From: Elusimicrobiota bacterium
GTDB taxonomy: Bacteria > CG03 > SLGR01 > PWQF01
Length of the DNA stretch: 64,000 nucleotides
Assembly: GCA_003557485.1 (NCBI GenBank)
Contig: PWOI01000179.1
Location: forward strand, 13,789 to 77,788
Direction: 5' to 3'
The translations under genes were made by a program, and so were the position numbers. Positions 1 to 64,000 of this stretch are shown here, in pieces (within the stretch, counting starts at the first letter, position 1; every line of letters starts with the position of its first letter). The notes beneath the pieces are model-generated. The model was not told the origin of the DNA. It made no database searches and saw only the letters and a list, made by a program, of their open reading frames with translations.

Positions 1-3000
1 TTGTTAGGGTTGTTAGTTTTTGTCTGTTTTAATCTATATGCGGAAAGTCCGCCTGCTCCTTCAGAATTAAGTTTAAGAGTTGAGGGAACATCAGGGTCAG
101 GTATTCCGGAAAATTATGCAGGCATAGAGAATCCTTATCCGCAATTTAGTTGGGACTCCGCTAATCAGGAGGCTTTTCAGATTCAGCTTGGAATAGGGAA
201 TCCTGCAAATCCGTATAATGTTATATGGGATACGGAAAAAGTTATATCATCTAACAGTTACTGCTATTATGACGGTTCGGAACCCCTTCAATCCAGAGAA
301 CGATATCACTGGCGTGTGAGAATATGGGACAATAATGACCCCGAAGCGTCTCCTTCAGACTGGGCTCTGGACTCTCCTTCTTTTGAAATGAATACCTTTA
401 TATTTAACCGGGACTTTGAACCTATTGGTAATCAGAGTCCGGCGTTTGCTTTCGGGGATGTAACTGGCAACGGTCTGAGAGATATAGTTATCTCCGCTCA
501 TACCGGAACTACGGGGGAATTAATTGTATACGGGAATACTGGCAGCGGCGAATACGAAGCAGTATGGAGTACAGATTCGGTTGTTTCCGAATCAATAGCG
601 CTTGCAGACCTTAACTCCAATGGCTCTCTCGACTTGATAGTGCTTAACAGGCAATCGGCTATGGACAGTCTCTATATTTTCAAAAACAAGGGAGACGGTA
701 CTTTCGAAAAAATATTTCAGAGGACGGGTGACGGAAGCAGAGCTGTAGCTGTAGGGGATATTAATAGAAATGGTAGAATTGATATTGTTGAGGCATTTTA
801 CGGTGTAAACCGGGTTTGGTTAAACAGGAAAGAAAACTTTGATTTTACAGAGTATACTTTTGGAGGAAATAAAAATAATAATGATATTGCACTGGCAGAT
901 CTTAATGGAAATGGATATCTTGATCTTATAGTAGCTAACAGCGGGGCAAATGAAGTTTATCTTAATACGGGTCAATTAAATTCACCATTTGAAAACACAG
1001 CTGATTGGAACGACGAATCTCTTACTCCGGTTACAAGTAATTCGTTGGTGGTTATTGATATAAACGGAAATGGACTCTGGGATTTTGTCATAGGTGGCAG
1101 AATAGGCGACGATCCGGCTTTTTACAGGCTTTATATGAATGAAGGTGACGGTACTTTTAATGGCGATGGGACTACCGAACCATACGATGCCGATTCAAGG
1201 GCACTTACATCGGGTGACATAAATAATAACGGGTTACTGGACCTTGCAGACGGGAATCTGGATAGGGACCTTATTCTTATTAATGAAGGAGGTAGTTTCG
1301 ATCTGTTAAATGAAGGTTTTTATTCTAATGAACAGACTTACCGCGCAGTTCTTGCAGATTTTACGGGAAACGGGAAAGCAGACCTCCTTAGAGGGTTTAC
1401 AGATTCTAAAAGCAAACTGCTTATACAGGTTCCGGATGACTTGTATGTTCCCTATGAGCCTCCCGCTCCCCCGACAGATAATTTTGCAGGATATTACTCA
1501 ACTAGTACAGGAAAACTGCATTTAAGCTGGGGGCACGGGGAGAGCGGGTTTACTCCCCAGAGTCAGCTTTCCTACAATATACGCATAGGAACCTATCCGG
1601 GAGGAGGCAGTATTATCTCCGGCGCTCTGGGCTCAACTGATAATTCAGGGTCATTTTGGGGCAATATAGGACGTTCAACATATGTAAATCTGCAAGTTGA
1701 CCCACAAACTTTTTTCTGGAGTGTACAGGCTATTGATGGAGTTAAAAATGCCGGCCAATGGTCGGTTGAACATATAATTAATACTCCGCCGTCAATTGGT
1801 TGGGCCGAGGAGGGAGTTCTTCTTTCAACTTGCGCGCGCCAGTGGAGTTTTGACAAAATTACCGATAAAGAATATTTAACTTTCATATATCATGAAGATC
1901 GCAGAGGACTTATAGACATAGACTTTAGGGTAAGTGATATTGAGGGAAACAGGGTGAGGCTTACCGGGTTTTCGTATTCCACTGCCGGAGCCGACGGAAC
2001 ATGGTATGACGTTGCCGATGATAGCCCGAATCTGACTCTTTCAGGTAATCAGGAAACGTCCAACTGGCCGGATAAAAATGGAGAGTGGTTTAAGGCAACC
2101 GGAGATCTGGAAACGGAACATATGTTTACTTTTACTGCAGCTGATATGCTTAGGGATGAAGGCATTATAACAGGCAATAATTATAACTTTAAAACTTCCT
2201 CTTTTACTGTTAGGTTTACGGTTGTTGATGAACATGATGCCGAATCCGAGCCCGTGGTATCGGAATACTTTTCTGTTGATTTGAAGAGCCCCTCTGTTCC
2301 CGGATCCCTTATCACAACCGGAACTTACGATAAAGATTCTATTACTCTTGAGTTCAGCACACCTTCTGCCGATGATAACTTTAAAAAATATATGATTTTT
2401 TACGGTGAGACTCCGGGTGAAGCAGGTCATTATTACCCGGGTTACGGTACTATACATGCCGATGAAGCTCTTTTGAGTTATGATTTCGCAGGCGCCACGT
2501 CAACTGTCTTCGAGGGATTAAATCCAGACACCACCTATTATTTCAGAATATGGGCCTATGATAAATTCGGTAATTACAGCAGGCAGCCGGAAGAAGAGAT
2601 AACCGTTCGGAAAACAAACCATCCTCCAGATATTGAAATATATTCCGTATACCAGGCAACCGACGGAAGCGGGCTGGTCTATATTTCCTTCACCGGGTTT
2701 GATAACGATGTTGAATATTCAAGTTATTCCTGGAGCCAGTGCACCTTCAGCTTAGGGGGAAGTACATACGAAATGAAGCCTTCTACCGGTAATATTCTTT
2801 TTTCCGGAGAGCCGCTGCTCTTTACAAAAGATGTCTCTACTTCTGTTTTTGTATGGGATGCCGGACAGCAGCTTGCAGAGTTAACGGCCCTGTCGGATAA
2901 TATACAGGTGAATATTACTCTTACTGTTTTTGACGGAAGAGATACGGGATCAGCGGGATATTCTAATTTTAATGTAGACAATAAACCTCCATATTTTGAG

Positions 3001-5793
3001 GCTGGAGACCTGGAAATAGGGGAAGTTACTTCAGGGACTATAGAATGGCTTTGGCCAAGGGCCGTTGAGGAGAATTTTGTCAGGTACGAGCTTTGGTATT
3101 CTTCCGTAAGCGCTGAATCAGTCATTAACAGGTCAACACAAACGGCGCATTTTGAAACATTTGTAGATATCAATAAGACTGATGATATTACAGAAGAACT
3201 TCTTTCCCAAACACGGTACTGGGGGCAGGTTTGGGCTTATGACGGGCTGGGTTATGAAACCTATACATCAACGGTCTCACGAACTACCGGTTATCCTCCA
3301 AGTCTCTGGGTTTCGGCTCAGCCGGATCCAAAACGGGACGGCAGCGGCCACGTTGAATTTGAAGTTAAAATAAATGATCCTGATGGGTACGACAACTGGA
3401 TAAGTGTCAAGTTTTCTACAGATGGTGTTCTATTCCATAATGCCCACATAGGTCAAATAACAGATAAGGACGGAATACAGCGCACACCCTATAACATTGA
3501 GGAATACCAGATAAGCGGTATTCCTACAAAAGAAGGTGAGGACCTTATTACCAATACTCTGGTGATACGCTGGGATTCGAAAGACCAGCTTCCGGGTCAT
3601 ACATACGGATTGGATGGGCAGAATCACGAAAATGTCTATCTGCGTATAACTCCTTTTGATGGTTATTCAACAGGTGAAAGCACGCAGACCCAGGCCGTGC
3701 GAATAGATAATTCCAGGCCCGAACTTATAGTTTTTGATGATCCTGATCCTCTTATTAAAAGTTATAGTTGGTATAGTCACGATGATAGTGAATTAACGCT
3801 TTATTTTCATGGCGAATACGGCGAGCAAGGTGAATTTTTGTATGTGAGTACCGCATCTGTTGATTTTTCAAAAATTATGGTTTCAACAGGTACCGGACAG
3901 CCAGGGCAGTATATAGATCTTGAAGGTTCTGATGTTGAATTCTCGTTATGCGGAGATTATGTTCATATTACAATAACCGATACACACAGAAACTGGATTG
4001 CAAGACGTGATGGGGAGGGGAAGAGAGAAAATGTTTTTCTCAGGCTTTTATCCGGTGCTGTTGTTGACAGTTACGGTAATCCCAATATAGAGGAAGAACA
4101 GGTTAATTTTCACTGGATTGATAAAAGTGATCCAGTTTATCGATCTAATTACCTGACTTGGTATCCTGCCTGGTATTCGTATCCTTTTGATACTTTACCT
4201 CAGCTTACGACAGCTACCTATGAAATTATAGGAGGGGATATCAAGCTTAAACTGGAATTTGATGAGTATATGGATGTGCGCAGTTTTAGGGATACTGATT
4301 TAAGTTCAATAGTTATTTATGCGACATCACCATTTGACAGCAGGGATCTTTCTCATGATGAGAATATAACTGTTTTAACAGAGGAAAGTGATTCAAAGAT
4401 AATTGAATTTGACATACCTACGGGATTTCATCTGCTGATATGGGATTTTCAGGACGGAAATTTGTTTCTTTCCATTCCTGAAGAAAGCGACCTTAGGGAT
4501 TTATCAGGAAATCATTTGCTTGAGATTTCAACTGATGGTTCCCGCAGGATAGAAACACCATCGGAAGAAGATGCGCCGACTGTCAGTACGCAGACTGTTT
4601 CTCCGAAACCCGGAGAATATAATGTGTCAAAGACAACAAGTATTTATGTTGGATTCAGTACTTTTCTTGTTGATGACCCCCCGGAGAGAAAAAGTCCCAG
4701 GGAAAGTATAAATATCCGTCAGATTGAAGGGCCTACAGGCGAAAAATTAAGTAATGAAATATCGCCCGAAATAATAGTATACTGTAGAGAAGACAAACTT
4801 CTTGAATTTGTTCCTTCGAAACCCTTTCCGGGAAATTCCCTGATTGAAGTTACCATTGATGGGAATGAGATCTCTAATTTTTTTGGGGAACATATGGAGG
4901 AGGATTTTATATGGAGATTCAGGACGCAGTTGGATAGAGGGAAAGATAATCTTATAAGAAGCCCTTCGGGCATAGTTGAAATACTTGTTCCCGCTGGTCA
5001 GTTTGTATCAGACGGCGTAATAAATTTTACTGAAGGAATACCGTCCAAAGATCCCCATGATAAGGTATCAATAGATGCCTACAATGAGGCAGTAAGAAAA
5101 GAGAGATCTTGGGGTAACCCTTATAAATACCCTATAGAGGAGTTGAGCTTTGAGGTTCTTTTTTCAACTGATAGGAATAATCATTTTGACAGGGTTGCAT
5201 TCACGGAGAATGCGCAGATAACTATAAACTACTCAACGGTTATAATAAGCGGCTTAACGAAAACAGGAACCTGGGACTATATTCGTTCTGATTCAAAAGA
5301 TTACCGGCACAGTCCTCCTGTCGCTGAAAAGACTTTGCGAATCTATTACCTGGATGAGGACTCCCGGATGTGGCGCCCTCTTGCCTCGGAAGTAGATACG
5401 GACGAAAAAACCATTACGGCACCTATGAGGCATTTTAGTATTTATACTGTTATGGGAGGGAAGAATTACAGTGCCGAAGATGCCTATGCGTATCCGGTTC
5501 CCTATAAACCCTCGGAAATACCAGAAGATTTTAAAGGCGACCCGGCAAGATCCGGAATAAGGTTTACGCGCCTTCCCTCAGAGTGCGAAATAGAAATATA
5601 TACAATTTCAGGCCGGCTGGTAAATTCGTTTACCCATTCTGACGACAATCTGCTTCCGGGAGCGCAGGCAGGAAGCAGTTACTGGTACCCGGTGGAAAAC
5701 AGAAACGGACGGCCTTTAGAGAGCGGTGTTTATATATATGTGGTTGAAAGTTCCGGAAACAGGAAAAGCGGAAAGCTTATGATAATACGATGA
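1..5793 (+). CDS. Giant secreted cell-surface protein (at least 1930 aa): signal-peptide-like N-terminus, about 8 FG-GAP/VCBS beta-propeller repeats, multiple FN3/Ig-like domains, C-terminal type IX secretion (Por) sorting domain. True start is at or slightly upstream of the window edge.
   Basis: Uninterrupted ORF from position 1. Repeated D-x-N/T-G-N-G-x-x-D-hydrophobic motifs (DVTGNGLRDIVIS, DLNSNGSLDLIVLN, DINRNGRIDIV, DLNGNGYLDLIVAN, DINGNGLWDFVIG). C-terminal YPVPYKP...IEIYTISGRLV...SGVYIYVVES...GKLMIIR matches the T9SS C-terminal-domain pattern. A hydrophobic N-terminus precedes AESPP. Confidence 0.85.
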   Translation: MLGLLVFVCFNLYAESPPAPSELSLRVEGTSGSGIPENYAGIENPYPQFSWDSANQEAFQIQLGIGNPANPYNVIWDTEKVISSNSYCYYDGSEPLQSRERYHWRVRIWDNNDPEASPSDWALDSPSFEMNTFIFNRDFEPIGNQSPAFAFGDVTGNGLRDIVISAHTGTTGELIVYGNTGSGEYEAVWSTDSVVSESIALADLNSNGSLDLIVLNRQSAMDSLYIFKNKGDGTFEKIFQRTGDGSRAVAVGDINRNGRIDIVEAFYGVNRVWLNRKENFDFTEYTFGGNKNNNDIALADLNGNGYLDLIVANSGANEVYLNTGQLNSPFENTADWNDESLTPVTSNSLVVIDINGNGLWDFVIGGRIGDDPAFYRLYMNEGDGTFNGDGTTEPYDADSRALTSGDINNNGLLDLADGNLDRDLILINEGGSFDLLNEGFYSNEQTYRAVLADFTGNGKADLLRGFTDSKSKLLIQVPDDLYVPYEPPAPPTDNFAGYYSTSTGKLHLSWGHGESGFTPQSQLSYNIRIGTYPGGGSIISGALGSTDNSGSFWGNIGRSTYVNLQVDPQTFFWSVQAIDGVKNAGQWSVEHIINTPPSIGWAEEGVLLSTCARQWSFDKITDKEYLTFIYHEDRRGLIDIDFRVSDIEGNRVRLTGFSYSTAGADGTWYDVADDSPNLTLSGNQETSNWPDKNGEWFKATGDLETEHMFTFTAADMLRDEGIITGNNYNFKTSSFTVRFTVVDEHDAESEPVVSEYFSVDLKSPSVPGSLITTGTYDKDSITLEFSTPSADDNFKKYMIFYGETPGEAGHYYPGYGTIHADEALLSYDFAGATSTVFEGLNPDTTYYFRIWAYDKFGNYSRQPEEEITVRKTNHPPDIEIYSVYQATDGSGLVYISFTGFDNDVEYSSYSWSQCTFSLGGSTYEMKPSTGNILFSGEPLLFTKDVSTSVFVWDAGQQLAELTALSDNIQVNITLTVFDGRDTGSAGYSNFNVDNKPPYFEAGDLEIGEVTSGTIEWLWPRAVEENFVRYELWYSSVSAESVINRSTQTAHFETFVDINKTDDITEELLSQTRYWGQVWAYDGLGYETYTSTVSRTTGYPPSLWVSAQPDPKRDGSGHVEFEVKINDPDGYDNWISVKFSTDGVLFHNAHIGQITDKDGIQRTPYNIEEYQISGIPTKEGEDLITNTLVIRWDSKDQLPGHTYGLDGQNHENVYLRITPFDGYSTGESTQTQAVRIDNSRPELIVFDDPDPLIKSYSWYSHDDSELTLYFHGEYGEQGEFLYVSTASVDFSKIMVSTGTGQPGQYIDLEGSDVEFSLCGDYVHITITDTHRNWIARRDGEGKRENVFLRLLSGAVVDSYGNPNIEEEQVNFHWIDKSDPVYRSNYLTWYPAWYSYPFDTLPQLTTATYEIIGGDIKLKLEFDEYMDVRSFRDTDLSSIVIYATSPFDSRDLSHDENITVLTEESDSKIIEFDIPTGFHLLIWDFQDGNLFLSIPEESDLRDLSGNHLLEISTDGSRRIETPSEEDAPTVSTQTVSPKPGEYNVSKTTSIYVGFSTFLVDDPPERKSPRESINIRQIEGPTGEKLSNEISPEIIVYCREDKLLEFVPSKPFPGNSLIEVTIDGNEISNFFGEHMEEDFIWRFRTQLDRGKDNLIRSPSGIVEILVPAGQFVSDGVINFTEGIPSKDPHDKVSIDAYNEAVRKERSWGNPYKYPIEELSFEVLFSTDRNNHFDRVAFTENAQITINYSTVIISGLTKTGTWDYIRSDSKDYRHSPPVAEKTLRIYYLDEDSRMWRPLASEVDTDEKTITAPMRHFSIYTVMGGKNYSAEDAYAYPVPYKPSEIPEDFKGDPARSGIRFTRLPSECEIEIYTISGRLVNSFTHSDDNLLPGAQAGSSYWYPVENRNGRPLESGVYIYVVESSGNRKSGKLMIIR

Positions 5794-6857
5794 AAAGGAT
5801 TATTATAAAATCTATTTTTTCTTTTGCCGCAATTATAATAGTTGCAACTGCTCCCGTATTCTCTGTTTTCGGAGACGGGCCCGGAAGCACAGGATATGAT
5901 TTTCTCAATATACCCATAGGTGCGCGCCGCATAGGAATGGCCGCCGGGACAGCCGTAACCGGAGATAGTGACATATACTGGTGGAATCCTGCCGGGGTGG
6001 CATATGTGGAAAGGCCAGTTGTGAGCCTGATGCATAACCAGTTTATAGAAGGCATAAGCCAGCAGAGAGCAGGGTTCACGTTTCCGATGGAGGGCATGTC
6101 GGCGGGCGCTGTTAACCTTACAATGTTGTCGTATGGTGATATAGACGGGTATGACTGGGACGGCAGTCCGACCGGAGGGGTTTCTGCCGGAAGTTACAGT
6201 ATATCCTATACTCAGGCAAAAAGATTTACTTATGATACTGCTGCTGGCTTAAGTTTAAAAGTTATACATGAACAGCTTGATGATGAAAGCGCCTTTGCCG
6301 CAGCTCTTGACGGTGGAGCTTTGTTTGAACCATATGAAGGAGTTTCTGTGGGGCTGGGATGGAGGAACCTCGGCGTAAGCGGTAATTTTATTGATGAGGC
6401 GCCACAGCTTCCTTTATCCTTGTTTTTCGGAGCCGGGTTGAGACTTAATTATTTTACTCTTTTTGTAACAGATATTTCTTATCTGGACGGAGAACTTAAA
6501 TATGGTGCAGGGGTAGAGCTTAGTCTATGGGACTCTTTCTTTTTCCGTGGCGGTTGGGAAAGTTTTGCTGATGTTGATGAGACCTTCCGGCTTGGAGCGG
6601 GCTGGAGCTTCCGGGGAACCGGTATAAATTATGCGTTTGCTCCTTATGATAAGTTCGGCAGTACTCATAGGATGGATATAAGCTTTCAATTTGGTGAGCC
6701 GCCGCTTATAGAGAGAATATACCGCAGGGGGCAGAGTTTATATAGGCAGGAGAAATTTGAAGAAGCCTGGGTTGAATTCAATAAGGTAAAAGCTTTAAAC
6801 TCCAGGTATAAACGCATAAATTACTGGGTTGAAAGAGTGGAGGATGAAATAAAATAA
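5790..6857 (+). CDS. FadL/TodX/PorV-family outer-membrane beta-barrel protein (355 aa), start overlapping the stop of the T9SS cargo gene (ATGA)
   Basis: Signal peptide followed by the N-terminal motif IGARRIGMAAGTAVTGDSDIYWWNPAGVAY, characteristic of the FadL/OMPP1 hatch region (G-x-G-x-A-x-x-A-D-D-A...NPA). Alternating amphipathic beta-strand pattern with a terminal aromatic residue. Position immediately after a T9SS cargo suggests a PorV-like shuttle. Confidence 0.6.
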   Translation: MKRIIIKSIFSFAAIIIVATAPVFSVFGDGPGSTGYDFLNIPIGARRIGMAAGTAVTGDSDIYWWNPAGVAYVERPVVSLMHNQFIEGISQQRAGFTFPMEGMSAGAVNLTMLSYGDIDGYDWDGSPTGGVSAGSYSISYTQAKRFTYDTAAGLSLKVIHEQLDDESAFAAALDGGALFEPYEGVSVGLGWRNLGVSGNFIDEAPQLPLSLFFGAGLRLNYFTLFVTDISYLDGELKYGAGVELSLWDSFFFRGGWESFADVDETFRLGAGWSFRGTGINYAFAPYDKFGSTHRMDISFQFGEPPLIERIYRRGQSLYRQEKFEEAWVEFNKVKALNSRYKRINYWVERVEDEIK

Positions 6858-6875
6858 AGCGGACACTGTTTTGTC

Positions 6876-6904
6876 TTGACAAAATCGGATATGCGTGTTA
6901 TTAA
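6876..6904 (+). promoter_or_regulatory. sigma70-type promoter: TTGACA, 17-bp spacer, TATTAA(T)
   Basis: TTGACA at 6876-6881. Spacer aaatcggatatgcgtgt (17 nt). TATTAA at 6899-6904. Located in a 273-bp non-coding gap. Confidence 0.45.
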
Positions 6905-6944
6905 TTTAGTGGGAGAGAGAAGGCTCCCATATTAGGTGAAAATT

Positions 6945-7035
6945 TAATATAGCCTGCTGATAAGGGCAACCGTCGGGTAACCGGCGGCTCGCAAAGTCAC
7001 AGCTCCGGGTTAACCGGAGGGCTGGTCTGCCGGTG
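6945..7035 (+). ncRNA. Candidate c-di-GMP-I (GEMM) riboswitch aptamer
   Basis: AAGGGCAACC, then hairpin CCGTCGG-GTAA-CCGGCGG (GNRA-type loop), then CTCGCAAAGTCACAG, then hairpin CTCCGG-GTTAA-CCGGAG. The flanks AGCC and GGCT can form P1. This matches the two-hairpin GEMM-I architecture with GGCAAACC and GACGCAAAGC-like junction sequences. Confidence 0.45.
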
Positions 7036-7085
7036 GGACGTTTAATTTAAACTGCAATATCAAAATTGCAGTAAAAGGAAATTAA

Positions 7086-7123
7086 CGGCCGGTTTGCCTT
7101 TATCAGGTAATCCGGCTGTTTTT
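7086..7123 (+). terminator. Intrinsic terminator-like hairpin plus U5 (riboswitch expression platform), ending 7 nt before the ATG at 7131
   Basis: CGGCCGG (7086-7092) pairs with CCGGCTG (7112-7118), including one G-U wobble. A 19-nt loop is followed by TTTTT (7119-7123). Confidence 0.4.
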
Positions 7124-7130
7124 ATTATAT

Positions 7131-8726
7131 ATGAACAAACTGTTTAAAAATTTAACGGTTTTTTGCCTGGCCCTTATTTACGCGGCCGCGCTGGGGTGGC
7201 TTTGCGTTGGACTGGTTTTTGCCGGTAGCGGCGGAATGCCTGGCGCTTTTATGTCCTGGGGAGCAGGCGCAAGGTCCCTGGGAATGGGAAAGGCTTTTGT
7301 TTCAATTGCTGATGATGCTACGGCTGCGTACTGGAACCCGGCAGGGCTTGCCGGTATTTCCCGTCCCGAACTGACGGCCCTGCATACAATACTCTGGGGC
7401 GGCACGGTTTATGATTTTATAAGTTATGTTCAGCCTACAGAATTCGGGGGGACCTTCGGATTCAGCGGGACCAGGTTGTTTTTGGGCGGTATCGAGGGAA
7501 GGGACTCAGATAACAGAAAAACTTATGACTTTGAAGACATACAGAGCGCTTACGGCATATCATACGGCCAGCGCGTGCTTGATAATCTTTCTGTAGGAGG
7601 CGGATTTAAACGAATGACGCATACTCTCGATGACCATACAAGCGGAAATTATACTATGGATATTGGAGTTCTCTATTCTCCGATTGACAGTCTCAGCCTC
7701 GGTATGAACCTGCAGAATCTTTTTGCAGTTAAGTTTGGAGATTCCACCGATACCAGCCTTCCTATGAACCTGCGCCTGGGCGCAAGCTATAGACTTTTAA
7801 GGGACAGGCTTCTTCTTGCTACTGATTTAGCCGCTTCGGTTTATGGATGGGATATGGGGCTTCCGGTTTTTATGGGAGCCGAGTACAAGGCTATGGATTT
7901 TCTTGATATAAGGTTTGGTGTCGACAGGGAAGAGATAAATATAGGCTTTGGTCTTACATATCTTGATTACGGGTTGGATTATTCATATGCTGCTCACGAT
8001 TTAGGCGGTTCCCACAGGGTTTCCGCAACTGTAAAACTAGGAAGCTCTGTCGAAGAAGCAAAGCGCCGTACTGCCCGGGAACGTGAAGCTGCCGGCGATG
8101 CAGCCTACAGGGCGGGGTTATTCAGAGAGGCTGCCGGATACTATGAGCGCGCTTATGCAATGGATCCTTCTGACAGGGACCTTGCCCGAAAGCTGAATCT
8201 TCTTACAAGAATAGCGCAGGTCATACCTTCTCGTGATGACGACACTCGCGAGGGTGAGCTTTTAAGGAGAGGGCTTAGGGAATATATAGAAGAAAATAAT
8301 ACCGACCTGCTTCTCCTTACACTGAACCATATGCTGGCCCTTGATCCCGGTGACCGTCAGGCGGAAAACCTGCTGCGACTTATCTCTTCAATAGAGGGTA
8401 TCAGCCAGCCAAGGATAAGGGTTGCTTCCGGAATGAGCCTTTCCGAATACAAGCTGCACAGATCTCTGCAACGGTTTTATGAGGGGGAATATGCCAGGGC
8501 GATAGAACTGGCGCAGGATGTTCTTGTTATTGAACCGCGCAACGCTGAAGCCTACAAAAGAATAGGTTCGGCTTTTTATGCAATAGGCAATGAAGAGAGA
8601 GCAGTAGAAAACTGGGAAGAATCGCTTAGAATTAATCCTGCGGATACCCAGCTGGAAAGGTTTCTTGAGAGAGTTCGTGGAGAAGAGGAGAGTCCTCCGG
8701 TAGAAAATATGTTAGATGAGTTTTAA
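7131..8726 (+). CDS. Outer-membrane FadL/PorV-like beta-barrel fused to a C-terminal TPR-repeat domain (531 aa)
   Basis: Signal peptide. GARSLGMGKAFVSIADDATAAYWNPAGLAG hatch motif, paralogous to the 5790 gene. Beta-barrel-like region to about residue 310, then about 200 aa of TPR-like helices (AYRAGLFREAAGYYERAYAMDP..., AYKRIGSAFYAIGNEERAVENWEESLRINP). Confidence 0.7.
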   Translation: MNKLFKNLTVFCLALIYAAALGWLCVGLVFAGSGGMPGAFMSWGAGARSLGMGKAFVSIADDATAAYWNPAGLAGISRPELTALHTILWGGTVYDFISYVQPTEFGGTFGFSGTRLFLGGIEGRDSDNRKTYDFEDIQSAYGISYGQRVLDNLSVGGGFKRMTHTLDDHTSGNYTMDIGVLYSPIDSLSLGMNLQNLFAVKFGDSTDTSLPMNLRLGASYRLLRDRLLLATDLAASVYGWDMGLPVFMGAEYKAMDFLDIRFGVDREEINIGFGLTYLDYGLDYSYAAHDLGGSHRVSATVKLGSSVEEAKRRTAREREAAGDAAYRAGLFREAAGYYERAYAMDPSDRDLARKLNLLTRIAQVIPSRDDDTREGELLRRGLREYIEENNTDLLLLTLNHMLALDPGDRQAENLLRLISSIEGISQPRIRVASGMSLSEYKLHRSLQRFYEGEYARAIELAQDVLVIEPRNAEAYKRIGSAFYAIGNEERAVENWEESLRINPADTQLERFLERVRGEEESPPVENMLDEF

Positions 8727-8738
8727 AGGAATCAAAGC

Positions 8739-10646
8739 ATGAATAAAATGATAAAAGTTCTGGTACTTCTTATGGCGCCCCTTTTTCTGGGCGCCTCTGA
8801 TTTTATGGACTATACAACTTTAATGAATCAGAAAATGGAAACCGAGAGGCGCCTTGAAGACCATCTGCAGGGAATTGTTTCCAGAATAGTCGGGGAAGGA
8901 CGTTCCACAGTTTTAGTCAGCGTAAATCTTTCCGACCTGAGCCGCAGCCGTGAAACTGTAGAAGAATGGCTTGAGCGGGGTGAGGATGCCGAAAGGCGGC
9001 TTCCGATGCGGGAAGAATACCTTCCCGGTATACCCCGCAGGGAAGATATGGCAGAAAGAGAAACGGAAGTCGCCGAGCGGGCCGGTGGAAAACGCCTCCA
9101 GGACGTAATAACTCTGCCTTCGGAATTTATAGAGAGTATGCGCATAAGCCTTATACTTGATTCCACTATATCCGAGACTGTAATCGCAACGGTGGAAAAC
9201 GTTATAACCGAGGTTATGGACCTGGATGCAGCCCGGGGCGATCGTTTAACTATACAGACAGTGGATTTTGCGGGTAGAACGGTAGATTTTATGGGTTTCC
9301 TATTTAATCCATATTTTTATGTTATATCCCTGGTACTTATAATTATAACCATACTCGCGCTTTTTCTTTTCGGGCCGCTGAAAAAATTTCTTTTCGCTAC
9401 TTTACAGACGATGAAAGACTTAAAAGGAATGAAGAGCGAAACCGAATACTCAGGAGGCGGGGGCGGGGGCGGGGGCGGATTTGGCATAACGCCGGACGGC
9501 GAAATTGAAATGGAAGAAGAGATAGAAGAAGATGAAGAATTGAAAGAGGGGGAAGAAGCAGATATAGAAGGCGAAGAAGAAGACGAGGAGTTTAAAAAGA
9601 TGACATATATACCGCTTAAGTTTCTGGAAAACAAGGATTTGAAGAAACTGGCTTACCTTTTAAGTTTTGAAAAACCGGAAGTAGGGGCTCTTCTTCTTAA
9701 ATATCTTTCGCCTCCGCGCGCTGCAAAAGTCCTCAGCTCAATTCCGGGAGAAGAAAGAACTATAGGAATAACAAGGGAGATTGTAAAATTTCAGAGAACT
9801 TCTAAGGAGGTCATGCAGAAAATAGATGAGTTTCTTAGCAGAAAAATAGATTACATTGCCGGCGGCGCCGAAAGTCTTGTGGAAATGATTGAAATGATGG
9901 ATGAAGAAAAAAGAGAGCAGCTCCTAAACCAGATTTCTTCTGAGGATCCTGAATTTGCCGAAAAAATTAAAAAGCGTATTTTCAGTTTTGAAAATATTGT
10001 AAATATGGATGACCCGTCCATACAGACACTAATACAGGAAATGGAGACTGCCGACCTTGGCGCAGCCCTTAAAAATGTATCTGAAGAAGTAAGAAACAAA
10101 TTTGTTTCCAATATGAGCGAAGGTGCGGCTGCTCTTTTAAAAGAGGAAATAGAATTTGGAAAGAAAATGACCGAGGAGCAGATAAAACAGAAACAAATGG
10201 AAGTTGTCGCAAAAATAAAAGATCTGGAGACGTCCGGCTCAATAGCACCCGTGACCGGCGCATCCAAAGAGGAATTATGGGTGGAAGAGCTGGGTGAGGG
10301 AGAAAAAGAAGGAGTTCTTGAGGAAATTATAAAGGCGGCCCAGGAAGCTTACGATAAGAAACAGGAACTTGAAGCTGCTGAGGCTGCCGGCCGTCAGGAT
10401 GATGAAGCTGCATTTGAAAGCTACCGTAAAGGTTTGGAACTCTATAAACACCAGGATTACGATAATGCAATAAAAGAGTTTAATAAATCCATTGCCTCCA
10501 ATCCATCCCTGTGGCAGAGCTATCAATATATAGGTTCCTGCTATCTTGCGCTCGATAATCAGGATGGAGCTAAAAAAGCCTACCGAAAAGCCCTTGAGCT
10601 TAATCCGTCAAACGAGCAGCTCAGGCAATGGTTGGAAAGTCATTGA
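8739..10646 (+). CDS. Membrane-anchored FliG-like protein (635 aa): signal/TM N-terminus, internal TM helix, poly-Gly and acidic linker, FliG middle/C-terminal-like domain, C-terminal TPR repeats
   Basis: Residues about 290-500 align with the FliG M/C pattern (KIKKRIFSFENIVNMDDPSIQTLIQEMETADLGAALKNVSEEVRNKFVSNMSEGAAALLKEEIEFGKKMTEEQIKQKQMEVVAKIKDLETSGSI versus FliG F-x-F-E-D-I...DDRAIQ...L-A-L-K-G-A-S-E-E...NMS-x-R-A-A-E-L-L-R-E-D...EEAQ-x-x-I...EEGEI). Hydrophobic segment FYVISLVLIIITILALFLFGPL. GGGGGGGGGFG and an E-rich run. TPRs at the end. Confidence 0.7.
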   Translation: MNKMIKVLVLLMAPLFLGASDFMDYTTLMNQKMETERRLEDHLQGIVSRIVGEGRSTVLVSVNLSDLSRSRETVEEWLERGEDAERRLPMREEYLPGIPRREDMAERETEVAERAGGKRLQDVITLPSEFIESMRISLILDSTISETVIATVENVITEVMDLDAARGDRLTIQTVDFAGRTVDFMGFLFNPYFYVISLVLIIITILALFLFGPLKKFLFATLQTMKDLKGMKSETEYSGGGGGGGGGFGITPDGEIEMEEEIEEDEELKEGEEADIEGEEEDEEFKKMTYIPLKFLENKDLKKLAYLLSFEKPEVGALLLKYLSPPRAAKVLSSIPGEERTIGITREIVKFQRTSKEVMQKIDEFLSRKIDYIAGGAESLVEMIEMMDEEKREQLLNQISSEDPEFAEKIKKRIFSFENIVNMDDPSIQTLIQEMETADLGAALKNVSEEVRNKFVSNMSEGAAALLKEEIEFGKKMTEEQIKQKQMEVVAKIKDLETSGSIAPVTGASKEELWVEELGEGEKEGVLEEIIKAAQEAYDKKQELEAAEAAGRQDDEAAFESYRKGLELYKHQDYDNAIKEFNKSIASNPSLWQSYQYIGSCYLALDNQDGAKKAYRKALELNPSNEQLRQWLESH

Positions 10647-10709
10647 AAGCGAAAATAGAATGCAGAACTTGAAAAAAAATAAATACTGTATTAGTACTTT
10701 ACAATTCTT

Positions 10710-13700
10710 ATGAATCCTGAAAACAACCAAAATCATAATAAAGGGCAGGGACTTCCCGGACCGCCTCCGCCTCCCTTTTCGGGAGATGCCGGGAAGAATC
10801 CTTCGCCCGGAATACCGGATATGCCGCCAATTCCCGGCTCTGCGCCACCCCCTCAGTCTATTGATGATGTTTTTACTCCTCAGGACCCCGGCATGGCAAA
10901 AGAAAAAAAACGTCCTTCTGAGAGAGAGAAACAGATTGAAGAAGAAATTTCCAGGCTGGACAGCCGTATGGAAAAAGAACGGCTTCAGCTGATGGAAAGG
11001 CTTAAGGAAAAAGAAAACGAAAACCTACGCCTGCAGGAACAGTTTCTTGAAAAAGAAAAAGAGGATGCCCGCCGTAAAAAGGAAGAGTTTGATAGATTGA
11101 AAGAAAAGCTTCATGAACAGTTTGTCGAAAAGGAAAATAAACTTAAAGAGGAAAGAGAACAGTGGCGCAGAGAGCTTGACGAAATAAGAAAAGAAAACAG
11201 AAGCAGACTTGCCCTTGAGCAGACGCAGAACCAGATCCGCATAGAGGCCCAGCAGCAGGCTCGCGAAGAATTTCAGCAACAGATGAAAGAAATGAAAAAG
11301 GAGCTTGAAAATGCCCGCCGCCGCGCTTACGAAGAGGCAATTAAACACAAGGAAGAAGAGAAAAATTCCATTAAGGTAGAGCAGGCCCTTAAAGAGGTCC
11401 TCCAATCAACTTCAATGAGCCAGAAAGCCGAGCAGGTTGAAAAGGAAAAAGAAAAACTCCGCGAAGAACTTTATCATCTTGAAAAAGAACTGGCATCCCA
11501 GAAAATTAATATGACTCGCAAGCTGCAGGAGAGCGAGAATTTAAGAGACAATATCAGGCTTGACTATCATAATAGGATCCGTGAAAGCCGGAGTCAGTAT
11601 GAAAGTAAAATTGCAGAGTTGAGAGAGACTGCTTCCGAGCTTGGCAATAAACTCTGGCAGGCCCGGAACAGCTATGAGAACAAAAAGGAGCTGTGGGAAG
11701 AAAGGGTCCGGGAAAATATTCAGGAAAAGGAAAATCTTACACTGCAGTACCAGAAACAGATAAGCGAACTCAGACTTGAATATGAACAGAAAATTACCGA
11801 TGCGTTAAGCGCAAAAGAATCTGCAGAAAACAGGTATTGGGGAATTAAGGAAAAATTTGATGAGCAAACGGTTGAGCTTAATTCGCGTATTAAAGAACTT
11901 GAAAAAGAGAAAGACCTTATAGAAAAAGAATACGGAATGAAAGTCGCCTCTCTTGAAAGCGCCCTTAATGAAGAGAAAGCCGAACTTGCTGCCCAGAAAA
12001 AGATAAGCGAGGAAAGACTTAACCGAATTAACGATGAACTTCACGCAAAGGAGAACAGGTATAAGGAAAAAATAAGCGATATAGAAATAAATTATTCCGA
12101 AAAAATCCAGAATATAAAAGAAAAATATAAATCCGGCCTTTCTGAAAATGAAAGAGAAATAGAAAAGCTTAAGGCGCTTCTGAAGGAAAGCCGTGAGAAA
12201 TTATCACAGAATTCCGGAGGATCTCACCGGGATTTTGAAAACAGCAAAAAAGAGGTAGAAGAAGCCCGCCGTCTAATGGAGAAGGAAAAGAACAGGTTCA
12301 ATTTCCGGCTCAGAGAAATAGAGAATGATTATGAAAAGCGTCTCTCTGAACTTAAAGTTAAAAACAGCCGTCTTGAATCAAGGATATCAGCCCTTGAAGA
12401 AAAAAGAGAGACCTCTATAGATAAATATAACGACAAGATAGAAGAACTCAACGGAAAAATAAATGAACTTAAAATTGAAAACGCAGCTTTACAGGGAGAT
12501 TTACTGAAAACCGAGAGGCAGATTGAGAGTTCCGACAGAGCTTTAGAGGATATGGCCCGCAAAAATGCCGAAATTCACCACCGCCTTGTCAGCAGCCGAA
12601 AAGAAAATGATGAGGACATTTACCGGTTGAGAGAAGAAATAAATTCTCTGCGCAGGGAAAAAACCGAAGCTCTTCTAAGGATTGAGAACGAGCATTCCAG
12701 GGAATCGGAACTCTATGAGAACCAGCTTCTTCAGGCGCGCAGGGCAACAGAGGATCTCAGGCGCGAAAAAGACCGGCAGATAGATTCAATTAAACAGCAG
12801 TTTGATAATTACAGAAAGAACTTTCAGTGGCTTAAACAGGAGTGGCAGCAGCAAAAAGAAGAACTCCGGGAAAATTTCAGCGTGAAGGAAAAGGGATATG
12901 AAAATGAGATAAAACAGCTTGAATCGGCTCTGAGCGAAGTGCAGAAACTGAAAACACATTCTGAAAGTGAACTTAACGCTGAAATTGAAGCTGTCAGGAA
13001 GGAAAAACAATCCCTGCAGGAAAAATTTGAATCAAAAATTCAGCAGATGAGGGATGAATTTGCAGCTAAAAAGACGGATCTTTATGAAAAACTGAATGAA
13101 AAACAAAGGAATATAAGCGAATTGGAAGCCCGTCTGGATACAGAAAGAGTTGACTATACAGCCCGGATCCAGCAAGCGGAAAAAGAGAAAACTGCTGTTT
13201 TGCGGGAAAAAGAGATCCTTGATGTAGAAACTGAAAAACTGAAAAAAGAGACTCATAGCCTCCAGCTCAGGTACGAAAGAGAAGCAGAAGAAAACCGTAA
13301 ACTGAGAGAGGCTCTTCATCATGGTGAAAAGAAGTACAGAAACGAAATAGGAAAGCTTAAGGAATACTACGAGAAAAACCTTGAATCCCTTCGCAGAAGG
13401 CAGGATGGTATTGCAAATGTAGAGTATGACAGCCTTGATACTGAGAATAGAGAATTGAAGCATCAGCTTAAGTCTGCTGAATCTGAGATAAGCCGGCTTA
13501 AGTCACAGCTTGTAGAAAAAGAAGAGGCTCAGGAAAAAATACAGGCTGAAATAGATAAATATACAGCAGAAATTGATGACCTTACACAGGAATTGAAGCA
13601 AAGACAGTCTGTTATTGAACAACTTGAACGGAAAGTTTCTGATATTGATGATTCGCAGGCTGTGCAGGAGGATATAAGCCAGCTTAAAAAAGAAAACAGC

Positions 13701-14618
13701 GAATTAACCGGACATTTGGAAGAATCATTGCGGGAAAGGGATATTCTTAAAGAGAAAAATGCCAGCCTTTTGTCGGAAAATGAAGCTAAAAAGCAGCAAA
13801 TAGAACAGCTTTCCCTTAAACTTGAGGAAAAAGAAAGCCAAATAGGCCAGCTTCAAGGTAAAATTCCCGGAGAAGATATTATATCCGGTAAGAATGAGGA
13901 AATAGCAGAACTTGAAGATGAAATTAAAGAGCTAAGGTCCGCCCTTTCGGATTCTGAATCTAAAATAAAGCAGCTTTCAGAGGCTGCATCCCGTGCGGAT
14001 TCTCTTATGGACAGCAAAAAAGAGATAGAAGAACTTTCCGCTTCACTTGCGGAAAAACATTTGAAAGAAATTGAAGAGAAAGAAAGAATTATAGAAGAAT
14101 TAAGAAAAGAACTTGAGGAGTCCCTTGAAGAACTTGAAGAGAGGGAGCAGCAGCCTGTGACCGATGGGCTTAAATCTGAAAGGCTGCAGGTTCTTGCCGG
14201 GGAGAATGCTGAACTCAAGGAAAAAATAAGAGAATTGGAGTCTCAGCTTGAGATAGGAATGGAGCAGCTTCGCAGTGAGAAGATGGTTCCGGAATATGAT
14301 ACAGAAAAAACAGACGAAAAAATAAAGCAAATCAATGAAAAATGGAGGAAAAAATGGGCCGGCCGCGAACAGAAAGTAAAAGATTTCATATCACAGGCAA
14401 AAGCCAGGCACAGCCAGCTTAAAGACAAGCTTCAGGTTGCTCTTGAAGACCAGAAAATTCTTTCACAGCTTGCAGAAAAGGAAAAACAACAGAAACAGAA
14501 GCTTGCTTCAGAGCAGGCCGAACTTATAAAAGAGCTTCAGGAAAGCAACAGGTCTTTTGTCAGTAAAATACTTGCCAAACTGAAAAAAGGCGGGCCTAAA
14601 GGCGTACTCATCCTTTAA
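10710..14618 (+). CDS. Giant coiled-coil protein (1302 aa): Pro-rich N-terminus followed by about 1200 aa of E/K/R/Q-rich heptad-like sequence
   Basis: Continuous ORF with a strong purine-rich coding strand. N-terminal PGPPPPPFSGD...PPIPGSAPPP. The remainder is low-complexity, charged and predicted alpha-helical. No enzymatic motif recognised. Confidence 0.7.
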   Translation: MNPENNQNHNKGQGLPGPPPPPFSGDAGKNPSPGIPDMPPIPGSAPPPQSIDDVFTPQDPGMAKEKKRPSEREKQIEEEISRLDSRMEKERLQLMERLKEKENENLRLQEQFLEKEKEDARRKKEEFDRLKEKLHEQFVEKENKLKEEREQWRRELDEIRKENRSRLALEQTQNQIRIEAQQQAREEFQQQMKEMKKELENARRRAYEEAIKHKEEEKNSIKVEQALKEVLQSTSMSQKAEQVEKEKEKLREELYHLEKELASQKINMTRKLQESENLRDNIRLDYHNRIRESRSQYESKIAELRETASELGNKLWQARNSYENKKELWEERVRENIQEKENLTLQYQKQISELRLEYEQKITDALSAKESAENRYWGIKEKFDEQTVELNSRIKELEKEKDLIEKEYGMKVASLESALNEEKAELAAQKKISEERLNRINDELHAKENRYKEKISDIEINYSEKIQNIKEKYKSGLSENEREIEKLKALLKESREKLSQNSGGSHRDFENSKKEVEEARRLMEKEKNRFNFRLREIENDYEKRLSELKVKNSRLESRISALEEKRETSIDKYNDKIEELNGKINELKIENAALQGDLLKTERQIESSDRALEDMARKNAEIHHRLVSSRKENDEDIYRLREEINSLRREKTEALLRIENEHSRESELYENQLLQARRATEDLRREKDRQIDSIKQQFDNYRKNFQWLKQEWQQQKEELRENFSVKEKGYENEIKQLESALSEVQKLKTHSESELNAEIEAVRKEKQSLQEKFESKIQQMRDEFAAKKTDLYEKLNEKQRNISELEARLDTERVDYTARIQQAEKEKTAVLREKEILDVETEKLKKETHSLQLRYEREAEENRKLREALHHGEKKYRNEIGKLKEYYEKNLESLRRRQDGIANVEYDSLDTENRELKHQLKSAESEISRLKSQLVEKEEAQEKIQAEIDKYTAEIDDLTQELKQRQSVIEQLERKVSDIDDSQAVQEDISQLKKENSELTGHLEESLRERDILKEKNASLLSENEAKKQQIEQLSLKLEEKESQIGQLQGKIPGEDIISGKNEEIAELEDEIKELRSALSDSESKIKQLSEAASRADSLMDSKKEIEELSASLAEKHLKEIEEKERIIEELRKELEESLEELEEREQQPVTDGLKSERLQVLAGENAELKEKIRELESQLEIGMEQLRSEKMVPEYDTEKTDEKIKQINEKWRKKWAGREQKVKDFISQAKARHSQLKDKLQVALEDQKILSQLAEKEKQQKQKLASEQAELIKELQESNRSFVSKILAKLKKGGPKGVLIL

Positions 14619-14622
14619 AAAA

Positions 14623-14850
14623 ATGATAAATGTGACCAAATTAAACGGCGATGGTATAATCCTTAACGCCGAACTTATAGAAACGGTTGAATCGCGCCCC
14701 GACACTCTTATAACCCTTACTACTGGAAATAAAATTATGGTAAAGGAAAAAGTTGAGGATATAATAAAAAGGGTTGAGGATTATAAAAGGCAGGTAAATA
14801 TGCTTACCCGAGAGAAGCTTAGTGCGTTGCTCAGGGAAGAAGAGGAATAA
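14623..14850 (+). CDS. flbD: FlbD-family flagellar-type protein (75 aa)
   Basis: MINVTKLNGDGIILNAELIETVESRPDTLITLTTGNKIMVKEKVEDIIKRVEDYKRQV matches the FlbD pattern (I-x-L-T-R-L-N-G-x-x-F-x-L-N-A-D-L-I-E-T-I-E-x-T-P-D-T-V-I-T-L-x-N-G-K-K-Y-x-V-K-E). Conserved flbD-motA-motB order. Confidence 0.7.
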   Translation: MINVTKLNGDGIILNAELIETVESRPDTLITLTTGNKIMVKEKVEDIIKRVEDYKRQVNMLTREKLSALLREEEE

Positions 14851-14853
14851 ATT

Positions 14854-15711
14854 ATGGACCTGACGACAGTAATAGGGCTTTCCGGAGGCATTATAATAGT
14901 TTTTACAGCGGTTGCTCTCCGTGGTGGTATGGCAGGCCTGCAGGGGTTTCTGGATATGCCTTCCGCTATGATTACTTACGGGGGAACCTTTGCCGCTCTT
15001 ATGGTGAACTATCCGATAGATAAAGTTGTAAAAGCCTTTAAAGTCGTCAAAAAAGTATTTACCGAACAGCAGGACGACCCTAACGATTATATTGAAAAAT
15101 TCCGCCAGCTGATTATCAAAGCCTCAAAACAGGGAGTTCTTTCCCTTGAGGAAGATATAAAAAAAATGGACAACGAATTTTTAAGAAATGGAGTTAAAAT
15201 GGTCATGGACGGCCAGAGCCAGGAGCATATAGAAGAAGAAATGGAGACTGAACTGGCATTTACCAGGGAAAGGCATAAAATAGGCCAGGAAATTTTTGTG
15301 ACACTTGGCACTTACTCCCCTGCGTTCGGTATGATAGGGACTATTATGGGTCTTATCCTGATGCTAGCCGACCTTCAGGATACTGCCCAGATAGCTGCCG
15401 GTATGGCGGTAGCTCTATTGACAACCTTTTACGGCGCCCTTGGCGCTTATCTTATTTTTCTTCCCATCGCCGGCAAGCTGAAAAGGCGTTCGGAAGAGGA
15501 GCTTTTTCTTAAAAGTGTCATAACCAGAGGCGTCATGTCCCTTCATGCGGGAGAGGTTCCTTCAATAGCGGTAGCTAAACTGCGCGCGTATATACCGAGA
15601 TCCTCTTTTATGGAGCCTTCCGGCACAAAAAAAGGGAAGGCTGACGAAAAAGAAGAAGGAAACAAGAAGAAAAAAACAAAGGTAAAATACCGTAAAAAGA
15701 AGAAGAAATGA
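14854..15711 (+). CDS. motA: MotA/TolQ/ExbB-family proton-channel stator subunit (MotA-like, 285 aa) with Lys-rich C-terminal tail
   Basis: MDLTTVIGLSGGIIIVFTAVAL...ITYGGTFAALMV N-terminal TM pair. C-terminal TM pair with the LGTYSPAFGMIGTIMGLI...LLTTFYGALGAYLIFLPIAGKL signature. Tail KKGKADEKEEGNKKKKTKVKYRKKKKK. Confidence 0.85.
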   Translation: MDLTTVIGLSGGIIIVFTAVALRGGMAGLQGFLDMPSAMITYGGTFAALMVNYPIDKVVKAFKVVKKVFTEQQDDPNDYIEKFRQLIIKASKQGVLSLEEDIKKMDNEFLRNGVKMVMDGQSQEHIEEEMETELAFTRERHKIGQEIFVTLGTYSPAFGMIGTIMGLILMLADLQDTAQIAAGMAVALLTTFYGALGAYLIFLPIAGKLKRRSEEELFLKSVITRGVMSLHAGEVPSIAVAKLRAYIPRSSFMEPSGTKKGKADEKEEGNKKKKTKVKYRKKKKK

Positions 15712-16562
15712 GCAAAATTGCCGCATTTAAGAGGAGTCTTCCTAAAGACGAGGGGGATATTGAGGTCGGTAAAGGCTCCCCCCCGTGGATGACTACTTAT
15801 GGAGACCTTGTTACCCAGCTCCTGATTTTTTTTGTTATGATGTTTGCGCTTGCCGCCACGCTCAATGAGCTGCAGTTGATAAGCATAAAACGCAGAATTG
15901 AGAACTACGCATACCAGAACCAGCTTGGCCATCTTATAATGCTCGATATTAACCCCAAAGGATTGGTAATAACCCTTAGCGAAAAAATGATGTTTGATTC
16001 CGGCCAGGCCGAGATATATGAGGATGCAAAAGCCATTCTCTCCGCAATAGCAGGTGAAATAATAGATGTACCCAATCCTGTCAGAATTGAAGGTCATACG
16101 GATAGCGTACCCATCAGTACAGATAGGTTTCCTTCCAACTGGGAACTGTCAACAGCCCGGGCGACAAATGTAGCAAGATATCTTGTAGAGAACCTGGAAT
16201 TTCCGCCTGACCGGATAGCTGCCGGGGGGTACAGTAAATACCATCCTGCGGTAGGAACGGAAATTGAAGATGAAATATTCAACTACAAGTTAAAAGTAAG
16301 AGAGGTTCCACAGCATTATTCCCTTGAGCTCAGGCGCGCATCCACTCCGGAGGAGGAAGACCTGGTTATGTTGAGAATAAGAGAAGAACAGCTTGAGATA
16401 CAACGGGAAATGCAGGGAATAATTATGGAGCATATACGTATTGCAAACCTTGATGCGGACAGAAGAGCCCGGAACAGGAGGGTTGACATAATAGTGGAGA
16501 GGATAGGCACTACTGTTGAAAGAAGAACGGATATCGCGGCGCCTGTTGCCGTTTCTCATTAG
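15708..16562 (+). CDS. motB: MotB-like stator subunit with OmpA-type peptidoglycan-binding domain (284 aa)
   Basis: PPWMTTYGDLVTQLLIFFVMMFALAA plug/TM motif. IEGHTDSVPI...FPSNWELSTARATNVARYLV...NRRVDIIV OmpA-like domain. Start overlaps the motA stop (ATGA). Confidence 0.85.
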   Translation: MSKIAAFKRSLPKDEGDIEVGKGSPPWMTTYGDLVTQLLIFFVMMFALAATLNELQLISIKRRIENYAYQNQLGHLIMLDINPKGLVITLSEKMMFDSGQAEIYEDAKAILSAIAGEIIDVPNPVRIEGHTDSVPISTDRFPSNWELSTARATNVARYLVENLEFPPDRIAAGGYSKYHPAVGTEIEDEIFNYKLKVREVPQHYSLELRRASTPEEEDLVMLRIREEQLEIQREMQGIIMEHIRIANLDADRRARNRRVDIIVERIGTTVERRTDIAAPVAVSH

Positions 16563-16606
16563 AATTGTGATTTGCAAAAGTTGGAAAATTTTATTATAAG
16601 TGCTAT

Positions 16607-16660
16607 ATGACGGTTAGATATATAAGTATTACAGAAATGAACTGGTGGTGGCCCATGTAG
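16607..16660 (+). CDS. Candidate trp-operon leader peptide MTVRYISITEMNWWWPM (17 aa) with three consecutive Trp codons. An internal ATG at 16637 would give MNWWWPM.
   Basis: In-frame ATG...TGG TGG TGG CCC ATG TAG, located 95 nt upstream of trpE and directly followed by alternative hairpins and two terminators. Confidence 0.5.
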   Translation: MTVRYISITEMNWWWPM

Positions 16661-16692
16661 GGAGCGCTGCCGTGTCTTTATTTTTTAATCAG

Positions 16693-16720
16693 CGGCGCGC
16701 CCTCTGGCGGCCGTTTTTTT
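16693..16720 (+). terminator. Attenuator terminator 1: GC-rich 8-bp stem (one bulge), CTCT loop, U7
   Basis: cggc(g)cgcc-ctct-ggcggccg followed by ttttttt (16714-16720). Confidence 0.5.
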
Positions 16721-16726
16721 ATTTAG

Positions 16727-16754
16727 GGCCGCCTTTAAGGCGGCTCTTTTTTTT
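16727..16754 (+). terminator. Attenuator terminator 2: GGCCGCC-tttaa-GGCGGCT stem-loop plus U8, ending at the trpE ATG. The right arm contains the trpE SD-like AAGG.
   Basis: ggccgcc tttaa ggcggct followed by c tttttttt (16747-16754). ATG at 16755. Confidence 0.55.
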
Positions 16755-18209
16755 ATGCAAACAAAAATTATACCAGTAAGAGAAAAAATTGTAGCGGATT
16801 TTATAACCCCGGTTTCCGGGTATATAAGAATGGGAAGCGGAGATTATTCGTTTCTGCTGGAGTCTGCTGAAAAAGGAAAGGCCGGCAGGTTTTCTTTCGT
16901 AGGGTTCTGCCCCCGGCGGGTTTATGAACTCTACACTGACCGGGTAGATATTATGGAGAGGGCACAGGAGAATCCGAATGTTCTGACGCCTAAAAAGACC
17001 GTAAGAAGCAGTGACCCTCTCGCAGTAATTCAGGAAGTTCAGGACAGGTTTAAAGTTGAGGATAACGGCAGCCTTCCTCCTTTCTGCGGCGGGCTTGTGG
17101 GATACTCTTCATATGAGATGATTGAAACTTTTGAAAACCTTTGCCTTGAAAACCGGCCGGCTGCCGGGGAACCGCTCGGTGTTTTCATCTTTAGTGATGA
17201 AATAATCGCATTTGACCACCTTCACAATACCGCTGAGATAATAAAACTCGTAAGTGAAGAGGAGGGGGAGGATAAGGCCCGCCTACGCATACTGCAGATT
17301 AAGAACAGATTATTGAATACTCAGGTCCAAATAAAACCGATGGCGATGGCGGGCGAGGGCCGCCCTGAATATAAATCAAATTTTACAGAGAGTGAGTTTA
17401 AAAAGGGTGTTAACAAAATAAAAGAAGAAATTATGTCCGGGGAAATAATACAGGGGGTTTTCTCCCAGAGGCTCACAGCCGACGCGCCGGATGACGTTTT
17501 TGACTGCTACAGGGCTTTAAGGGTAGTAAACCCCTCTCCTTATATGTTTTACCTTAAACTTAAGGATACTGTCCTGTGCGGCTCTTCACCTGAAGTTATG
17601 GTAAAGTCTTCCGGCGGAAAAGCATGCCTGAAGCCGATAGCCGGCACGCGTAAAAGGAGCCTTTGCAGCAACGAGGAAAAAGAACTCAAGGAGGATCTAA
17701 AAAAAGACCCTAAAGAAATAGCGGAGCATATAATGCTGGTTGACCTTGGAAGAAATGATCTCGGGAAAGTCTGCAGTCCGGGCAGCGTTAAGGTTAAAAA
17801 TCTTATGGCGGTGGAAAAGTATTCGCACGTAATGCATATGGTAACAGAGATAGAGGGAAACCTGGCTGAAGGGATAGGGAATACGGATGTTTTTAAAGCA
17901 TGTTTTCCCGCCGGCACGGTGAGCGGCGCGCCCAAACTCAGGGCAATGCAGATAATAGACAGTCTGGAAAAAACACCGCGCGGGCCTTATGCGGGCGCAG
18001 TAGGTTATTTTTCTTTTACAGGTGATATGGATACCTGCATTGCAATAAGGACTATGGTGGTAAAGGGAAAGAAAGTTTTTATACAGGCCGGAGCGGGGAT
18101 TGTTGCGGATTCGGTCCCGGAGAAAGAATATATCGAAACTATGAATAAAGCCGGCGCTCTGCTACAGGCCCTTTATATGGCCGGCAGCGGGAAGGAAGAG
18201 AATTTATGA
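16755..18209 (+). CDS. trpE: Anthranilate synthase component I
   Basis: 484 aa. Chorismate-binding family motifs (FLLES...GRFSF, GTRKR, LVDLGRNDLGKV, GAVGYF). Confidence 0.9.
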   Translation: MQTKIIPVREKIVADFITPVSGYIRMGSGDYSFLLESAEKGKAGRFSFVGFCPRRVYELYTDRVDIMERAQENPNVLTPKKTVRSSDPLAVIQEVQDRFKVEDNGSLPPFCGGLVGYSSYEMIETFENLCLENRPAAGEPLGVFIFSDEIIAFDHLHNTAEIIKLVSEEEGEDKARLRILQIKNRLLNTQVQIKPMAMAGEGRPEYKSNFTESEFKKGVNKIKEEIMSGEIIQGVFSQRLTADAPDDVFDCYRALRVVNPSPYMFYLKLKDTVLCGSSPEVMVKSSGGKACLKPIAGTRKRSLCSNEEKELKEDLKKDPKEIAEHIMLVDLGRNDLGKVCSPGSVKVKNLMAVEKYSHVMHMVTEIEGNLAEGIGNTDVFKACFPAGTVSGAPKLRAMQIIDSLEKTPRGPYAGAVGYFSFTGDMDTCIAIRTMVVKGKKVFIQAGAGIVADSVPEKEYIETMNKAGALLQALYMAGSGKEENL

Positions 18210-18233
18210 TTCACTGCCGGCAAAGGAGTTGAA

Positions 18234-19244
18234 ATGATAGTTAAAAAGTGCATAGAAATCCTGATAGAGAAGAAAGACCTATCAGCAGAACAGATGAGAA
18301 AAGCTATGGAGGAGATAATGGACGGTAATGCCGATTCCGCCGTAATAGGGGCTTTTCTTTCCCTGTTAAGATGCAAAGGCGAGACAGTTGAAGAAATAAC
18401 CGCGGCCGCATCCGTTATGAGAGATAAGTCCGAAAAAATCAGTATAGAGGGAGACCTTCTGGATACCTGTTCAACCGGGGGGACAGGAATAAATCATTTT
18501 AATATATCTACGGCAGCTTCTTTTGTGGCTGCCGGGTGCGGCCTAAAGGTGGCAAAACACGGGAACCGGGCTGTTTCGGGCCGGTGCGGCAGCGCGGATG
18601 TACTTGAAAAACTGGGTGTCTGTATCCAGCTGCCTCCGCATCAGGTAAAAAAATGCATTGAAAAAGCCGGAATAGGTTTTCTTTTTGCTCCAATTTTTCA
18701 CCGGGCAATGAAAAATGTTGCGGTACCCCGCAGGGAACTCGGAATACGGACGGTTTTTAATATACTAGGCCCCCTGACCAACCCGGCAGGGGCCTCTTTT
18801 CAGCTTCTCGGAGTATTTGATGCGGAGTTAGCCGAACCGCTTGCGCGTGTGCTGGGTAATCTGGGCGTAAAAAAAGCTATGGTTGTTCACGGCGCCGGCG
18901 GAATGGATGAAGTATCTCTTGCCGGTCCGAGTTTAGTCTGCGAGCTTAAAGAAGGCGATGTCCGCCGGTATGAAATCGGTCCGGATGATTTCGGACTTAA
19001 AAGAAGCGGCATAGATGAAATTGCCGGCGGCAACGCCGAAATTAATGCATTAGCAATTAAAAAAATTCTCAAGGGAGAGAAGGGGGCCTTCCGGGATATA
19101 GTCCTTGCTAACACTTCCGCTGCTCTTGTGACCGCAGGGCGAGCGGAAAACTTTAAGGATGGAGTAGAAATTGCACGCTGCTCTCTTGATTCCGGTAGCG
19201 CACTGAAAAAACTTAAAGAACTTATATCAATTTCAGGAGAATAA
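18234..19244 (+). CDS. trpD: Anthranilate phosphoribosyltransferase
   Basis: 336 aa. CSTGGTG, KHGNRAVSG, GPLTNP motifs. Confidence 0.9.
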   Translation: MIVKKCIEILIEKKDLSAEQMRKAMEEIMDGNADSAVIGAFLSLLRCKGETVEEITAAASVMRDKSEKISIEGDLLDTCSTGGTGINHFNISTAASFVAAGCGLKVAKHGNRAVSGRCGSADVLEKLGVCIQLPPHQVKKCIEKAGIGFLFAPIFHRAMKNVAVPRRELGIRTVFNILGPLTNPAGASFQLLGVFDAELAEPLARVLGNLGVKKAMVVHGAGGMDEVSLAGPSLVCELKEGDVRRYEIGPDDFGLKRSGIDEIAGGNAEINALAIKKILKGEKGAFRDIVLANTSAALVTAGRAENFKDGVEIARCSLDSGSALKKLKELISISGE

Positions 19245-19825
19245 TGAATATTACAGTAATAGATAATTATGATTCGTTTGTTTACAACCTGGTTGATTAT
19301 ATGGGCAGGAGCCGCGGAGTGAAGGTAAGGATTTACAGGAACGACAGCGTATCTGCCACAGCTGTTATTGAGGAAAAACCTGATGCCGTGGTAATATCAC
19401 CCGGGCCCGGACGCCCGGAAAATGCGGGTATATGTATCGAGCTTATCAGGAAAATGCCGGACGGAATACCTTTACTGGGAGTCTGCCTGGGCCATCAGGC
19501 CATCGGAGCTGCTTTAGGAGCGGAGATAATAAGGGCGGCAAATATTTTTCACGGAAAGACTTCATCTGTCAGCCACAACGGCAAAGGGCTCTTCAATTCT
19601 ATAGAAAATCCGATGACGGCTACACGCTATCATTCACTTGTAATAGACAGAAAGACCCTCCCCGGCGAGCTTGAAGTTACCGCTGTTTCCGAAGACGGCG
19701 AAATTATGGGAGTAAAACACAAAACACGTAAAATATACGGCGTTCAGTTTCATCCGGAATCCATTCTTACGGAAGACGGACTAAAGTTAATGCGGAATTT
19801 TATGGATATAGCCCGGGAAAAATGA
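19244..19825 (+). CDS. trpG: Anthranilate synthase component II (glutamine amidotransferase)
   Basis: 193 aa. IDNYDSFVYNL, GVCLGHQAIG catalytic Cys, HPES. Confidence 0.9.
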   Translation: MNITVIDNYDSFVYNLVDYMGRSRGVKVRIYRNDSVSATAVIEEKPDAVVISPGPGRPENAGICIELIRKMPDGIPLLGVCLGHQAIGAALGAEIIRAANIFHGKTSSVSHNGKGLFNSIENPMTATRYHSLVIDRKTLPGELEVTAVSEDGEIMGVKHKTRKIYGVQFHPESILTEDGLKLMRNFMDIAREK

Positions 19826-20583
19826 CAGTTTTAGATAAGATAATTAAAAGAAAGAAAGAAATGCTTGCCGGGGGCAGGTTTCCTGGGGCGCCGCCCGCGA
19901 CTTGCGCAGAATATGAGAATTCCTTTAAAAAAAGGCTTACCGGAAAAGGCCTTTCAGTAATAGCTGAAATAAAAAGATGCTCTCCTTCTGCCGGGGAGAT
20001 TACAGAAAAAAGCGTTGAAGAACTCGCCGAAATTTACGCAGACAGTACCGCAGCCTGCATATCCGTTCTGACAGAAGATCTATATTTCGGAGGAAGCCCT
20101 GAAGATATTACAAAAGTTAAAAAAATAACCTCAAAGCCGGTTCTTATGAAGGATTTCATAATTTTTAAAGAACAGATCTACCTTGCCCGCCTGTGCGGTG
20201 CAGACGCAGTTCTTCTGATATCTTCCATATTAAGTGAAGAAGAGATAAAAATATTAAACGAGACAGCTAAGCAGTGCGGCTTGTCGGTATTGAATGAAGT
20301 ACATAGTCTGTCTGACATCAAAAAGCTGCAGGGTAACAAAAAGATTGAAATAACAGGTGTAAACAGCAGAGATCTTGTAAGCCTTAAGGTTGATGAATCT
20401 GTTCACGAAAAACTTATTCCCTTTCTTGACAGAAGAACGTTGAAAATTGCCGAGAGCGGAGTAAGCCGGCCCGACCGCGCGCGGCAGCTTGAGAATATGG
20501 GATATGATGCAGTTCTGGCAGGAGAGTCCGTTATAGTTTCTTCTGATCCGGCCGGAAAAATAAAGGAGCTTGGAGGAAAGTGA
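19822..20583 (+). CDS. trpC: Indole-3-glycerol-phosphate synthase
   Basis: 253 aa. IAEIKRCSPS...KDFII...NSRDL pattern. Overlapping start and stop with neighbours. Confidence 0.85.
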   Translation: MTVLDKIIKRKKEMLAGGRFPGAPPATCAEYENSFKKRLTGKGLSVIAEIKRCSPSAGEITEKSVEELAEIYADSTAACISVLTEDLYFGGSPEDITKVKKITSKPVLMKDFIIFKEQIYLARLCGADAVLLISSILSEEEIKILNETAKQCGLSVLNEVHSLSDIKKLQGNKKIEITGVNSRDLVSLKVDESVHEKLIPFLDRRTLKIAESGVSRPDRARQLENMGYDAVLAGESVIVSSDPAGKIKELGGK

Positions 20584-21203
20584 CTCTTCTTAAAATATGC
20601 GGAATAACAAGCTTCGAGGACCTGAAAATGTGCTTTGAAGAAGGTGCGGATATCGCCGGCTTCAACCTGTATCCCGGGTCGGTGAGATATATTTCGGAGA
20701 ATATGCTCAGGGATCTTGTGGCGGCCGCTACAGGTAAATCAGCTGTTGTGACAGTTGATATGGAACCGGAAAAACTGATAAATACAGTTAAAGACTGCAG
20801 ACCGGAATATATACAGCTCCACGGATCCGAAGATTACGGCTACTGCATGAAGATTAAGGACAGGTTCCCGGATATTAAATTAATCAGGAAAGTTACAATT
20901 GATATGAAAAATCAATTTGACGAAGTCCTTAAATCGGCGGATTTTATTCTATGTGACGTTAAAACATTTCTGCACGGTGGCACAGGGCTGAAGTTTGACT
21001 GGAAAATACTGCGCCAAGTTCCGGATGGGATAAAAAAGAAAATGTTTATTGCAGGGGGAGTTACACCGGAAAACGTATCGCAGCTTGCCGGGTTAGGACT
21101 GGCCGGTATAGATGTCGCTTCCGGCAGTGAAGTGTCAGCCGGTATAAAAGACCGCATAAAAATAAGAAAACTGACAGGAATAATAAAAAAGAGAGAAATA
21201 TAA
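20580..21203 (+). CDS. trpF: Phosphoribosylanthranilate isomerase
   Basis: 207 aa. KICGITS...QLHG...GGTGLKFDW...AGG. Confidence 0.85.
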   Translation: MTLLKICGITSFEDLKMCFEEGADIAGFNLYPGSVRYISENMLRDLVAAATGKSAVVTVDMEPEKLINTVKDCRPEYIQLHGSEDYGYCMKIKDRFPDIKLIRKVTIDMKNQFDEVLKSADFILCDVKTFLHGGTGLKFDWKILRQVPDGIKKKMFIAGGVTPENVSQLAGLGLAGIDVASGSEVSAGIKDRIKIRKLTGIIKKREI

Positions 21204-22321
21204 TGAAAAACGGATATTACGGAAATTACGGCGGGAGTTTTGTTCCGGAAACTCTTATAGAGCCTCTCAATGAGCTTATTGCAAATTACAAAAACCTTAA
21301 AAAATCACCACGGTTCAAAGCAGAACTGAAAAAGCTGCTTACAGATTTTGCGGGAAGGCCTACTCCGCTTTTTAAATCAGAAAAACTGTCCGCGCGCGCC
21401 GGCTGCGAAGTTTACCTTAAAAGGGAAGACCTTGCCCATACAGGATCCCATAAAATAAATAATGCTGTCGGGCAGGCCCTGGTAGCCAGGTTTTCCGGAA
21501 AGAAGAAAATAATAGCAGAAACAGGGGCAGGCCAGCACGGGGTTGCCGCCGCCTCCGCCGCAGTTGTAACCGGCCTTAAATGCAGGGTTTTTATGGGGGA
21601 AGTCGATATATCCCGGCAGCAGGAAAACGTAAGAAGAATGAAACTTTTAGGGGCCGAAGTAGTTCCTGTAAAAGAAGGAACCCGCACTCTCCGGGAAGCG
21701 GTAAGCGCAGCTATACGGAGCTGGGTTTCGGATCCCCGTGATTCTTATTATCTTCTGGGTTCCTGCGTAGGCCCGCATCCCTATCCAATGATGGTGCGGG
21801 ATTTTCAGTCTGTAATAGGAAAGGAAGTTAAAAAACAGCTCTCATACCCGCCGACACACTTGGTGGCCTGTGTGGGTGGAGGGTCCAATTCAATAGGGCT
21901 TTTTCATCCTTTTTTCGAAGATAGGAATGTGAAACTTATAGGAGTGGAAGCCGGCGGGGCAGCATCTATTAATAACGGCAGGATAGGGGTTCTTCACGGG
22001 ACCCGTAGCTACCTTCTTTACGGACGCAGCGGCCAGATAAAAGATACGCATTCCGTGGCTCCCGGACTTGATTATTGTGGAGTAGGGCCTGAACATTCCT
22101 ATTATAACGATATCCGCCGGGCTGATTATTTTACTGTAAGCGATGGCGGAGCGCTTAAAGCCTTCAGGTGGCTTTCGAAAAATGAGGGGGTAATACCTGC
22201 GCTGGAATCTTCCCATGCGATATGGTGGATGATGAATAATAAATTCAGCAAGGGTGACCGGGTTGTGGTTTGTCTTTCGGGAAGAGGAGATAAGGATCTG
22301 TCAGCCGCCGGTCAGGGTTAA
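21203..22321 (+). CDS. trpB: Tryptophan synthase beta chain
   Basis: 372 aa. PLP-enzyme motifs (HTGSHKINN, GAGQHGVA, GGGSNSIG). Confidence 0.9.
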   Translation: MKNGYYGNYGGSFVPETLIEPLNELIANYKNLKKSPRFKAELKKLLTDFAGRPTPLFKSEKLSARAGCEVYLKREDLAHTGSHKINNAVGQALVARFSGKKKIIAETGAGQHGVAAASAAVVTGLKCRVFMGEVDISRQQENVRRMKLLGAEVVPVKEGTRTLREAVSAAIRSWVSDPRDSYYLLGSCVGPHPYPMMVRDFQSVIGKEVKKQLSYPPTHLVACVGGGSNSIGLFHPFFEDRNVKLIGVEAGGAASINNGRIGVLHGTRSYLLYGRSGQIKDTHSVAPGLDYCGVGPEHSYYNDIRRADYFTVSDGGALKAFRWLSKNEGVIPALESSHAIWWMMNNKFSKGDRVVVCLSGRGDKDLSAAGQG

Positions 22322-22339
22322 AGAAAGTTGTGACATGAA

Positions 22340-23131
22340 ATGAATGAACTTGAAAGAAAAATTAACTGGTTGAAAGAGGAAAAACTGACAGGCATAAGTT
22401 TTTTTATGACTGCCGGGTATCCGGATATGAAAACCTTCAGTGATACAGTCAGGGAACTTGACCGCCGCAGCCTTGCAGATTTTATTGAGGTAGGCGTGCC
22501 ATTTTCGGATCCCCTTGCGGACGGCCCGGTTATTCAGAATTCTTCCAGGGAGGCAATAAAGCAGGGGGCAAGCCTTGGTAATATTTTTGAAGCAGTCAGG
22601 AAGATTAAAAAGGATACGGCTCTGCCCATGGTGATGATGAGTTATCTTAACCCTCTTACTTCCGGGGCCGGACTGGAAAAAAATCTTAAATGCGCCGCTG
22701 ATTCGGGATTTTCAGCAGTAATAATACCGGATCTCCCGGCCGGTGAATCTGCGGAAATTGAAAAAACAGTAAAAAAGCCGGGTCTTGGACACGTATTTCT
22801 TGCTGCTCCTTCAACCCCGGATGAAAGGATAAGAGAAATATCCCTAAAGAGCTCACCTTTTCTTTATTATGTAAGTTCATACGGCGTAACAGGGGCGCGC
22901 CGCAGCCTGGACAGTAAGCTTGCCTCCAGACTTGAAAGAGTAAGAAAATTGTCCCGTGTTCCTGTTTACTGCGGTTTTGGTATCTCAACCCCCGCGCAGG
23001 CCGCTTTATTGAAAAAAAGTCTTGACGGTATTATTATAGGTTCGGCGTTCATTGATAAATTAAAAACAAGACACTTTAAAGCCCCGTTAAAATTTGCTAT
23101 AAGTATAAATAAATCTCTGGGAAGGATGTAG
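22340..23131 (+). CDS. trpA: Tryptophan synthase alpha chain
   Basis: 263 aa. GVPFSDPLADGP, YVSSYGVTG, CGFGIS. Confidence 0.85.
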   Translation: MNELERKINWLKEEKLTGISFFMTAGYPDMKTFSDTVRELDRRSLADFIEVGVPFSDPLADGPVIQNSSREAIKQGASLGNIFEAVRKIKKDTALPMVMMSYLNPLTSGAGLEKNLKCAADSGFSAVIIPDLPAGESAEIEKTVKKPGLGHVFLAAPSTPDERIREISLKSSPFLYYVSSYGVTGARRSLDSKLASRLERVRKLSRVPVYCGFGISTPAQAALLKKSLDGIIIGSAFIDKLKTRHFKAPLKFAISINKSLGRM

Positions 23132-23176
23132 GTGCGCTGCCCGGGCGGCGGAAGGAAAACAGGGTAAAAGTATCAA

Positions 23177-23779
23177 ATGCCTGCTGTAGATATATGCGGA
23201 ATAACTAGTACAGAAGATGCCAAATGGGCCGCTATTCACGGAGTAGAGTATGTTACGGTTTACAGGGATCCTGAATCGGCTAGAACCATTTCTGTTTCCC
23301 GTGCGGAAGAAATAAGGCATCTCCTGCCGGATTACAGCGAGGTATCTCTTGACTTCGGGTCTGCTGAAAATATAAATTTAAAAGAACTGGATAAGATTGC
23401 GCCATCAATAGTTAAGTTTTATATGCCGGAAGATCATTCTGAATTTGAAAATATTAAAGAACTGCTGGAGGGAAAAAATTACAAGCTGGTTATTAAAATT
23501 CGTCCCGGAAGCATTTCTTCATATATGGAAGGGTTCAGCGGAATGATTCAGCTCGAATTGGATGAAAATGTGCAGGATGAGGAAATAAGCGTGCCGGAAT
23601 ACATAAACAATGAAAAATTTATGATTCTGGGTGATTTGCCGCTTGAGAGAATTAAAAAACTCTGCGGGATTACACAACCCCATGCATGGTGCCTGGAAAA
23701 TATTATTTCCAGCGCGTCCTCAAGAAGGATAGATTACAGTAAAATGAAAAAATTTATCAGGGAGATAACTCTTTTATAG
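23177..23779 (+). CDS. Divergent PRAI (TrpF)-like paralog, 200 aa
   Basis: N-terminal MPAVDICGITSTEDAKWAAIHGVEY parallels the TrpF KICGITSFEDLKMCFEEGADI. C-terminal ...SSASSRRIDYSKMKKFIREI parallels the TrpF GIDVASGSE...KIRKL. Otherwise highly diverged. Confidence 0.5.
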   Translation: MPAVDICGITSTEDAKWAAIHGVEYVTVYRDPESARTISVSRAEEIRHLLPDYSEVSLDFGSAENINLKELDKIAPSIVKFYMPEDHSEFENIKELLEGKNYKLVIKIRPGSISSYMEGFSGMIQLELDENVQDEEISVPEYINNEKFMILGDLPLERIKKLCGITQPHAWCLENIISSASSRRIDYSKMKKFIREITLL

Positions 23780-23781
23780 CA

Positions 23782-24603
23782 ATGAATTCCAAAAAAAATA
23801 ATGTTCCGCACGGACTCTTTAAAAGGTGCCCTAAATGCGATTACTCTATTTACAGCAAAGAACTTCAGCTGTCGCTGTGGGTCTGCCCTAAATGCGATTA
23901 TCACTTCCGGCTACCGGCGCGGCGCCGCATAAAAATGCTTATAGATGAAGGGACTTTCAAGGAGTACGATTCTGATATATCAACTTCGGATCCGTTAGGT
24001 TTCAAAGATATAAAAACGTATCCGGAAAAAGTTTCCGAATATGTAAAAAAATCAGGATTAAACGAAGCAGCAGTTTCCGGAACGGCAAAAATCGGGGGAT
24101 ATGATGTATCCCTCTGCGTTCTTGATTTTTATTTTATGGGCGGCAGTATGGGCTCGGCTGTCGGAGAAAAGGTTTGCCGCGCCGGTGAACGCGCTCTGCG
24201 TAAAAAAATACCTTTCATTGCAGTATCTGCTTCCGGGGGAGCCAGGATGCAGGAGGGAATTCTATCTCTTATGCAGATGGCAAAAACTTCAGCGGTTATA
24301 GCCAAGCTGGATAAGGAAAAGATACCTTATTTCTCGGTTATGTGCGATCCGACAACCGGAGGAGTCTCCGCATCTTTCGCCATGCTTGGTGATGTTAATA
24401 TAGCCGAATCGAGAGCTTTAATAGCTTTCGCCGGACCGAGAGTTATAAAACAGACTATTAAACAGGATCTTCCGCCTGATTTCCAGAGCGCAGAATTTGT
24501 CCGGGACCACGGTATGATAGATATAGTCGTTGACAGGGAAGACCTGCGCGGTGAACTCATAAGACTACTCAGGCTTTTCTCGGGAAAGCCAGCCAATAAA
24601 TAA
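23782..24603 (+). CDS. accD: Acetyl-CoA carboxylase carboxyltransferase beta subunit
   Basis: C4 zinc ribbon (CPKCDYSIY...CPKCDYHFRL) followed by the carboxyltransferase domain (GGSMGSAVGEK, GGARMQEG). Confidence 0.9.
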   Translation: MNSKKNNVPHGLFKRCPKCDYSIYSKELQLSLWVCPKCDYHFRLPARRRIKMLIDEGTFKEYDSDISTSDPLGFKDIKTYPEKVSEYVKKSGLNEAAVSGTAKIGGYDVSLCVLDFYFMGGSMGSAVGEKVCRAGERALRKKIPFIAVSASGGARMQEGILSLMQMAKTSAVIAKLDKEKIPYFSVMCDPTTGGVSASFAMLGDVNIAESRALIAFAGPRVIKQTIKQDLPPDFQSAEFVRDHGMIDIVVDREDLRGELIRLLRLFSGKPANK

Positions 24604-25848
24604 TTGCGGAAAATAAGGCTTGACCTGGAGCCATTAAAAAAAGTTCTTACTGATATGGGTTCCCCTCATCTTGAGATTCCCGTTATATCTGTAGCCGGAA
24701 CAAATGGAAAGGGCTCGGTTTGCGCTTTTTTGGACAGCATTATGGATAAAAAAGGGCTAAAGACGGGACTCTATACTTCACCGCATTTTAGAAACCTTCT
24801 GGAAAGGATAAAATGCGGCCGTCGAAGCATCTCTTCCGGAATATATTCCCAACTAGAAGATAGAATACATGCGGCAGAAGAAAAATCCGGCGAAAAATTA
24901 ACGGAATTTGAGTTTTCAACTGCGGCTGCGATACTCTACTTTAATATGGAAAAATGCGATTTAAATATAATGGAAACAGGAATGGGCGGCCGGCTTGATG
25001 CAACAAATGTATGCCTTAACAAGAAAGCTGCCGTGATAACTTCAATTGATATAGACCATAGCGAATTTCTGGGAGAGACAAAAGAAGAGATAGCAAAAGA
25101 GAAAGCCGGAATTATAACAAACTCTGCACCGGTTATAGATGCCTCGGGTACGGATGCGGTTGAGCGGGAAGCTGTCAGGAAGGGCGCGCCGGTAAAAAAA
25201 TACGGCAGGGATTTTGATGCTCTAAATATCAAAAAAGCAGGAGATAATGGATTGTTTTCTTTTGATTATATAAGCGGTAAAGTTGAAATTAAAGAGCTTA
25301 TTCCTTCACTCAGAGGAATTCATCAATGTTGTAACGCCGCAGCTGCAGTGGCAGCGGCATTTGAATCAGGCTTTAGTGTTTCAGAGGATGATATAAGAAA
25401 CGGGTTGAAAGACGTCTGTCTTCAGGGAAGACTGCAGTTTATCGGACTGCCGGATGGAAAAACAGCTATACTTGATACGGCGCATAATCCTGCTGCCTGC
25501 CGGTCAGTAGCAGAATTTGTCAGGCAGCACCTGCCTCCCGAAAGGCGGCTTTTTACTGTTGCAGGTATGTTAAAGGATAAAAAATACCGGGAAATGATGG
25601 CTATTCTGGAACAAGTTTCATATAAAATATTTACATTTACCCCTCCTTCTGAAAGAGGTCTTGAAGGAAAGAAACTTGCCGGTTTTGGCAGTGGTGCCCG
25701 CGGCTTTGAAACCTTCAAGGAAGCCTACGGAGCAGTTCTTGAAATAATGCAGCCGGGTGAAGCTATGCTTGTATGCGGTTCCTTCGCTTCGGTGTCCGCC
25801 GCGCTTGATGCTTTAAGAGCAGGAAGAAATAAACGAAATGTTTGTTAA
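24604..25848 (+). CDS. folC: Folylpolyglutamate synthase / dihydrofolate synthase (Mur ligase family)
   Basis: P-loop VAGTNGKGS. Mur-ligase middle and C-terminal domains. The accD-folC adjacency is conserved in many bacteria. Start codon uncertain (TTG at 24604 or the downstream ATG). Confidence 0.8.
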   Translation: MRKIRLDLEPLKKVLTDMGSPHLEIPVISVAGTNGKGSVCAFLDSIMDKKGLKTGLYTSPHFRNLLERIKCGRRSISSGIYSQLEDRIHAAEEKSGEKLTEFEFSTAAAILYFNMEKCDLNIMETGMGGRLDATNVCLNKKAAVITSIDIDHSEFLGETKEEIAKEKAGIITNSAPVIDASGTDAVEREAVRKGAPVKKYGRDFDALNIKKAGDNGLFSFDYISGKVEIKELIPSLRGIHQCCNAAAAVAAAFESGFSVSEDDIRNGLKDVCLQGRLQFIGLPDGKTAILDTAHNPAACRSVAEFVRQHLPPERRLFTVAGMLKDKKYREMMAILEQVSYKIFTFTPPSERGLEGKKLAGFGSGARGFETFKEAYGAVLEIMQPGEAMLVCGSFASVSAALDALRAGRNKRNVC

Positions 25849-27838
25849 AAAAATAATTATAATGCTGCTTGTTTTTCTGCTTCCTCTGGCCCGTCCCTTT
25901 TTTGGTGAAGCTTCTTCAGAAGAGAAAATCGAAACGTTTGAAGAATGGGATGTTCAGATTACAGCCGATGAAATAGAATACGCCCGTGAAGATGAGATTA
26001 TAAATGCCCGGGGTAGCGTCACAATTACCTACAGGGATATGGTTATGACGGCTGACAGAATGTCTTATTCAAGAGATAAGGCCCTGATCGAGGCGTATGG
26101 CAACATTTTTTTTGAAAGAGATTTTTTCTGCGTATGGAGTTCAAGTATGGTTTATAATATAGAAACTTCAACCGGCCATGTCTTTGCAGCCAGAGTTGTA
26201 TCAAAGGAGATTCTCGGAGAAGAAAATGAACTGTCTACTCCTCCGCTTATAATTGAAGCCGAAAGCCTTGAACTCCGCGGCGACGATGAATTTTTTATTC
26301 CCCGGGGCAGGATAACAACCTGTGATGATGACACTCCTCACTACTATTTTAAAGGCAGCAGTATATATGTGAAGCTTGAAGACAGGTTCAGCCTCAGAAA
26401 TGCTCTTTTTGTGGTAAGGGGAGTTCCGGTTTTTTATTATCCCTATTACTGGAGAAATCTTGGCGAGCAGAAGTTGATATGGTATCTGGATATAGGGTCA
26501 AGCAATATAAAGGGTACTTTTGTCAGAGCGGGCGCATCCTATCCGTTTACCGAAAATTCACGTACCGGGCTGGGACTGGAAATTATGCAGAAGGGAGGGC
26601 CCGGAATTTACGCTTCCCACAGGTATTCAACTGCCGGCGGCCGTGCGGATTTTGACGTTTATTATCTTGCGGAAGAAGAGAGCCGTCAGGGACGGGTTCA
26701 GGCATCGGGCCGCCAGAACATTGATGAAAGACTGACCCTGCGCTATCGCGGGAGATACTCGAGTATGCGTATGATAGAGCAGGACTATTTCAGGGCGGAA
26801 AAGTACGGGGTCGACAGTCTTTACTGGCTCGGGGGAGTTGATTATGCCGGGGACGGGTATGCCCTGTCTGCATATTTTGACAGGGAAGACAGATGGCGGA
26901 CGGATCGGGATTCATACAGTCTTTACCGGCAGACGCTTCCGGGTCTGAGCGCCCGCAAGTATCCTTTTAATGTAGGAAGAAGAATTATCGCAGAAGGATC
27001 TGCAGACTACAGGAGAAGATATGATGCAGCAGATGATACCCATTATTCTTATGTTAACTGGGATTCTAATTTGAGAAGAAATTTCAGGATTAATGTCGCA
27101 CGAAGGACATACACGTCTTTTTCACCCGGAGCCGGTTATGACGGCAGTTATGCAAGGGAAGAAACTAAACATTATGGTTCCGTTTTTACGGAAAATAGGT
27201 TTGTTTACAGGGGGTATCTTACACTTGACAGTAATTACAGGTATAGAAGCGAACTGGGATATTATGACAGTCCGGCAACTAATTTGCTTGATTGGAGACT
27301 TACTTTCCGGCCCCGCAGGACCTTCAGAATGACCACCCGGAGCCGGTATGATTTTACTGCCGATAAAAGGCCGGTTGGGGATTTTATAAGCGAAGCCGAA
27401 TATTTATTAGGATCAATTAACTTTTATTTGAGAAACAGGTATGATTATTATGACCGGTACGCAAAGCAGTGGCTGGGAGAACTTTCAGCCGGAAGTTTTT
27501 CAAGGACAATTGTGCGTTATGAAAGGCCGGATCCGGGTTTTGACCCAAAAGTTCTGGATATAGAACAGCAGGTAAGGTTCCAGGCGGGACCCTTAGACCT
27601 GATTCCGGCTGTCAGGTTTGAGACAAAGGACTATTATGATTTCAATGAGTTTACCGAACAGCGGCTTGATGTTTTATGGGATATGCACTGCTGGGAATCC
27701 CGTATCCGGTTCAGACAGCGGGGAGATGAAAGTGAAGTATGGCTTCTTTTTAATATAAAAGTATTTGATGAAAACAGAATAGGGCTTTACGGAAATTTTT
27801 CTCCCGACATAATGGATTTCAGGTACCATAACGAATAA
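25838..27838 (+). CDS. lptD: LPS-assembly protein LptD/OstA-like outer-membrane protein (666 aa)
   Basis: Signal peptide. N-terminal OstA-like beta-jellyroll (ITADEIEY...ARGSVTITYRDMVMTADRMSY...AYGNIFF). Large Tyr/Arg-rich beta-barrel region. Confidence 0.65.
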   Translation: MFVKKIIIMLLVFLLPLARPFFGEASSEEKIETFEEWDVQITADEIEYAREDEIINARGSVTITYRDMVMTADRMSYSRDKALIEAYGNIFFERDFFCVWSSSMVYNIETSTGHVFAARVVSKEILGEENELSTPPLIIEAESLELRGDDEFFIPRGRITTCDDDTPHYYFKGSSIYVKLEDRFSLRNALFVVRGVPVFYYPYYWRNLGEQKLIWYLDIGSSNIKGTFVRAGASYPFTENSRTGLGLEIMQKGGPGIYASHRYSTAGGRADFDVYYLAEEESRQGRVQASGRQNIDERLTLRYRGRYSSMRMIEQDYFRAEKYGVDSLYWLGGVDYAGDGYALSAYFDREDRWRTDRDSYSLYRQTLPGLSARKYPFNVGRRIIAEGSADYRRRYDAADDTHYSYVNWDSNLRRNFRINVARRTYTSFSPGAGYDGSYAREETKHYGSVFTENRFVYRGYLTLDSNYRYRSELGYYDSPATNLLDWRLTFRPRRTFRMTTRSRYDFTADKRPVGDFISEAEYLLGSINFYLRNRYDYYDRYAKQWLGELSAGSFSRTIVRYERPDPGFDPKVLDIEQQVRFQAGPLDLIPAVRFETKDYYDFNEFTEQRLDVLWDMHCWESRIRFRQRGDESEVWLLFNIKVFDENRIGLYGNFSPDIMDFRYHNE

Positions 27839-27878
27839 TTATCTTTGACATTGACGCATTTACAGGTAAAATAATCCT

Positions 27879-28571
27879 ATGAGTATTATAGAAATTTTAG
27901 AAAAAATACCTCTTTTTTCTGAGATGGATAAAGCAGACCTGAATAAAATAAAAGAGGTGCTTAAAGAAAAAAGATATTCAAGGGACGAATCTATTTTCTT
28001 TGAAACCGACCTGGGAGATATATTTTACATAGTATATGAGGGAAGAGTTAAAATTTACAATATATCTCTTCAGGGGCAGGTGAAAATACTTGATTTTCTT
28101 GGAAAAGGAGATTTTTTCGGTGAGATGGCTCTCATAGATGAGATGCCCCGCTCTGCAAACGCGCTGGCTGTTGAAGATACTGTTCTTTTAACCATAAGCC
28201 ACAGTGAGTTTCAGCAGTTTCTCCAGAAGCAGCCGGATATTCTTTTTAAAATAACTAAAACTTTGTGCCGTAGGCTGAGAAAAGCTGATCTGGAGATAGA
28301 ACTTATGGCTTTCGGAGATGTAAAAAGCCGCCTTGTATCATGCCTTCTTAATATAATTAAAAAGTATGGGATACAGAAAGGCGGCTCTGATATAATACCC
28401 CCCATATTTACACATAAAGATTTAAGTGAAATAGTAGGGACTTCAAGAGAAGTTATTTCAAGGATACTTAAACAACTGAAAGAAGATAAACTTATTAAAA
28501 TCGGAAAGAAAAGGGAAATATTAATACCTTCATCCGCCGCCCTTGAAAAACTTCTTAAAGAGTCCCATTAA
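27879..28571 (+). CDS. Crp/Fnr-family transcriptional regulator (cNMP-binding domain plus HTH)
   Basis: FGEMALID...RSANAL cNMP-binding motif. C-terminal HTH (DLSEIVGTSREVISRILKQL). Confidence 0.85.
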   Translation: MSIIEILEKIPLFSEMDKADLNKIKEVLKEKRYSRDESIFFETDLGDIFYIVYEGRVKIYNISLQGQVKILDFLGKGDFFGEMALIDEMPRSANALAVEDTVLLTISHSEFQQFLQKQPDILFKITKTLCRRLRKADLEIELMAFGDVKSRLVSCLLNIIKKYGIQKGGSDIIPPIFTHKDLSEIVGTSREVISRILKQLKEDKLIKIGKKREILIPSSAALEKLLKESH

Positions 28572-28572
28572 A

Positions 28573-28902
28573 ATGTATCCGGTGCGGGACCTAAAAGCTG
28601 AAAAACTTTACGCTGCTGTAAAAAGAATTCCTCCGGGAAGAATCTCTACGTATATTGAAGCTTCCCGCGCCGCCGGAATTAAAAGCCCCCGTCATACGGG
28701 AAGGCTTCTTTCTAAAAATCCTTGTATTGGAAAAATACCCTGCCACAGGATAGTCAGAAGTGACGGCAGCGTCGGGGGATATTCCGGAGAGGGAGGAAAA
28801 GACGGAAAAATAAATATTTTGCGTTCGGAAGGGATAGAGTTTGAAGGAGACGTAATTAAGAATTTTTCGGACAGGTTTGTTCCGTTATCAAAAACACCGT
28901 GA
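28573..28902 (+). CDS. Stand-alone MGMT/Ogt-type DNA-alkyltransferase DNA-binding domain protein (PCHRIV active-site motif)
   Basis: YAAVKRIPPGRISTYIEASRAAG...PCHRIVRSDGSVGGY. ATG at 28573 chosen over the track start at 28543. Confidence 0.7.
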   Translation: MYPVRDLKAEKLYAAVKRIPPGRISTYIEASRAAGIKSPRHTGRLLSKNPCIGKIPCHRIVRSDGSVGGYSGEGGKDGKINILRSEGIEFEGDVIKNFSDRFVPLSKTP

Positions 28903-29180
28903 AAGAAGAAAGAAAAGTAATACATGACAGAGAGGGTGAGAGGTTTTATATCGACACTTCCTATGGGGAAGCAACTATTAATTATACCTTGAAGAACGGA
29001 ATCATGGAAGTTTATCATACTTTTGTGCCCGGTGAATTGAGGGGCCGGGGTTTTGCCGGCCTTCTGGGCGAGGAAGCTGCCCGCACTGCCTGCAGGGAAG
29101 GACTTAGAATTAAACCCTCATGCGGATTTATGGCGGCTTTTCTTAAAAAAAACAGAAAGTACTCTCATCTTAAAAAATGA
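28899..29180 (+). CDS. Small GNAT-like (YjdJ-type) acetyltransferase-fold protein
   Basis: 93 aa. HTFVPGELRGRGFAGLL pattern typical of short GCN5-related proteins. Confidence 0.5.
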   Translation: MKEERKVIHDREGERFYIDTSYGEATINYTLKNGIMEVYHTFVPGELRGRGFAGLLGEEAARTACREGLRIKPSCGFMAAFLKKNRKYSHLKK

Positions 29181-30079
29181 TTCTGAACTTTACAAAGGGA
29201 GTTCTTATCGGTATCGCAAACATAATTCCGGGTGTAAGCGGCGGGACATTTGCCCTGGTTCTGGGAATATACACACGCCTCATTGATTCATTAAGCTGTT
29301 TGAGTTTCAATATTCTTCTTCCCTCGAAATTTCGTGAGGAATTTAAACGGATAGACGGAGCTTTCTTATTTCAGGTGCTGCTCGGCGGGGTTGCCGGCAT
29401 AGCTCTTTTGGCGGGACTGATGGATTACCTGTTAAAGTTTTACCCGGAATATACTCTTTCTTTTTTTGCCGGTCTTATACTGGTCTCCATATCAATTCCC
29501 TATAGGATGATCGAAAGTAAAGAAATTAAAAATATTATATATATGCTGCCGGGCCTTCTTCTTGTTGCTGCAGTCTACAGGTTCTGGCATATAGGGCATA
29601 ATTCACAGATATCGCTTGTGTTGGTTTTTATAAGTGCGGCATTAGGCATATCTGCTATGGTTCTTCCCGGGCTCAGCGGGTCATTTGTTTTACTGATTAT
29701 GGGGGTATATGAACCGGTGGTGGGACACATTAAAGATTTTTTCAGCCTCCCTCCTTCGTTAAACTCCTTCAAGTTCCTTGTGGTATTCGGGCTGGGGTGC
29801 GTCGCCGGCCTGGTTTTATTTGTAAGAATAATGAAGTATCTGCTTCACAGAAAAAGGAACCAGACCCTTTCTTTCCTGACAGGCCTCGTGGCCGGATCCT
29901 TTATTGTTCTGTGGCCTTTTAAAGATTATCCCCGCGCTATTGATGGGGCAATAGATATCAGCATAATAACGGCAGAAAACATAATTCCCTCCGACATGCG
30001 GCTAATAATTTTTTGTCTGATGCTTTTTACCGCCGGTGCGGCTGCCGGCGCAGGTCTTAAAATGCTTGAAAAAACCTGA
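29177..30079 (+). CDS. DUF368-family polytopic membrane protein (putative undecaprenyl-phosphate translocase family)
   Basis: Two internal repeats with PGVSGGTFALVLG and PGLSGSFVLLIMG motifs. About 8 TM helices. Confidence 0.6.
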   Translation: MILNFTKGVLIGIANIIPGVSGGTFALVLGIYTRLIDSLSCLSFNILLPSKFREEFKRIDGAFLFQVLLGGVAGIALLAGLMDYLLKFYPEYTLSFFAGLILVSISIPYRMIESKEIKNIIYMLPGLLLVAAVYRFWHIGHNSQISLVLVFISAALGISAMVLPGLSGSFVLLIMGVYEPVVGHIKDFFSLPPSLNSFKFLVVFGLGCVAGLVLFVRIMKYLLHRKRNQTLSFLTGLVAGSFIVLWPFKDYPRAIDGAIDISIITAENIIPSDMRLIIFCLMLFTAGAAAGAGLKMLEKT

Positions 30080-30145
30080 TATAATTGATATAGTCCGAAT
30101 TGAATAGCAGGAAATTACAGTTGAATACAGAGAAAGGAAAAAACT

Positions 30146-30373
30146 ATGATAGATGAAAAGAAAATATGTCAGGTACTGGAAGAAGTCAGGCCGTCGCTCC
30201 AGGCTGACGGCGGGGACATAGAGTTTGTTGAATTAAGCCAGGACGGAATAGTCAAAGTTCGACTGAAGGGTGCCTGTTCGGGATGTCCGATGTCGCAGAT
30301 GACGCTTAAAAACGGTGTGGAAAGTATTTTAAAGGAAAGAATACCGGAAGTTAAATCCGTAGAGGCGGTGTAA
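30146..30373 (+). CDS. NifU/Nfu-type Fe-S cluster scaffold-domain protein
   Basis: 75 aa. ...ADGGDIEFVEL...GACSGCPMS CxxC motif. Confidence 0.75.
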   Translation: MIDEKKICQVLEEVRPSLQADGGDIEFVELSQDGIVKVRLKGACSGCPMSQMTLKNGVESILKERIPEVKSVEAV

Positions 30374-30374
30374 A

Positions 30375-30578
30375 ATGCTGGGAGTAAAAGAGCTAGTAAT
30401 AATATTTCTTATTATTTTCCTTTTATTTGGCGCGAAACAGTTGCCGAAAATAGCAAGAGCTCTCGGGAAGGCAAAGAAAGAGTTTGAAAACCCTTCCGGG
30501 GATGAAGAAAACGAAGACAAACCGGCATGTGAAAGTGATGCCGGGGAAGAAGAAAAAACCGGCGGCGACATACTGTAA
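30375..30578 (+). CDS. tatA: Twin-arginine translocase subunit TatA/E
   Basis: LVIIFLIIFLLFGAKQLPKIARALGKAKKEF, followed by an acidic tail. Confidence 0.85.
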   Translation: MLGVKELVIIFLIIFLLFGAKQLPKIARALGKAKKEFENPSGDEENEDKPACESDAGEEEKTGGDIL

Positions 30579-30581
30579 GGT

Positions 30582-31298
30582 TTGGATATAAGCCTCCCGT
30601 TTACCGAGCACCTGGAGGAACTGCGTCTCAGGGTACTTTATTCCGCAGCCGGAATAATTGCCGCTTCGGCGGTGTCGTTCTTTTTCCACGGAAAACTTCT
30701 GTCTCTGATTAGAGCTCCAATGGCAGGCAGCCTGATATTTATTTCTCCACATGAGGCTTTTATTGTTTCCCTGCGTGTTTCTGTTCTTTCAGGTATAGTT
30801 CTTTCGTTCCCTTTTGTTGCTTACCAGTTGTGGAAGTTTATTGAATCCGGGCTGAAGCCGGCAGAAAAAAAGTTTGTTTACTACTATCTGCCTTCTGCAA
30901 TATTGCTCTTTGCGGCAGGTGTTGCTTTTTCTTTTATGGTTGTAATGCCCGCTGCGCTTAACTTTCTGCTTGGTTTCGGGGGAACCGGAATAAGTCCCTA
31001 TATATCACTGGAAAGATATGTCTCTTTTGCATTCGGTTTTATAGTAGCTTTCGGAATTGTTTTCCAACTGCCTCTTGTAATGCGTATGCTTACATCACTG
31101 GGTATTGTTGAAAGGGAAACTTTCAGGTCCGGCAGAAAATATGCTGTTGTATTGATTTTTATATCAGCAGCATTGCTGACGCCTCCTGATATTTTCAGCC
31201 AGATTGCGCTGGCTCTCCCGTCACTGTTGCTGTATGAATTGGGACTGCTGGTTTGTGGCAGAGCAAGGAAGAAGTATGCCGTTGAGGAGGCGGCTTGA
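30582..31298 (+). CDS. tatC: Twin-arginine translocase subunit TatC
   Basis: HLEELRLRVL N-terminal motif. Six TM segments. Confidence 0.85.
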   Translation: MDISLPFTEHLEELRLRVLYSAAGIIAASAVSFFFHGKLLSLIRAPMAGSLIFISPHEAFIVSLRVSVLSGIVLSFPFVAYQLWKFIESGLKPAEKKFVYYYLPSAILLFAAGVAFSFMVVMPAALNFLLGFGGTGISPYISLERYVSFAFGFIVAFGIVFQLPLVMRMLTSLGIVERETFRSGRKYAVVLIFISAALLTPPDIFSQIALALPSLLLYELGLLVCGRARKKYAVEEAA

Positions 31299-31330
31299 CA
31301 ATAATTAATTTTTTAATAGAATAACTCAAA

Positions 31331-32032
31331 ATGACTGTAAAAATAAGACTAAAAAAAGCGGGAAGAAAAAAAGATCCCCACTATAAGGTTGTAGCTGTTG
31401 ATTCGAGAAAGAAACGAGACGGCCGCGTACTGGACTATCTTGGACATTATCATCCGCAGGATAGATTTCCAAATCTTGTTGTTGATATGGAAAGATATGA
31501 ACATTTCATAAAAACCGGCGCCCAGGTGACGGATACGGTTAGAACCCTGATAAATAAGCTCAAACGTAATTATGTTGAGCCTGAAGAGGGAAAACCGAAA
31601 AAACCGGCACCGGATAAAGTTAAGGATACCTCAGATGCGGAAACTCCGGTTGCTACTGCTGAACCCTCGGAAAAAACTGAAGAGCAGGCACAGGAACCTG
31701 CCGTAGAGCCTTCGGCTGATGAAAAACCGGCACCGGATGAAGTTAAGGATACTGCAGATGCGGAAGCTCCGGCTGCTACTGCTGAATCTTCGGAGAAAAC
31801 TAAAGAACAGGCACAGGAACCTGCCGTAGAGCCTTCGGCTGATGAAAAAACTGATACCGGTGAAGAGTCCGGGGAACCATCTGATCTTAAAAAAGACATA
31901 GAAAAACCGGAAACTGAAAATAAAAAGGAAGAATCTGAAAGCAAAGAAAAAGAAGAAATAAAAGAAAATTCTCCGGAAGAAAAAGCCGTTTCCGAAAAAG
32001 ATAACGAAACCGGAGAAAAGGAAGAAAAATAA
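31331..32032 (+). CDS. rpsP: 30S ribosomal protein S16 with about 150-aa acidic, repeat-containing C-terminal extension
   Basis: MTVKIRLKKAGRKKDPHYKVVAVDSRKKRDGR...LGHYHP. Tail rich in E, K, P and A with two 41-aa repeats. Confidence 0.85.
   Translation: MTVKIRLKKAGRKKDPHYKVVAVDSRKKRDGRVLDYLGHYHPQDRFPNLVVDMERYEHFIKTGAQVTDTVRTLINKLKRNYVEPEEGKPKKPAPDKVKDTSDAETPVATAEPSEKTEEQAQEPAVEPSADEKPAPDEVKDTADAEAPAATAESSEKTKEQAQEPAVEPSADEKTDTGEESGEPSDLKKDIEKPETENKKEESESKEKEEIKENSPEEKAVSEKDNETGEKEEK
31604..31849 (+). repeat. Direct tandem repeat, 2 x 123 bp (about 90% identical), in-frame inside the rpsP tail
   Basis: ccggcaccggatRaagttaaggatacYKcagatgcggaaRctccggYtgctactgctgaa...gaacctgccgtagagccttcggctgatgaaaaa occurs at 31604 and again at 31727. 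Confidence 0.8.
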
Positions 32033-32071
32033 GTTCGCAGGAAACATCCGATACGGCGAAAAGGAGGAGAA

Positions 32072-32314
32072 ATGAAAGACGTAGTAATCGAAATTGTAAA
32101 AAGGCTGGTTGACAATCCGGATGACGTTGATGCCAAAGAGGTGGAAGGCGAACAGACTACAATAATTGAAATCACCACAAATCCCGAAGATATAGGTAAA
32201 GTTATCGGGAAAAAGGGAAGGACAATAAAAGCTCTCAGGACAATAGTAAACGCCGCAGCGGTAAAAGACGATAAAAGAGTCACTGTTGAAATAGTAGAAC
32301 CTGACAGACGTTAA
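32072..32314 (+). CDS. khpA: KH-domain RNA-binding protein (KhpA/YlqC family)
   Basis: 80 aa. IGKVIGKKGRTIKALR GxxG KH motif. Conserved position after rpsP. Confidence 0.8.
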   Translation: MKDVVIEIVKRLVDNPDDVDAKEVEGEQTTIIEITTNPEDIGKVIGKKGRTIKALRTIVNAAAVKDDKRVTVEIVEPDRR

Positions 32315-32334
32315 GGTTCCAAACAAAAAGAAAA

Positions 32335-32395
32335 ACCCCTTTCTCTTCGGGCAGCGCTTCTGGCGTAAGAGTGAGGGGTTTTTTTGTTTAGACCC
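32335..32395 (+). terminator. Long imperfect hairpin plus U7 between khpA and trmD (terminator or attenuator)
   Basis: CCCCTttCTCTT...AAGAGtgAGGGG followed by TTTTTTT. A downstream CCCCT could pair alternatively with AGGGG. Confidence 0.5.
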
Positions 32396-32400
32396 CTGTT

Positions 32401-33045
32401 TTGAAAAAAGAAATAAGTGTAAATATTCTGACTATATTTCCTGAGGCAATCAGAGAATATACAAGGGTCGGCATACTTGAACAGGCCCGGAAGAAGGGCC
32501 TTGCCGGTTTCAGAATAATTGATTTAAGAGATTTTTCATCAGACAAGCATAAGAAAGTCGACGATTCTCCTTATGGAGGCGGTCCCGGTATGGTTATGTC
32601 GGTTGAACCGATTGTAAAAGCCCTGGAAAGTATAGAAAATCCGGGGGTGAAAATACTTCTTTCACCTACGGGAGAATTGTTTAACAGAAAATTTGCCGCC
32701 AAACTTGCAGGAAAAAATTTAACTCTTATATGCGGCAGATATGCGGGCATTGACGAACGGGTAAAGAAGTATGTTGACAGAGTCATTTCTATAGGTGACT
32801 TTGTTTTATCGGGAGGCGAGCTGCCTGCCCTGGTTGTGGTTGAAGCGGCTCTGCGCCTTATTCCGGGTGTTTTAGGAAATGAGCAGTCTTACCGGGAAGA
32901 CCTGGGTTATCCGAGTTATACTCGCCCGCAGGTTTTCAGGGGTGAGAAGGTTCCGGAAGTTCTTCTTTCGGGGGACCACCGGGAAATAGAAAAATTCAGA
33001 AAACAGGAGGCAAGATATGGTAAAGATGATAAAAGATCAGGTTAG
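32401..33045 (+). CDS. trmD: tRNA (guanine37-N1)-methyltransferase
   Basis: ILTIFPE...SPYGGGPGMVM...LICGRYAGIDERV...GDFVLSGGELPA. Confidence 0.9.
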   Translation: MKKEISVNILTIFPEAIREYTRVGILEQARKKGLAGFRIIDLRDFSSDKHKKVDDSPYGGGPGMVMSVEPIVKALESIENPGVKILLSPTGELFNRKFAAKLAGKNLTLICGRYAGIDERVKKYVDRVISIGDFVLSGGELPALVVVEAALRLIPGVLGNEQSYREDLGYPSYTRPQVFRGEKVPEVLLSGDHREIEKFRKQEARYGKDDKRSG

Positions 33046-33352
33046 GAATAATATTCCGGAATTCAGGCCCGGAGATGAAGTTAGGGTTGATTGGAAAGTA
33101 GGTCAGGATAGAAAAAGGATCCAAAGCTACGAAGGGCTTGTAATAGCAGTTAAAGGAAAAGGGATTAATAAAACTTTCACGGTCAGGAAACAGGCTTTCG
33201 GTATCGGGGTAGAAAAAATATTTCCGCTCCATTCTCCTCTCATAAGCAGTATAGAAGTTCTCAGAAGGGGGAAAGTACGAAGATCTAAGCTTTACTTTAT
33301 GAGAGAGCGCTATGGCAAAGCCGCGAAGTTGAAAGAAAAAAGAGAATTCTGA
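33017..33352 (+). CDS. rplS: 50S ribosomal protein L19
   Basis: FRPGDEVRV...EGLVIAVKG...FTVRK...GIGVEKIFPLHSP. Confidence 0.9.
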   Translation: MVKMIKDQVRNNIPEFRPGDEVRVDWKVGQDRKRIQSYEGLVIAVKGKGINKTFTVRKQAFGIGVEKIFPLHSPLISSIEVLRRGKVRRSKLYFMRERYGKAAKLKEKREF

Positions 33353-33696
33353 AAAACAATTTTTCAAAAGGAAGAGAGGCCGAAGAGAAAGCGGCCTGTT
33401 TTCTTTCTTCGAAAAACTATTCAATAATTGAAAGAAACTGGCGTTGTCCTTCGGGCGAAATAGATATAGTGGCCCGTGATGGTGAATATATCTGCTTTAT
33501 TGAAGTCAAATACAGAAGTTCCGATTCCCACGGCAGTCCCGCCGAAGCAGTAAGTGATCTGAAAATAGAAAAGCTGCAGGAACTTGCCAGATTCTACATT
33601 AGTTCTAAAAATTTAAATAATACGGATATAAGATTTGATGTTGTTTCTGTAATGAGAGACCGCATAAGTCTTATAAAAAACGCCTTTGGGATATAA
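33346..33696 (+). CDS. yraN: YraN-family (UPF0102) endonuclease-like protein. Start codon uncertain: no canonical start upstream of the conserved N-terminal region.
   Basis: In-frame translation ...KGREAEEKAACFLSSKNYSIIERNWRCPSGEIDIVARDGEYICFIEVKYRSS matches the YraN pattern (GE-x-x-A-x-x-Y-L...RN-x-RC...GEIDI-I-A...VFVEVK-x-R). The only in-frame canonical start is the GTG at 33469, downstream of the conserved segment. Confidence 0.6.
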   Translation: MLKNNFSKGREAEEKAACFLSSKNYSIIERNWRCPSGEIDIVARDGEYICFIEVKYRSSDSHGSPAEAVSDLKIEKLQELARFYISSKNLNNTDIRFDVVSVMRDRISLIKNAFGI

Positions 33697-33714
33697 TAAA
33701 GAGAATATAAATAA

Positions 33715-35253
33715 ATGACAATAAGCATAGGAAGGAGTTTCTCTCTTGCCGGAATAGATGCCCACCCTGTCACTGTCGAAGTTGACATAAGAAGGGGCCT
33801 TCCTTCGTACACTACCGTCGGGCTTGCCGATAAGGCGGTGAAAGAAAGCAAAAACAGGATAAATGCCGCCGTTAAAAACTCGGGTTATGAATTTCCAGTT
33901 AAAAGGATAACGGTAAATCTTGCGCCGGCCTCGGTAAAAAAAGAGGGTTCCTCTTTTGATTTTCCCATAGCGCTCGGAATACTCCAGTCTTCGGGTACAA
34001 TAAAACCCGGCCGGTTGGACGGCATAGCTTCTGTGGGAGAACTCTCTCTGGACGGAAACCTGAGGAGAGTGCGTGGTGTTCTTCCGATGGCTCGTTGCCT
34101 TAAAGAATCAGGCCTTAAAAAAATACTTCTGCCTGAAGAAAACGGTAAAGAGGCTGCTGTTGTGGAGGGAATAGACGTAATTCCCGTTGATAACCTGAAA
34201 ACTGCCGTAGATTATTTAAACGGTGATAAAAGCATTGAACCTTTTAAGCTTGACCTTCAGCAGGAGTTTCGCCACTCCTGCAGCTACAGGGAGGATTTTT
34301 CAGACATTAAAGGGCAGTACATGGCCAAAAGAGCTATGGAAATAGCTGCTGCAGGGGGGCATAATATTCTTATGACCGGTCCTCCCGGCGCCGGCAAAAC
34401 TATGCTTGCCCGCCGCCTTCTTACAATTCTTCCTTCTTTAAGCATTAGGGAGGCAATACAGGTAACGATTATTCAGTCTGTTGCGGGAAAAGTCTCGCCG
34501 GGAAGTTCTCTTGTCTCCAGGAGGCCATTCAGGTCTCCCCACCATACTGTATCCGATATCGCGCTTGTAGGAGGAGGAAGCAATCCAAGGCCGGGTGAGA
34601 TATCCCTTGCTCACAGAGGAGTTCTTTTTCTTGATGAATTTCCTGAATTCAAGCGTCAGGCAATAGAAGTTATACGGCAGCCTATGGAGGATGGGACAAT
34701 AACAGTTTCCCGCGCTGCGGATTCTGCAACCTATCCGGCATCTTTTATGCTGGTTGCGGCAATGAATCCCTGTCCGTGCGGTTATTTCGCTGTAAGCGGA
34801 AGGGAGTGTACCTGTACAGCGGTTGAAATAAAAAAGTACCGCTCTAAAATTTCAGGGCCGGTTATGGATAGAATAGATATGCATATTTATGTTCCTGCCC
34901 TGGGCAAGAAGGATATCGACTCTCTGGACAGGGGGGAAACTTCGAATATAATAAGAAAAAGAGTAATTGAAGCCAGAAATATACAGAGAGAGCGTTACTT
35001 TCGTGAAGAAAATATTTTTGCCAATGCGGAAGTTGACGGAAAAGTAATAGATAAATACTGCCGGCCTTCAAAAACGGCGTCCGGGCTGCTTATTGATTCA
35101 ATGGAAAAGTACGGGCTTTCGGTGAGGGCTTACAATAAAACGCTTAAAATAGCAAGGACAATTGCCGATATTGAGAACAGTGAGGAAATAACAGAACAGC
35201 ATGCCGCCGAGGCCCTGCAGTACAGAATAGGGGACAGGCAATGGGACCTATAG
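33715..35253 (+). CDS. comM: YifB/ComM-family Mg-chelatase-like AAA+ ATPase
   Basis: Lon-like N-terminal domain. Walker A GPPGAGKT. ChlI-type ATPase. C-terminal domain. The yraN-comM adjacency is conserved. Confidence 0.85.
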   Translation: MTISIGRSFSLAGIDAHPVTVEVDIRRGLPSYTTVGLADKAVKESKNRINAAVKNSGYEFPVKRITVNLAPASVKKEGSSFDFPIALGILQSSGTIKPGRLDGIASVGELSLDGNLRRVRGVLPMARCLKESGLKKILLPEENGKEAAVVEGIDVIPVDNLKTAVDYLNGDKSIEPFKLDLQQEFRHSCSYREDFSDIKGQYMAKRAMEIAAAGGHNILMTGPPGAGKTMLARRLLTILPSLSIREAIQVTIIQSVAGKVSPGSSLVSRRPFRSPHHTVSDIALVGGGSNPRPGEISLAHRGVLFLDEFPEFKRQAIEVIRQPMEDGTITVSRAADSATYPASFMLVAAMNPCPCGYFAVSGRECTCTAVEIKKYRSKISGPVMDRIDMHIYVPALGKKDIDSLDRGETSNIIRKRVIEARNIQRERYFREENIFANAEVDGKVIDKYCRPSKTASGLLIDSMEKYGLSVRAYNKTLKIARTIADIENSEEITEQHAAEALQYRIGDRQWDL

Positions 35254-37181
35254 GATCTGGTTTTTTTAAAGATAAGTGGAGGATCATCATGTCAGCCGTA
35301 TGGTTAATAGCGGTTCTCGCATTCTATTGCTGCTTGAATCCTGCTCCTCTTGGAAATTTTTTTCCGCCTCTTGCAGGGATGTTTTTTATCGGGCTTGCCG
35401 CCATCGGAAGCGGATTAAAAGTGCTTAATAAGTTAAATCTCCGGACCGATACTTTTCTTGAAAATATTACTTTTTCAGGAGGTTTCGGATTGGGAATCCT
35501 TTATATTGCAAGTCTTGCTTTAGGCCTTGCCGGGCTTTACAGGAGCGTATATGCATCGGGTGTTGTTTTTCTTCTTTTGCTTATTTCATTTCCGGAATTA
35601 AAAGACTGGATTAATAAATCGGTTTATAAACTAAAACAGCATTCTGGAAACAGGTTTTCACTTATAGGCGCCCTGTTTTTAATTGTTCTTGTTTCATTCC
35701 TGGGGATAGCCCTTCTTTCAGCAATAACCCCTCCAGTCAGCGAATATGCGTTGTCAGGATCCCTTGCAACATCCGGAAGCTATGTGATTCAGGGCGGCAT
35801 CACCGCTTTCCCGTACAGCTATCAGATTCACCTTCCCCCCGGTATGAGTTCTCTTCAGGCTTTGGGGCTGCTCATAGCCGGTGAAACAGGTGCGGGCCCG
35901 GTGTCTTTTTTCTTTCTTTTTTTTCTTTTAACAGGCGTTTATTCAATGACCAGAAAGTTTTTTCACCGTAAAATAGCTCTTTTTGCATGTGCGATAATGC
36001 TGTCTACTCCTGCTCTGATTAATTTTTACGTTTCCGGACATCCTTTTATGGGAAGTGTGTTTTTCGGATTTCTTGCAGTATACTGTTATATATGCTGGAC
36101 TTCACGTTCGGGGGAAATCACAGGGATGTCTGATAAGTGGATTGTAGCTTGCGGAATATTCGCCGGACTTTCAATATCATTCGGGTTCTACAGTATATTC
36201 GTGCCTATGGCACTTGTTATAATGATAATATATTCCATAGCAGCAATAAAAAAAGATATAAGTTTTCAGGATGCAGTAAATCACGCTGCCTGGTTTCTAA
36301 TTCCTTTTATTGCCGTGCTGCTCCCTCACGTTATTAAAAATCTTATCACAGCAGGGAACCCTTTATTTCCGTTTTTTTCCCGCGCTTTTATCCCTTTAGG
36401 TATAGAAGGAGCAAGGGAAAGTCTCTGGGGCTACCTTATGCCTCTGTGGAATATACCTTTTGCAGAAAACATTAGATGGAGCAATTTTTTCCTGATGGGG
36501 CCGCTTTACTTTCTCTTTATTCCGGCTGTAATTGCAGTAAGAGAGATAGGAAAAACCGTTAAGCTGCTTCTCCGCTTCACTGTATTATATCTGATTATTT
36601 ATATTGTTGCGGGAAGAGATATGGCCTTTATTTATTTCCTTATGCCGGTTTTGAGCATTATTACGGCATATATAATAGTTAACCTTTACGGGCAGAAAAA
36701 GTATTTTTATCATTTTGTAATGGCAGTATTTTTCATAGGTCTTTTCATAAATTTTAATCTAATAATGGGAAGTACAAAAAGTTACGGGAATATATACTTT
36801 ACATTAGGATTGGAAAGCAGAGAAGAGCATCTTAAGAATAATCTCCCGGGGTATAGTGTGTTTCGGTATATAAACGAAAACACTCCTGCAGAAAGCGTCA
36901 TACTTATTGCCGGAGAAACGAGAACATTTTATATTGAGCGCCCTGTTGTCGGCGGCGACGTTTTTATAGACAATCCGATTCTGGATATGATTCGCCGGCA
37001 CGGCACACCGGAAGGATTTCTTGAAGAAATTCAAGAGATGAATATTACGCATATTCTTATCGGAGAGGGGTTCGGCAGATACTGGCCGGAGAGGGATAGG
37101 TTTATTTTTGATAACATTATCAAAAATAATACTATCTTGCTTTTAGATAAAAAAGGCTACCGTCTTTATAGGTTTCTTTAA
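35241..37181 (+). CDS. Polytopic integral membrane protein (at least 12 TM) with a C-terminal soluble domain. Possibly a GT-C-like glycosyltransferase.
   Basis: Long hydrophobic segments throughout. C-terminal about 130-aa soluble region. No motif recognised with confidence. Confidence 0.5.
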   Translation: MGPIGSGFFKDKWRIIMSAVWLIAVLAFYCCLNPAPLGNFFPPLAGMFFIGLAAIGSGLKVLNKLNLRTDTFLENITFSGGFGLGILYIASLALGLAGLYRSVYASGVVFLLLLISFPELKDWINKSVYKLKQHSGNRFSLIGALFLIVLVSFLGIALLSAITPPVSEYALSGSLATSGSYVIQGGITAFPYSYQIHLPPGMSSLQALGLLIAGETGAGPVSFFFLFFLLTGVYSMTRKFFHRKIALFACAIMLSTPALINFYVSGHPFMGSVFFGFLAVYCYICWTSRSGEITGMSDKWIVACGIFAGLSISFGFYSIFVPMALVIMIIYSIAAIKKDISFQDAVNHAAWFLIPFIAVLLPHVIKNLITAGNPLFPFFSRAFIPLGIEGARESLWGYLMPLWNIPFAENIRWSNFFLMGPLYFLFIPAVIAVREIGKTVKLLLRFTVLYLIIYIVAGRDMAFIYFLMPVLSIITAYIIVNLYGQKKYFYHFVMAVFFIGLFINFNLIMGSTKSYGNIYFTLGLESREEHLKNNLPGYSVFRYINENTPAESVILIAGETRTFYIERPVVGGDVFIDNPILDMIRRHGTPEGFLEEIQEMNITHILIGEGFGRYWPERDRFIFDNIIKNNTILLLDKKGYRLYRFL

Positions 37182-37328
37182 GTCCGGAAAAACGGCATAA
37201 AAAAGCGCCGGTATCGGGGGGAGACACCGGCGCAGTAGAATAATAACACAAAGTTCGTGAACCTGTCAAATATTTGAGCCAGGTATTCTTATAACACTAA
37301 ATACCGGAAAATATAAAAGGTCAAATTC

Positions 37329-37357
37329 TTGAAAATGGACCCGGTATTAGATATAAT
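37329..37357 (+). promoter_or_regulatory. Near-consensus sigma70 promoter TTGAAA-17-TATAAT upstream of the GT4 gene
   Basis: TTGAAA at 37329-37334. 17-nt spacer. TATAAT at 37352-37357. SD-like AAAGGAAAG at 37388. Confidence 0.55.
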
Positions 37358-37400
37358 TTAGTGTAACTTGAGCCAATTCAGTCAATAAAGGAAAGCATTT

Positions 37401-38948
37401 ATGAGTGAACAAAAACAAAAGCTGACTATCTGCCTTTTAAACCCGCAGGGTCATGTGAGATGGAAAGAACCCCAGATTGCCGAACATCCCGATACCGGCG
37501 GCCAGATTGTATATATACTGGAGCTTGCCAAGGAATTTGAAAAAGCCGGATGCCGGGTTGATATTTTCACCAGGTATTTTAAAGATCCCGATTGGCCCGG
37601 TTACGACAGGGAAATAGAAGATTACAATGAGAATCTAAGAATAGCAAGAATAAAATGCGGTAAGGAAGACAGGTTTATACGCAAAGAGAAGCTCTGGCCT
37701 TTAATAAAAGATTTTTCCGCCGGTGTGAAAAAGTTTTACAGGGATCAGGGATACCAGCCCGATATTATTACATCTCACTATGCTGATGCGGGCCTTGCCG
37801 CCGGTATACTTAAAAAAGATCTCAAAAAACCCTATGTACATACCGGTCATTCACTCGGAGGAAAAAAAATGGACAATCTCAACCTTTCCCGTTCTAATTT
37901 TGAAATGATAAACAAAAACTTCAGTTTTCATCTAAGAATTTCTGCTGAGAGAATATCTTTCAAGAACGCTAACAGGGTAATTGTTTCAACACAGGAGGAA
38001 ATAGATCAGCAATACGGACACAGAGTTTATAAGTCGATAGTAAGCAGAAATAAGGAAAAATTCTGCATAATACCTCCGGGAATTGACCCGGAAAACTTTT
38101 TTTCATATCACCGGCAGGAAAAAGATACGGAAAAATATAAAAAAGCAGTAGGGTTGTTGAAGAAGCAGTTAAAAAGATCCATATCAAAAGAAAGAAAAGA
38201 TTTGCCCTGTGTCTTTTCTGCTGCCCGCTTTGATGCAAAGAAAAACCCTACGGGACTCTTAAGGGCTTATGCCAGCAGCCGGCAACTTCAGGAGAATATG
38301 AACCTGCTTATTGTGGCAGGAAACGTAGAGAACCCTCTTACCCCTAAAAACAGGAATAAGTTTAAAGAGCATGAGAAATATATTATTGAGGATATAGCCA
38401 GCATAATAGAAGGCTGGAAGCTTAAGGGAAAAGTCTGTCTCAGTCCGGGGTTTGATTATATGGATGAAATGCCGTACATATACAGATATGCCGGTAGGAA
38501 TAAGTGGATTTTTGTTAATCCGGCTCTTCACGAGCCGTTCGGGCTGACTATAATTGAGGCAATGGCCTCGGGGCTTCCCGTTGTGGCTACAAAACACGGG
38601 GGTCCTGCTGAGATCCTTAATGGCGGAGAGTTCGGAATCCTTACCGAATCAATAGATCCTCTTTTGCTGGCCTCTTCCCTGGAAGAGCTTCTTATAGCGG
38701 GAAAATGGAGAAATTTCTCTAAAAAAGGAATGGAGAGAGTTAAGAAAAAATTTACCTGGAAGGCAGCGACGGCCAGTTATATGAAAGTTTTTAAGAAAGT
38801 AAAAAAAGAGGGAGTACAGAATAAAGGTGATTTTCCCATTCCCGATTATTTTCTTAAACGGACAAAAAAAAATGAAAGTCATCTTATGAAGGAATTGAGA
38901 AGTTTAATGTTCAGTCAGAAGAGAGGAGGAAAGAATGCTGGGAGATAA
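37401..38948 (+). CDS. GT4-family glycosyltransferase resembling sucrose-phosphate synthase (glucosyltransferase domain)
   Basis: N-terminal HPDTGGQIVYILELAKEF and the HTGHSLGG motif typical of SPS/sucrose-synthase GT-B enzymes. C-terminal EX7E-like region (FVNPALHEPFGLTIIEAMASGLPVVAT). Confidence 0.65.
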   Translation: MSEQKQKLTICLLNPQGHVRWKEPQIAEHPDTGGQIVYILELAKEFEKAGCRVDIFTRYFKDPDWPGYDREIEDYNENLRIARIKCGKEDRFIRKEKLWPLIKDFSAGVKKFYRDQGYQPDIITSHYADAGLAAGILKKDLKKPYVHTGHSLGGKKMDNLNLSRSNFEMINKNFSFHLRISAERISFKNANRVIVSTQEEIDQQYGHRVYKSIVSRNKEKFCIIPPGIDPENFFSYHRQEKDTEKYKKAVGLLKKQLKRSISKERKDLPCVFSAARFDAKKNPTGLLRAYASSRQLQENMNLLIVAGNVENPLTPKNRNKFKEHEKYIIEDIASIIEGWKLKGKVCLSPGFDYMDEMPYIYRYAGRNKWIFVNPALHEPFGLTIIEAMASGLPVVATKHGGPAEILNGGEFGILTESIDPLLLASSLEELLIAGKWRNFSKKGMERVKKKFTWKAATASYMKVFKKVKKEGVQNKGDFPIPDYFLKRTKKNESHLMKELRSLMFSQKRGGKNAGR

Positions 38949-39597
38949 AATAGTTGTCAGGGATCACCACACCCGCGCCGCTGAAGGAGTCTATGGACTT
39001 GTAAGGGAAAGAGTCCTTAATTCACCGGGAAGAATTGCCATAACAGTAGCCGGAGAGTCAGGAAGCGGTAAAAGTGAAATAGCAACCGAAGTGGGTAGGT
39101 TATTCAGGGAAAAGGATAATTTCAAATCCATTTTATTTCATCAGGACGATTACTTTATCAGGCCTCCTAAAACAAATACTGAATACAGAAAGAAAGGTTT
39201 AAAGCATGTGGGAATTCATGAAGTAAAAATGGACCTTCTTGACAGCCACCTGAAAGAGGCTAAGAGTCCGGAATTTTCTGAAAGCGGACAGATAAAAAAA
39301 CCCCTTATAGATTACGATAAAGACTGTATACTTGAAGAAAAGGTAGATGTTGAAAACATAAAACTTTTAATTGCCGAAGGAACTTATACCACAAGCCTTG
39401 AAAATGCTGATATAAAAGTTTTTATAGATTTAGATTATAAAGAAACAAAAAAGCACCGAGAAGACCGTGGCCGTGATAAACTGGATAGTTATACAGAAAA
39501 AATATTAAAAAAAGAGCACAAAACAATTTCTTCGCATAAAAAGCATGCGGATATTATTATTGACAGCCGTTACACGGCTTTGAAATCCGGCGTTTGA
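38935..39597 (+). CDS. P-loop kinase of the uridine-kinase/phosphoribulokinase family
   Basis: Walker A GESGSGKS. PRK/UDK-like fold pattern (HQDDYF...). Confidence 0.55.
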   Translation: MLGDKIVVRDHHTRAAEGVYGLVRERVLNSPGRIAITVAGESGSGKSEIATEVGRLFREKDNFKSILFHQDDYFIRPPKTNTEYRKKGLKHVGIHEVKMDLLDSHLKEAKSPEFSESGQIKKPLIDYDKDCILEEKVDVENIKLLIAEGTYTTSLENADIKVFIDLDYKETKKHREDRGRDKLDSYTEKILKKEHKTISSHKKHADIIIDSRYTALKSGV

Positions 39598-39660
39598 CAA
39601 AAAAAATAAGTAATATTATCATTACAATTAGATATTCAGAAGTCTAAATAAGGAGTTAAA

Positions 39661-40365
39661 ATGAATATTGAAACAAAAAATTGCCTTTTTGCAGTGCTTC
39701 TGGCAGCGGCCTTAATTGTCCCAGAAATAATTTATTCTGCCTCGCCTCCCCGGGTAACAATTCAGGCTGATGACATAGATGTGCCGGACGGGATGGAACT
39801 CGTACTGGATGTCTATACCGTAAAGAAAACAGATTCTCTTGCAGAAATTGCCCGTAGAAAGTTTGGAGACTGGAAGAAATGGCGAATTATTTATGAATAT
39901 AATGATTATGTAAGGGACCCCCACTGGATTTTCCCTGGTGATACACTTATCGTTCCAGAACTTGTTAAAAAATTGCCGCAGGTGCCTGAGGCCGAGGTAG
40001 GAGAACCGGAAGAAGTTGAAATTGAAAAACCACGGCAGTATAGTGATTTTATTGCCCCGGAAACTTTTACTTTCGATGGGTCAATTGTTGACTTCAGAGA
40101 CAGGAAGCAGATGTATGCTCACCATGATTACTGTTTCATAGACCTGGGACGGCTTGACGGAGTAAGGGAAGGTTATAAATTTAATATATACCGCACTGAC
40201 CGGCGTGTTCCTCACCCCCAGACCGGGCGGCTTCTCGGAACTCTTATGAAAAAAGTGGGAGAACTCAGAGTCACCTCGGATGTGGAAGACCGTTCTTCTA
40301 CGGCTTTGATAACGATGTCGCATACCCTTATAGAGAAAGGGGACCTTCTACTTCTCGCTGAATAA
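39661..40365 (+). CDS. Secreted LysM-domain protein
   Basis: Signal peptide. LysM-like YTVKKTDSLAEIARRKFGDWKKWRIIYEYNDYVRDPHWIFPGDTLIVP. Confidence 0.6.
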   Translation: MNIETKNCLFAVLLAAALIVPEIIYSASPPRVTIQADDIDVPDGMELVLDVYTVKKTDSLAEIARRKFGDWKKWRIIYEYNDYVRDPHWIFPGDTLIVPELVKKLPQVPEAEVGEPEEVEIEKPRQYSDFIAPETFTFDGSIVDFRDRKQMYAHHDYCFIDLGRLDGVREGYKFNIYRTDRRVPHPQTGRLLGTLMKKVGELRVTSDVEDRSSTALITMSHTLIEKGDLLLLAE

Positions 40366-40373
40366 GACAGACT

Positions 40374-40757
40374 GTGCTGAAAAAGGTCTTTTTGGTGGCT
40401 GTGCTGATCGGGGCGGCGGCATATTTATTCTATGATTTTGTTGATACCGGCCTGGCCCGTGATTTCATAATTGAAAATAGTGAAGAGTCCTGGGCGCCTC
40501 CGGCTCTATATTATCTCGGGCATCTGTTCGCAATTATTCAGAACAATGACCGGGCAGAAGAGATATACGGAGACTATATCGAAAATTTCGGCGGGGAAAA
40601 ACACTACCGCAGAGCACTTTACAGGTATTATTATATAGCTGCGCGGCAGAGGAGAGGTAAGGAAGCTTTTGAACGCGGGCAGCGTTATATTGAAGAATTT
40701 CCCGATAGCGAGCGGGTAAATATTATAGAAAGGCGCCTGCAGATGCTGAGAAAATAG
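40374..40757 (+). CDS. Small membrane-anchored hypothetical protein (TPR-like helices)
   Basis: N-terminal TM helix. 127 aa. Confidence 0.4.
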   Translation: MLKKVFLVAVLIGAAAYLFYDFVDTGLARDFIIENSEESWAPPALYYLGHLFAIIQNNDRAEEIYGDYIENFGGEKHYRRALYRYYYIAARQRRGKEAFERGQRYIEEFPDSERVNIIERRLQMLRK

Positions 40758-40809
40758 AAGTCACTATAGAGAAATTAAATATATATAGTGTGCAGGAGTT
40801 AAATAAAAA

Positions 40810-41199
40810 ATGAATTATTCTGGTTTTTCCCGTATAATAAAACAGGGCATAAAGAAAGAAGGAATAAGTTTGAGGGAACTGGCCCGTCGAAGTTCTCTTG
40901 ACGTATCTTTTTTGTCAAAAATACTTTCCGGAAATAGAAACCCTCCCTCAAGCGAAGAAGATATAAAAAAAATAGCCAAAGGAATTAATGTTATGCCTGA
41001 AAAACTTATAATATCCAGCGGCCGCATACCTTCAAGTATGATGAAAATATTTGAAAATGAAGATTTTATTGACAATCTTATGAGGGGAGGAGCAAAAAAT
41101 TCGGATATTCCGGATAGAACTGCGGAAATGGAAGAAGCGCCTCTCGCATCTATCGGTGATTTCACCGGACAGGGCCATATAGAGGACGAACTTCTTTAG
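40810..41199 (+). CDS. XRE-family helix-turn-helix transcriptional regulator
   Basis: GISLRELARRSSLDVSFLSKILSGNRNP HTH. Confidence 0.7.
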   Translation: MNYSGFSRIIKQGIKKEGISLRELARRSSLDVSFLSKILSGNRNPPSSEEDIKKIAKGINVMPEKLIISSGRIPSSMMKIFENEDFIDNLMRGGAKNSDIPDRTAEMEEAPLASIGDFTGQGHIEDELL

Positions 41200-41298
41200 G
41201 GCTGTTGTATAATTTCCGTTTCCTTAAAGATGCAACTGCCGGCCTGAGGATTTATTTCAAGGATATCCTGTATTCACTTTGTTAAGTCTTAAAATAAA

Positions 41299-42594
41299 AT
41301 GAGAAAATACATTTCGCCAAAAGCATTAATAATATTTATCTTTTTTTTCATCTCCTGTATACCCTTAAAGGTAGAGTCTGGCGGTCCTTTTGAACTTGAA
41401 GGCCCGGCTGACCTGGATCCTCTTATAAAACATATTGCGCCGGCGAAAATGGTTCTTCTCGGTGAAGCTTCACACGGTACTTTGGAGTTTTACAGGTGGA
41501 GGAAAGAGATAACGAAAACACTTATAAATGATTACGGTTTTGACTTTGTTGTTGTTGAAGGAGACTGGCCTGCTCATATCCGGCTGAACAGATACGTTAA
41601 AGGGAAAAAAGAGATTTCCGGTATGGAAGAACTGTTTGATATTTTTGACCGGTGGCCGCCCTGGATGTGGAAAAACAAAACAGTAGTTGACTTGATAAAG
41701 TGGCTCTCCGGATACAATGCAGGAACTGATTCAAAAGCCGGATTTTACGGGATGGATGTTTACGGTGTTGAACTTGCCTATCATGATTTAATTGAAAAAT
41801 TCCGGAATGAAGGCACGGAGTTTGCCTCCGGTATAATCTCGCTTATTAAGTGTATGGAGCAGTATGCGGGTGATATGCATGCCTATGCCAGGGCGTACTC
41901 GATGTCTCTGGCAGACTGCAGCACTCAGTTAAGGGAGGCCCGCCGCATGGTCAAAGAAAACATGCCTGAAAATTTCGAAAAAGATGAAGCACTTAACCTT
42001 GAACGCAATATAGCCGTACTATTTTATGGTGAGAAACATTTTCGCGCTATGGTAGATCCTTCTATGGACAACTGGAATGTAAGGGTAGAATTTATGAAAG
42101 AAACCGTCGAAAGACTTCGTGAGTACTACGGCCCGTCAAGCCGGGGAATAGTATGGGCGCACAATACTCACATAGGAGATGCCCGGGCCACAACAATGGC
42201 GCAGCAGGGGAGGATCAATATAGGGCAGCTTATGAGAGAGAATCTTGGTTATGAGAATGTGCGGCTTGTTGGTTTCGGTACAGGAAGCGGAACTGTAAAA
42301 GCCGGAAGTTCATGGGGGGCCCGGGGTGAAGTAATGACCATTCCCGATCCGGTAGAGAACAGTTATGAATATCTTTTTAATCAGAAAGGGTACGATATAC
42401 TGCTGTACCTTTTTGATGAAACAAACCGGGAGGGAGAACTTATGAACCCGCGGGGCCACAGGGCCATAGGTGTTGTATATAACCCCGATACCGAGCACCT
42501 TGGAAACTTTGTTCCCACAATACTGCCTCTCAGGTATGATGCCTTTATATATTTTCGCACTACCGAAGCTCTTCACGAATGGAAAAATGAGTAA
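41299..42594 (+). CDS. Erythromycin-esterase (Ere) family protein, secreted or lipoprotein-like
   Basis: Signal peptide. VLLGEASHGTLEFYRWRKEIT matches the Ere-family IGEATHGTHEF motif. HNTHIGDARAT. Confidence 0.65.
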   Translation: MRKYISPKALIIFIFFFISCIPLKVESGGPFELEGPADLDPLIKHIAPAKMVLLGEASHGTLEFYRWRKEITKTLINDYGFDFVVVEGDWPAHIRLNRYVKGKKEISGMEELFDIFDRWPPWMWKNKTVVDLIKWLSGYNAGTDSKAGFYGMDVYGVELAYHDLIEKFRNEGTEFASGIISLIKCMEQYAGDMHAYARAYSMSLADCSTQLREARRMVKENMPENFEKDEALNLERNIAVLFYGEKHFRAMVDPSMDNWNVRVEFMKETVERLREYYGPSSRGIVWAHNTHIGDARATTMAQQGRINIGQLMRENLGYENVRLVGFGTGSGTVKAGSSWGARGEVMTIPDPVENSYEYLFNQKGYDILLYLFDETNREGELMNPRGHRAIGVVYNPDTEHLGNFVPTILPLRYDAFIYFRTTEALHEWKNE

Positions 42595-43711
42595 GTTCCG
42601 GAATAAAAATCCGGCATTATGCATAAGACTTGCCTCCGCTGAGGGTATAGGGCCCGTTACTGTTAAAAAACTATTAGACGCTTTCGGAGAAAATACAGAG
42701 AATATTTTCAGTTGTTCTGAGAAAGAAATCTCCGAAACAGCAGGGGTGACAGTTAATACTGCCTCACTGATTAAGAGAGCTCTTTCGGATATGTCCGGAG
42801 CCCGGCGGGAACTTGAAAAAGTAAAAAAGAATGGTTACAGGGTTTACTGTTACGGTGATAGTGATTATCCCTTTCTGCTTAAACAGATACATGATCCGCC
42901 GGCCGTACTTTATTCTAGCAGCCGGCTGCAGGAGTCTGACTATAATTCCATAGCGGTTGTAGGTACGAGAAGGGCATCGGATTACGGAAAAACGGTGGCT
43001 TCGCTTATTTCTCAAGGGCTGGCTTCGTACAATATATGCGTTGTGTCGGGAGCTGCTGCCGGAATAGATACGGAGGCGCACAGGTCGGCTCTTAAAGCAG
43101 GGGGAAGAACTATAGCTGTTATGGGAGGAGGACTGAACAGGCCCTACCCTAGCAGTAATAGAAGGCTACTTGAAAAAATAGGTTTATCCGGTACAGTTCT
43201 CAGTGAATATTCTCCCGACGAGATTCCGAGTCCTGTCAACTTTCCCCGGCGCAACAGAATAATAAGCGGATTGTCACACGGAGTTGTTGTGGTAGAAGCA
43301 GCCCGGCGCAGCGGAGCTCTTATAACCGCATCCTTTGCGGCCGAACAGGGTAGGCAGGTCTATGCCGTTCCGGGAAGTGTTTTTGCAGGAGGCAGCCGCG
43401 GCTGCCTTGATCTTATAAGGGACGGGGCTGTACCCGTATCCGGGGCTGAAGAAATAATAGATGATATAAGAGGACAGCTTGACAGCGGTAAGCTGGAGAA
43501 ATCGCGTGCTGAATTTGAAACTAAATACTTCTCCGGATATGCCTCTGAAATCTTAAATTTTTTAAGTTCCAGGCCGGCGCATGTTGACATAATAAAAAAC
43601 AAACTTAAAATGGATATAAGTTTTCTTGCTTCTCAGCTGACCAGCCTGGAGTTAAAGGGACTGATTAAAAAAATAGACGGAGATAAGTATATTAAATTAA
43701 CAGATGAATAA
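42587..43711 (+). CDS. dprA: DNA-processing protein DprA (Smf)
   Basis: SAM-like N-terminus. Rossmann-like DprA domain (AVVGTRRASDYG, GAAAGIDTEAHR). C-terminal winged helix. ATG at 42587 chosen over the track start at 42470. Confidence 0.85.
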   Translation: MSKFRNKNPALCIRLASAEGIGPVTVKKLLDAFGENTENIFSCSEKEISETAGVTVNTASLIKRALSDMSGARRELEKVKKNGYRVYCYGDSDYPFLLKQIHDPPAVLYSSSRLQESDYNSIAVVGTRRASDYGKTVASLISQGLASYNICVVSGAAAGIDTEAHRSALKAGGRTIAVMGGGLNRPYPSSNRRLLEKIGLSGTVLSEYSPDEIPSPVNFPRRNRIISGLSHGVVVVEAARRSGALITASFAAEQGRQVYAVPGSVFAGGSRGCLDLIRDGAVPVSGAEEIIDDIRGQLDSGKLEKSRAEFETKYFSGYASEILNFLSSRPAHVDIIKNKLKMDISFLASQLTSLELKGLIKKIDGDKYIKLTDE

Positions 43712-45842
43712 ACCACTCATAATAGTTGAATCACCTACAAAAGCCAAAGTAATTGATAAATTTCTTGGAGGCAGCCATAAAGTAATTTCCAGTATGGGGC
43801 ATGTTATGGACCTTCCGAAAAAGAAACTGGGTGTGGATATAGAAAAAAACTTTGAACCTCAGTATGAGGTTATAAGGGGCAAGGGTAAAATAATAAAAGA
43901 AATTTCCGGCTTAATGAAAAAAGCAGACAGGGTTTATCTTGGAATGGATGAAGACCGTGAAGGTGAAGCTATAGGATGGCATATTCTGCAGGCCGGCGGA
44001 CTGGCCGGTACGGAAGAAAAAGCTGACAGGATAGTTTTCCATGAAATAACCAAGAGGGCTATAGAAAATGCCCTTCAGTCACCACGGAGTATAGATGTAA
44101 ACCTGGTAGACGCCCAGAAAGCAAGAAGAATTCTTGATAGAATAGTCGGATACAAGGTTTCTTCTTTACTTTCAAAAAAAATAAGGAGAGGGCTTTCAGC
44201 CGGCCGGGTTCAGTCTGTTGCCCTGCGTCTTATTGTAAACAGGGAGCAGGAAAGAGAAGCGTTTACCCCCCGGGACTATTACACGGTCGAGGGAAAGATC
44301 GGCAAAGAAAATATATCTCTTGAAACTTCCCTGTGGGGCCGGCAGGGAAAGAAAATAAAGAAATTTGAACTGGATAAAGAAGCCTCGGACAGGATAGTAA
44401 GTGAATGTCTCAAGTCTGAGGCTGTTGTTGAAAAAATAACAAAAAAAAGCCGGAAAAACCATCCCTACGCTCCTTTTATAACATCTACTCTACAGCAGGA
44501 GGCTTACAGCAGACTGAAGATGACACCATATGCGACAATGAGAGAAGCTCAGAAACTTTACGAGGGAGTAGAACTTCCGGATGGTAGTTCAGGGGGATTG
44601 ATCACTTATATGAGAACCGATTCTGTGAAAATTGCCAGAGAGGCAGTTGAAAATTCCAGAAAGTTCATAGCTAATAATATAGGGCCGGAATATGTTCCGG
44701 AAAAACCTAATTTTTATAAGTCAAAGAAGTCGGCCCAGGAAGCCCATGAATGTATAAGGCCCACAGATGTCACACTAAGGCCGGAGTCTCTTAAGGACAC
44801 ACTGGATAAAAACCAGTACCGGCTCTATGATCTTATCTGGCGAAGATTTGTCGCCTGCCAAATGAAGCCGGCTTTACTGGAGATGGTAAAAGTTGATATA
44901 AAATGTTCGGGATACGATTTCAGGTCAAACGGCCAGAAAATTGTTTTTGACGGTTACAACAGGGTTTGGAAGGCAGAAATAAAAGAACAGAGCGTTGCCG
45001 GTGTTGAAGAAGGAAATGTACTTAACTGGCAAGAACTAGGGGCAATTGCACACCAGACCCAGCCTCCTCCGCGCTACACTATGGCAACACTTGTTAAAGA
45101 ACTTGAAAACAATGGTGTAGGCCGACCTTCAACGTATGCATCCATACTGAATACTCTTTTTAAAAGGAAATATATTTTTTCTGAGAAGGGACGGCTTGTT
45201 CCGGATGAAATATCTTTTGAAGTTATAAAAGGGCTTCAGGATCATTTTCAGACAATTGTTGACTTGGAATTCACTGCGAAAATGGAAGAAAACCTAGATC
45301 TTGTTGCTGAAGGTAAAATGCAATGGAAAGAAATGCTTGAAGTATTTTACGAAAGTTTCAGGGATCAATTGGAAAAAGCAACTGAAAATATGGAAAAAAC
45401 AAAAGATGAAGAAACAGATAAAATATGTCCGGACTGCAAGGAGCCTATGGTTATAAGAAGAGGAAGGAACGGTAAATTTTTGGCCTGCACAGGATTTCCT
45501 GCCTGTAAAAAAACATATAATATTGATGAAGAGGGCAATATTGTTGAAGAAAAAAAATCAGATATAAAATGTCCGAAGTGTTCTTCTGCCATGATTGAAA
45601 AAAACGGAAGATACGGTAAGTTTTTAGCCTGCAGCAAATTTCCGGGTTGCAAAACTACTCTGGCCATAGATAAGGAAGGAGAACTGATAAAAATACCTCT
45701 GGGCTTTGAAAGATGTCCCGAATGCGGAAAGAATACTACTATAAAAAGAGGAAGAAAGGGTATGTTTCTTGCCTGCAGCGGATACCCTAAATGCAGGTTT
45801 TCCATGAATTATGAAAAGGCTCTGGAAAAATCCCGAAAGTAA
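43704..45842 (+). CDS. topA: DNA topoisomerase I with four C-terminal C4 zinc ribbons
   Basis: Toprim domain (IIVESPTKAK, DEDREGEAI). Catalytic region. 4 x CPxC...CxxC ribbons. Confidence 0.9.
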   Translation: MNKPLIIVESPTKAKVIDKFLGGSHKVISSMGHVMDLPKKKLGVDIEKNFEPQYEVIRGKGKIIKEISGLMKKADRVYLGMDEDREGEAIGWHILQAGGLAGTEEKADRIVFHEITKRAIENALQSPRSIDVNLVDAQKARRILDRIVGYKVSSLLSKKIRRGLSAGRVQSVALRLIVNREQEREAFTPRDYYTVEGKIGKENISLETSLWGRQGKKIKKFELDKEASDRIVSECLKSEAVVEKITKKSRKNHPYAPFITSTLQQEAYSRLKMTPYATMREAQKLYEGVELPDGSSGGLITYMRTDSVKIAREAVENSRKFIANNIGPEYVPEKPNFYKSKKSAQEAHECIRPTDVTLRPESLKDTLDKNQYRLYDLIWRRFVACQMKPALLEMVKVDIKCSGYDFRSNGQKIVFDGYNRVWKAEIKEQSVAGVEEGNVLNWQELGAIAHQTQPPPRYTMATLVKELENNGVGRPSTYASILNTLFKRKYIFSEKGRLVPDEISFEVIKGLQDHFQTIVDLEFTAKMEENLDLVAEGKMQWKEMLEVFYESFRDQLEKATENMEKTKDEETDKICPDCKEPMVIRRGRNGKFLACTGFPACKKTYNIDEEGNIVEEKKSDIKCPKCSSAMIEKNGRYGKFLACSKFPGCKTTLAIDKEGELIKIPLGFERCPECGKNTTIKRGRKGMFLACSGYPKCRFSMNYEKALEKSRK

Positions 45843-45851
45843 CTTTAAAGG

Positions 45852-46802
45852 GTGTATGTATCACGCCGCAAGGACATATGCCTTATGAATAAAGAACGAG
45901 AAAAAACTGGAAAATGCCTGGAAGACTGCCGAAAGAAATTTATTGAATATATACGCTACGAAAAAGAATATTCTCCCGCAACTAGAAACGCATACGGGAA
46001 AGATATTAAGCACTTCATAGAATTTTTAATAAGAAAGGGATTGACAGATTTTTCCCTGGTTAAACATACTGATATACGAGAGTACCTTGGGGAACTTCAG
46101 GGTAGATTATCCAGGTCTTCGATAAACCGGAAACTTTCTTCTATCAGGAGTCTTTTTTCATATATGCTTAAAGCAGGAATGATAGAGTCGGACCCTACCG
46201 GCAAAGTTTATTCTCCGGCCGCGCCGTCCCGGTCTCCGGAAGTTCTTACTGTTAAAGAGGTCGCGGCAATGATAAACGCCGCTGTTGAAAACAAAAAACT
46301 TAAAATACGGAACAGGGCGATTATGGAATTTATGTATTCTACCGGATGCCGCGTTGAAGAAGCCGCCGCCCTTAATGTAAAAGACCTGGATTTACTGGGC
46401 GGCACGGTCCTTTTAAAGGGAAAAGGCAGGAAGGAAAGAATTGCGCCTATGGGACGCCCTGCAGTAGAATCTGTTCACAGATACCTGGTTTTCAGGGAAC
46501 ATAGCGGATGGGGAGAGGGATTTCCTGCGGTTTTTATAACCTATCGCGGCAACCGCCTGACTCAAAGAAGCATCCGAAGAATAGTTAAGAAGCAGGCGGC
46601 ACTTGCGGGGATAACTAAGAATACAGGACCGCATACTTTAAGGCACAGTTTTGCAACGCATATGCTTGAAAACGGTTGCAATTTAAGGACTGTTCAGGAG
46701 TTGCTGGGCCATGTGCGCCTGCAGACAACCCAGAGATATACGCATCTTTCCAGAAAAAAATTAAAGGAGGTATACCTGCAATCGCATCCAAGAAACCTGT
46801 AA
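45852..46802 (+). CDS. xerC: Tyrosine site-specific recombinase XerC/XerD type
   Basis: SAM-like N-terminal domain. Catalytic R...HxxR...Y (RHSFATHMLENGCNLRTVQELLGHVRLQTTQRYTH). Conserved dprA-topA-xerC neighbourhood. Confidence 0.8.
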   Translation: MYVSRRKDICLMNKEREKTGKCLEDCRKKFIEYIRYEKEYSPATRNAYGKDIKHFIEFLIRKGLTDFSLVKHTDIREYLGELQGRLSRSSINRKLSSIRSLFSYMLKAGMIESDPTGKVYSPAAPSRSPEVLTVKEVAAMINAAVENKKLKIRNRAIMEFMYSTGCRVEEAAALNVKDLDLLGGTVLLKGKGRKERIAPMGRPAVESVHRYLVFREHSGWGEGFPAVFITYRGNRLTQRSIRRIVKKQAALAGITKNTGPHTLRHSFATHMLENGCNLRTVQELLGHVRLQTTQRYTHLSRKKLKEVYLQSHPRNL

Positions 46803-47806
46803 GTAAGGCCGATATAGAAGTTCTAACTGAAGAAACAGGGTGTAGTCCTGATGAAGCAAAGGAATATTATCGCAACGTGGATGGAAATATCTCGCTGGCT
46901 CTACAGAATATTTCAAGAGACATACATCCCATCGGTATTCTTAAATGCCGCTTCAGTTCGGTTAAGGCCGGCATATACGGACTTTTTCTTTTTATATTTA
47001 ATGTAAGATATGAAAAAATAGTGAGAATAGCTTCGGTCGCCGGATGCAATCCGGAAATATGCGAAACCAATATTAATGACAATTGGTTTTCTTTCGAAAA
47101 GGAGTTATATTCCAAACGCCTTAAAGAAGGGAGTCTCCGTGATGTAACCCAGAATATGGAACAGACTCTCCTGAAAAAACTTGATGATAAAAAACCCGGG
47201 GGCTTTTTTGATATGTACAGAGCCGGCGACAGTGAAGGAATAAGTGCGCTTATGGAACAGGGCATTAGGGAAGTAGTTAAATATGACACCGGTGAAGATT
47301 GTCTTGTGGATTTAATGGTCAGGGCCCAGCGTCTAAATCTTAGACAGTTCAGGTACCTTACGGATTCAGAATCAGTTGCTGAGGAATTCAAGCTGCAACA
47401 TGGCGACGAGCCTGCATATAGCACTCTTGTTGCACTGGATACAGAAATTGTTAAGGTTTCCGGCACTCCTGTCGTAAGAGTCGAGAAAATAGAAGCAGGA
47501 GATATGGTTTTTACCAAGATCAAGGATATGAGGGATATAGGAATATATCTTTCACATCTTCTGGGAGCAAGAAAAGATGATGATTTTCTTCCTATTCCGT
47601 CAACAGTTGCCGATGTGAAGGAAACAAAAGAAGGGATAGAGTTGGTTGTTCGTTTCGGGCCCGGTATCGTTGGAAGGTCCCTTGAAGACCCAAGAAAAAA
47701 AATAAGTATATGGAGGCCGACAGAGGCAAAACCCCCCTGGAGGCTATACGTAGGGACAGTTGCGCTTGCTCTAATAGTTTTGTATTATCTATTATTCCTT
47801 AGATAA
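46676..47806 (+). CDS. Hypothetical protein with N-terminal UBA/EF-Ts-N-like helical domain and C-terminal TM anchor. Start uncertain: TTG at 46676 overlaps xerC by 127 nt.
   Basis: DIEVLTEETGCSPDEAKEYYRNVDGNISLALQNI resembles UBA-like domains. C-terminal PWRLYVGTVALALIVLYYLLFL is hydrophobic. Strong SD AAAGGAGG at 46763 lies inside the xerC 3' end. Confidence 0.5.
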   Translation: MQFKDCSGVAGPCAPADNPEIYASFQKKIKGGIPAIASKKPVSKADIEVLTEETGCSPDEAKEYYRNVDGNISLALQNISRDIHPIGILKCRFSSVKAGIYGLFLFIFNVRYEKIVRIASVAGCNPEICETNINDNWFSFEKELYSKRLKEGSLRDVTQNMEQTLLKKLDDKKPGGFFDMYRAGDSEGISALMEQGIREVVKYDTGEDCLVDLMVRAQRLNLRQFRYLTDSESVAEEFKLQHGDEPAYSTLVALDTEIVKVSGTPVVRVEKIEAGDMVFTKIKDMRDIGIYLSHLLGARKDDDFLPIPSTVADVKETKEGIELVVRFGPGIVGRSLEDPRKKISIWRPTEAKPPWRLYVGTVALALIVLYYLLFLR

Positions 47807-47847
47807 GATTGTAACTGCCGGAATTTTACTTTCATTAAAATTTTATT

Positions 47848-48969
47848 ATGAAAAAAACCTTTAATATTAATTTAGAAAAAATAAAGAAAACTGCTTCAAA
47901 ATCAGCACTGATCACTTTTGCAGCTGTCATTGTCGCCGGAGTAATCGGTACATGGTCAGTCAATATACTCATAAAACAGATAATACATGACCGCAGTGAA
48001 GTTTTAGTGCCCGATATAGAAGGTATGCCGCTGGAAGAGGCACTTGAACTTTTAAGCGAAAGAAATCTTTCTCTATCCCTGATTGCAAGGAAATATGATC
48101 CGGATATTCCCTCGGGAAGTGTAATATCGCAGACCCCGCCTCCGGGCCTCATGGTAAGGGAAGGAGGGGTTATTGAAACTGTTATTTCTTCCGGTGGACA
48201 GGTTGTTTTTGTCCCCAGGGTTGAGGGAAGGGTTCTCAGAGAGGCCGAAATGCTTATACGCCAGGCAGGCCTGCAGATGGGTGAACAGACCCGGACTTAT
48301 TCCCGTACGGTGGAAGAAGGTTACGTGGTTTCCCAGTCCCCGCCTCCAGACGAAGTCGTTCAGGGTGATTCGTATGTTGATATTGTGGTAAGTCTCGGAT
48401 CTGCGGATTATGATAAAGTGGCCTATATGCCGGACCTGGAAGGAATGAGGATAAGAAATGCAGAGAGGGTCCTTAATGAGATGGGGCTCAGAATAGCGGC
48501 AGTAAAAGCGGAAATATATGAAGAATTGCCGGAGGGGACGGTTGTTAAACAGTCACCTGAGGCTGGTGTTGAAATAGAGACAGGTAAAAGCGTTGACCTT
48601 ATTATTTCAAGAAAAAAACAGGAAACCCTTCAGGTTAGAGAAGAAATCATCAGATACAATATAACATCTGAAGATATCGGAAGTGATATAAAAATAATAT
48701 TGTCCGACGATATTAGGGACGAATATGTTCTATACGAAGAAACTGCTGAAGATGTGGAGAAAATTGAAATTCCGGTAAGGGTACTCGGCAAAGCAAAAGT
48801 CCAGGTTTTTTCAGGGAAAAATATTATTTCCGAAAAGATATATGAAGAAAAAAAAGAAACAGAAGAATACGAGGAGCTTTTAGATACGGAAGATCCCGGT
48901 GAAGATTTGTTTTTTGAAGATATTTTTCCTGAAGATTACGGGGAAATCGAAGAGTTTTTTATTGAATAA
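47848..48969 (+). CDS. Kinase-less PASTA-repeat protein (N-terminal TM, 3 PASTA domains, acidic C-terminal tail)
   Basis: Repeats VPDIEGMPLEEALELL..., VPRVEGRVLREAEMLIRQAG..., MPDLEGMRIRNAERVLNEMG... Tail EEYEELLDTEDPGEDLFFEDIFPEDYGEIEEFF. Confidence 0.7.
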   Translation: MKKTFNINLEKIKKTASKSALITFAAVIVAGVIGTWSVNILIKQIIHDRSEVLVPDIEGMPLEEALELLSERNLSLSLIARKYDPDIPSGSVISQTPPPGLMVREGGVIETVISSGGQVVFVPRVEGRVLREAEMLIRQAGLQMGEQTRTYSRTVEEGYVVSQSPPPDEVVQGDSYVDIVVSLGSADYDKVAYMPDLEGMRIRNAERVLNEMGLRIAAVKAEIYEELPEGTVVKQSPEAGVEIETGKSVDLIISRKKQETLQVREEIIRYNITSEDIGSDIKIILSDDIRDEYVLYEETAEDVEKIEIPVRVLGKAKVQVFSGKNIISEKIYEEKKETEEYEELLDTEDPGEDLFFEDIFPEDYGEIEEFFIE

Positions 48970-49625
48970 TGAATAAGAAATTTGAAATATCAGCATCTGT
49001 TCTCAATATGGATTTTTCCATGATGAGAGAGAGTATTGCTAAGATCGAAGAAACCGGTATAGATTCTTTCCACCTTGATATCATGGATGGAAATTTTGTC
49101 AATAATATTTCTTTCGGGCCGGATATATCAAAAACAATTATTTCTCTTGCGACAGTCCCGGTACATTCACACCTTATGGTAAAAAATCCTGAGAAATATG
49201 CAGACAGGTTTTTTGATGCCGGGACAGAAAGTGTAACAGTGCATGCAGAGGTTTTAAATAAAGAAAACCGGGGTTTGCTTGACAGGCCCCGTATGGGCCT
49301 GTCTCTTAATCCTGATATCCCTCTGGAAATTCTGGATCCGTACCTTGAAAAAGCTGAAAGGATTCTAGTAATGAGCGTTATGGCAGGGTTCGGCGGCCAG
49401 AAGTTTATGGATGGCAGCCTTAAAAGAATTGAATCCCTCAGAAATAAAAGAGAAAAAAAGGGTTATTCTTTTCTTATTGAGGTGGACGGTGGAATAAATG
49501 GTGCAAATGCTCCTCTCTGCATAAAAGCCGGTGCGGATGTTGTTATAGTAGGTTCCTGGATAACTCTTTCGGATGATCCGTCCGGTAGGGTAAAAATTCT
49601 TAAAAGTATTCCCGGCCGGAAATAA
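48969..49625 (+). CDS. rpe: Ribulose-phosphate 3-epimerase
   Basis: ISASVLNMDF...FHLDIMDGNFV...VHAEV...VDGGIN. Confidence 0.85.
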   Translation: MNKKFEISASVLNMDFSMMRESIAKIEETGIDSFHLDIMDGNFVNNISFGPDISKTIISLATVPVHSHLMVKNPEKYADRFFDAGTESVTVHAEVLNKENRGLLDRPRMGLSLNPDIPLEILDPYLEKAERILVMSVMAGFGGQKFMDGSLKRIESLRNKREKKGYSFLIEVDGGINGANAPLCIKAGADVVIVGSWITLSDDPSGRVKILKSIPGRK

Positions 49626-49654
49626 CCGGAACCGGTTGTGTAAAACTTTTCATA

Positions 49655-50104
49655 ATGGTAAAAACAGCAGCAAGAAATAAGTCCGCGTATTACAATTTTA
49701 ATATTATTAAAAAATTTGAGGCCGGAATATGCCTTAAAGGGTGCGAAGTCAAATCTTTAAGAGGCGGGCAGGCAGATATAAAGCAGAGCTTTGCAAAAAT
49801 AATTGAAGAGGAGATATTTCTTCTGAATGCTCATATAGCACCTTATGACAAGGCGTCCGGAAACGAACAGTACGACCCTCTCCGGCCAAGGAAACTGCTT
49901 CTTAATAAAAAAGAAATACGGCAGATTGATAAGAAACTGCAGACAAAAGGATTTACCCTTGTCCCTGTTGAAATATATTTTAAGAGAGGCCGGGCGAAAG
50001 TAACCATAGGGCTGGCTGAGGGAAAGACAAAAACCGATAAAAGGCAGGCCATAAAAAAGCGGATAATGGAAAGGGAAATGGACAGGGAAAAGAAAAATTA
50101 TTGA
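49655..50104 (+). CDS. smpB: SsrA-binding protein SmpB
   Basis: NKSAYYNFNI...GCEVKSLR...LLNAHIAPY...RKLLLNKKEI. Confidence 0.9.
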   Translation: MVKTAARNKSAYYNFNIIKKFEAGICLKGCEVKSLRGGQADIKQSFAKIIEEEIFLLNAHIAPYDKASGNEQYDPLRPRKLLLNKKEIRQIDKKLQTKGFTLVPVEIYFKRGRAKVTIGLAEGKTKTDKRQAIKKRIMEREMDREKKNY

Positions 50105-50129
50105 CAAATAGTTGTTTTATATGTATAAA
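50101..50129 (+). promoter_or_regulatory. sigma70-like promoter TTGACA-17-TATAAA at the head of a 247-bp AT-rich gap before polA
   Basis: TTGACA at 50101-50106 (overlaps the smpB stop). 17-nt spacer. TATAAA at 50124-50129. Confidence 0.4.
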
Positions 50130-50351
50130 TAAAATGACATTCCGGTTTTAAAGCAACCCGATTTTATTAAAACTTTATCCGCGTCCGGATTTCGAATCTT
50201 TTTTACATTTAATCTTCTGTATGAAAATATCTGATAGTATTCTTAAGGTGCTTGTTATAACTGACATTCATAAAAAGCATAAATAAACTTTCCGCCGGGG
50301 GAAAACCTTAATTGATGAATCAAAAAAAGGTCGCCTGTTGCGGGCTTATTA

Positions 50352-52988
50352 ATGAAGAAAAATAAAATAATTATAATTGACGGCAATTCCTGTATCCACA
50401 GGGCGTATCACGCTTTACCTCCCCTTACTGATGCCGGGGGCAGGATTGTTAATGCTGTATTCGGTTTTTTGAAAATGCTGAAAAAAATAGTCAATAGCGA
50501 GAAACCAACGCATATTCTTGTGGCTTTTGACCACGAAAAGCCTACTTTCAGGCATAAAGATTTTAGTGAATATAAATCGCACAGGGCCCGTACTGATACA
50601 GAATTGACAGAGCAGTTTCCGGTTATGTATGAAATGCTTGATCTTCTCAATATAAAGAGGCTTTCCTGTGAGGGGTTTGAGGCCGATGATATAATTGCTA
50701 CTTTCGCTGTTAACGCCCGAAAAAAAAACTTGCCCGCTTCAATAGTAACTTCCGATAAGGATATTTTACAGATTGTTGAGGAAGGAGTAACGGTTATAGA
50801 CGGGATGAAAGAGAAGGTCTATGACGAAGAGGGAGTAAAGGAAAAACTTGGGATTGCTCCTCGTTATGTTAGAGATTATATTGCCCTTGTAGGCGACAAG
50901 TCCGATAATCTTCCCGGTGTAAGAGGAATAGGCCCGGTTACTGCCGTAAAACTAATTAACGAGTACGGAGACCTGGACAAAATATACGATTCAATTGAAG
51001 ATATAGACGGAAGGGTGAGAAAGAAACTGGTTGCGGAGAGGGATAACGCCTATATGACACGCCGGCTGGCAACGCTTATAAAAGACCTTGACCTGAATAT
51101 AAATATAGATGACTGCGTCTGGAAAGGCCCCGATACGGAAAAGCTCAGAAAAAAGCTCAGGGAGCTTAATTTTAATTCTCTTATATCGGATTGGGTTGAA
51201 AAAGATGAGCTGATGGGCGAGCTGAATGTGAAAGTACTGCGCCACGGGGATGATGTTGCCCGGTTTGTACGGAAAAACAGTTCCTGTGCCGAAGCTGTTT
51301 CAGAAGTTCTGTGTGAGTCAGATGAATTGATAGGAATAGGTATAAGTTTCGACTCCCGCAATTGTTTTTACATTCCGGTTGGGCATAAATATCTCGGTGC
51401 GGGAAAACAGGCCGGAGCGGCGGAAACAATTAAAATTCTTAGTGAAAGCATTTTTAAACAGTCTTGCGGAATCTGCGCTTATGATTTTAAGAGTCTTTAT
51501 AAGCAGTTGCGGAAAGAAGGAGTTGATAATATAACTCCCTCCTTTGACTGCATAACAGCCGACTATGTTTTAAGTGGCCGTGCCGGTGTCCGGACTCTTA
51601 AGGAAATAGCGGCTGGATGTCTTGAATGGGTGCCCCCCGATTTGCCGGAGCAGCCTTCTGAGTCAGAAATAGAAAAGACAGCTTATGCTGTGTCAACAAG
51701 AATTAATGCGGTTTTTAATATAAGGAAAAAACTCGAAAAGAGAATAAGAGAAGCTTCAATCAGTGACCTTTATGAAAACGTGGAACTTCCTGTTTTAAAG
51801 ATACTTGGAGAAATGGAACTGACCGGCATAAAAGTAAACATTGAAATGCTGGGGGAAGTAGAAAAAGAACTTAAGCAGGAACTGAAGGAGGTTGAAGAAG
51901 ACGTGTTTGAAGCGGCCGGAGAAACATTCAATATAAATTCTCCATCCCAGCTTTCAAGGATATTGTTTCATAAGCTTAAACTGGAATCAGTCAGAAAAAC
52001 AAAGACCGGATACTCAACGGCAGATGATGTCCTTGAGGAATTGAAAGATAAGCATCCTCTGCCAGCAAAAATTCAGAAATACAGGCAGATACAGAAGCTT
52101 TTATCAACTTATATACAGCCTTTACCGGAAGCTGTAGACGGTGAAACCGGCAGAATTCATACAAATTTCAATATAACCGGAACTTCGACCGGGCGGCTCT
52201 CATCAACCGAGCCGAACCTGCAGAATATTCCCGTTAGGACAAAAAAAGGAACAAGGGTCAGGGAAAGCTTTACGGCCGGTGAGGGTAGTGTTTTTCTGAG
52301 CGCAGACTATTCACAGATTGATTTAAGGGTTCTGGCTCATATTTCCGGTGATGAACAGCTTATTGAGAGCTTTCTTAAGGAGGAAGACATACATAGACGG
52401 ACGGCTGCTCTGGTATTTGAAGTTTCCGGAGAACAGGTGACAGATGAGATGCGGAACCGAGCCAAAGCCATAAACTTCGGCATTGTATACGGTATGAGCG
52501 CCTGGGGCCTTGAAAAAAGAGTTGAGGGTATGAATAAGGGCGAATCCGAGGAATTTATCAGAAAATATTTCTTAAAATATCCGGCAATTGAAGAATATAT
52601 GAAAAATACAATTCAGCAGGTCAGGAAAAATAAATATGTTTCGACTATCCTCAACAGGCGCAGATATCTGCCGGAAATAAATTCGTCAAGCTACATGAGG
52701 AGAAAATCGTCAGAGAGGATGGCCATAAATACTCCGATACAGGGAAGCTCTGCAGATATTATTAAAAAAGCTATGGTAGATTTGGATGCGGTATTCAGTT
52801 TCAATCATAAACCGGTGAAACTGCTTCTTCAGATACATGACGAACTGCTTTTTGAGATGCCGGCCGGAGATGAGAAGAAGGCGCGGGAAATTATCAGAGA
52901 TAAAATGGAAAAAGCAGTAAAACTGAAAGTTCCTCTAAAAGTTGATTTTAAGAAAGGAATAAACTGGGGTTCCCTGGAAAGATGCTGA
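50352..52988 (+). CDS. polA: DNA polymerase I
   Basis: 5'-3' exonuclease N-terminus. Family-A polymerase motifs (DYSQIDLRVLAH, RRAKAINFGIVYG, QIHDELLFE). Confidence 0.9.
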   Translation: MKKNKIIIIDGNSCIHRAYHALPPLTDAGGRIVNAVFGFLKMLKKIVNSEKPTHILVAFDHEKPTFRHKDFSEYKSHRARTDTELTEQFPVMYEMLDLLNIKRLSCEGFEADDIIATFAVNARKKNLPASIVTSDKDILQIVEEGVTVIDGMKEKVYDEEGVKEKLGIAPRYVRDYIALVGDKSDNLPGVRGIGPVTAVKLINEYGDLDKIYDSIEDIDGRVRKKLVAERDNAYMTRRLATLIKDLDLNINIDDCVWKGPDTEKLRKKLRELNFNSLISDWVEKDELMGELNVKVLRHGDDVARFVRKNSSCAEAVSEVLCESDELIGIGISFDSRNCFYIPVGHKYLGAGKQAGAAETIKILSESIFKQSCGICAYDFKSLYKQLRKEGVDNITPSFDCITADYVLSGRAGVRTLKEIAAGCLEWVPPDLPEQPSESEIEKTAYAVSTRINAVFNIRKKLEKRIREASISDLYENVELPVLKILGEMELTGIKVNIEMLGEVEKELKQELKEVEEDVFEAAGETFNINSPSQLSRILFHKLKLESVRKTKTGYSTADDVLEELKDKHPLPAKIQKYRQIQKLLSTYIQPLPEAVDGETGRIHTNFNITGTSTGRLSSTEPNLQNIPVRTKKGTRVRESFTAGEGSVFLSADYSQIDLRVLAHISGDEQLIESFLKEEDIHRRTAALVFEVSGEQVTDEMRNRAKAINFGIVYGMSAWGLEKRVEGMNKGESEEFIRKYFLKYPAIEEYMKNTIQQVRKNKYVSTILNRRRYLPEINSSSYMRRKSSERMAINTPIQGSSADIIKKAMVDLDAVFSFNHKPVKLLLQIHDELLFEMPAGDEKKAREIIRDKMEKAVKLKVPLKVDFKKGINWGSLERC

Positions 52989-53584
52989 AAATAGGAATAA
53001 CCGGACTTATAGGAACAGGGAAAAGCAGAGTTCTTAAAATGTTTGCTGAAAACGGCATACCGGGAATCTCGGCCGATGAACTGATAAGGAGCTTCCAGAG
53101 CCCCGGAAATATACTCTGGCAGCATATTCGTAAAAGATGGGGAAAAGTTTTTTTTAAAGAGGACGGAGAACTCAACAGGGAAAAAATATCCGATGGACTT
53201 ATCAGGGATCCTGTTTTCAAAAAGGAACTGGAAGATCTGGCACATCCTCTTGTGAGAACAGAGATGCTGAAAATTTTTAACATATGGGAAAATGAAGGCA
53301 AAGAGTGCGCCGCAGCGGAAGTTCCCCTTCTTTTTCAGGCAGGATGGGAAAATATGTTTGATATTACAATACTTACGAAAACACGACCTGACATTCAGGC
53401 CGAAAGAATTATGAATAAAAGAAAAATATCCCGGAGTAAAGCCGAGAAATGGATATATATGCAATCCGGTGCAGGTATAAATGGTGAAAAAGCGGATATC
53501 GTTCTGGATACTTCGGTTCCGCCCGTGGAAACGGAAAAAAAGGTAAGGGAAATAATAAGAAAAATAAAGGAGGAGAAACAGTGA
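52982..53584 (+). CDS. coaE: Dephospho-CoA kinase
   Basis: [13 protein letters not shown]-loop. The polA-coaE adjacency is conserved. Confidence 0.85.
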
Positions 53585-54843
53585 CATTAACTGAACTGCA
53601 GAAAAAGAAGGTTTCGGAGCTGAAAAATATGGCAAAGAAACTTAAGGTTGAAAATTATAACGGTCTTAATAAAAAAGCATTAGCCGTAAGTGTTCTCAAG
53701 GCAGAAAATGAGAAAGATAAAGAAAATATCTACAAAGAAGGAGTCCTTGAAATACTTCCTGACGGTTTCGGATTTTTACGGTCGGCAGCCAATAACTATA
53801 TAAGCTGCAACGACGATATATATATCTCTCCCTCGCAGATTAAAAAGTTTCTGCTTAGAAAAGGAGATACGGTTTACGGTACCGTGAGGCCTCCAAAAAA
53901 CAGTGAGAGTTATTATGCGCTGCTTAAGGTTCTTTCGGTCAATGGCGAGGATCCGTCTATTATAAGAAGCCGGGAAAAATTTGAAAATCTTATGCCCCTG
54001 TATGCCCAGGAACGCATTGAACTGGAAACTGAACAGCATGAAGTGGAAATGAGGATAATGAATCTTCTTACGCCTATAGGAAAAGGTCAGAGAGGGCTTA
54101 TAGTTTCTCCTCCCCGTGCGGGGAAGACCATTATACTTCAAAAACTGGCAAACGCTATGACTAACAATCATCCGGAGATAAAACTTATAGTACTTCTGGT
54201 AGGGGAGCGTCCGGAGGAAGTCACCGATATGATGCGCTCGGTTAAGGGAGACGTTATAAGCTCTACCTTTGACGAGGCTGCCAAACGTCATATACAGGTA
54301 AGTGAAATGGCTATTGAAAAGGCTAAAAGATTGGTGGAGCACGGACATGATGTGGTTATACTGCTGGACTCTATTACACGTCTTGCTCGTGCATATAACA
54401 CGATAGCGCCTTCATCGGGAAGAGTTCTTACCGGGGGCGTGGATTCCCAGGCACTTCAGAAACCTAAGAAGTTTTTCGGTACTGCGAGAAATATCGAGGG
54501 CGGCGGAAGCCTTACAATTTTGGCAACAGCCTTGATCGAGACCGGTAGCCGCATGGATGACGTGATATTTGAGGAATTCAAAGGAACTGGAAATATGGAA
54601 GTCAACCTTGACAGAAGACTTGTCGATAAACGCGTATTTCCGGCTATTGATATTTTCCGTTCAGGTACCAGAAAAGAAGAACTTCTTCTTACTGAAGATG
54701 AGATAAACAAGGTCTGGATACTCCGTAAAATTCTTAACCCCCTTGGTATGGTTGAGGCAATGGAACTTGTAGTTGAAAAGATGAGAAATACAAAATCCAA
54801 CAAGGAATTCCTTAAGTCAATGGAGGTTGAAGGGGTAGGTTGA
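53581..54843 (+). CDS. rho: Transcription termination factor Rho
   Basis: N-terminal domain, CSD-like RNA-binding domain ([14 protein letters not shown]), RecA-like ATPase with Walker A (PPRAGKT). Confidence 0.9.
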
Positions 54844-54878
54844 CACTAAGCTGAAGTTTTAGATAAAATAAATATACC

Positions 54879-56420
54879 ATGGAATACTTAAAAAGACTGT
54901 CGGCCCTTATTGTCCTTGTTCTTTTAAGTGCAGGGATATATTTTATATATTGGTCCTCCAGTGTACACAGAATTGAAATAGTATTTACCACAGACGGCCA
55001 CGGCCATATACTGCCTTCAAGAGTTCACAGTGAAGAAGGAAGCCCTTTAATGGGCGGGCTTTCCGCTTTGGGCGGCTTTCTTAAAACAGTTCAGGAGCCG
55101 TACCTTCTTACCGATTCCGGAGACATTTATCAGGGAACTCCGGAAGGTTTCAGAACCAGGGGGACTATAGTGGTTGAGCTTATGAACATGCTTGGTTATG
55201 ATGCGCTTGCCGTTGGAAACCATGAATTCGATCACGGTCTTGATAACCTAAGAAATCTTTCATCAATGGCGGACTTCCCTTTTCTGGGAGCAAATATAAT
55301 TGACCTGGAAACGGGCACCAGTCCGGATTTCATATCTCCGGGTTTTCTTACAAAGATAAAAGATGTTAATGCCGGCATCGCAGGAGTCATAACCGAAGAT
55401 ATGGAGAATCTTGTTTTTCCCGGACATATAAAAGGGCTTGAGTTTATATCCGCCCGACAGGCCCTGCAAACTGAGATAGAGCGTCTCAAGGAAGAAGGAG
55501 CGCAGATAATAGTAGTATTGAGCCATATGGGACTTGATGACGATATAGAGCTTGCCCGTGGTTTAGATTCAATAGATGTAATTCTGGGGGGTCACACGCA
55601 TCTTATTCTTGAAAAACCGCATCTGGCAGGAAGGACTATTATAACGCAGGCCGGAAGCAATTTTACGCATGCAGGCCGTCTTACTCTTTATTACAGCGCT
55701 ACAGCCGGAAGAATACTCTCTTTTTCTCATGCAATTGTGCCGCTTTATGCTGATAAGTACGGTGGGTACGAGTCGGTGGAAAGAATAATTGAAGCGCGCC
55801 TGGACGATGTTGTATCGGAGATGTCGCGCGTTATCGGAAAATCAAATGTTAGGATGTCCCGCAGCCTTACAGGTGAAGTAGCGAAACACGGAGAGCTTTC
55901 AATAGGTAATTTTCAGACCGATATTATGCGCGCACTTACCGGGGCGGATTTTGCATTCCAGAACACAGGGGGAATCCGCGGAGAAATTCCGGAAGGTGAT
56001 ATTACTGTCAGGGATATATGGAACCTTTCTCCTTTCGGCAACAGTATAGTAACAATGCATCTCAACGGAAAACAGTTAAAAGAACTGCTTGAATTGAGCG
56101 TTTCTCACAGATATTCAAAACTTCAGATGTCCGGACTAAGAATTATTTACAACAGTTCGCTTCCCCCGGGTAGGAGGGTTCTTAATGTTTTCGTTATAAC
56201 CGATGAGGGAGAGGAGCCGTTGGACCTGAAGGAAAAGTATAAAGTTGCAACCAATTCTTTTCTTGCACAGGGAGGCGATGGTTACAGGACTTTCAGGGAA
56301 GGAGAGGATGTGAGGGATACATCTATTCTTTTAAGGGAAGCTCAGATAGAATATATTGAAGAAAAATCACCTGTAACGGCCCGCCGAACCGGAAGAATGG
56401 TAAATGTTAGTATTGAATAA
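54879..56420 (+). CDS. Membrane-anchored 5'-nucleotidase / UshA-family metallophosphoesterase
   Basis: N-terminal TM. Calcineurin-like motifs (DGHGH, GNHEFD, GGHTH). C-terminal 5'-nucleotidase domain. Confidence 0.75.
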   Translation: MEYLKRLSALIVLVLLSAGIYFIYWSSSVHRIEIVFTTDGHGHILPSRVHSEEGSPLMGGLSALGGFLKTVQEPYLLTDSGDIYQGTPEGFRTRGTIVVELMNMLGYDALAVGNHEFDHGLDNLRNLSSMADFPFLGANIIDLETGTSPDFISPGFLTKIKDVNAGIAGVITEDMENLVFPGHIKGLEFISARQALQTEIERLKEEGAQIIVVLSHMGLDDDIELARGLDSIDVILGGHTHLILEKPHLAGRTIITQAGSNFTHAGRLTLYYSATAGRILSFSHAIVPLYADKYGGYESVERIIEARLDDVVSEMSRVIGKSNVRMSRSLTGEVAKHGELSIGNFQTDIMRALTGADFAFQNTGGIRGEIPEGDITVRDIWNLSPFGNSIVTMHLNGKQLKELLELSVSHRYSKLQMSGLRIIYNSSLPPGRRVLNVFVITDEGEEPLDLKEKYKVATNSFLAQGGDGYRTFREGEDVRDTSILLREAQIEYIEEKSPVTARRTGRMVNVSIE

Positions 56421-56460
56421 AAGGACGTTTTAATATAACTGATTTTGTAGGAGGAAATTT

Positions 56461-57558
56461 TTGTCATACTTAAGTAAATGCCTGATTGCATCCGCAGCGG
56501 TACTTCTAATATTCGCATATATATATGTATATATTAAAAAACAGAAAAGAACAGCAGAAAAGTGTAAAACCGCGGTCAACGATTTAAAACTGGTGCAGGA
56601 GCTTGGAAAGGAAATATCTTCAAAGCTTCAAATGTCGGAACTTCTCCCTGCCATAATGGATGCTTTTGTAAAAGCGGGTGATGTAAGTAAGGGTTCGCTT
56701 ATGCTTTATGACAGGGAAAGAGATATTCTGGAAATACATTCTTCCGTTGGATTGAGCGACAGGGCCCGTAAATATATTAAACTTAAGATAGGGGAAGGTA
56801 TTGCCGGCCGTGTAGCAGAAACGGGTAAGCCCATACTTGTGAATGATACAACCGGCGCCCGTATGTACAAGGATTTCTTTTCTGAAGACTCCAGAGGACG
56901 GCCTCAGGAAACCATTCTCAGTATGCCTCTTATATTCAAGGGCGAAGTGCTGGGAGTCATTACTCTTGATGCTAAAAAAAGCGGAGGACAGTTTATAAGA
57001 AATGATGAGAGACTTCTTTCCATACTTGCCTTACAGGCCGCTGTTTCCATTAATAATGCCAGAATGTACGAGATGGCTATTACCGACGATTTGACAAAAC
57101 TTTACAGTAAGAGGCATTTTATTATCCGGCTTCAGGAAGAAGTTGAAAAGGCCAGAAGGTACGACAGACCTCTTTCTCTTCTTTTTGTGGATATAGATCA
57201 TTTTAAAGAATTTAATGATACCTATGGCCACCAGCTGGGTGACAGAGCGCTTCAGCATCTGGGCGGAGTTATAAAAAAAACAACAAGAGCCGCAGATATA
57301 TCCGGAAGATACGGCGGTGAAGAGTTTGTGATAATTCTTCCTGAAACCGCCAGAGAAAGTGCATTGATTCTTGCCGAGCGCCTCCGTAAAAACATTGAAA
57401 AACAGTCATTTGTATCAAGAGGCAATGAATACAGGATAACCGTAAGCATAGGAATAGGAGAATACAAGGCAAAGATGACTTCCCCGTCCCAACTCATAAG
57501 CGAGGCCGACAAAAATCTCTATAAAGCAAAACAGAAGGGACGAAACAGGGTAGTTTAA
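56461..57558 (+). CDS. Membrane-anchored GAF-GGDEF diguanylate cyclase
   Basis: N-terminal TM. GAF-like region. GGDEF domain with an intact GGEEF motif (RYGGEEFVIILPE). TTG start. Confidence 0.8.
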   Translation: MSYLSKCLIASAAVLLIFAYIYVYIKKQKRTAEKCKTAVNDLKLVQELGKEISSKLQMSELLPAIMDAFVKAGDVSKGSLMLYDRERDILEIHSSVGLSDRARKYIKLKIGEGIAGRVAETGKPILVNDTTGARMYKDFFSEDSRGRPQETILSMPLIFKGEVLGVITLDAKKSGGQFIRNDERLLSILALQAAVSINNARMYEMAITDDLTKLYSKRHFIIRLQEEVEKARRYDRPLSLLFVDIDHFKEFNDTYGHQLGDRALQHLGGVIKKTTRAADISGRYGGEEFVIILPETARESALILAERLRKNIEKQSFVSRGNEYRITVSIGIGEYKAKMTSPSQLISEADKNLYKAKQKGRNRVV

Positions 57559-57598
57559 CGAAAGACCTTTTCGCTCTTCTTCATACCGCCTGCCAACC

Positions 57599-57627
57599 TT
57601 GACTGTAAGTTAAAATATTACTATATT
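57599..57627 (+). promoter_or_regulatory. sigma70-like promoter TTGACT-17-TATATT upstream of the tpiA/BMC operon
   Basis: TTGACT at 57599-57604. 17-nt spacer. TATATT at 57622-57627. SD AAAGGAGAGG before the ATG at 57719. Confidence 0.45.
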
Positions 57628-57718
57628 AAACTTGAATTGAGGCCGTTTTGTTGACAGTATGACATCACCCGGTCTCTTTAAGCTGCTATAAAGGAGAATT
57701 GAAGAAAGGAGAGGTTAT

Positions 57719-58468
57719 ATGCGCAGACCTTTTATTGCCGGGAATTGGAAGATGTACAAAACAAACAGCGAGGCTGAGGAAACCATTCGGTACCTTAAAG
57801 ATAAACTCAAAGAAATAGAAAATGTAGATATAATGATTGCCCCCCCCTATACGGCTTTAACTATTGCTGCCGGAATAACAGCCGGAAGCAATATCTATCT
57901 TGGAGCACAGAATGTTCACTATGAAAATGAAGGCGCCTATACCGGAGAAATTTCTCCGCCGATGCTTGTTTCAGCCGGATGTCGATATGTAATTATAGGT
58001 CACTCCGAAAGAAGGCAGTATTTCGGATGTACCGACAAGGATGTGAACTTAAGGCTTAAATCAGCGGTCAGGTCAGGGCTTAAAACTGTGGTTTGTATAG
58101 GTGAGAAACTTGAGGAAAGGGAATCCGGAAAGACATTTGATATTCTTTCATCCCAGCTTTCCGAAAGTTTGAAAAACCTAAGTGAAGAAGAAAAAAATAT
58201 GCTTATTGTTGCCTATGAGCCTGTATGGGCAATAGGGACGGGTAAGACAGCAACTCCGGATATAGCGGAAGAAGCTCATAAATACATAAGGGGAAAAATT
58301 GCTGATATGTACGGTAGGGATTTTGCTTCCGGAGTCAGGATTCTATATGGAGGAAGTGTAAAACCTGATAACATAAGAGACCTTATGGCTCAGGACAATA
58401 TAGATGGGGCCCTGGTCGGCGGTGCCAGCCTTGATGCGGAATCTTTTTCAAAAATAGTGAATTTCTGA
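57719..58468 (+). CDS. tpiA: Triosephosphate isomerase
   Basis: IAGNWKMYKT. Catalytic H (IIGHSERR) and E (AYEPVWAIGTG). YGGSV. Confidence 0.9.
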   Translation: MRRPFIAGNWKMYKTNSEAEETIRYLKDKLKEIENVDIMIAPPYTALTIAAGITAGSNIYLGAQNVHYENEGAYTGEISPPMLVSAGCRYVIIGHSERRQYFGCTDKDVNLRLKSAVRSGLKTVVCIGEKLEERESGKTFDILSSQLSESLKNLSEEEKNMLIVAYEPVWAIGTGKTATPDIAEEAHKYIRGKIADMYGRDFASGVRILYGGSVKPDNIRDLMAQDNIDGALVGGASLDAESFSKIVNF

Positions 58469-58474
58469 GAAAAT

Positions 58475-59092
58475 ATGGATGAAGCAGTTATAACAGGGGA
58501 AGTTTTACTACGGCTGCAGCGATCGGAGAGGAGTATTGTCTGCAATGTTTCAAACCGCCACGCACATCTTACACAGGAACACATTGAAAAACTTTTTGGT
58601 CCGGGATACAGATTATCCAGGCTGAGAGACCTTGTACAGCCGGGGGAATACGCGGCTGAAGAAACATTGACTCTGAAAGGACCTAAAGGAAAAATTGAAA
58701 AGGTACGCATACTTGGGCCTCCGAGAGAATTCTCACAGCTGGAAATTTCCAGAACCGATACGTATACAAGCGGGATAAAAGCTCCGCTGAGGATTTCCGG
58801 AGATATCCAGGGGTCATCCGGAGGCTGGCTTATAGGCCCTCACGGGTCAGTTCAACTCACACAGGGTATAATAGTAGCCAGGCGTCATATACATATGACC
58901 CCCCGGGATGCCGATTTTTTTAAAGTAAAAGACAGACAGTATGTGCGGGTGAGGACCAGTCCCCCCAGATCGGTTGTTTTTGAGGATGTTCTTGTACGGG
59001 TCAGCCCTGACTACAGGCTTGAGTTCCACGTAGATACGGATGAAGCAAATGCCTGCGATTTGAAAAGCCCGGCAGAAGTATTTTTATCCTGA
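58475..59092 (+). CDS. pduL: PduL-type phosphotransacylase (phosphate acetyl/propanoyl-transferase)
   Basis: Two PduL-repeat signatures: NVSNRHAHLTQEH and ARRHIHMTPRDA. Confidence 0.75.
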   Translation: MDEAVITGEVLLRLQRSERSIVCNVSNRHAHLTQEHIEKLFGPGYRLSRLRDLVQPGEYAAEETLTLKGPKGKIEKVRILGPPREFSQLEISRTDTYTSGIKAPLRISGDIQGSSGGWLIGPHGSVQLTQGIIVARRHIHMTPRDADFFKVKDRQYVRVRTSPPRSVVFEDVLVRVSPDYRLEFHVDTDEANACDLKSPAEVFLS

Positions 59093-59113
59093 AAAAGGAA
59101 GGAGTAACTTATT

Positions 59114-59416
59114 ATGCAGAATCAGGCTCTTGGAATGATAGAGACAAGGGGTCTTGTCGGCATGATAGAAGCTGCGGATGCTATGGTAAAAGCGGCTGAT
59201 GTCAGGATGGCCGGCTACGAGAAGATAGGACACGGATACGTTACGGTTATGGTAAGGGGTGAAGTAGCCGCCTGCCGTGCAGCCTGTGAGGCAGGTAGCG
59301 CAGCTGCGCAGCGGGTAGGCGAACTTGTGTCTGTACATGTAATCCCCAATCCGCATAAGGACCTTGAGGGCAAACTTCCGATATCTCAGGAATTTTTCAA
59401 AAAAGCCCCCAAATAA
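59114..59416 (+). CDS. BMC-H hexameric microcompartment shell protein (PduA/EutM/CcmK-like)
   Basis: [26 protein letters not shown]...[17 protein letters not shown]...VHVIPNPH. Confidence 0.9.
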
Positions 59417-59477
59417 AAACCGGTCAGGAATGCCGGCTGAGATATAATGCCTGCAGGCATAAAGGGAGAGAAATAAA

Positions 59478-59777
59478 ATGAAGTTTGGAATAATAACCGG
59501 AAATGTCGTATGCACCAGGAAAGACGAGAAGATAGAAGGCAGAAAACTTCTGTTAGTCCAGCCTGTTGATGATAATATGAAGGAAGACGGAACAACTCTG
59601 GTTGGAATTGACACGGTCGGTGCAGGAGAAGGAGAACTTATCCTTTTTGTTACCGGCTCCTCTTCGAGACTCACAGAGATAACACAGGACCGTCCTGTTG
59701 ACTGTACGATAATGGGAATAGTCGATTATATAGAAAAAGGCGGGAAAGTAATATTTGACAAAAGTAAATCTGAATAA
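59478..59777 (+). CDS. BMC-P pentameric vertex protein (EutN/PduN/CcmL family)
   Basis: MKFGIITGNVVCTRKDEK...LLLVQPV...LVGIDTVGAG...TGSSSR. Confidence 0.85.
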   Translation: MKFGIITGNVVCTRKDEKIEGRKLLLVQPVDDNMKEDGTTLVGIDTVGAGEGELILFVTGSSSRLTEITQDRPVDCTIMGIVDYIEKGGKVIFDKSKSE

Positions 59778-59817
59778 ATTGTCCCCCTTTTTTTGAATCT
59801 TTGAGGAGGCAGACCCT

Positions 59818-61248
59818 ATGGATATCAACAGAGATGAAATAGCCTCGGTGGTCAGGGAAGTAATTGCTCGTCTTGAAAAAGAAAAAATTTCTTCTTCAGG
59901 TCCGGAAGAAGTTTCTTCGGGGGGGGGTGTCCTCTATGATTCTATGGAAGATGCTGTAAGTGCTGCTAAAAGGGCACAGAAAAAATTTTTATCAATAAGT
60001 CTGGCTTCAAGACAGAATATAATAGAATCAATACGGAAAGCCGCAAGGTCTGAAGCCGGAAACCTGGCGCGCAATGCCGAAAAAGAAACCGGTATGGGAA
60101 GGTGGGAGGATAAGGTAAAAAAGAATCTGCTCGCCGCTGACAAAACACCGGGAATAGAAGACCTTCAGCCCGTTGCCTATACGGGTGACCGAGGGCTTAC
60201 CCTTATTGAAAATGCGCCTTTCGGAGTTATAGGTTCGGTAACTCCCTCAACAAATCCGACTTCAACTATTATCAACAATGCCATCAGTATAATTGCGGCC
60301 GGCAATGCCGCCGTCTTTGCTCCGCATCCCGCTGCAATGAAATGCTCACAGCAATGTATGCAAATTCTTTCAGATGCAGCAGTTGCAGCAGGTGCTCCGG
60401 AAGGGCTTATAACCGCAATGCGTAAACCCTCGCTGGAGGGAGCAGAAGTCCTTTTTACACATCCTGACATACGGCTTCTTATTGTAACCGGCGGGCCGGC
60501 TGTTGTTGAAAAAGCAATGAAAACTGATAAAAAAGTTATAGCGGCCGGACCGGGAAATCCTCCGGTTGTAGTTGACGAAACTGCGGATCCCGTAAAAACT
60601 GTTGACTCTATAATAAACGGTGCCGGTTTTGATAACGGAATATTATGTACGGCGGAAAAAGAGGTTCTTTTAGCCGGCGGTTGTCATGATTCAATTCTTA
60701 AGCAGATGCGTTCCGACGTCAGGGCTTTTGAACTGACGGAATCCCAGATGGAAAAACTTGCCTCCATCGCAATAGAAAAAAGCGGCCGTGGGGGGGGGCA
60801 TCCTATTGTCAATAGGGATTTTATCGGAAAAGACGCTTCTGTCATTGGAAAAGCGCTTGGCCTTGATGTAGGAAGTCAGGTCCGGCTTCTATGGGCGCTT
60901 GTGGATGAGAATAATGATTTCATGTGGACTGAACAGCTTATGCCGGTGCTCCCATTTGCTATATCCGGAGATATAAAAAGAACTATTGATCTGGCGGTGG
61001 AGATGGAAGGTGGGAATGGGCATACCGCTATAATGCACTCTCTTAATGTAGAATCTCTTACGGAAATGGCAAGAAAGTCGGCCTGTTCTATATTTGTTAA
61101 AAACGGGCCTTCTTATATGGGTCTTGGTATGGGGGAAGGTTATGCGACTCTCTCAATTGCCACTCCTACCGGGGACGGGCTTGTAAAAGCCCGGAATTTT
61201 ACACGGCCGCTAAGGTGTTCCCTGGTTGATTACTTCAGGATTACTTAA
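59818..61248 (+). CDS. CoA-acylating aldehyde dehydrogenase (PduP/EutE-like) with N-terminal encapsulation-peptide-like helix
   Basis: ALDH superfamily. Catalytic Cys in NGILCTAEKEV. N-terminal amphipathic helix EIASVVREVIARLEKE followed by a Ser/Gly linker. Confidence 0.8.
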   Translation: MDINRDEIASVVREVIARLEKEKISSSGPEEVSSGGGVLYDSMEDAVSAAKRAQKKFLSISLASRQNIIESIRKAARSEAGNLARNAEKETGMGRWEDKVKKNLLAADKTPGIEDLQPVAYTGDRGLTLIENAPFGVIGSVTPSTNPTSTIINNAISIIAAGNAAVFAPHPAAMKCSQQCMQILSDAAVAAGAPEGLITAMRKPSLEGAEVLFTHPDIRLLIVTGGPAVVEKAMKTDKKVIAAGPGNPPVVVDETADPVKTVDSIINGAGFDNGILCTAEKEVLLAGGCHDSILKQMRSDVRAFELTESQMEKLASIAIEKSGRGGGHPIVNRDFIGKDASVIGKALGLDVGSQVRLLWALVDENNDFMWTEQLMPVLPFAISGDIKRTIDLAVEMEGGNGHTAIMHSLNVESLTEMARKSACSIFVKNGPSYMGLGMGEGYATLSIATPTGDGLVKARNFTRPLRCSLVDYFRIT

Positions 61249-61253
61249 AACGC

Positions 61254-62579
61254 ATGCAGAAAAGTAAAATCATAGAGAAAGTCCGTAATGCCGGGATAGT
61301 CGGCGCAGGCGGCGGCGGATTTCCGACTCATGTAAAGATAGATGCAGAAGTTGAAACCCTGATAGCTAACGGAGCCGAATGTGAACCGCTTCTCTCCACA
61401 GACAGGTATCTTATGGAAAATTATGCCGGGGATATAATAGATGGTCTGAGGTATGTAAAACAGGCGCTTGGTGCCCGGGATATTTATATAGGACTAAAAA
61501 GAAAATATGAAAAAGCTGTAAAAGTATTTAAGACAATCCTGGGTGAAACTTCTGATATAAAGCTGGCCCTGATGGATAACTATTACCCTGCAGGAGATGA
61601 GTTCGACCTTGTATATAATATTACCGGACGGATAATACCGGAGGGAGGGCTTCCTCTTGATGAAGGATGCGTGGTTATCAATGTAAATACTCTTTTGAAT
61701 ATAAAGCGGGCGGTTGACGGATCCGCCCCGGTAACCGATAGGTGGGTGACCGTGACCGGGGAAGTGGAATCGCCATACATCGCTCCTGTTCCGGTAGGCA
61801 TATCAGCTGCAGAGCTGATTAAAAAAGCAGGGGTTAAAATAAAAGATTACCGCCTGCTTGCAGGAGGCCCTATGATGGGAGTTCCGGTTGAGGACAATTA
61901 CCGGATAAAAAAAACCTGCAGCGGGATAATAGTATTGCCTGAAAAACACGGGGCTTTTGTAAAACAGGACATGACTCTGCAGGCACATAAAAAAAGAGGA
62001 AAATCAATATGTGATCAATGTTTTGACTGCACGATATTGTGCCCTCGTAATCTGCTGGGTCATTCGCTTGAACCTCACAGGATAATGCGAAATCTTTTCA
62101 TATCTGCGGAAAATTTTTCAGAGTATACACCGTCTTTTCTTTGTTCGCAATGCGGTTTATGTAATATGTTTGCCTGCCCTCTGGACCTGTCTCCCAGGAG
62201 TCTTCTCAAGGAAACCAGCGATACACTTTCACGCAGAGGCGTTGAAAATCCGCATAAAGAGCGGAATCTTAAGCCCCACCCGGAAAGAGAATACAGAAAA
62301 GTGAACTCTTCCCGTCTTGCAGCCAGAATAGGGGTTGATAAATATGAGAAGGAAGAGTTACCTGTTAAAGAGATCAAAACAGCAAAGGTGCACATAAGCA
62401 TGAGTCAGCATGCGGGTACGCCTGCTGTTGCGGTTGTCAAAAAAGGGGATACGGTGAAACGCGGCCAGTTAATAGGAGAGATACCCCGCGGAAAGCTAGG
62501 GTCCAGGGTTCATTCAAGCATTTCCGGAACAGTTAAAGAAATAACTTCCGGCTATATAGCAATAGAAAAAGGGGAGTAA
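61254..62579 (+). CDS. PduS/RnfC-like flavoprotein with two 4Fe-4S cluster motifs
   Basis: GAGGGGFPTHVK nucleotide-binding motif. CDQCFDCTILCP and CSQCGLCNMFACP ferredoxin motifs. C-terminal barrel-sandwich-like domain. Confidence 0.65.
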   Translation: MQKSKIIEKVRNAGIVGAGGGGFPTHVKIDAEVETLIANGAECEPLLSTDRYLMENYAGDIIDGLRYVKQALGARDIYIGLKRKYEKAVKVFKTILGETSDIKLALMDNYYPAGDEFDLVYNITGRIIPEGGLPLDEGCVVINVNTLLNIKRAVDGSAPVTDRWVTVTGEVESPYIAPVPVGISAAELIKKAGVKIKDYRLLAGGPMMGVPVEDNYRIKKTCSGIIVLPEKHGAFVKQDMTLQAHKKRGKSICDQCFDCTILCPRNLLGHSLEPHRIMRNLFISAENFSEYTPSFLCSQCGLCNMFACPLDLSPRSLLKETSDTLSRRGVENPHKERNLKPHPEREYRKVNSSRLAARIGVDKYEKEELPVKEIKTAKVHISMSQHAGTPAVAVVKKGDTVKRGQLIGEIPRGKLGSRVHSSISGTVKEITSGYIAIEKGE

Positions 62580-62583
62580 GAAA

Positions 62584-63132
62584 ATGCAGCATGCAATAGG
62601 ACTGATAGAGTTAAACAGCATAGCGAAAGGATTTGAGGTAACGGATATTCTTTTAAAGACTGCTTCAAGCCAGCTCGTAGAGGCCCATTCCGTATGTCCG
62701 GGTAAGTTTATAGTGCTGATAACAGGTACAACAGCAGATATTGAATCTTCAATGAAAAGCGGTATTGAACTGGCGGCGGAGTCACTGGTGGATAAAGTGG
62801 TTATTAACAATATAGACCCGCAGCTTGTACCTGCTATAAGAGGCGCCTCGGATGTTGAACGGCTTGATGCTCTGGGTATAATAGAAACTTTTTCTGCCGC
62901 TTCAAGCATTATTGCCGCTGACGCAGCGGTAAAAGCAGCCGATGTTAAACTTATTGACGTAAGGCTTGCCAATGCTCTGGGCGGAAAGGCATACCTTACC
63001 CTGACGGGCCAGATAGGGGCAGTAAGGTCGTCGGTAGCTGCCGGCTGCAATGCCTTAAAGGGGGAAGGAATACTTATCCGTCGGGTTGTTATACCGCAGC
63101 CGCATAAGGATTTACGCAGGAGCGTTTTATAA
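62584..63132 (+). CDS. BMC-T tandem-domain shell protein (PduT-like) with pore-proximal Cys
   Basis: Two BMC domains (AIGLIELNSIAKGFEVTD... and ALGIIETFSAASSIIAADAAVKAADVKL...). Cys in HSVCPGKF. Confidence 0.8.
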   Translation: MQHAIGLIELNSIAKGFEVTDILLKTASSQLVEAHSVCPGKFIVLITGTTADIESSMKSGIELAAESLVDKVVINNIDPQLVPAIRGASDVERLDALGIIETFSAASSIIAADAAVKAADVKLIDVRLANALGGKAYLTLTGQIGAVRSSVAAGCNALKGEGILIRRVVIPQPHKDLRRSVL

Positions 63133-63584
63133 TGGACGATATAGTTATAGGTTCTGATCATGGTGGTTTTGAGCTGAAGGAAAAAATTAAAAAATTTCTG
63201 CAGGAAGCCGATTATAATGTGATGGATTTCGGAACTTATTCTGAAGATTCCTGTGATTATCCCGATTATGCCTTAATTGTGGCAGAAGCAGTCGCTTCAG
63301 GGGAGTATAAAAGGGGGATCCTTATTGACGGGACGGGCGGAGGCATGTGCCTTGCTTGCAATAAAATAAAAGGGATAAGGGCTGTAACCGCATACAATGC
63401 GCTTACAGGCGCTTATGCTGCAGAACATGATAATGCAAATATACTCTGTCTTGGAGGTAAGATGACAGGGGAGCTTGCCGCATCGGATATAGTTAAAAAA
63501 TGGCTCGAGACTCCTTTCGGAGGCGGCCGCCACGAAAGGCGTCTGAATAAAATAGAAAGTATTGAGGAAAAATATTTCAAATGA
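63132..63584 (+). CDS. rpiB: Ribose-5-phosphate isomerase B (RpiB/LacAB family)
   Basis: IVIGSDHGGFELKEKI...GILIDGTGGGMCLACNK...ILCLGG. Confidence 0.85.
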   Translation: MDDIVIGSDHGGFELKEKIKKFLQEADYNVMDFGTYSEDSCDYPDYALIVAEAVASGEYKRGILIDGTGGGMCLACNKIKGIRAVTAYNALTGAYAAEHDNANILCLGGKMTGELAASDIVKKWLETPFGGGRHERRLNKIESIEEKYFK

Positions 63585-64000
63585 AAATTATACTGGCTTC
63601 TGATCACCGGGGTTTTGAACTTAAAGAAGAAATAAAAAAGTTCCTGAAAGAGAAAGGACATGACATTGTTGACGTAGGAACAGAGAGTTCTGAAAGAACA
63701 GATTATCCTTTTTATGCAAGAAAAGGAGCGGATATTATCAGAAAAACTGAAGGAAGTAAAGGTGTTTTTATATGTGGAAGCGGCCTGGGCATATGTATTG
63801 CAGCCAATAAAGTCCCGGGAGTAAGAGCTATTACCGCCCGCTGTCCCGAAGATTCCCGTATGGGTGTGATGCATAATAATGCTAATGTAATTTGCCTCGG
63901 CGCGGACAGGACCGGATTTAAAAAGGCAAAGAAAATAATAGCAGAGTTTCTCAACGGAAGTTTTGAGGGGGGGCGCCATCAGGACAGGTTGACTATGATA
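63580..64000 (+). CDS. Second RpiB/LacAB-family sugar-phosphate isomerase paralog, 3'-truncated by the window edge. Not in the supplied ORF track.
   Basis: ATG at 63580 overlaps the previous stop (ATGA). Translation MKIILASDHRGFELKEEIKKFL...GVFICGSGLGICIAANKVPGVRAI...VICLGADRTG. Confidence 0.75.

Follow-up and report, generated by a model that had tools for sequence, protein, structure and literature searches.

The adhesin locus

The window analysed here is a stretch of 64 kb from a MAG of the Elusimicrobiota, not of the Bacteroidota. It carries a large adhesin gene, an overlapping gene for an outer-membrane barrel (PorVQ1), and a downstream set of motor-like genes that begins with a second barrel (PorVQ2-TPR) (Table 1). 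Among named relatives, the Elusimicrobia MAG CSSed10_282R1 (PWMP01000083) is the nearest, with an 88% identical FliF-FliG fusion (FliFG). The initial annotation placed the adhesin and its barrel directly upstream of a motor-like operon. The motor-like genes are real, but the pair is separated from the FliG-like gene by PorVQ2-TPR.

Table 1. Features of the adhesin cassette and the neighbouring motor module (window coordinates)
Feature	Position	Strand	Description
Adhesin	1..5793	+	ORF of at least 1930 aa, open at the 5' edge of the window; from N- to C-terminus: signal-peptide remnant, Ig_Rha78A_N, 7-bladed FG-GAP propeller, fn3/Ig-like region, Big_5, C-terminal domain (CTD)
Seven DxNxNGxxD motifs	457..1383	+	Calcium-binding type, aa 153-461; 7-bladed FG-GAP beta-propeller
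Putative C-terminal sorting/anchoring domain	5431..5790	+	Last 120 aa of the adhesin; homologues are T9SS type-A CTDs and Ig-like domains of FlgD
PorVQ1, 355 aa	5790..6857	+	PorV/PorQ-family 14-stranded outer-membrane barrel; signal peptide; C-terminal 3-helix TPR-like bundle (aa 306-354); start overlaps adhesin stop (ATGA)
PorVQ1 NPA hatch motif	N66-P67-A68		Hatch motif of the PorVQ1 barrel (residue numbers of the protein)
PorVQ2-TPR	7131..8726	+	Paralogous PorV/PorQ-family barrel with periplasmic TPR domain of ~220 aa
FliF-FliG fusion-like rotor protein, 635 aa	8739..10646	+	N-terminal signal/TM, periplasmic RBM-like domain (YscJ_FliF_C-like), TM at aa 193-211, Gly/acidic linker, FliG_M, FliG_C, TPR
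Coiled-coil protein, 1302 aa	10710..14618	+	No signal peptide or TM; conserved N-terminal PPPPPxPPFSG motif
FlbD, 75 aa	14623..14850	+	PF06289, 90 bits
MotA	14854..15711	+	Flagellar-type stator subunit; PDB 6ysf MotA, E = 1.6e-49
MotB	15708..16562	+	Plug, TM segment with YGDL aspartate, OmpA-like peptidoglycan-binding domain
Terminator-like hairpin	16725..16747	+	10 bp stem with 7 G-C pairs, T-run; just after motB, before the trp operon

The adhesin and its C-terminal domain

The adhesin reading frame is open at its 5' end, as originally described, and the first residues of the window fall in the hydrophobic region of its signal peptide (LLGLLVFVCFNLYA|ES). Orthologues in four other loci (L001, L031, L032, L035) are 1890–2000 aa long and begin with a normal signal peptide, so only about ten N-terminal residues lie outside the window. 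The N-terminal Sec signal peptide expected of a T9SS type-A cargo is present as a remnant in the window and in full on the orthologues in L031, L032, and L035.

Pfam recognises Ig_Rha78A_N (aa 38–122), FG-GAP_3 in five stretches (98.6 bits), FG-GAP (49.6 bits), a single fn3 domain (aa 775–862; 27.8 bits, cutoff 25), and Big_5 (aa 1524–1642). The DxNxNGxxD motifs are spaced by about 50 aa and number seven, and the predicted FG-GAP propeller is therefore seven-bladed. An earlier mention of ‘FN3 repeats’ slightly overstates the case, as one fn3 domain exceeds the threshold and is accompanied by further Ig-like domains.

The C-terminal end of the adhesin was proposed to be a T9SS sorting domain, with TIGR04183 as the check. 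This model gives 19.3 bits on the full-length adhesin, under its cutoff of 23, and 26.3 bits (E = 5e-6) when the tail of 120 residues is scanned alone. PF18962 also stays under its cutoff on the tail (18.9 against 27 bits). A profile of 13 related CTDs nevertheless matches the CTD of PorU (PDB 6za2, E = 4e-8), that of PorZ (5m11), and FlgD Ig domains, with PorU and PorZ scoring best. Homology of the tail to T9SS type-A CTDs is thus clear from profile comparison, while strict threshold membership is borderline. The type-B model CHU_C reaches only 17.5 bits on the tail, below its cutoff of 27.

Related tails are found on more than 3,200 database proteins. They are shared by passengers that are otherwise unrelated, including FG-GAP adhesins, giant proteins with almost no Pfam domains, and a fragment in locus L022, which is the distribution of a sorting tag. 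Some top matches of the CTD search are short (110–200 aa), and two were examined as candidate stand-alone proteins, with a mixed outcome: one (P0270) is the split C-terminal end of a giant gene, and the other (P0249) is a genuinely small gene. Several other short matches are labelled ‘partial’ by their source.

The PorVQ1 barrel

The junction of the two genes reads ATA CGA TGA, with the PorVQ1 start codon at 5790–5792 and the adhesin stop codon at 5791–5793, which confirms the ATGA overlap reported for the pair. The assignment of the barrel to the FadL/PorV family also holds. PorVQ1 scores 111.9 bits and PorVQ2-TPR 115.1 bits with the PorV/PorQ family model NF033709 (cutoff 90), and PorVQ1 has the 14-stranded FadL-like barrel and N-terminal hatch of this family. 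Its AlphaFold2 model (pLDDT 85.6) contains 14 strands and finds PorV as the top Foldseek match (8gl6_F/6h3i_F, E ~1e-13, TM 0.65), with FadL ranking behind. Searched against the PDB, the PorVQ1 family profile likewise matches PorV (6h3i_F, E = 1e-35) ahead of TodX (5e-4). The NPA motif is invariant or nearly so.

Family membership does not extend to the named proteins. PorVQ1 reaches 27.3 bits with the PorV equivalog (NF033710, threshold 250) and 97.3 bits with the PorQ equivalog (NF033711, threshold 220), the latter covering aa 15–221 only. Neither barrel has an NCBIfam match to the PorP/SprF family at E <= 0.01. Thus, of the PorV and PorP searches initially suggested, only the match to the broad PorV/PorQ family is positive. 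PorVQ1 and PorVQ2-TPR are paralogues, which align end to end, including the first TPR, at 27% identity (E = 4e-21).

The downstream motor module

The module next to the cassette is widely conserved, and is known from Elusimicrobiota and related MAGs. It comprises the second PorV/Q barrel with its long TPR domain, the FliF-FliG fusion, the coiled-coil protein, FlbD, MotA, and MotB. In each of the 22 module loci that can be read at this position, PorVQ2-TPR is the gene directly upstream of the fusion. The fusion protein scores 146.9 bits with the fliG model TIGR00207, below the threshold of 226.7, and its AlphaFold2 model is of low confidence (pLDDT 62.9, pTM 0.27) and was used for the order of secondary structure and the TM segment only. 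The residues that we take to be equivalent to FliG R281 and MotA R90 (E. coli/PomA numbering) are Gly and Ser, which would mean that the rotor–stator charge residues have been rearranged.

Neither the 64-kb window nor the Pfam-annotated flanks contain other flagellar genes. The same search space holds no separate FliF with RBM1-3, FliG N domain, export apparatus, or rod, hook, and filament, the parts expected of a bacterial flagellum. Most free-living Elusimicrobiota lack structural flagellar genes and retain motAB, flbD, and fliG, whose role has been called unclear (bioRxiv 10.1101/2022.07.08.499144). Our literature search on FliG/MotA/PorV/T9SS combinations and giant genes found no description of this operon.

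The hairpin after motB is the best terminator-like structure in the scanned region and likely marks the 3' end of the transcription unit. The intergenic gaps from the adhesin through motB contain no terminator-like site, and the cassette is therefore probably co-transcribed with the motor genes.

Conservation of the cassette and of giant CTD proteins

The adhesin and PorVQ1 form a conserved cassette. The distance between adhesin stop and PorVQ1 start is at most 3 nt in six loci, namely the window, L001, and L035, all with an ATGA overlap, and L030, L031, and L032. The cassette adjoins the motor module in the first three. It lies immediately upstream of PorVQ2-TPR in the window, and between a giant gene and PorVQ2-TPR in L001 and L035, the two related lineages with available upstream DNA, where FliFG is 59% identical to that of the window. 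In the other three loci it stands alone among unrelated genes, some of them on the opposite strand. Scanning metagenomes with orthologues of PorVQ1 yielded only distant barrels and a short fragment, and left the count of cassette–motor linkages unimproved. An ORF that ends in a CTD lies directly upstream of these barrels (at most 31% identical: L037, L045–L047) and of the fragment (L048, 56% identical).

CTD proteins and barrels occur in a 1:1 ratio, and two CTD subtypes co-vary with two barrel subtypes. Tails of the form AYPVPYKP...GKLMIIR go with PorVQ1, and those of the form NYPNP...KGGYIxRI...RKIAIIR with PorVQ2-TPR.

A giant protein with a CTD related to that of the adhesin is encoded upstream of the module in 12 of 18 informative loci (L001/L009, L035, L004, L006, L008, L014, L015, L018, L019, L020, and L023), at three depths of divergence and FliFG identities from 25% to 61%. 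In the remaining six, the upstream CTD gene is absent. The giants reach 17,658 aa, and another has 8,258 aa. Pfam found one fn3 domain, a sub-threshold CTD, and almost nothing else in fragments of three of them.

The conserved partner of the motor is thus PorVQ2-TPR together with a giant CTD protein, a combination not singled out in the initial annotation, and the adhesin pair itself is separable from the motor. Since CTD giants are conserved neighbours of the module, gene order makes it plausible that CTD proteins and motor are functionally linked. The initial annotation suggested that the adhesin might be the cargo or moving element of the motor. Conservation of the giants lends this some weight, but the adhesin pair stands alone in half of its loci. 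Locus L030, one of these, comes from the same sample as L033.

A proposed cargo and its anchor

We somewhat favour the view that the adhesin and PorVQ1 are a cognate cargo-plus-anchor cassette, comparable to PorZ-PorQ, that is tied to the PorVQ2-TPR motor module as an accessory passenger. The adhesin would be exported by Sec, and the beta-sandwich of its CTD would be bound by the co-translated PorVQ1. The barrel would then hold the adhesin, exposed at the surface, on the outer face of the outer membrane, as PorV and PorQ anchor PorU and PorZ in Porphyromonas (PMC5562754). PorVQ1 is a paralogue of PorVQ2-TPR in shortened form, and the latter invariably goes with the module of FliF-FliG fusion, coiled-coil protein, FlbD, and MotAB. 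The adhesin cassette is probably a duplicate of the motor's giant-plus-barrel pair, and probably serves the same envelope machine as an additional, accessory passenger. Both barrels have a periplasmic TPR directly after the last strand, and this TPR could dock onto the rotor ring from the periplasmic side.

Several findings count against this view: the unlinked cassettes, the six motor loci without an upstream CTD gene, and the sub-threshold PF18962 and full-length TIGR04183 scores. The operon also contains no outer-membrane translocon, either SprA/Sov-like or a secretin, for a 1,930-aa adhesin, and in Treponema pallidum the import of hydrophobic nutrients is the proposed role of FadL-family barrels that carry a TPR bundle at the C-terminus (PMC8407342).

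The cassette might instead be a self-contained adhesin and anchor or export unit with no functional link to the motor, inserted beside it by chance in a few lineages. This would fit the unrelated, partly opposite-strand flanks of the three unlinked loci, the distant metagenomic CTD and PorV/Q pairs without a visible motor gene (on mostly short contigs), and the lack in PorVQ1 of the long TPR domain of the motor-associated barrel. We consider it unlikely, as two further, divergent lineages (L001 and L035) have the same insertion point between giant gene and PorVQ2-TPR, no terminator-like site separates cassette and motor genes, and PorVQ1, which keeps the first TPR, is paralogous to the barrel of the motor itself. 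Genomes with an unlinked cassette may also carry the motor elsewhere (L030 and L033 share a sample).

Alternatively, the pair could be an ordinary T9SS cargo with a PorV-type shuttle, served by a complete T9SS (SprA/Sov, PorK/L/M/N, PorU, PorZ) elsewhere in the genome, the motor being irrelevant. The CTD does match TIGR04183 and the PorU and PorZ CTDs, PorV is the best match of the barrel in both structure and sequence, and NCBI annotation labels homologues from Elusimicrobiota ‘T9SS type A sorting domain-containing protein’ and ‘PorV/PorQ family protein’. However, canonical PorV lacks a TPR tail and does not come as one gene per cargo, and T9SS has been described in Bacteroidetes/Chlorobi only (PMC5562754), phyla to which the host does not belong. 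A survey of motility genes in Elusimicrobiota mentions only GldAFG, in one genome (bioRxiv 10.1101/2022.07.08.499144). The 64-kb window and the Pfam-annotated flanks of the other loci (up to 10 kb) contain no core gene (SprA/Sov, PorK/L/M/N or GldK/L/M/N, PorU, PorZ, PorT). Given the host, this survey, the absence of core genes from window and flanks, the wide failure of the PorV and PorQ equivalogs (27 vs 250 and 97 vs 220 bits), and the unmatched PorP/SprF family, a strict ‘T9SS cargo’ label is doubtful and this alternative improbable. What stands of the sorting-domain claim is the homology of the tail to type-A CTDs.

Finally, it is very improbable that PorVQ1 imports hydrophobic substrates as a FadL-type barrel, like the UPF0164 proteins of T. 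pallidum, and is placed beside the adhesin as a matter of operon convenience: its FadL-superfamily fold, conserved NPA hatch, 14 strands, and 3-helix TPR tail repeat the architecture modelled for TP0548, TP0859, and TP0865 (PMC8407342), and PorVQ2-TPR passes the PF03687 UPF0164 threshold, but translational coupling to a CTD protein is kept in six loci, the subtypes co-vary 1:1, and the PorV profile match (1e-35) is some 30 orders of magnitude better than TodX or FadL.

A broader and more tentative proposal can also be made. Together with the giant protein and PorVQ2-TPR, the adhesin and PorVQ1 could be the surface and outer-membrane parts of an undescribed, envelope-spanning rotary machine. 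An inner-membrane FliF-FliG ring would be turned by MotAB/FlbD stators, the coiled-coil protein would organise the cytoplasmic side, and the ring would drive export or movement of CTD-tethered giant adhesins by way of the periplasmic TPR tails of the barrels. Such a gliding or secretion apparatus would be neither a flagellum nor a T9SS, yet be assembled from flagellar-motor and T9SS-like parts.

If true, this would explain the orphan motAB, flbD, and fliG of flagellum-less Elusimicrobiota. The conserved operon, with its outer-membrane barrel and, usually, a giant surface protein, offers a concrete hypothesis for this puzzle. It would also tie some of the largest bacterial genes seen to a specific machine. 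A motor that acts on CTD proteins would be a new use of the flagellar rotor–stator couple, with a bearing on the evolution of flagellar versus gliding and secretion motors. Translationally coupled, per-cargo pairs of a T9SS-style sorting tail and a PorV-like barrel exist outside the Bacteroidota. Should these genomes prove to be without a T9SS translocon, CTD–barrel recognition would be a principle of anchoring that predates the T9SS itself and is more modular.

Comparison with known systems

SprB-SprF of Flavobacterium gliding was an analogue first proposed. In that system a giant motile adhesin is encoded beside a dedicated outer-membrane barrel and is moved by a proton-driven motor. SprB carries a type-B CTD, and SprF is a member of the PorP family. 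The analogy therefore fails on both CTD type and barrel family: the CTD here is type-A-like and the barrel has no PorP/SprF match at E <= 0.01. The candidate motor also differs, being MotAB with FliG instead of GldLM.

The PorZ-PorQ and PorU-PorV pairs of the Porphyromonas gingivalis T9SS attachment complex are closer. There, a type-A-like CTD surface protein is held 1:1 by a 14-stranded PorV/PorQ barrel (PMC5562754), an arrangement that the sequences suggest for the present pair. Unlike those pairs, the cassette has an Elusimicrobiota host, translational coupling of cargo and barrel, and a barrel that is orthologous to neither PorV nor PorQ and bears a periplasmic TPR tail. Its neighbours are flagellar-type rotor and stator genes, and SprA/Sov, PorK/N, and PorL/M were not seen nearby. 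PorV of Flavobacterium johnsoniae, known with the SprA translocon and the RemA CTD (PDB 6h3i, 8gl6), is the best match of PorVQ1, but it is only 18% identical, lacks a TPR tail, and is a single general PorV for many cargos.

The treponemal UPF0164 proteins share with PorVQ1 the FadL-type barrel, the NPA hatch, and the C-terminal periplasmic 3-helix bundle with a TPR motif (PMC8407342), but are proposed nutrient importers and are not reported beside CTD proteins or motor genes. The motor module itself resembles the flagellar MS-ring/C-ring and stator (FliF, FliG, MotAB, FlbD) in its FliG_M and FliG_C domains, FliF-C-like periplasmic domain, MotA, MotB with plug and OmpA domain, and FlbD. It differs in its rotor, which is fused into one polypeptide, has only one periplasmic domain, a short one, and bears a TPR in addition.

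The adhesin and its C-terminal domain

The window opens within the signal peptide of a large adhesin (LLGLLVFVCFNLYA/ES). About 10 residues lie outside it, since orthologues at other loci (1890–2000 aa) begin with a complete signal peptide. Pfam recognises Ig_Rha78A_N, FG-GAP_3/FG-GAP, one fn3, and Big_5 domains, and seven DxNxNGxxD motifs recur at ~50 aa spacing between aa 153 and 461, by which the predicted propeller is seven-bladed. The FG-GAP propeller proposed in the initial annotation is thus retained, but its FN3 'repeats' reduce to a single fn3 hit above threshold beside other Ig-like domains.

A T9SS-like C-terminal domain (CTD) had also been proposed. The sorting-tail model TIGR04183 scores 19.3 bits on the full-length adhesin (cutoff 23) and 26.3 bits, above the cutoff, on the last 120 aa alone. 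In an alignment of 13 tails, comprising that of the adhesin and those of proteins upstream of related motor loci, all match PF18962/TIGR04183 and 11 match FlgD_ig. The CTD profile matches the PorU CTD (6za2, E = 4e-8), PorZ (5m11), and FlgD Ig domains. The best scores belong to the tails of PorU and PorZ, the two T9SS proteins whose anchors are PorV and PorQ, respectively (PMC5562754). The TIGR04183/PF18962, PorU, and PorZ matches mark the adhesin tail as truly homologous to T9SS type-A CTDs, with membership by strict threshold borderline.

The top CTD-profile matches are proteins of 104–203 aa that consist of almost nothing but the FlgD_ig/CTD domain. One of these database proteins, P0270 (L036 10001–10603, in the complete Elusimicrobiota genome CP096137.1), is the split end of a 3,239-aa gene; another, P0249 (563-kb JGI contig), is a genuine small stand-alone gene amid housekeeping genes.

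Features of the adhesin locus, the neighbouring motor module, and related loci
Feature	Coordinates	Strand	Remarks
Adhesin ORF	1–5793	+	1930 aa; 5' end beyond window edge
PorVQ1 barrel	5790–6857	+	355 aa; signal peptide
PorVQ2-TPR	7131–8726		~220-aa TPR domain; NF033709 115 bits; UPF0164 above cutoff
FliFG rotor protein	8739–10646		635 aa
MotA	14854–15711		Close to solved flagellar stators (6ysf, E = 1.6e-49)
Best terminator-like hairpin of scanned region	16725–16747		3' of motB
Giant genes	L001 1–1268; L035 1–1011; L008 2–8326; L014 3–8375		Upstream of module

The adjacent barrel

The adhesin stop codon and the start ATG of the barrel gene, PorVQ1, overlap (cgATGAaa), exactly as first described. 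PorVQ1 passes the NCBIfam PorV/PorQ family model (111.9 bits, cutoff 90) and fails the equivalog models for PorV (27 against 250 bits) and PorQ (97 against 220 bits). In the PDB, a profile of PorVQ1 and its homologues retrieves Flavobacterium johnsoniae PorV (E = 1e-35), followed by TodX and TbuX (~5e-4). The AlphaFold2 model (27 sequences, pLDDT 85.6) has 14 strands and then three helices, and Foldseek ranks PorV (8gl6_F and 6h3i_F) first, with FadL after. The NPA hatch motif of the FadL superfamily is also kept, with N66 and A68 invariant and P67 nearly so. The family score and the first rank of PorV in both searches confirm a PorV-like barrel beside the adhesin. The alignment of PorVQ1 with the second barrel, PorVQ2-TPR, starts at the signal peptide and takes in the first TPR (27% identity, E = 4e-21), which makes PorVQ1 look like a shortened duplicate.

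The motor module

Downstream of this pair lie, in order, PorVQ2-TPR, FliFG, a 1302-aa coiled-coil protein, FlbD, MotA, and MotB. The pair had been placed directly upstream of a motor operon; the motor genes are present, but PorVQ2-TPR intervenes before the FliG-like gene. FliFG comprises a signal/TM segment, a periplasmic alpha-beta domain, a TM segment (aa 193–211), a Gly/acidic linker, FliG_M, FliG_C, and TPR. Because homologues of its N-terminal domain pass the YscJ_FliF_C threshold, it is interpreted as a natural fusion of the FliF C-terminal ring domain with FliG. Homologues of this N-terminal domain (window 8739–9608) form 144 clusters at 50% identity, and FliF-C-like/FliG fusions (database proteins P0095, P0137, P0074, and P0083) include forms of ~480 aa without TPR and of ~830 aa with an N-terminal HisKA/HATPase histidine kinase.

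MotB has a plug, the YGDL aspartate, and an OmpA domain. The FliFG torque helix, MSEGAAALLKEEIE, carries an invariant Gly at what we take to be the equivalent of Escherichia coli FliG R281. MotA reads ASKQGVLSLEE in the window and ARREGLLSLED in 6ysf: Ser replaces the Arg of solved MotA proteins, presumably at the R90-equivalent position in E. coli/PomA numbering. The classical rotor–stator charge pair looks rearranged.

Conservation across related loci

Scans and look-ups gathered 48 loci (L001–L048). The core of PorVQ2-TPR, FliFG, coiled-coil protein, FlbD, MotA, and MotB is kept in L001–L023 and L033–L035 as far as contigs extend (for L022, from FliFG onward), even where FliFG identity is as low as 25%. 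In every case the coiled-coil protein starts with a PPPPPxPPFSG motif. The module (7131–16562) is present at over 20 loci. Its source MAGs are Elusimicrobiota or carry the labels Clostridia, Caldiserica, Sumerlaeota, or Deltaproteobacteria; among the carriers are PWMP01, JAFGSA01, CAYZAK01, DMEZ01/UBA9639, and JBDRKX01.

A giant protein gene lies upstream of the module in 11 loci, each time extending past the locus edge. Known lengths are 8,258 aa (L001) and 17,658 aa (L035), and more than 2,700 aa is visible in others. Giants contain hardly any Pfam domains, and the CTD with which they end is of the NYPNP...KGGYIxRI...RKIAIIR type. Six loci (L007, L010, L011, L016, L021, and L033/34) have other genes in this position. 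In L001/L009 and L035 the adhesin–PorVQ1 cassette separates the giant gene from PorVQ2-TPR. The same order of cassette and PorVQ2-TPR is seen in the window, where the gene upstream of the cassette falls outside. The cassette stands alone in L030, L031, and L032.

CTD proteins and barrels always occur 1:1: the adhesin-type CTD (AYPVPYKP...GKLMIIR) with PorVQ1, and the giant-type CTD with PorVQ2-TPR. In all six cassette cases, at most 3 nt separate the adhesin stop from the barrel start. Even distant metagenomic PorV/Q barrels (L037, L045–L048, the last a short fragment) have a CTD-ending ORF directly upstream.

The L030 contig also encodes (10188–12866) an fn3/Ig_Rha78A_N protein of 577 aa and, after it, a 310-aa protein with no annotation. 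This is probably not another cargo–barrel pair, because the CTD and PorVQ profiles match neither protein.

Host and genomic setting

The FliG-like protein has 20 close homologues; wherever one carries a source name, that name is Elusimicrobia or Elusimicrobiota. At 88% identity, a contig of an Elusimicrobia MAG is the nearest among named genomes. The remaining window genes are housekeeping genes (trp operon, tatC, rpsP, trmD, topA, polA, and rho) and a microcompartment locus, and neither T9SS genes nor further flagellar genes were found within the 64 kb.

All plausible genes (1–64000) lie on the + strand, an extreme co-orientation, and GC skew is positive throughout. The microcompartment-type locus (57719–63584) encodes triosephosphate isomerase, a PduL-type phosphotransacylase, aldehyde dehydrogenase, an RnfC/Nuo51-like protein, a BMC shell protein with two BMC domains, and RpiB. 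The ribosomal protein S16 ORF (31331–32032, 233 aa) has its S16 domain at just aa 10–67, with an unusually long C-terminal extension, and is overlapped by long antisense ORFs. ORFs 25838–27838 (666 aa) and 46676–47806 (376 aa) match nothing in Pfam.

Function and relationship to known systems

The simplest mechanism consistent with these data is that the adhesin and PorVQ1 are a cognate cargo and anchor pair. PorVQ1 would bind the retained adhesin CTD, keeping the adhesin on the cell surface.

A link between CTD proteins and the motor module is plausible from gene arrangement. CTD giants are conserved beside the module at each of three depths of divergence, and the genes for the outer-membrane barrel and the rotor are tightly coupled (12 nt between PorVQ2-TPR and FliFG in the window, an overlap in L001 and L033). 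The unit is also uninterrupted, with no terminator-like sites found in the intergenic gaps from adhesin to motB. For the adhesin and PorVQ1 in particular the link is weaker, because their cassette is also found alone; the motor's conserved partner is PorVQ2-TPR, the adjacent barrel, together with the giant protein.

The initial annotation suggested that the T9SS adhesin could be the cargo, or the moving element, of the motor-like machine. T9SS-like parts, a real cargo–barrel pair, and a plausible motor link survive, but the system is probably not a T9SS. Strict T9SS membership of the adhesin and PorVQ1 is unlikely: this system has been described for Bacteroidetes/Chlorobi only (PMC5562754), the host belongs to Elusimicrobiota, and a survey of motility genes in that phylum reports GldAFG only, in one genome (bioRxiv 10.1101/2022.07.08.499144). 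According to the same survey, most free-living Elusimicrobiota have motAB, flbD, and fliG without structural flagellar genes, in a role called unclear. Outer-membrane translocation leaves the largest gap in any model; the operon genes include no SprA-like or secretin-like channel. That the whole operon is a new kind of machine can be suggested only tentatively.

The motor genes are of flagellar type, but FliFG is a fusion without FliG_N and most of FliF. SprB–SprF has another CTD type than the cassette and a barrel of another family. Closest in function are PorZ–PorQ and PorU–PorV, in which a barrel holds a CTD protein at the surface (PMC5562754).

Follow-up and report, generated by a model that had tools for sequence, protein, structure and literature searches.

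Several described systems resemble parts of the locus reported here. In the Agl-Glt machinery of Myxococcus, which serves surface motility, an ion-driven motor of the 5:2 type (AglRQS) is combined with a cytoplasmic coiled coil (AglZ) and outer-membrane components; to our knowledge, it contains no FliG-like rotor. The flagellar operon of Clostridioides difficile is switched off by a riboswitch. In the bacterial flagellar motor (FliF, FliG, the MotA5B2 stator and FlbD/SwrD), R281 of E. coli FliG pairs with MotA E98 (PMC7564593), and engineered FliF-FliG fusions form rings (PMC10941966, PMC11481574). In the known T9SS, a PMF motor, an outer-membrane translocon and a PorV shuttle act together (PMC8754138). 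For the Elusimicrobiota, a 2022 preprint reports complete flagella in a few genomes and motAB, flbD and fliG without flagellar structural genes in most free-living members, and calls these genes of the non-flagellated members enigmatic. Here, we describe a gene cassette in which this largely non-flagellated phylum retains flagellar motor parts, apparently reused in an undescribed cell-envelope machine. The architecture of the cassette appears not to have been described before.

The cassette occupies positions 7131-16562 (+ strand) of the window (the whole 64-kb stretch of DNA that was analysed) and consists of six co-directional ORFs downstream of a c-di-GMP-I riboswitch, with spacings of 12, 63, 4 and 3 nt and one ATGA overlap, as had been read from the sequence in the original prediction. 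The features of this region are the following:

1..5793, + strand: large surface protein, ≥1930 aa, running off the window edge (Pfam Ig_Rha78A_N, FG-GAP, fn3, Big_5)
5790..6857, + strand: second PorV/PorQ-family outer-membrane barrel, 355 aa (NF033709, 111.9 bits vs cutoff 90)
6876..6904, + strand: promoter-like element, read from sequence (TTGACA, 17-nt spacer, TATTAA)
6955..7034, + strand: c-di-GMP-I (GEMM-I) aptamer (RF01051, full-length model match, 43.8 bits vs gathering score 35)
7084..7127, + strand: expression platform, an intrinsic terminator hairpin and U-run abutting the gene 1 start codon
7131..8726, + strand: gene 1, PorV/PorQ-family barrel with TPR (NF033709, 115.1 bits vs cutoff 90; TPR_2, 39; UPF0164, 24.9)
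8739..10646, + strand: gene 2, FliF-FliG fusion and rotor candidate, 635 aa
Gene 2, residues 4-22: signal peptide or TM1
Gene 2, residues ~30-175 (nt 8826-9263): periplasmic FliF RBM3/S-ring-like domain with collar-like insert
Gene 2, residues 193-211: TM helix (strong signal), followed by a Lys-rich segment
Gene 2, between TM helix and FliG_M: disordered Gly/acidic linker
Gene 2, residues 303-371 (nt 9645-9851): FliG_M, 53 bits
Gene 2, residues 398-502 (nt 9930-10244): FliG_C with torque helix, 108 bits
Gene 2, residues 560-630 (nt 10416-10628): C-terminal TPRs
10710..14618, + strand: gene 3, cytoplasmic coiled-coil protein, 1302 aa (composition; weak SMC/Rad50 coiled-coil matches)
14623..14850, + strand: gene 4, FlbD, a small soluble flagellar-motor accessory protein (Pfam PF06289, E = 6.9e-26, 90 bits)
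14854..15711, + strand: gene 5, flagellar-clade MotA, stator pentamer subunit (MotA_ExbB; NCBIfam MotP/PomA/MotA, 200-233 bits)
15708..16562, + strand: gene 6, MotB (MotB_plug, 42 bits; OmpA, 56 bits; MotS/MotD/MotB models, 106-129 bits)
16691..16754, + strand: terminator pair, two hairpin-plus-U-run structures from sequence and fold (terminator scan match 16725-16747)

Gene 2 is a natural FliF-FliG fusion. In 11 of the 13 family members the N-terminal domain is recognised by Pfam YscJ_FliF_C, and its AlphaFold model has an alpha-beta-(insert)-beta-alpha-beta fold, so that the earlier statement that fliF is missing was wrong in spirit. The FliG_MC region matches solved FliG with E = 1.8e-57 (TIGR00207 fliG, 147 bits) and has the Gly-Gly hinge and the torque helix; an MgtE_N identity, which had been named as the competing assignment, was rejected (33 bits only, vs 108 for FliG_C). 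The signal peptide (or TM1), TM helix and TPRs were correctly foreseen, but the topology was not: since the FliG domains sit after the TM helix and the Lys-rich segment, their predicted location is the cytoplasm, as in the normal motor, with no departure from the architecture of cytoplasmic FliG. FliF RBM1, RBM2 and C-terminal tail, as well as FliG_N, are absent; FliG_N would be unneeded, because the covalent fusion replaces docking on FliF, and the loss of RBM1 and RBM2 leaves no canonical housing for an export gate. The acidic pair of the torque helix is conserved (E469 in 36/36 family members, E470 in 32/36) and position 445 is basic in 34/36; the R281 equivalent is an invariant Gly or Ala and the R297 equivalent is Thr. 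The family comprises ~40 clusters at 50% identity, plus TPR-less relatives. Among solved structures, the engineered fusion 8z4d is the third-best match of gene 2. Such constructs (from Vibrio and Salmonella) share with it the covalent linkage of MS-ring to C-ring; nevertheless, they are laboratory products joining full-length FliF and FliG (945 aa), whereas gene 2 is natural, shorter and a conserved family.

The stator genes are equally of flagellar type. Gene 5 matches solved MotA (6ysf, E = 1.6e-49) and scores only ~22 bits on TolQ/ExbB models, which places the stator with flagellar MotA/PomA/MotP in the comparison with TolQR/ExbBD that had been proposed as a check. MotA P156 and P204 are invariant (19/19), the R90 equivalent is a variable position, and MotB combines a plug, a TM helix with an invariant Asp33 (16/16) and an OmpA-like peptidoglycan-binding domain. 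FlbD, which completes the predicted FlbD-MotA-MotB set, shows no hydrophobic segments in its sequence, and its gene stands immediately 5' of motA across loci. The resemblance to Agl-Glt (ion-driven motor, long cytoplasmic coiled coil, outer-membrane components) is functional only: AglRQS is TolQR/ExbBD-like, unlike the MotA of the cassette, and no Glt homologues were identified in our analysis.

Gene 1, as anticipated, fuses an outer-membrane FadL-like, UPF0164 beta-barrel (residues ~40-302) to a C-terminal TPR domain of ~220 aa, predicted to be periplasmic. It matches solved PorV (6h3i_F, E = 9e-4); the equivalog models for PorV and PorQ score far below cutoff (36 vs 250 and 57 vs 220 bits, respectively). 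The neighbouring PorV-like barrel already noticed at 5790-6857 is its paralogue (27% identity, E = 3e-23), a neighbour in the window clade only (kept in L001 and L006). A 14-strand PorV-type barrel is not by itself a translocon. Gene 3, the long coiled-coil protein of the original prediction, has no hydrophobic segment in its sequence. Both termini are conserved among 16 orthologues (an N-terminal poly-proline motif and a short, basic/hydrophobic C-terminal tail), and orthologue length varies from 682 to >1500 aa by tandem repeats.

The same cassette was found again in ~40 metagenomic loci, with identity down to 25%, and all phylum-level names on these loci are Elusimicrobiota. Gene 2 lies directly 3' of gene 1 in ~38 of them, and the coiled-coil ORF and FlbD-MotA-MotB come next in all loci with enough downstream DNA, apart from four exceptions (three distant loci without the coiled-coil gene and one with inverted stator genes). 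This order holds to 25% identity and across unrelated genomic neighbourhoods and, being present in ~40 independent loci, is far beyond chance. Genes for fliM/N, flhA/B, rod, hook and flagellin, whose absence beside the operon had been remarked, are likewise absent from the 64-kb window and from the Pfam-annotated flanks of seven loci. With the flagellar motor, then, the cassette shares the FliG M and C domains (including hinge and torque helix), flagellar-clade MotA and MotB with the conserved Asp and Pro residues, a FlbD gene directly 5' of motAB and a predicted c-di-GMP repression. It differs in joining FliF and FliG in one truncated polypeptide with added C-terminal TPRs, in the non-basic R281 and R297 equivalents, in its partners (a PorV-type barrel and a giant coiled coil), and in the lack of linked export gate, FliM/N, rod, hook and filament genes.

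The repression is predicted from the leader. A putative promoter, read from the sequence, lies ~50 nt upstream of the aptamer, and the riboswitch earlier suspected here proved to be of the c-di-GMP-I class. An aptamer of clan CL00126 is found at the equivalent upstream position in 28 of 30 loci scanned. Like described c-di-GMP-I riboswitches and their GGC and UAU variants (RF01051, RF03167, RF03168), the cassette aptamers are full-length matches above the gathering score and stand in a 5' leader before a terminator-type expression platform; the difference is that the GGC variant predominates among the orthologous loci, and that one locus has the UAU variant. We know of no established ligand for these two variants, and found no mention in the literature of their association with this cassette. 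The 5' half of the terminator (UUGCCUUUAUCAG) is complementary to the 5' core of the aptamer (CUGAUAAGGGCAA, ~6958-6970), and for this reason an OFF switch is predicted. Locally the leader folds as the terminator, while the minimum-energy fold of the full leader is the anti-terminator (z = -5.9); this logic is also seen in other loci, so that the alternative pairings would give OFF in two independent designs, as far as computed folds indicate. A GGDEF cyclase gene is present in the window.

Giant surface proteins accompany most of the loci. The large protein of the window, expected to be a T9SS adhesin, has a T9SS sorting domain of type A at its C-terminus (~5566-5784; TIGR04183, 25.6 bits vs cutoff 23 over the last 150 aa), and L001 and L006 also have a homologue of this protein upstream of the cassette. 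Its gene is placed before the riboswitch and is thus outside riboswitch control. A giant ORF stands directly upstream in 15 of the 22 loci with upstream DNA (11/11 in the GGC clade, 4/6 in the window clade) and is absent in the other seven (L005, L009, L030, L034, L036, L040 and L042); in L009, however, a PorV2-like gene and another whose product is similar to the C-terminal portion of the large window protein follow downstream, both on the other strand. Of the 13 C-termini tested, 9 exceed the cutoff of the type-A domain model. As in Bacteroidota T9SS/gliding (GldL/M, PorV, SprB), a PMF-type inner-membrane motor is here encoded with PorV/PorQ-family barrels and giants bearing T9SS type-A C-terminal domains, and the logic that we propose, a motor acting on giant adhesins, is similar. 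The cassette motor is, however, of MotAB/FliG and not GldL/M type, the phylum is another one, the PorV/PorQ equivalog cutoffs are not reached, and no PorK/N, SprA/Sov-like translocon, PorU or PorZ gene lies in the window or annotated flanks; additionally, no PorL/M-like gene was found in the window.

Based on these data, we consider it about an even chance that the cassette encodes a rod-less, PMF-driven rotor-stator module made from flagellar parts and acting on giant surface adhesins. By homology, gene 2 would form an inner-membrane oligomer through its RBM3 domain, giving a periplasmic S-ring-like ring that displays a cytoplasmic ring of FliG_MC domains, while FlbD-assisted MotA5B2 stators, fixed to peptidoglycan by the MotB OmpA domain, would pass ions through Asp33 and push the FliG_C torque helix. 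Such a machine would operate without export gate, FliM/N, rod, hook or filament. The anatomy of the proteins suggests an outward coupling of the ring to the gene 1 barrel through the periplasmic TPR, and an inward coupling of the gene 2 TPRs to the gene 3 coiled coil, which may be a scaffold, tether or ruler. Barrels of the PorV type are binding partners of T9SS C-terminal domains, and giants with such domains are encoded directly upstream in most loci; the output proposed is therefore that PMF drives the movement or handling of giant surface adhesins, which would amount to a type of gliding or surface motility. High c-di-GMP would turn the operon OFF, as for flagella, and this predicted switch is compatible with motility. 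Several points weigh against this proposal: the altered stator-rotor charges (R281, R297 and R90 equivalents), the lack of a rod to carry work from the inner-membrane ring across peptidoglycan to the outer-membrane barrel, the 7/22 loci without an adjacent giant gene, and the position of that gene outside riboswitch control.

The same neighbourhood could also be read, with a lower probability that we would call unlikely, as a secretion or attachment device, in which FliF-FliG/MotAB would be a functional analogue of PorL/M (GldL/M), supplying PMF energy for outer-membrane export or surface anchoring of the giants, with the PorV/PorQ-like barrels as shuttle or anchor. Two barrels above the PorV/PorQ family cutoff, the type-A domains on adjacent giants, the lack of a PorL/M-like gene in the window and the motor-translocon-shuttle coupling of the known T9SS (PMC8754138) agree with such a role. 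The translocon, PorK/N, PorU and PorZ genes missing from the window and annotated flanks, the low equivalog scores and the seven loci without a giant speak against it, as does the predicted OFF leader, given that high c-di-GMP generally promotes attachment and adhesin export rather than repressing them. Less probable still is a non-rotary envelope scaffold or mechanosensor, with the flagellar parts as assembly platform only and with ring, stators and coiled coil positioning or tethering envelope structures or sensing load or surface contact. The repeat-driven length variation of gene 3 is as expected for a ruler or tether, the R281-E98 charge pair is lost, the FliM/N switch is absent, and the three distant loci without the coiled-coil gene suggest a modular scaffold. 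Yet no variation is seen at D33, P156 or P204, and the acidic pair of the torque helix and FlbD are also conserved, making it unlikely that ion flow and torque are irrelevant; the stator genes are kept wherever the downstream DNA is long enough to show them.

We regard it as very improbable that gene 2 is an ordinary paralogue of FliG, with FlbD-MotAB as the spare stator of a conventional flagellum encoded elsewhere. The motor-type domains are all of the flagellar clade and a few Elusimicrobiota genomes encode complete flagella, according to the preprint; the same source, however, places motAB/flbD/fliG in genomes without flagellar structural genes. Moreover, gene 2 lacks both the domain that docks FliG on FliF and the RBM1 and RBM2 of a canonical export-gate housing, and in ~40 loci and the annotated flanks the cassette invariably comes with a PorV-type barrel and coiled coil, and no fli, flg or flh genes are linked to it. 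The core of the original prediction, namely that a MotAB/FliG module of flagellar type has been reused in an envelope-spanning cassette that is not flagellar, survived every test run; we grade its interpretation as partly supported because the FliF-FliG fusion was missed and the topology misread, and because the function (gliding, secretion or the movement of adhesins) is inferred from gene neighbourhood and regulation.

The strong terminators predicted behind the operon are present and mark its 3' boundary, but a further role was overlooked: a Trp-rich leader peptide (MNWWWPM, 16637-16660) precedes the hairpins and U-runs, which probably double as the trpE attenuator of the downstream trp operon.

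The six plus-strand open reading frames that the original prediction read as an undescribed stator/rotor-like envelope machine lie where it had placed them, separated by gaps of 12, 63, 4 and 3 nt and one ATGA overlap, and profile searches bear out its domain calls for genes 1, 2, 4, 5 and 6. The cassette and its upstream region comprise the following features:

1-5793, upstream of the cassette: ORF (1930 aa or more) carrying Ig, FG-GAP, fn3 and Big_5 domains (profile search)
5790-6857: second PorV/PorQ-family barrel (NF033709, 112 bits, cutoff 90)
6955-7034: c-di-GMP-I riboswitch in the cassette leader (RF01051, 43.8 bits, gathering score 35)
7084-7120: terminator hairpin and U-run adjoining the gene 1 start codon (local fold)
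7131-8726, +: gene 1, PorV/PorQ-family barrel and TPR (NCBIfam family model, 115 bits, cutoff 90; Pfam UPF0164 and TPR matches)
8739-10646, +: gene 2, FliG_C (108 bits), FliG_M (53 bits) and C-terminal TPRs (profile search)
10710-14618, +: gene 3, coiled coil
14623-14850, +: gene 4, FlbD (E = 7e-26)
14854-15711, +: gene 5, MotA (profile search)
15708-16562, +: gene 6, MotB with plug and OmpA domains (profile search)

The second barrel and gene 1 are paralogues (27% identity, E = 3e-23). The remaining genes of the window are housekeeping ones (trp operon, murein, DNA metabolism, a Crp-like regulator and a GAF-GGDEF cyclase), and profile searches found no flagellar, gliding or type IX secretion system (T9SS) core genes elsewhere in the 64 kb.

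Central to our interpretation is gene 2, which is a natural FliF(RBM3-TM)-FliG(M+C)-TPR fusion, as seen from a YscJ_FliF_C match, a fold of the ring-building-motif (RBM) type, a TM helix, a FliG M/C match and TPRs. In the family alignment, an N-terminal hydrophobic segment is followed by a conserved region of about 170 residues, which ends, right before a strong TM helix (residues 193-211), with two motifs, LPGIP (invariant) and ARGD...F. When scanned alone, the N-terminal region matches the Pfam model YscJ_FliF_C in 11 of 13 family members (24.5 bits for the window protein, against a cutoff of 23.8). Its AlphaFold model has a confident alpha-beta-insert-beta-alpha-beta core (the insert, residues 67-127, being of low confidence), and its fold-search matches include the RBM proteins SpoIIIAH, PrgK, SpoIIIAG and EscJ; a laboratory FliF-FliG fusion (8z4d) is among the top structural matches of gene 2. 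The identity of the domain came from this fold search and not from its profile against PDB sequences, where SpoIIIAG was the sole match and a faint one (E = 8.8). After the TM helix come a Lys-rich stretch, in agreement with the positive-inside rule, and a disordered Gly/acidic linker (residues 232-290 disordered); the FliG part would lie on the cytoplasmic side, within reach of MotA. The FliG middle and C domains are canonical, with a solved FliG_MC matched at E = 1.8e-57, and the C-terminal end carries about three TPRs (pLDDT near 90). The resemblance to FliG rather than to the MgtE N-domain, on which the original prediction depended, holds (FliG_C 108 bits vs MgtE_N 32.8 bits, and solved FliG structures at the E-value just given), and we reject gene 2 as an MgtE N-domain protein on these scores.

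Several canonical parts are missing from this fusion. FliG_N is not matched in the window protein at E <= 0.01, the TIGR00207 alignment starting only at model position 112, and RBM1 and RBM2 are absent, the 190-residue periplasmic part containing just one RBM, which is of RBM3/S-ring type and has an insert. The FliF tail normally gripped by FliG_N is also missing, and the interaction between the two would be unnecessary here, since a covalent link joins the FliF and FliG parts. Laboratory FliF-FliG fusions do assemble rings (PMC10941966, PMC11481574).

The stator is of the flagellar clade, with the conserved channel Asp and Pro residues. MotA reaches 200-233 bits on the flagellar MotP, PomA and MotA models vs 22.5 bits on TolQ and 20.5 on ExbB, which upholds the flagellar-type stator originally proposed and leads us to reject a TolQR/ExbBD identity, and its alignment to the solved MotA and PomA structures spans the full length (E = 1e-44 to 1e-49). 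Residue D33 of MotB, which corresponds to E. coli D32, is invariant in 16 of 16 family members, as are P156 and P204 of MotA (equivalent to P173 and P222) in all 19. The stator looks functional. A Zorya anti-phage system (ZorAB) was considered and rejected (PADLOC ZorA 15.7 bits; ZorB matched by generic MotB similarity only), and the other PADLOC defence models gave zero matches.

The torque helix of gene 2 was mapped via the alignment to T. maritima FliG and the E. coli numbering. Its acidic pair persists in the family (E469 in 36/36 members, E470 in 32/36) and the position equivalent to K264 is basic in 34/36; the position equivalent to R281 is always Gly or Ala, and the R297 counterpart is Thr, three positions before which lies a basic residue. 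Stator-rotor charge pairs described in PMC7564593 are R90-D289 and E98-R281. The torque interface is conserved within the family, but with a charge pattern other than the canonical one.

Elusimicrobiota MAGs are the only annotated source of the closest proteins (56-88% identity), and a contig scan with the single protein returned only one close relative (88% identity), from an Elusimicrobia MAG. A metagenome scan added 42 further loci, many with full-length relatives at 31-36% identity; the large clade at about 33% is labelled just "bacterium" or subsurface metagenome, and the most divergent locus (L040, 25% identity) is likewise from an Elusimicrobiota MAG. A second homologue search, with a two-clade profile, gave the same 19 proteins as the first. 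In BLAST-based synteny, gene 1 stands directly 5' of gene 2 in all loci with upstream DNA (about 38), FlbD-MotA-MotB is present in every locus long enough to show it, and between gene 2 and FlbD lies a single E-, K-, R- and L-rich ORF of 682 to more than 1500 aa. The exceptions are three distant loci with gene 2 directly before FlbD and one with inverted stator genes; an apparent loss of the stator genes at L029 was resolved, as its coiled-coil ORF is cut short by the end of the contig. Each locus has entirely different flanking genes and, therefore, the conserved unit is the six-gene cassette itself. A decaying flagellar remnant can be rejected, given that the ORFs are intact and that the key residues do not vary over about 40 loci with identities as low as 25%.

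When 1.84 billion cluster representatives were searched exhaustively with a profile, the full gene 2 architecture turned up in about 40 clusters (at 50% identity), along with a larger group of FliF(RBM3)-TM-FliG_MC fusions of 450-580 aa without TPRs (cluster proteins P0098, P0105, P0120, P0080, P0086 and others). One of these shorter fusions (L050, 2391-3812) lies between motA and a 633-aa OMP-like gene whose product has a signal peptide and ends in ...RINYSF; the aptamer signature is absent from this locus. One full-length member (P0197, RLE71917.1, in the cluster of P0051) bears the NCBI label "Thermoprotei archaeon" MAG on a 4.9-kb contig, but a motor component associated with the outer membrane is bacterial, and the label is almost certainly due to faulty binning. 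At L040, a group II intron domains V/VI match (33-106, +; RF00029, 48.7 bits) is found about 3 kb upstream of the cassette.

Gene 3 orthologues conserve both a poly-proline motif at the N-terminus and a short basic/hydrophobic C-terminal tail, and their lengths vary by tandem repeats of about 46 aa each (EEKDRIEGELKKRIEEFELERAKREEEANILRQGLERELKEIREKLEEEK...). Such growth by tandem repeats was noted at L029 (12375 to the contig end) and in the window (10710-14618). With variable repeats between constant termini, the protein would look like a molecular ruler or tether.

The leader of the window cassette holds a full-length covariance-model match to the GEMM-I clan (CL00126) above the gathering score. 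An aptamer of this clan lies just 5' of gene 1 in 28 of the 30 loci scanned (44-71 bits at orthologous loci), the other two giving none even at E <= 1, and its sequence signature was also seen at L053. The close relatives of the window cassette (the window clade) carry the canonical c-di-GMP-I class and most of the divergent clade the c-di-GMP-I-GGC variant (about 70 bits), with a single UAU locus. In the window, the 5' half of the terminator is complementary to the aptamer 5' core, and the minimum-energy fold of the full leader is the anti-terminator pairing (z = -5.9). Exact complements of the same type (10-12 nt) occur in other window-clade loci and in L016 (with a GGC-type aptamer), and about half of the GGC-clade loci have the terminator 5' strand linked to a 3' segment of the aptamer by an exactly complementary stretch of 9 nt or more. 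The riboswitch is predicted to be an OFF switch, because in both designs the predicted ligand-bound aptamer frees the terminator; c-di-GMP binding and expression control by the leader are predictions from these alternative terminator/anti-terminator folds. If this logic is correct, the operon would be repressed at high c-di-GMP, like flagellar operons. Signalling through c-di-GMP is present in the organism, since the window encodes a GAF-GGDEF diguanylate cyclase (56461-57558, +) and a Crp/cNMP-binding regulator (27879-28571, +).

The GGC and UAU variants are said to have been defined in a PNAS paper of 2017. Both belong to rare families. Matches to RF03167 (GGC) were found at L003, L010-L012, L016, L017, L020-L025, L027, L029, L032, L035, L040 and L045, and to RF03168 (UAU) at L036 (5171-5249), every one of them directly upstream of the cassette. 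It may represent a main regulon of the two orphan variants; if so, tying them to a defined gene set, the usual path to a ligand, would provide a clue to theirs.

Very large surface proteins are the usual upstream neighbours. In the GGC clade, a giant ORF running off the locus edge is present in 11 of 11 loci with upstream DNA, with more than 2,400-2,800 aa visible where about 8 kb of it are available, and ends about 100-350 nt 5' of the aptamer; in the window clade, four of six loci (window, L001, L006 and L007) have one, the upstream proteins called there having 7,265-17,658 aa. At L009, the genes lying 3' of motB on the opposite strand (12003-14770, -) are a PorV2-like barrel and one similar to the C-terminal part of the window's large surface protein, so that the association with the cassette survives the rearrangement there. 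The link to the giants is strong but not obligatory: an adjacent giant gene is missing from seven loci, and the gene sits 5' of the riboswitch. Of 13 C-termini tested, 9 exceed the 23-bit cutoff of the T9SS type-A sorting-domain model TIGR04183 (window 25.6, in the last ~75 residues; L001 28.0; L007 23.8; six GGC-clade giants 25.8-29.8). Both window barrels exceed the cutoff of the family model NF033709 (115 bits for gene 1, 112 bits for its paralogue, cutoff 90) and are far below those of the PorV, PorQ and PorV2 equivalog models.

From the domain identities, topology signals, conservation and regulatory element observed, we infer the following mechanism. Gene 2 would form, via RBM3, a ring in the inner membrane displaying a FliG_MC ring, which peptidoglycan-anchored FlbD/MotA5B2 units would turn or push; the periplasmic TPR of the PorV-type barrel would link the ring to the outer membrane, and the cytoplasmic TPRs of gene 2 would dock the long coiled coil, perhaps via its poly-proline or C-terminal motif. 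PorV-type barrels bind T9SS C-terminal domains, and it is giants bearing these domains that usually lie beside the cassette; the simplest output to propose would therefore be PMF-driven movement or handling of giant adhesins by a rod-less motor, a reading on which, taken whole, our judgement is evenly balanced. That the cassette is a functional, non-flagellar rotor-stator module seems to us very probable, and we rate it as a form of flagellar-type rotor-stator motor.

The weakest points of this model are the lack of a rod-like transmission element and the altered charge pattern. With the channel residues of the stator invariant throughout the family, we regard a non-rotary scaffold or sensor as quite improbable. 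A PorLM-like energiser for secretion or attachment would suit the C-terminal-domain cargo and is somewhat less implausible, if still unlikely; PorL/M (GldL/M), PorK/N, SprA/Sov and PorU are all absent from the window and the annotated flanks. Of the T9SS models, only the one for PorV/PorQ at family level and the one for that cargo are matched, for which reason the cassette would not be a T9SS. An ordinary flagellar paralogue, to which the canonical FliG domains and flagellar-clade MotA might point, is very improbable indeed: FliG_N, RBM1 and RBM2 are missing and export and axial genes are not linked to the cassette, so that it would not be a flagellum. The parts originally predicted to be lacking (fliM/N, flhA/B, rod, hook and flagellin) are indeed absent, as is FliPQR, from the 64-kb window and the Pfam-annotated flanks of related loci, and a 2022 preprint found export gate, FliM/N and axial genes mostly absent at phylum level. 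By its sequence, the cassette would thus be neither a flagellum nor a T9SS, Tol/Ton, Zorya or MgtE system.

The same 2022 preprint reported motAB, flbD and fliG in most free-living Elusimicrobiota without flagellar structural genes, calling their role unclear; it treats FlbD as a transcriptional activator, whereas gene 4 is a small PF06289 protein. In the literature searched (Elusimicrobia and T9SS, FliG and PorV, natural fusion), we found no prior description of the FliF-FliG fusion, nor of the PorV-TPR partner, the coiled coil, the riboswitch linkage or the giant-adhesin association. More tentatively, and with some doubt on our side, the cassette could represent a new class of envelope machine: a flagellum-derived rotary motor without export apparatus or axial structures, with a single FliF-FliG protein as rotor and a PorV-type outer-membrane coupler to giant adhesins bearing T9SS-type C-terminal domains. 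It would offer a third route, independent of the other two, to motility of the gliding type or to adhesin handling and would, additionally, be the main regulon of the GGC and UAU variants.

If our reading is true, the flagellar torque core (FliF S-ring, FliG and MotAB) is portable without secretion apparatus, rod or filament, and evolution has attached a torque-generating module to a different output, bringing PorV-like parts and C-terminal domains of the T9SS type into a mechanical setting that is new for them. The minimal one-polypeptide rotor would be an attractive structural target for stator-rotor coupling, and the "enigmatic" motAB, flbD and fliG genes of this largely uncultivated phylum would gain a testable explanation. 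Elusimicrobiota include magnetotactic members, which must move somehow.

A last observation concerns the region that separates the stop codon of motB from the start of trpE (16755), where a tiny ORF (16637-16660, +; ATG AAC TGG TGG TGG CCC ATG TAG, MNWWWPM*) has three Trp codons in a row. The region has zero Rfam matches at gathering score, and two terminator hairpins with U-runs (about 16691-16720 and 16725-16754) lie 3' of the ORF; together they resemble a trp attenuator of the classical leader-peptide kind, here in a genome of the Elusimicrobiota.

Follow-up and report, generated by a model that had tools for sequence, protein, structure and literature searches.

A riboswitch-controlled operon with a natural FliF–FliG fusion suggests a flagellar-type motor with a non-flagellar output in Elusimicrobiota

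A 64,000-nucleotide stretch of Elusimicrobiota DNA (hereafter the window) carries a conserved, c-di-GMP-controlled operon whose central gene encodes a FliF–FliG fusion, which suggests an undescribed flagellar-type motor driving a non-flagellar output. The product consists of a signal peptide, a FliF-RBM3-like domain, a transmembrane (TM) helix, an acidic linker, FliG_M, FliG_C, and TPR repeats. On balance, it is probably a one-polypeptide "mini rotor" from the flagellar basal body, which would be turned by MotAB and would have its cassette partners as output.

The pairing of FliG with MotAB is regarded as a hallmark of the flagellum, and the cassette contains the core of this pairing without the export apparatus or axial parts, apparently wired instead to partners in the outer membrane and on the cell surface, in bacteria for which a lack of flagella has been reported. 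Free-living Elusimicrobiota have no structural flagellar genes, yet motAB, flbD, and fliG are retained (bioRxiv 10.1101/2022.07.08.499144). Beyond a passing remark in that preprint, nothing on the system was found in the literature, and the search likewise returned no description of such an arrangement for flagella, as the original prediction had supposed. The features of the operon are collected in Table 1.

Table 1. Features of the operon and domains of the fused rotor, in window positions
Feature	Position	Strand	Evidence or remark
Giant surface protein (FG-GAP, fn3, Ig-like), truncated by window start	1-5793	+	Pfam FG-GAP_3 E = 3e-28, fn3, Big_5
PorV/PorQ-family outer-membrane beta-barrel, first copy, without TPR	5790-6857	+	NCBIfam PorV_fam 111.9 bits, cutoff 90
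c-di-GMP-I riboswitch aptamer, operon leader	6955-7034	+	Rfam RF01051, 43.8 bits, gathering score 35
PorV-family outer-membrane barrel (residues ~40-302) with C-terminal TPR of ~220 aa	7131-8726	+	PorV_fam 115.1 bits, cutoff 90; TPR_2 E = 5e-10
Fused rotor gene	8739-10646	+	635 aa
Predicted periplasmic FliF RBM3-like ring-building domain, residues 21-185	8799-9293	+	alpha-beta, insert, beta-alpha-beta
LPGIP loop motif, residues 95-99, in collar-replacing insert	9021-9035	+	invariant
TM helix, residues ~188-214, invariant FLFGPL	9300-9380	+	AF2 helix 191-211; FliF TM2 equivalent
Gly9 run and Glu-rich disordered linker, ending at residue 288	9456-9602	+	
FliG_M, residues 303-371	9645-9851	+	Pfam E = 3.1e-14
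FliG_C, residues 398-502	9930-10244	+	Pfam E = 3.7e-31
FliG_C torque helix, residues 458-473	10110-10157	+	
C-terminal TPR repeats, residues ~555-635	10401-10643	+	Pfam TPR_2/TPR_1 E ~1e-8 to 1e-9; pLDDT ~90
1302-aa coiled-coil protein, without signal peptide	10710-14618	+	weak SMC/Rad50-type coiled-coil matches only
FlbD, 75 aa, small stator-associated flagellar protein	14623-14850	+	Pfam E = 6.9e-26
MotA/PomA-type stator A subunit, short PomA-like cytoplasmic domain, very basic C-terminal tail	14854-15711	+	NCBIfam MotP/PomA/MotA E = 1e-60 to 1e-69
MotB-type stator B subunit: plug/TM, catalytic Asp, OmpA-like peptidoglycan-binding domain	15708-16562	+	Pfam MotB_plug E = 5e-11, OmpA E = 4e-15
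Intrinsic-terminator-like hairpin and T-run closing the operon before trpE	16725-16757	+	10-bp stem, 7 GC pairs, then TTTTTTTT

Architecture of the fused rotor

The FliG_M and FliG_C domains of the fused rotor are confirmed as genuine by profile comparison, with scores far above the Pfam cutoffs and a match of the family profile to the crystal structure of T. maritima FliG-MC (1lkv) at E = 1.8e-57. Together with the TM helix and the TPR match, this bears out the original prediction of a FliG M/C module in a membrane-anchored, TPR-tailed protein. The alternative that it had named, an MgtE-type repeat in place of FliG, is rejected, MgtE_N matching only at E = 1.1e-7 against 3.7e-31 for FliG_C. 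FliG_N has no match in the ORF, where residues 1–290 are taken up by signal peptide, RBM3-like domain, TM helix, and linker; similarly, the equivalog of full-length FliG (TIGR00207) scores 146.9 bits with a cutoff of 226.7, and its match spans profile positions 112–332 only.

Residue mapping places K445, E469, and E470 of the fused rotor at the positions of E. coli FliG K264, D288, and D289, which are conserved throughout the family as K/R and as an E-E pair. Of the charged ridge that FliG presents to MotA, these positions are thus kept, but R281 and R297 are lost: they are replaced by G462 and T478 in the window protein, and across the family they are G/A/E and T/S, respectively, and never Arg. 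Of the EHPQR motif that binds FliM, only E311..P313 is left: E125 and P127 are retained, and H126, Q128, and R160 are substituted throughout the family, a loss consistent with the lack of FliM.

The signal region, second hydrophobic helix, glycine run encoded by (GGCGGG)n, Glu-rich stretch, and TPR repeats described previously are each found. The hydrophobic signal lies at residues ~5–19, Gly9 at residues 240–248 (nt 9456–9482, GGCGGG x3.8), and the Glu-rich linker at residues ~249–288, with a net charge of −20 across residues 236–288 and a pLDDT below 50 at residues 231–294 in the AF2 model. The linker is always acidic across the family, its sequence and length being variable. It stands, together with Gly9, in the place of the joint between the FliF C-tail and FliG_N; RBM3 and TM helix are covalently joined to FliG_M/FliG_C, so that the non-covalent joint of the flagellum is dispensable and absent. 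The TPR tail at the other end of the FliG module is cytoplasmic. Phase variation at the GGCGGG repeat was considered and rejected, the repeat being in frame and changing only the length of the glycine run among homologs, and antisense ORFs of 83–138 aa within the gene are without support.

The original prediction had missed the RBM3-homologous domain that lies between signal and TM helix. According to four independent methods, individually weak at the level of sequence, residues ~20–185 are a conserved domain, predicted to be periplasmic and homologous to FliF RBM3. The Pfam family YscJ_FliF_C matches the N-terminal part of the window protein at 24.4 bits (cutoff 23.8) and is found in 11 of 14 family members. 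The sequence matches of the domain in the PDB are to FliF and SpoIIIAG only (E = 1e-3 to 7e-3), the matches being collinear across RBM3a, RBM3b, and TM2, with the rotor TM helix aligned with the TM2 region; hhalign likewise aligns the domain with FliF at E = 3.2e-5 (probability 73%). RBM1 and RBM2 are missing from a periplasmic part of only about 165 residues, to which the N-terminal family YscJ_FliF has no match. The full beta-collar is also absent, and its position is occupied by an insert of ~60 residues that is of low confidence in AF2; the rotor models as a whole have a pLDDT of 64–67, with this collar-replacing insert disordered. The LPGIP motif within the insert aligns with the conserved GGVPG motif of the FliF collar, and it is invariant in three family alignments and nearly so in a wide alignment at 22% identity.

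Stator genes and FlbD

The stator genes are on the same strand as the fused rotor and in the same apparent operon, but they are not the immediate neighbors that the original prediction had pictured, the genes of the coiled-coil protein and FlbD intervening. The A subunit has the MotA_ExbB channel domain of Pfam and conserved equivalents of MotA P173 and P222. The window copy keeps E98, for which 6 of 12 relatives have Gln; Ser stands at the R90 position and is followed directly by Lys, and a basic residue is always found at 90 or 91. The C-terminal tail of MotA has a charge of +12. The B subunit conserves the equivalent of the catalytic MotB D32. Both subunits remain under the equivalog cutoffs, with 233 bits for MotP (cutoff 394) and 129 bits for MotS (cutoff 264). 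The loss of R281 and R297 from FliG, together with the replacement of E98 by Gln in many MotA copies, indicates that the rotor–stator interface differs from the canonical one.

FlbD occupies the same position in four related loci, and the SwrD/FlbD protein is known to boost stator power in B. subtilis.

The original prediction pictured the fused protein as a stationary, membrane-tethered docking partner for the cytoplasmic domain of MotA, in which case MotAB might transduce force as Ton/Tol systems do or form a regulated ion channel. Such a role appears unlikely, though several features would suit it, including the membrane anchor itself, a TPR tail and acidic linker that could tie the protein to the coiled-coil scaffold, a periplasmic domain that could tie it to the outer-membrane barrel, and the loss of the canonical R281/E98 charge pair. 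Moreover, a very basic MotA tail and a very acidic rotor linker co-occur and could form a static tether. However, the anchor is specifically the RBM3+TM2 unit of FliF, which belongs to the rotating MS-ring, and MotB keeps its peptidoglycan-binding domain, its plug, and the Asp; the acidic pair of the torque helix is invariant, and FlbD, known from flagellar stators, is retained. With the stator fixed to the wall through the OmpA domain of MotB, the FliG-bearing partner is the one expected to move, and if both partners were fixed, no work would be possible.

Operon partners and genomic context

Of 17 related loci, 15 have a c-di-GMP-I riboswitch or a GGC variant of it directly 5' of PorV-TPR, in addition to the window, where the leader folds with z = −5.8; a simple terminator scan found no terminator in its expression platform. 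Both barrels encoded in the window belong to the PorV_fam subfamily model only, as neither reaches the PorV or PorQ equivalog cutoffs. The TPR domain of the second barrel is probably periplasmic, and the first copy also has an ortholog in one related locus (L007).

The C-terminal 200 aa of the giant protein match the T9SS type-A sorting domain (TIGR04183, Por_Secre_tail) at 24.7 bits with a cutoff of 23, and five of seven related giant proteins reach this cutoff as well. Comparable giant proteins with such a C-terminal domain (CTD) are encoded 5' of the cassette in eleven related loci; their link to the cassette is one of adjacency alone, and in most loci their genes sit 5' of the riboswitch. 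In contrast to the PorV-family and sorting-domain proteins, PorK/N, PorL/M (GldLM), and SprA/Sov were not seen in window positions ~1–39.6 kb or in the annotated flanks of the related loci.

The coiled-coil protein has conserved ends, namely, an N-terminal polyproline motif and an amphipathic extreme C-terminus, and related loci encode a counterpart of 500–1650 aa with the same ends between rotor and flbD. The flanks of the operon consist of housekeeping genes (trp operon, accD, folC-like, tatC, and trmD), which argues against a phage or mobile-element origin.

If the genome encoded a true flagellum at another locus and the protein served it as an accessory or alternative rotor part, much as the second FliG does in spirochaetes, this would explain why FliF-like, FliG-like, FlbD, MotA, and MotB components are all flagellar in type. 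Little credence can be given to this reading: FliG_N, the FliF C-tail, and RBM1/RBM2 are absent, the FliM-binding motif is lost, and no further flagellar gene was found in the window or in the flanks of ~26 related loci. Published work, too, reports structural flagellar genes to be absent from the free-living Elusimicrobiota that bear motAB, flbD, and fliG.

Conservation and wider family

In Elusimicrobiota MAGs, the cassette runs in the order c-di-GMP riboswitch, PorV-TPR, fused rotor, coiled coil, FlbD, MotA, and MotB, and the part from PorV-TPR to MotB is retained in all sufficiently long related loci, down to 26–33% identity. The PorV-TPR gene is directly 5' of the fused rotor in 18 of 18 loci with upstream sequence, and also in the divergent loci L030 and L031. 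The functional tie to MotAB that had been proposed is strengthened by linkage to motAB in all 14 sufficiently long related loci and in all five contexts of two divergent subfamilies. A homolog from an Elusimicrobia MAG is 88% identical, and the fused rotor is conserved at full length in ~19 homologs.

This degree of conservation makes it barely credible that the cassette is what is left, in decay and without function, of an ancestral flagellum. R281, R297, and EHPQR have indeed been lost, as decay would predict, but the frames are intact, the invariant motifs are kept in orthologs at 26–90% identity, gene order and the dedicated riboswitch are conserved, and there are several paralogous cassettes and 340 clusters.

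The fusion had been taken for unique, but the family in which it forms one branch comprises at least 340 clusters (N-domain, 50% identity), and a different natural FliF–FliG fusion is found in Chlamydiaceae (PMC4768692). Among 149 family representatives, FliG_MC is carried by 130, the remainder being short fragments, and 89 consist of the bare rotor core. The family is widespread in Elusimicrobiota, and its TPR-less form also occurs in Nitrospirae-type and other uncultured bacteria. A large paralogous family of Elusimicrobiota has a histidine kinase (HisKA+HATPase_c) fused to the RBM3-TM-FliG_MC core, and the kinase-fused and TPR-less subfamilies likewise have motA-motB downstream.

These kinase fusions, the response regulators and GGDEF proteins encoded nearby, and the tie of the cassette to c-di-GMP would fit a signaling device, in which the load or ion flux of MotAB on a FliG ring is read as a surface- or mechano-sensing signal. 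This explanation is improbable, as the window protein has no signaling domain, the bare core predominates over other forms in the count given above, the kinase may simply regulate the motor, and the conservation of the outer-membrane partner and of the giant surface proteins suggests a mechanical role in the envelope.

Proposed mechanism and significance

In the mini-rotor reading, which is preferred here, subunits would assemble via RBM3 to form an inner-membrane ring, as homology to FliF leads one to expect. Peptidoglycan-anchored, ion-driven stators of the MotA5B2 type, together with FlbD, would turn this ring by engaging the conserved acidic ridge on the torque helix of FliG_C, yielding a motor devoid of export gate, rod, hook, filament, and FliM/FliN switch. 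On the periplasmic side, the output may pass to the PorV-family barrel with TPR and to the giant proteins with T9SS-type sorting domains, and on the cytoplasmic side to the TPR tail of the rotor and the long coiled-coil protein. We infer rotation, partner contacts, and output; most likely, the motor would serve gliding or attachment by moving, exporting, or tensioning a giant adhesin at the cell surface, and its synthesis would be switched by c-di-GMP through the riboswitch. A ring bound to both an outer-membrane protein and a cytoplasmic coiled coil might not rotate freely.

More broadly, it is tentatively proposed that the cassette may represent an unrecognized class of non-flagellar rotary machine, namely, an RBM3/FliG-MC ring turned by MotAB without gate, rod, hook, or filament, whose torque would move, secrete, or tension giant T9SS-type adhesins through a PorV-like protein. 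Such a gliding or attachment engine would be new, and it could have arisen by exaptation of the flagellar motor or be a relative of that motor's pre-flagellar ancestor that has survived.

Provided that the ring rotates, the cassette would offer a minimal, genetically compact flagellar-type motor for dissecting torque without the C-ring switch, and a candidate mechanism by which members of a phylum that is poorly understood move or adhere. It would also bear on the origin of the flagellum by raising the question of whether a ring and stator had a function before secretion and filament. Furthermore, the riboswitch and the kinase-fused paralogs offer a direct, testable link from second-messenger signaling to a motor.

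Comparison with known systems

The flagellar core shares with the cassette an RBM3-type domain followed by a TM helix, FliG_M/FliG_C in which the torque helix keeps its acidic pair and Lys, the MotA residues P173, P222, and, in the window copy, E98, and MotB with D32, plug, and OmpA domain; FlbD is found beside motAB, as in the operons of spirochaetes and Firmicutes. In contrast to the flagellar core, FliF and FliG are a single polypeptide in the cassette, which is without RBM1, RBM2, most of the beta-collar, the FliF C-tail, and FliG_N and has lost EHPQR, R281, and R297. No FliM/N, export, rod, hook, or filament genes are found near the cassette, and its additional components are the TPR tail, the PorV-family barrel, the coiled-coil protein, the giant CTD proteins, and the c-di-GMP riboswitch.

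The FliF–FliG fusion of Chlamydiaceae, which are bacteria without flagella, likewise occurs naturally as one protein; its FliF periplasmic region is shortened, and its cytoplasmic domain is FliG-like. It has ~330 aa, with two TM segments, RBM2 and one unassigned RBM, and FliG_M only (Bergeron 2016, PeerJ, PMC4768692), and it lacks the FliG_C torque helix and the TPR of the fused rotor. It is thought to act with the injectisome, and as the flagellar genes of Chlamydia are given as FliF, FliL, and FlhA only, no MotAB is paired with it (PMC4768692).

Engineered FliF–FliG fusions of Salmonella and Vibrio are reported to form MS-ring-like rings (e.g., PMC10941966, PMC11481574, PMC6079021). They were made in the laboratory by joining the two proteins at full length, within a complete flagellum, and the assembly of rings by a covalent FliF–FliG suggests that the fused rotor is feasible. 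Salmonella mutants with a full-length FliF–FliG fusion reportedly remain motile.

The Agl-Glt machinery of Myxococcus moves surface adhesion sites with an inner-membrane motor of the MotAB/TolQR type, which is combined with TPR proteins, barrels in the outer membrane, and a long coiled coil in the cytoplasm (AglZ-like). It is not known to have a FliG/FliF element or a sequence relationship to the cassette beyond the motor superfamily.

No report of a T9SS in the host phylum was found in the literature searched. The T9SS/gliding machinery of Bacteroidota (GldLM/PorLM motor, PorV shuttle, and CTD cargo, e.g., SprB) has in common with the cassette the giant type-A CTD proteins, the PorV/PorQ-family barrels, and, encoded alongside them, a 5:2-superfamily motor of the inner membrane that is driven by ions. 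It differs in having PorK/N and SprA/Sov, which are unseen in the cassette, whereas the PorV-like protein of the cassette bears a TPR and its motor is composed of MotAB and a putative FliF/FliG ring in place of GldLM.

A fusion of FliF and FliG domains

The ORF of 635 aa lies where it was predicted (Table), and its FliG middle/C-terminal module is genuine: FliG_M (residues 303-371, E = 3.1e-14) and FliG_C (residues 398-502, E = 3.7e-31) are matched in Pfam, and the family profile matches the crystal structure of the Thermotoga FliG middle/C-terminal part (1lkv) with E = 1.8e-57 over 222 columns. An MgtE-like identity without FliG_C was rejected because of these matches, MgtE_N reaching only E = 1.1e-7 in Pfam. 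FliG_N is absent from the fused rotor, and the FliG equivalog model TIGR00207 scores below its cutoff (146.9 vs 226.7 bits), with profile positions 112-332 only being matched. The other parts named in the original prediction are also present: the hydrophobic N-terminus and second hydrophobic helix (residues ~188-214), the Gly9 run (nt 9456-9482, encoded by GGCGGG x3.8), the Glu-rich stretch, which is an acidic linker after the Gly9 run with a net charge of about -20, and the C-terminal TPR repeats (residues ~555-635, Pfam). The predicted structure is of modest confidence, with pLDDT < 50 across the acidic linker (residues 231-294), and the predicted topology has one TM, with RBM3 in the periplasm and FliG_MC-TPR in the cytoplasm.

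Residues ~20-185, overlooked in the original prediction, are a conserved periplasmic domain and no mere spacer. Four independent lines, whose sequence-based scores are each modest, agree that it corresponds to RBM3 (S-ring), the domain with which FliF builds its ring, followed by an equivalent of FliF TM2. The Pfam family YscJ_FliF_C is matched by 11 of the 14 family N-termini (best E = 1.8e-9), and the N-terminal part of the window protein alone scores 24.4 bits vs a cutoff of 23.8. When the first 235 residues were searched as a profile against all PDB sequences, the only matches were FliF (several species) and the RBM3-type ring former SpoIIIAG; the alignment is collinear, pairing query 38-89 with Salmonella FliF 238-289 (RBM3a) and query ~152-224 with FliF ~407-495 (RBM3b and TM2). 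In hhalign, a canonical FliF alignment is matched across RBM3a, the collar position, and RBM3b (E = 3.2e-5, probability 72.6%), with the LPG(I/V)P loop, invariant in the family, aligned with the conserved GGVPG collar motif. An RGD motif ahead of the last strand is common to the family and FliF. This agreement argues, at the sequence level, for a natural fusion of FliF (RBM3-TM2), FliG (M-C), and a TPR tail, in which the non-covalent FliF-tail/FliG_N joint is replaced by a flexible acidic linker. Since defining features of each are missing, the protein is classed as an ortholog of neither FliG nor FliF, but as a fusion derived from the two.

Rotor and stator residues

Residue numbers here are those of E. 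coli, assigned by way of the K-12 genes. In the rotor, the position of FliG K264 is K/R throughout the family, and those of D288/D289 are E-E, a pair also present among the controls, which were canonical deltaproteobacterial FliGs; the R281 position is always G/A/E and R297 always T/S. Only E and P survive from the FliM-binding EHPQR motif, a loss that agrees with the absence of FliM. In the stator, MotB D32, MotA P173, and MotA P222 are conserved; MotA has a short PomA-like cytoplasmic domain, E or Q at position 98 (E98 being the partner of the lost R281), and a basic residue at position 90 or 91 in all members. In the rotor-stator interface, the acidic half is under constraint, as is the channel, and the other half has been remodelled.

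In the clade of the window, the C-tail of MotA is very basic (+11 to +25) and the rotor linker very acidic (-12 to -26), the values being +12 (15619-15711) and -20 (9444-9602) in the window and +25 for the MotA tail of locus L007; in a distant clade (L010-L013, L021), the two features are weak. This co-occurrence, whose points are not phylogenetically independent, is suggestive, and the tail and linker may form an electrostatic tether.

The cassette and its conservation

All genes of the window are on the forward strand, and the annotated part (to about 39.6 kb) has housekeeping genes and no other flagellar gene beyond the cassette.

Table. Features of the window and of related loci.
Feature	Position	Strand	Remarks
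Giant FG-GAP/fn3 surface protein	1-5793	+	fn3/Ig domains; C-terminal 200 residues match TIGR04183 (T9SS type-A sorting domain, CTD) at its cutoff or above
PorV/PorQ-family barrel	5790-6857	+	
c-di-GMP-I riboswitch aptamer	6955-7034	+	43.8 bits vs gathering score 35
PorV-family barrel with C-terminal TPR domain	7131-8726	+	first gene of operon
Fused rotor	8739-10646	+	635 aa
Coiled-coil protein	10710-14618	+	1302 aa, without signal peptide
FlbD	14623-14850	+	75 aa; Pfam E = 6.9e-26; between coiled-coil gene and motA
MotA	14854-15711	+	
MotB	15708-16562	+	
Terminator-like hairpin and T-run	16725-16747		strong; ahead of trp operon
trp operon, trpE-D-G-C-F-B-A	16755-23131	+	complete; directly after cassette
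ORF, 666 aa	25838-27838	+	large; no Pfam match at E <= 1e-5
Ribosomal protein S16 ORF	31331-32032	+	233 aa vs usual ~80-90 aa
ORF, 646 aa	35241-37181	+	large; no Pfam match at E <= 1e-5
Kinase-fused rotor, L030	10001-12505		
c-di-GMP-I aptamer, L030	16144-16238	+	just 3' of motB in kinase-type cassette; precedes FlgO/CsgG-like lipoprotein gene
Kinase-fused rotor, L031	10001-12481		
Group II intron domain, L019	37-110	+	RF00029, 48.7 bits; upstream of related cassette

About 19 full-length homologs (630-660 aa) are conserved over their entire length, and those labelled are Elusimicrobia/-ota. With each species represented by one genome, a scan gave 21 loci encoding relatives; wherever the locus extends far enough, the order PorV-TPR, fusion, coiled coil, (FlbD), MotA, and MotB is kept, even at 26-33% identity of the fusion, which bears out the proposed link to MotAB. 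In most loci with upstream sequence, a giant ORF with a terminal T9SS-type sorting domain lies ahead of the cassette; such FG-GAP/fn3/Ig proteins with the type-A domain were seen in the window, L006, L007, L012, L018, L030, and L031, and two PorV/PorQ-family barrels follow the giant CTD proteins. FlbD has an equal position between coiled coil and motA in L010, L013, L018, and L019; neither the kinase-fused nor the TPR-less cassettes have it. Both ends of the coiled-coil protein are conserved: the N-terminus in a polyproline motif (GxPGPPPPPFSG-like), and the extreme C-terminus as (K)G(V/I)L(I/L)L-COOH, which follows an amphipathic stretch; this C-terminus is a candidate ligand of the rotor TPR tail or a candidate membrane-targeting helix. 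Elsewhere in the window, the S16 ORF has a long C-terminal extension, since only residues 10-67 match S16.

Of the 17 related loci, 15 (L002, L004-L013, L016, L018, L019, and L021, beside the window) carry a c-di-GMP-I riboswitch or its GGC variant immediately 5' of the PorV-TPR gene, the GGC variant being the form in more distant loci. Compared with shuffled controls, the leader has a much more stable fold (z = -5.8), and there is an alternative pairing of the aptamer 5' strand with nt ~7098-7111; no canonical terminator was called in this leader region. Control of the cassette by c-di-GMP would suit cells that change between a motile and an attached state.

Wider family

A search of the N-domain profile against 1.84 billion representative proteins gave 340 clusters (E <= 1e-3), 115 of them at E <= 1e-10. 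The domain is fused to FliG_MC in 130 of 149 new representatives (89 without TPR, 25 with TPR, and six with an N-terminal extension); the other 19, with the N-domain only, are short and probably fragments. The extended form, with a histidine kinase (HisKA and HATPase_c) ahead of the RBM3-TM-FliG_MC core, is a separate, paralogous Elusimicrobiota family of about 70 clusters, including the representatives P0048 and P0069. Its cassette runs giant CTD protein, PorV-like protein with TPR, kinase-rotor, a gene of no assigned family (weak coiled-coil matches in one), MotA, and MotB; it has no upstream riboswitch in L030 and L031 and is otherwise equivalent to the rotor cassette. The TPR-less subfamily (L032, L033, and L034) has the order rotor, MotA, MotB, MotB, and TPR protein, adjoining multihaem cytochromes, RCC1-repeat proteins, and pilin/T2SS-like genes; one member is labelled Nitrospirae and the others are unlabelled MAGs. 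From this comparison across subfamilies, the fused rotor with MotAB is therefore the invariant unit, and the accessories vary by lineage.

Proposed mechanism and comparison with known systems

RBM3 would drive ring assembly in the inner membrane, as in FliF and SpoIIIAG, and wall-anchored MotA5B2 units would push on FliG_C, so that the ring turns. The original prediction, sound on homology, membrane anchoring, and the MotAB link, took the protein for a stationary partner of MotA. This is probably wrong, because MotB keeps its PG-binding domain and, with MotB wall-bound, no part could move if the FliG partner were stationary as well; a rotor is thus preferred. The C-ring may be replaced by a scaffold of the coiled-coil protein and the rotor's cytoplasmic TPR tail. 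By beta-barrel topology rules, the TPR domain of the PorV-family barrel is inferred to be periplasmic, and the constant association with PorV-TPR and the giant T9SS-CTD protein points to an output at the envelope; this is the weakest step. The link to the giant protein is one of adjacency alone. By analogy with GldLM, PorV, and SprB of Bacteroidota, the motor might move, export, or tension an adhesin. Judged by sequence, the fused rotor appears to work together with a stator of flagellar type within a cassette that is not flagellar, on a conservative view a variant of the flagellar-type rotor-stator motor; if rotation and envelope output were shown, it would be a new class of bacterial motor.

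In the literature searched, no report of T9SS in Elusimicrobiota and nothing relevant on non-flagellar FliG, FliG-like proteins, or FliG with c-di-GMP riboswitches was found. Free-living Elusimicrobiota are reported to have motAB, flbD, and fliG and no structural flagellar genes (bioRxiv 10.1101/2022.07.08.499144); the fusion, its FliF part, the cassette, and the riboswitch are not described there, and a 2025 MotAB phylogeny mentions neither Elusimicrobia nor such partners (PMC12505986). Engineered FliF-FliG fusions form rings. A natural FliF-FliG fusion occurs in Chlamydiaceae, where FliF, FliL, and FlhA are the only flagellar genes listed for Chlamydia; it differs from the present fusion in comprising RBM2, one further RBM, and FliG_M only (Bergeron 2016, PMC4768692).
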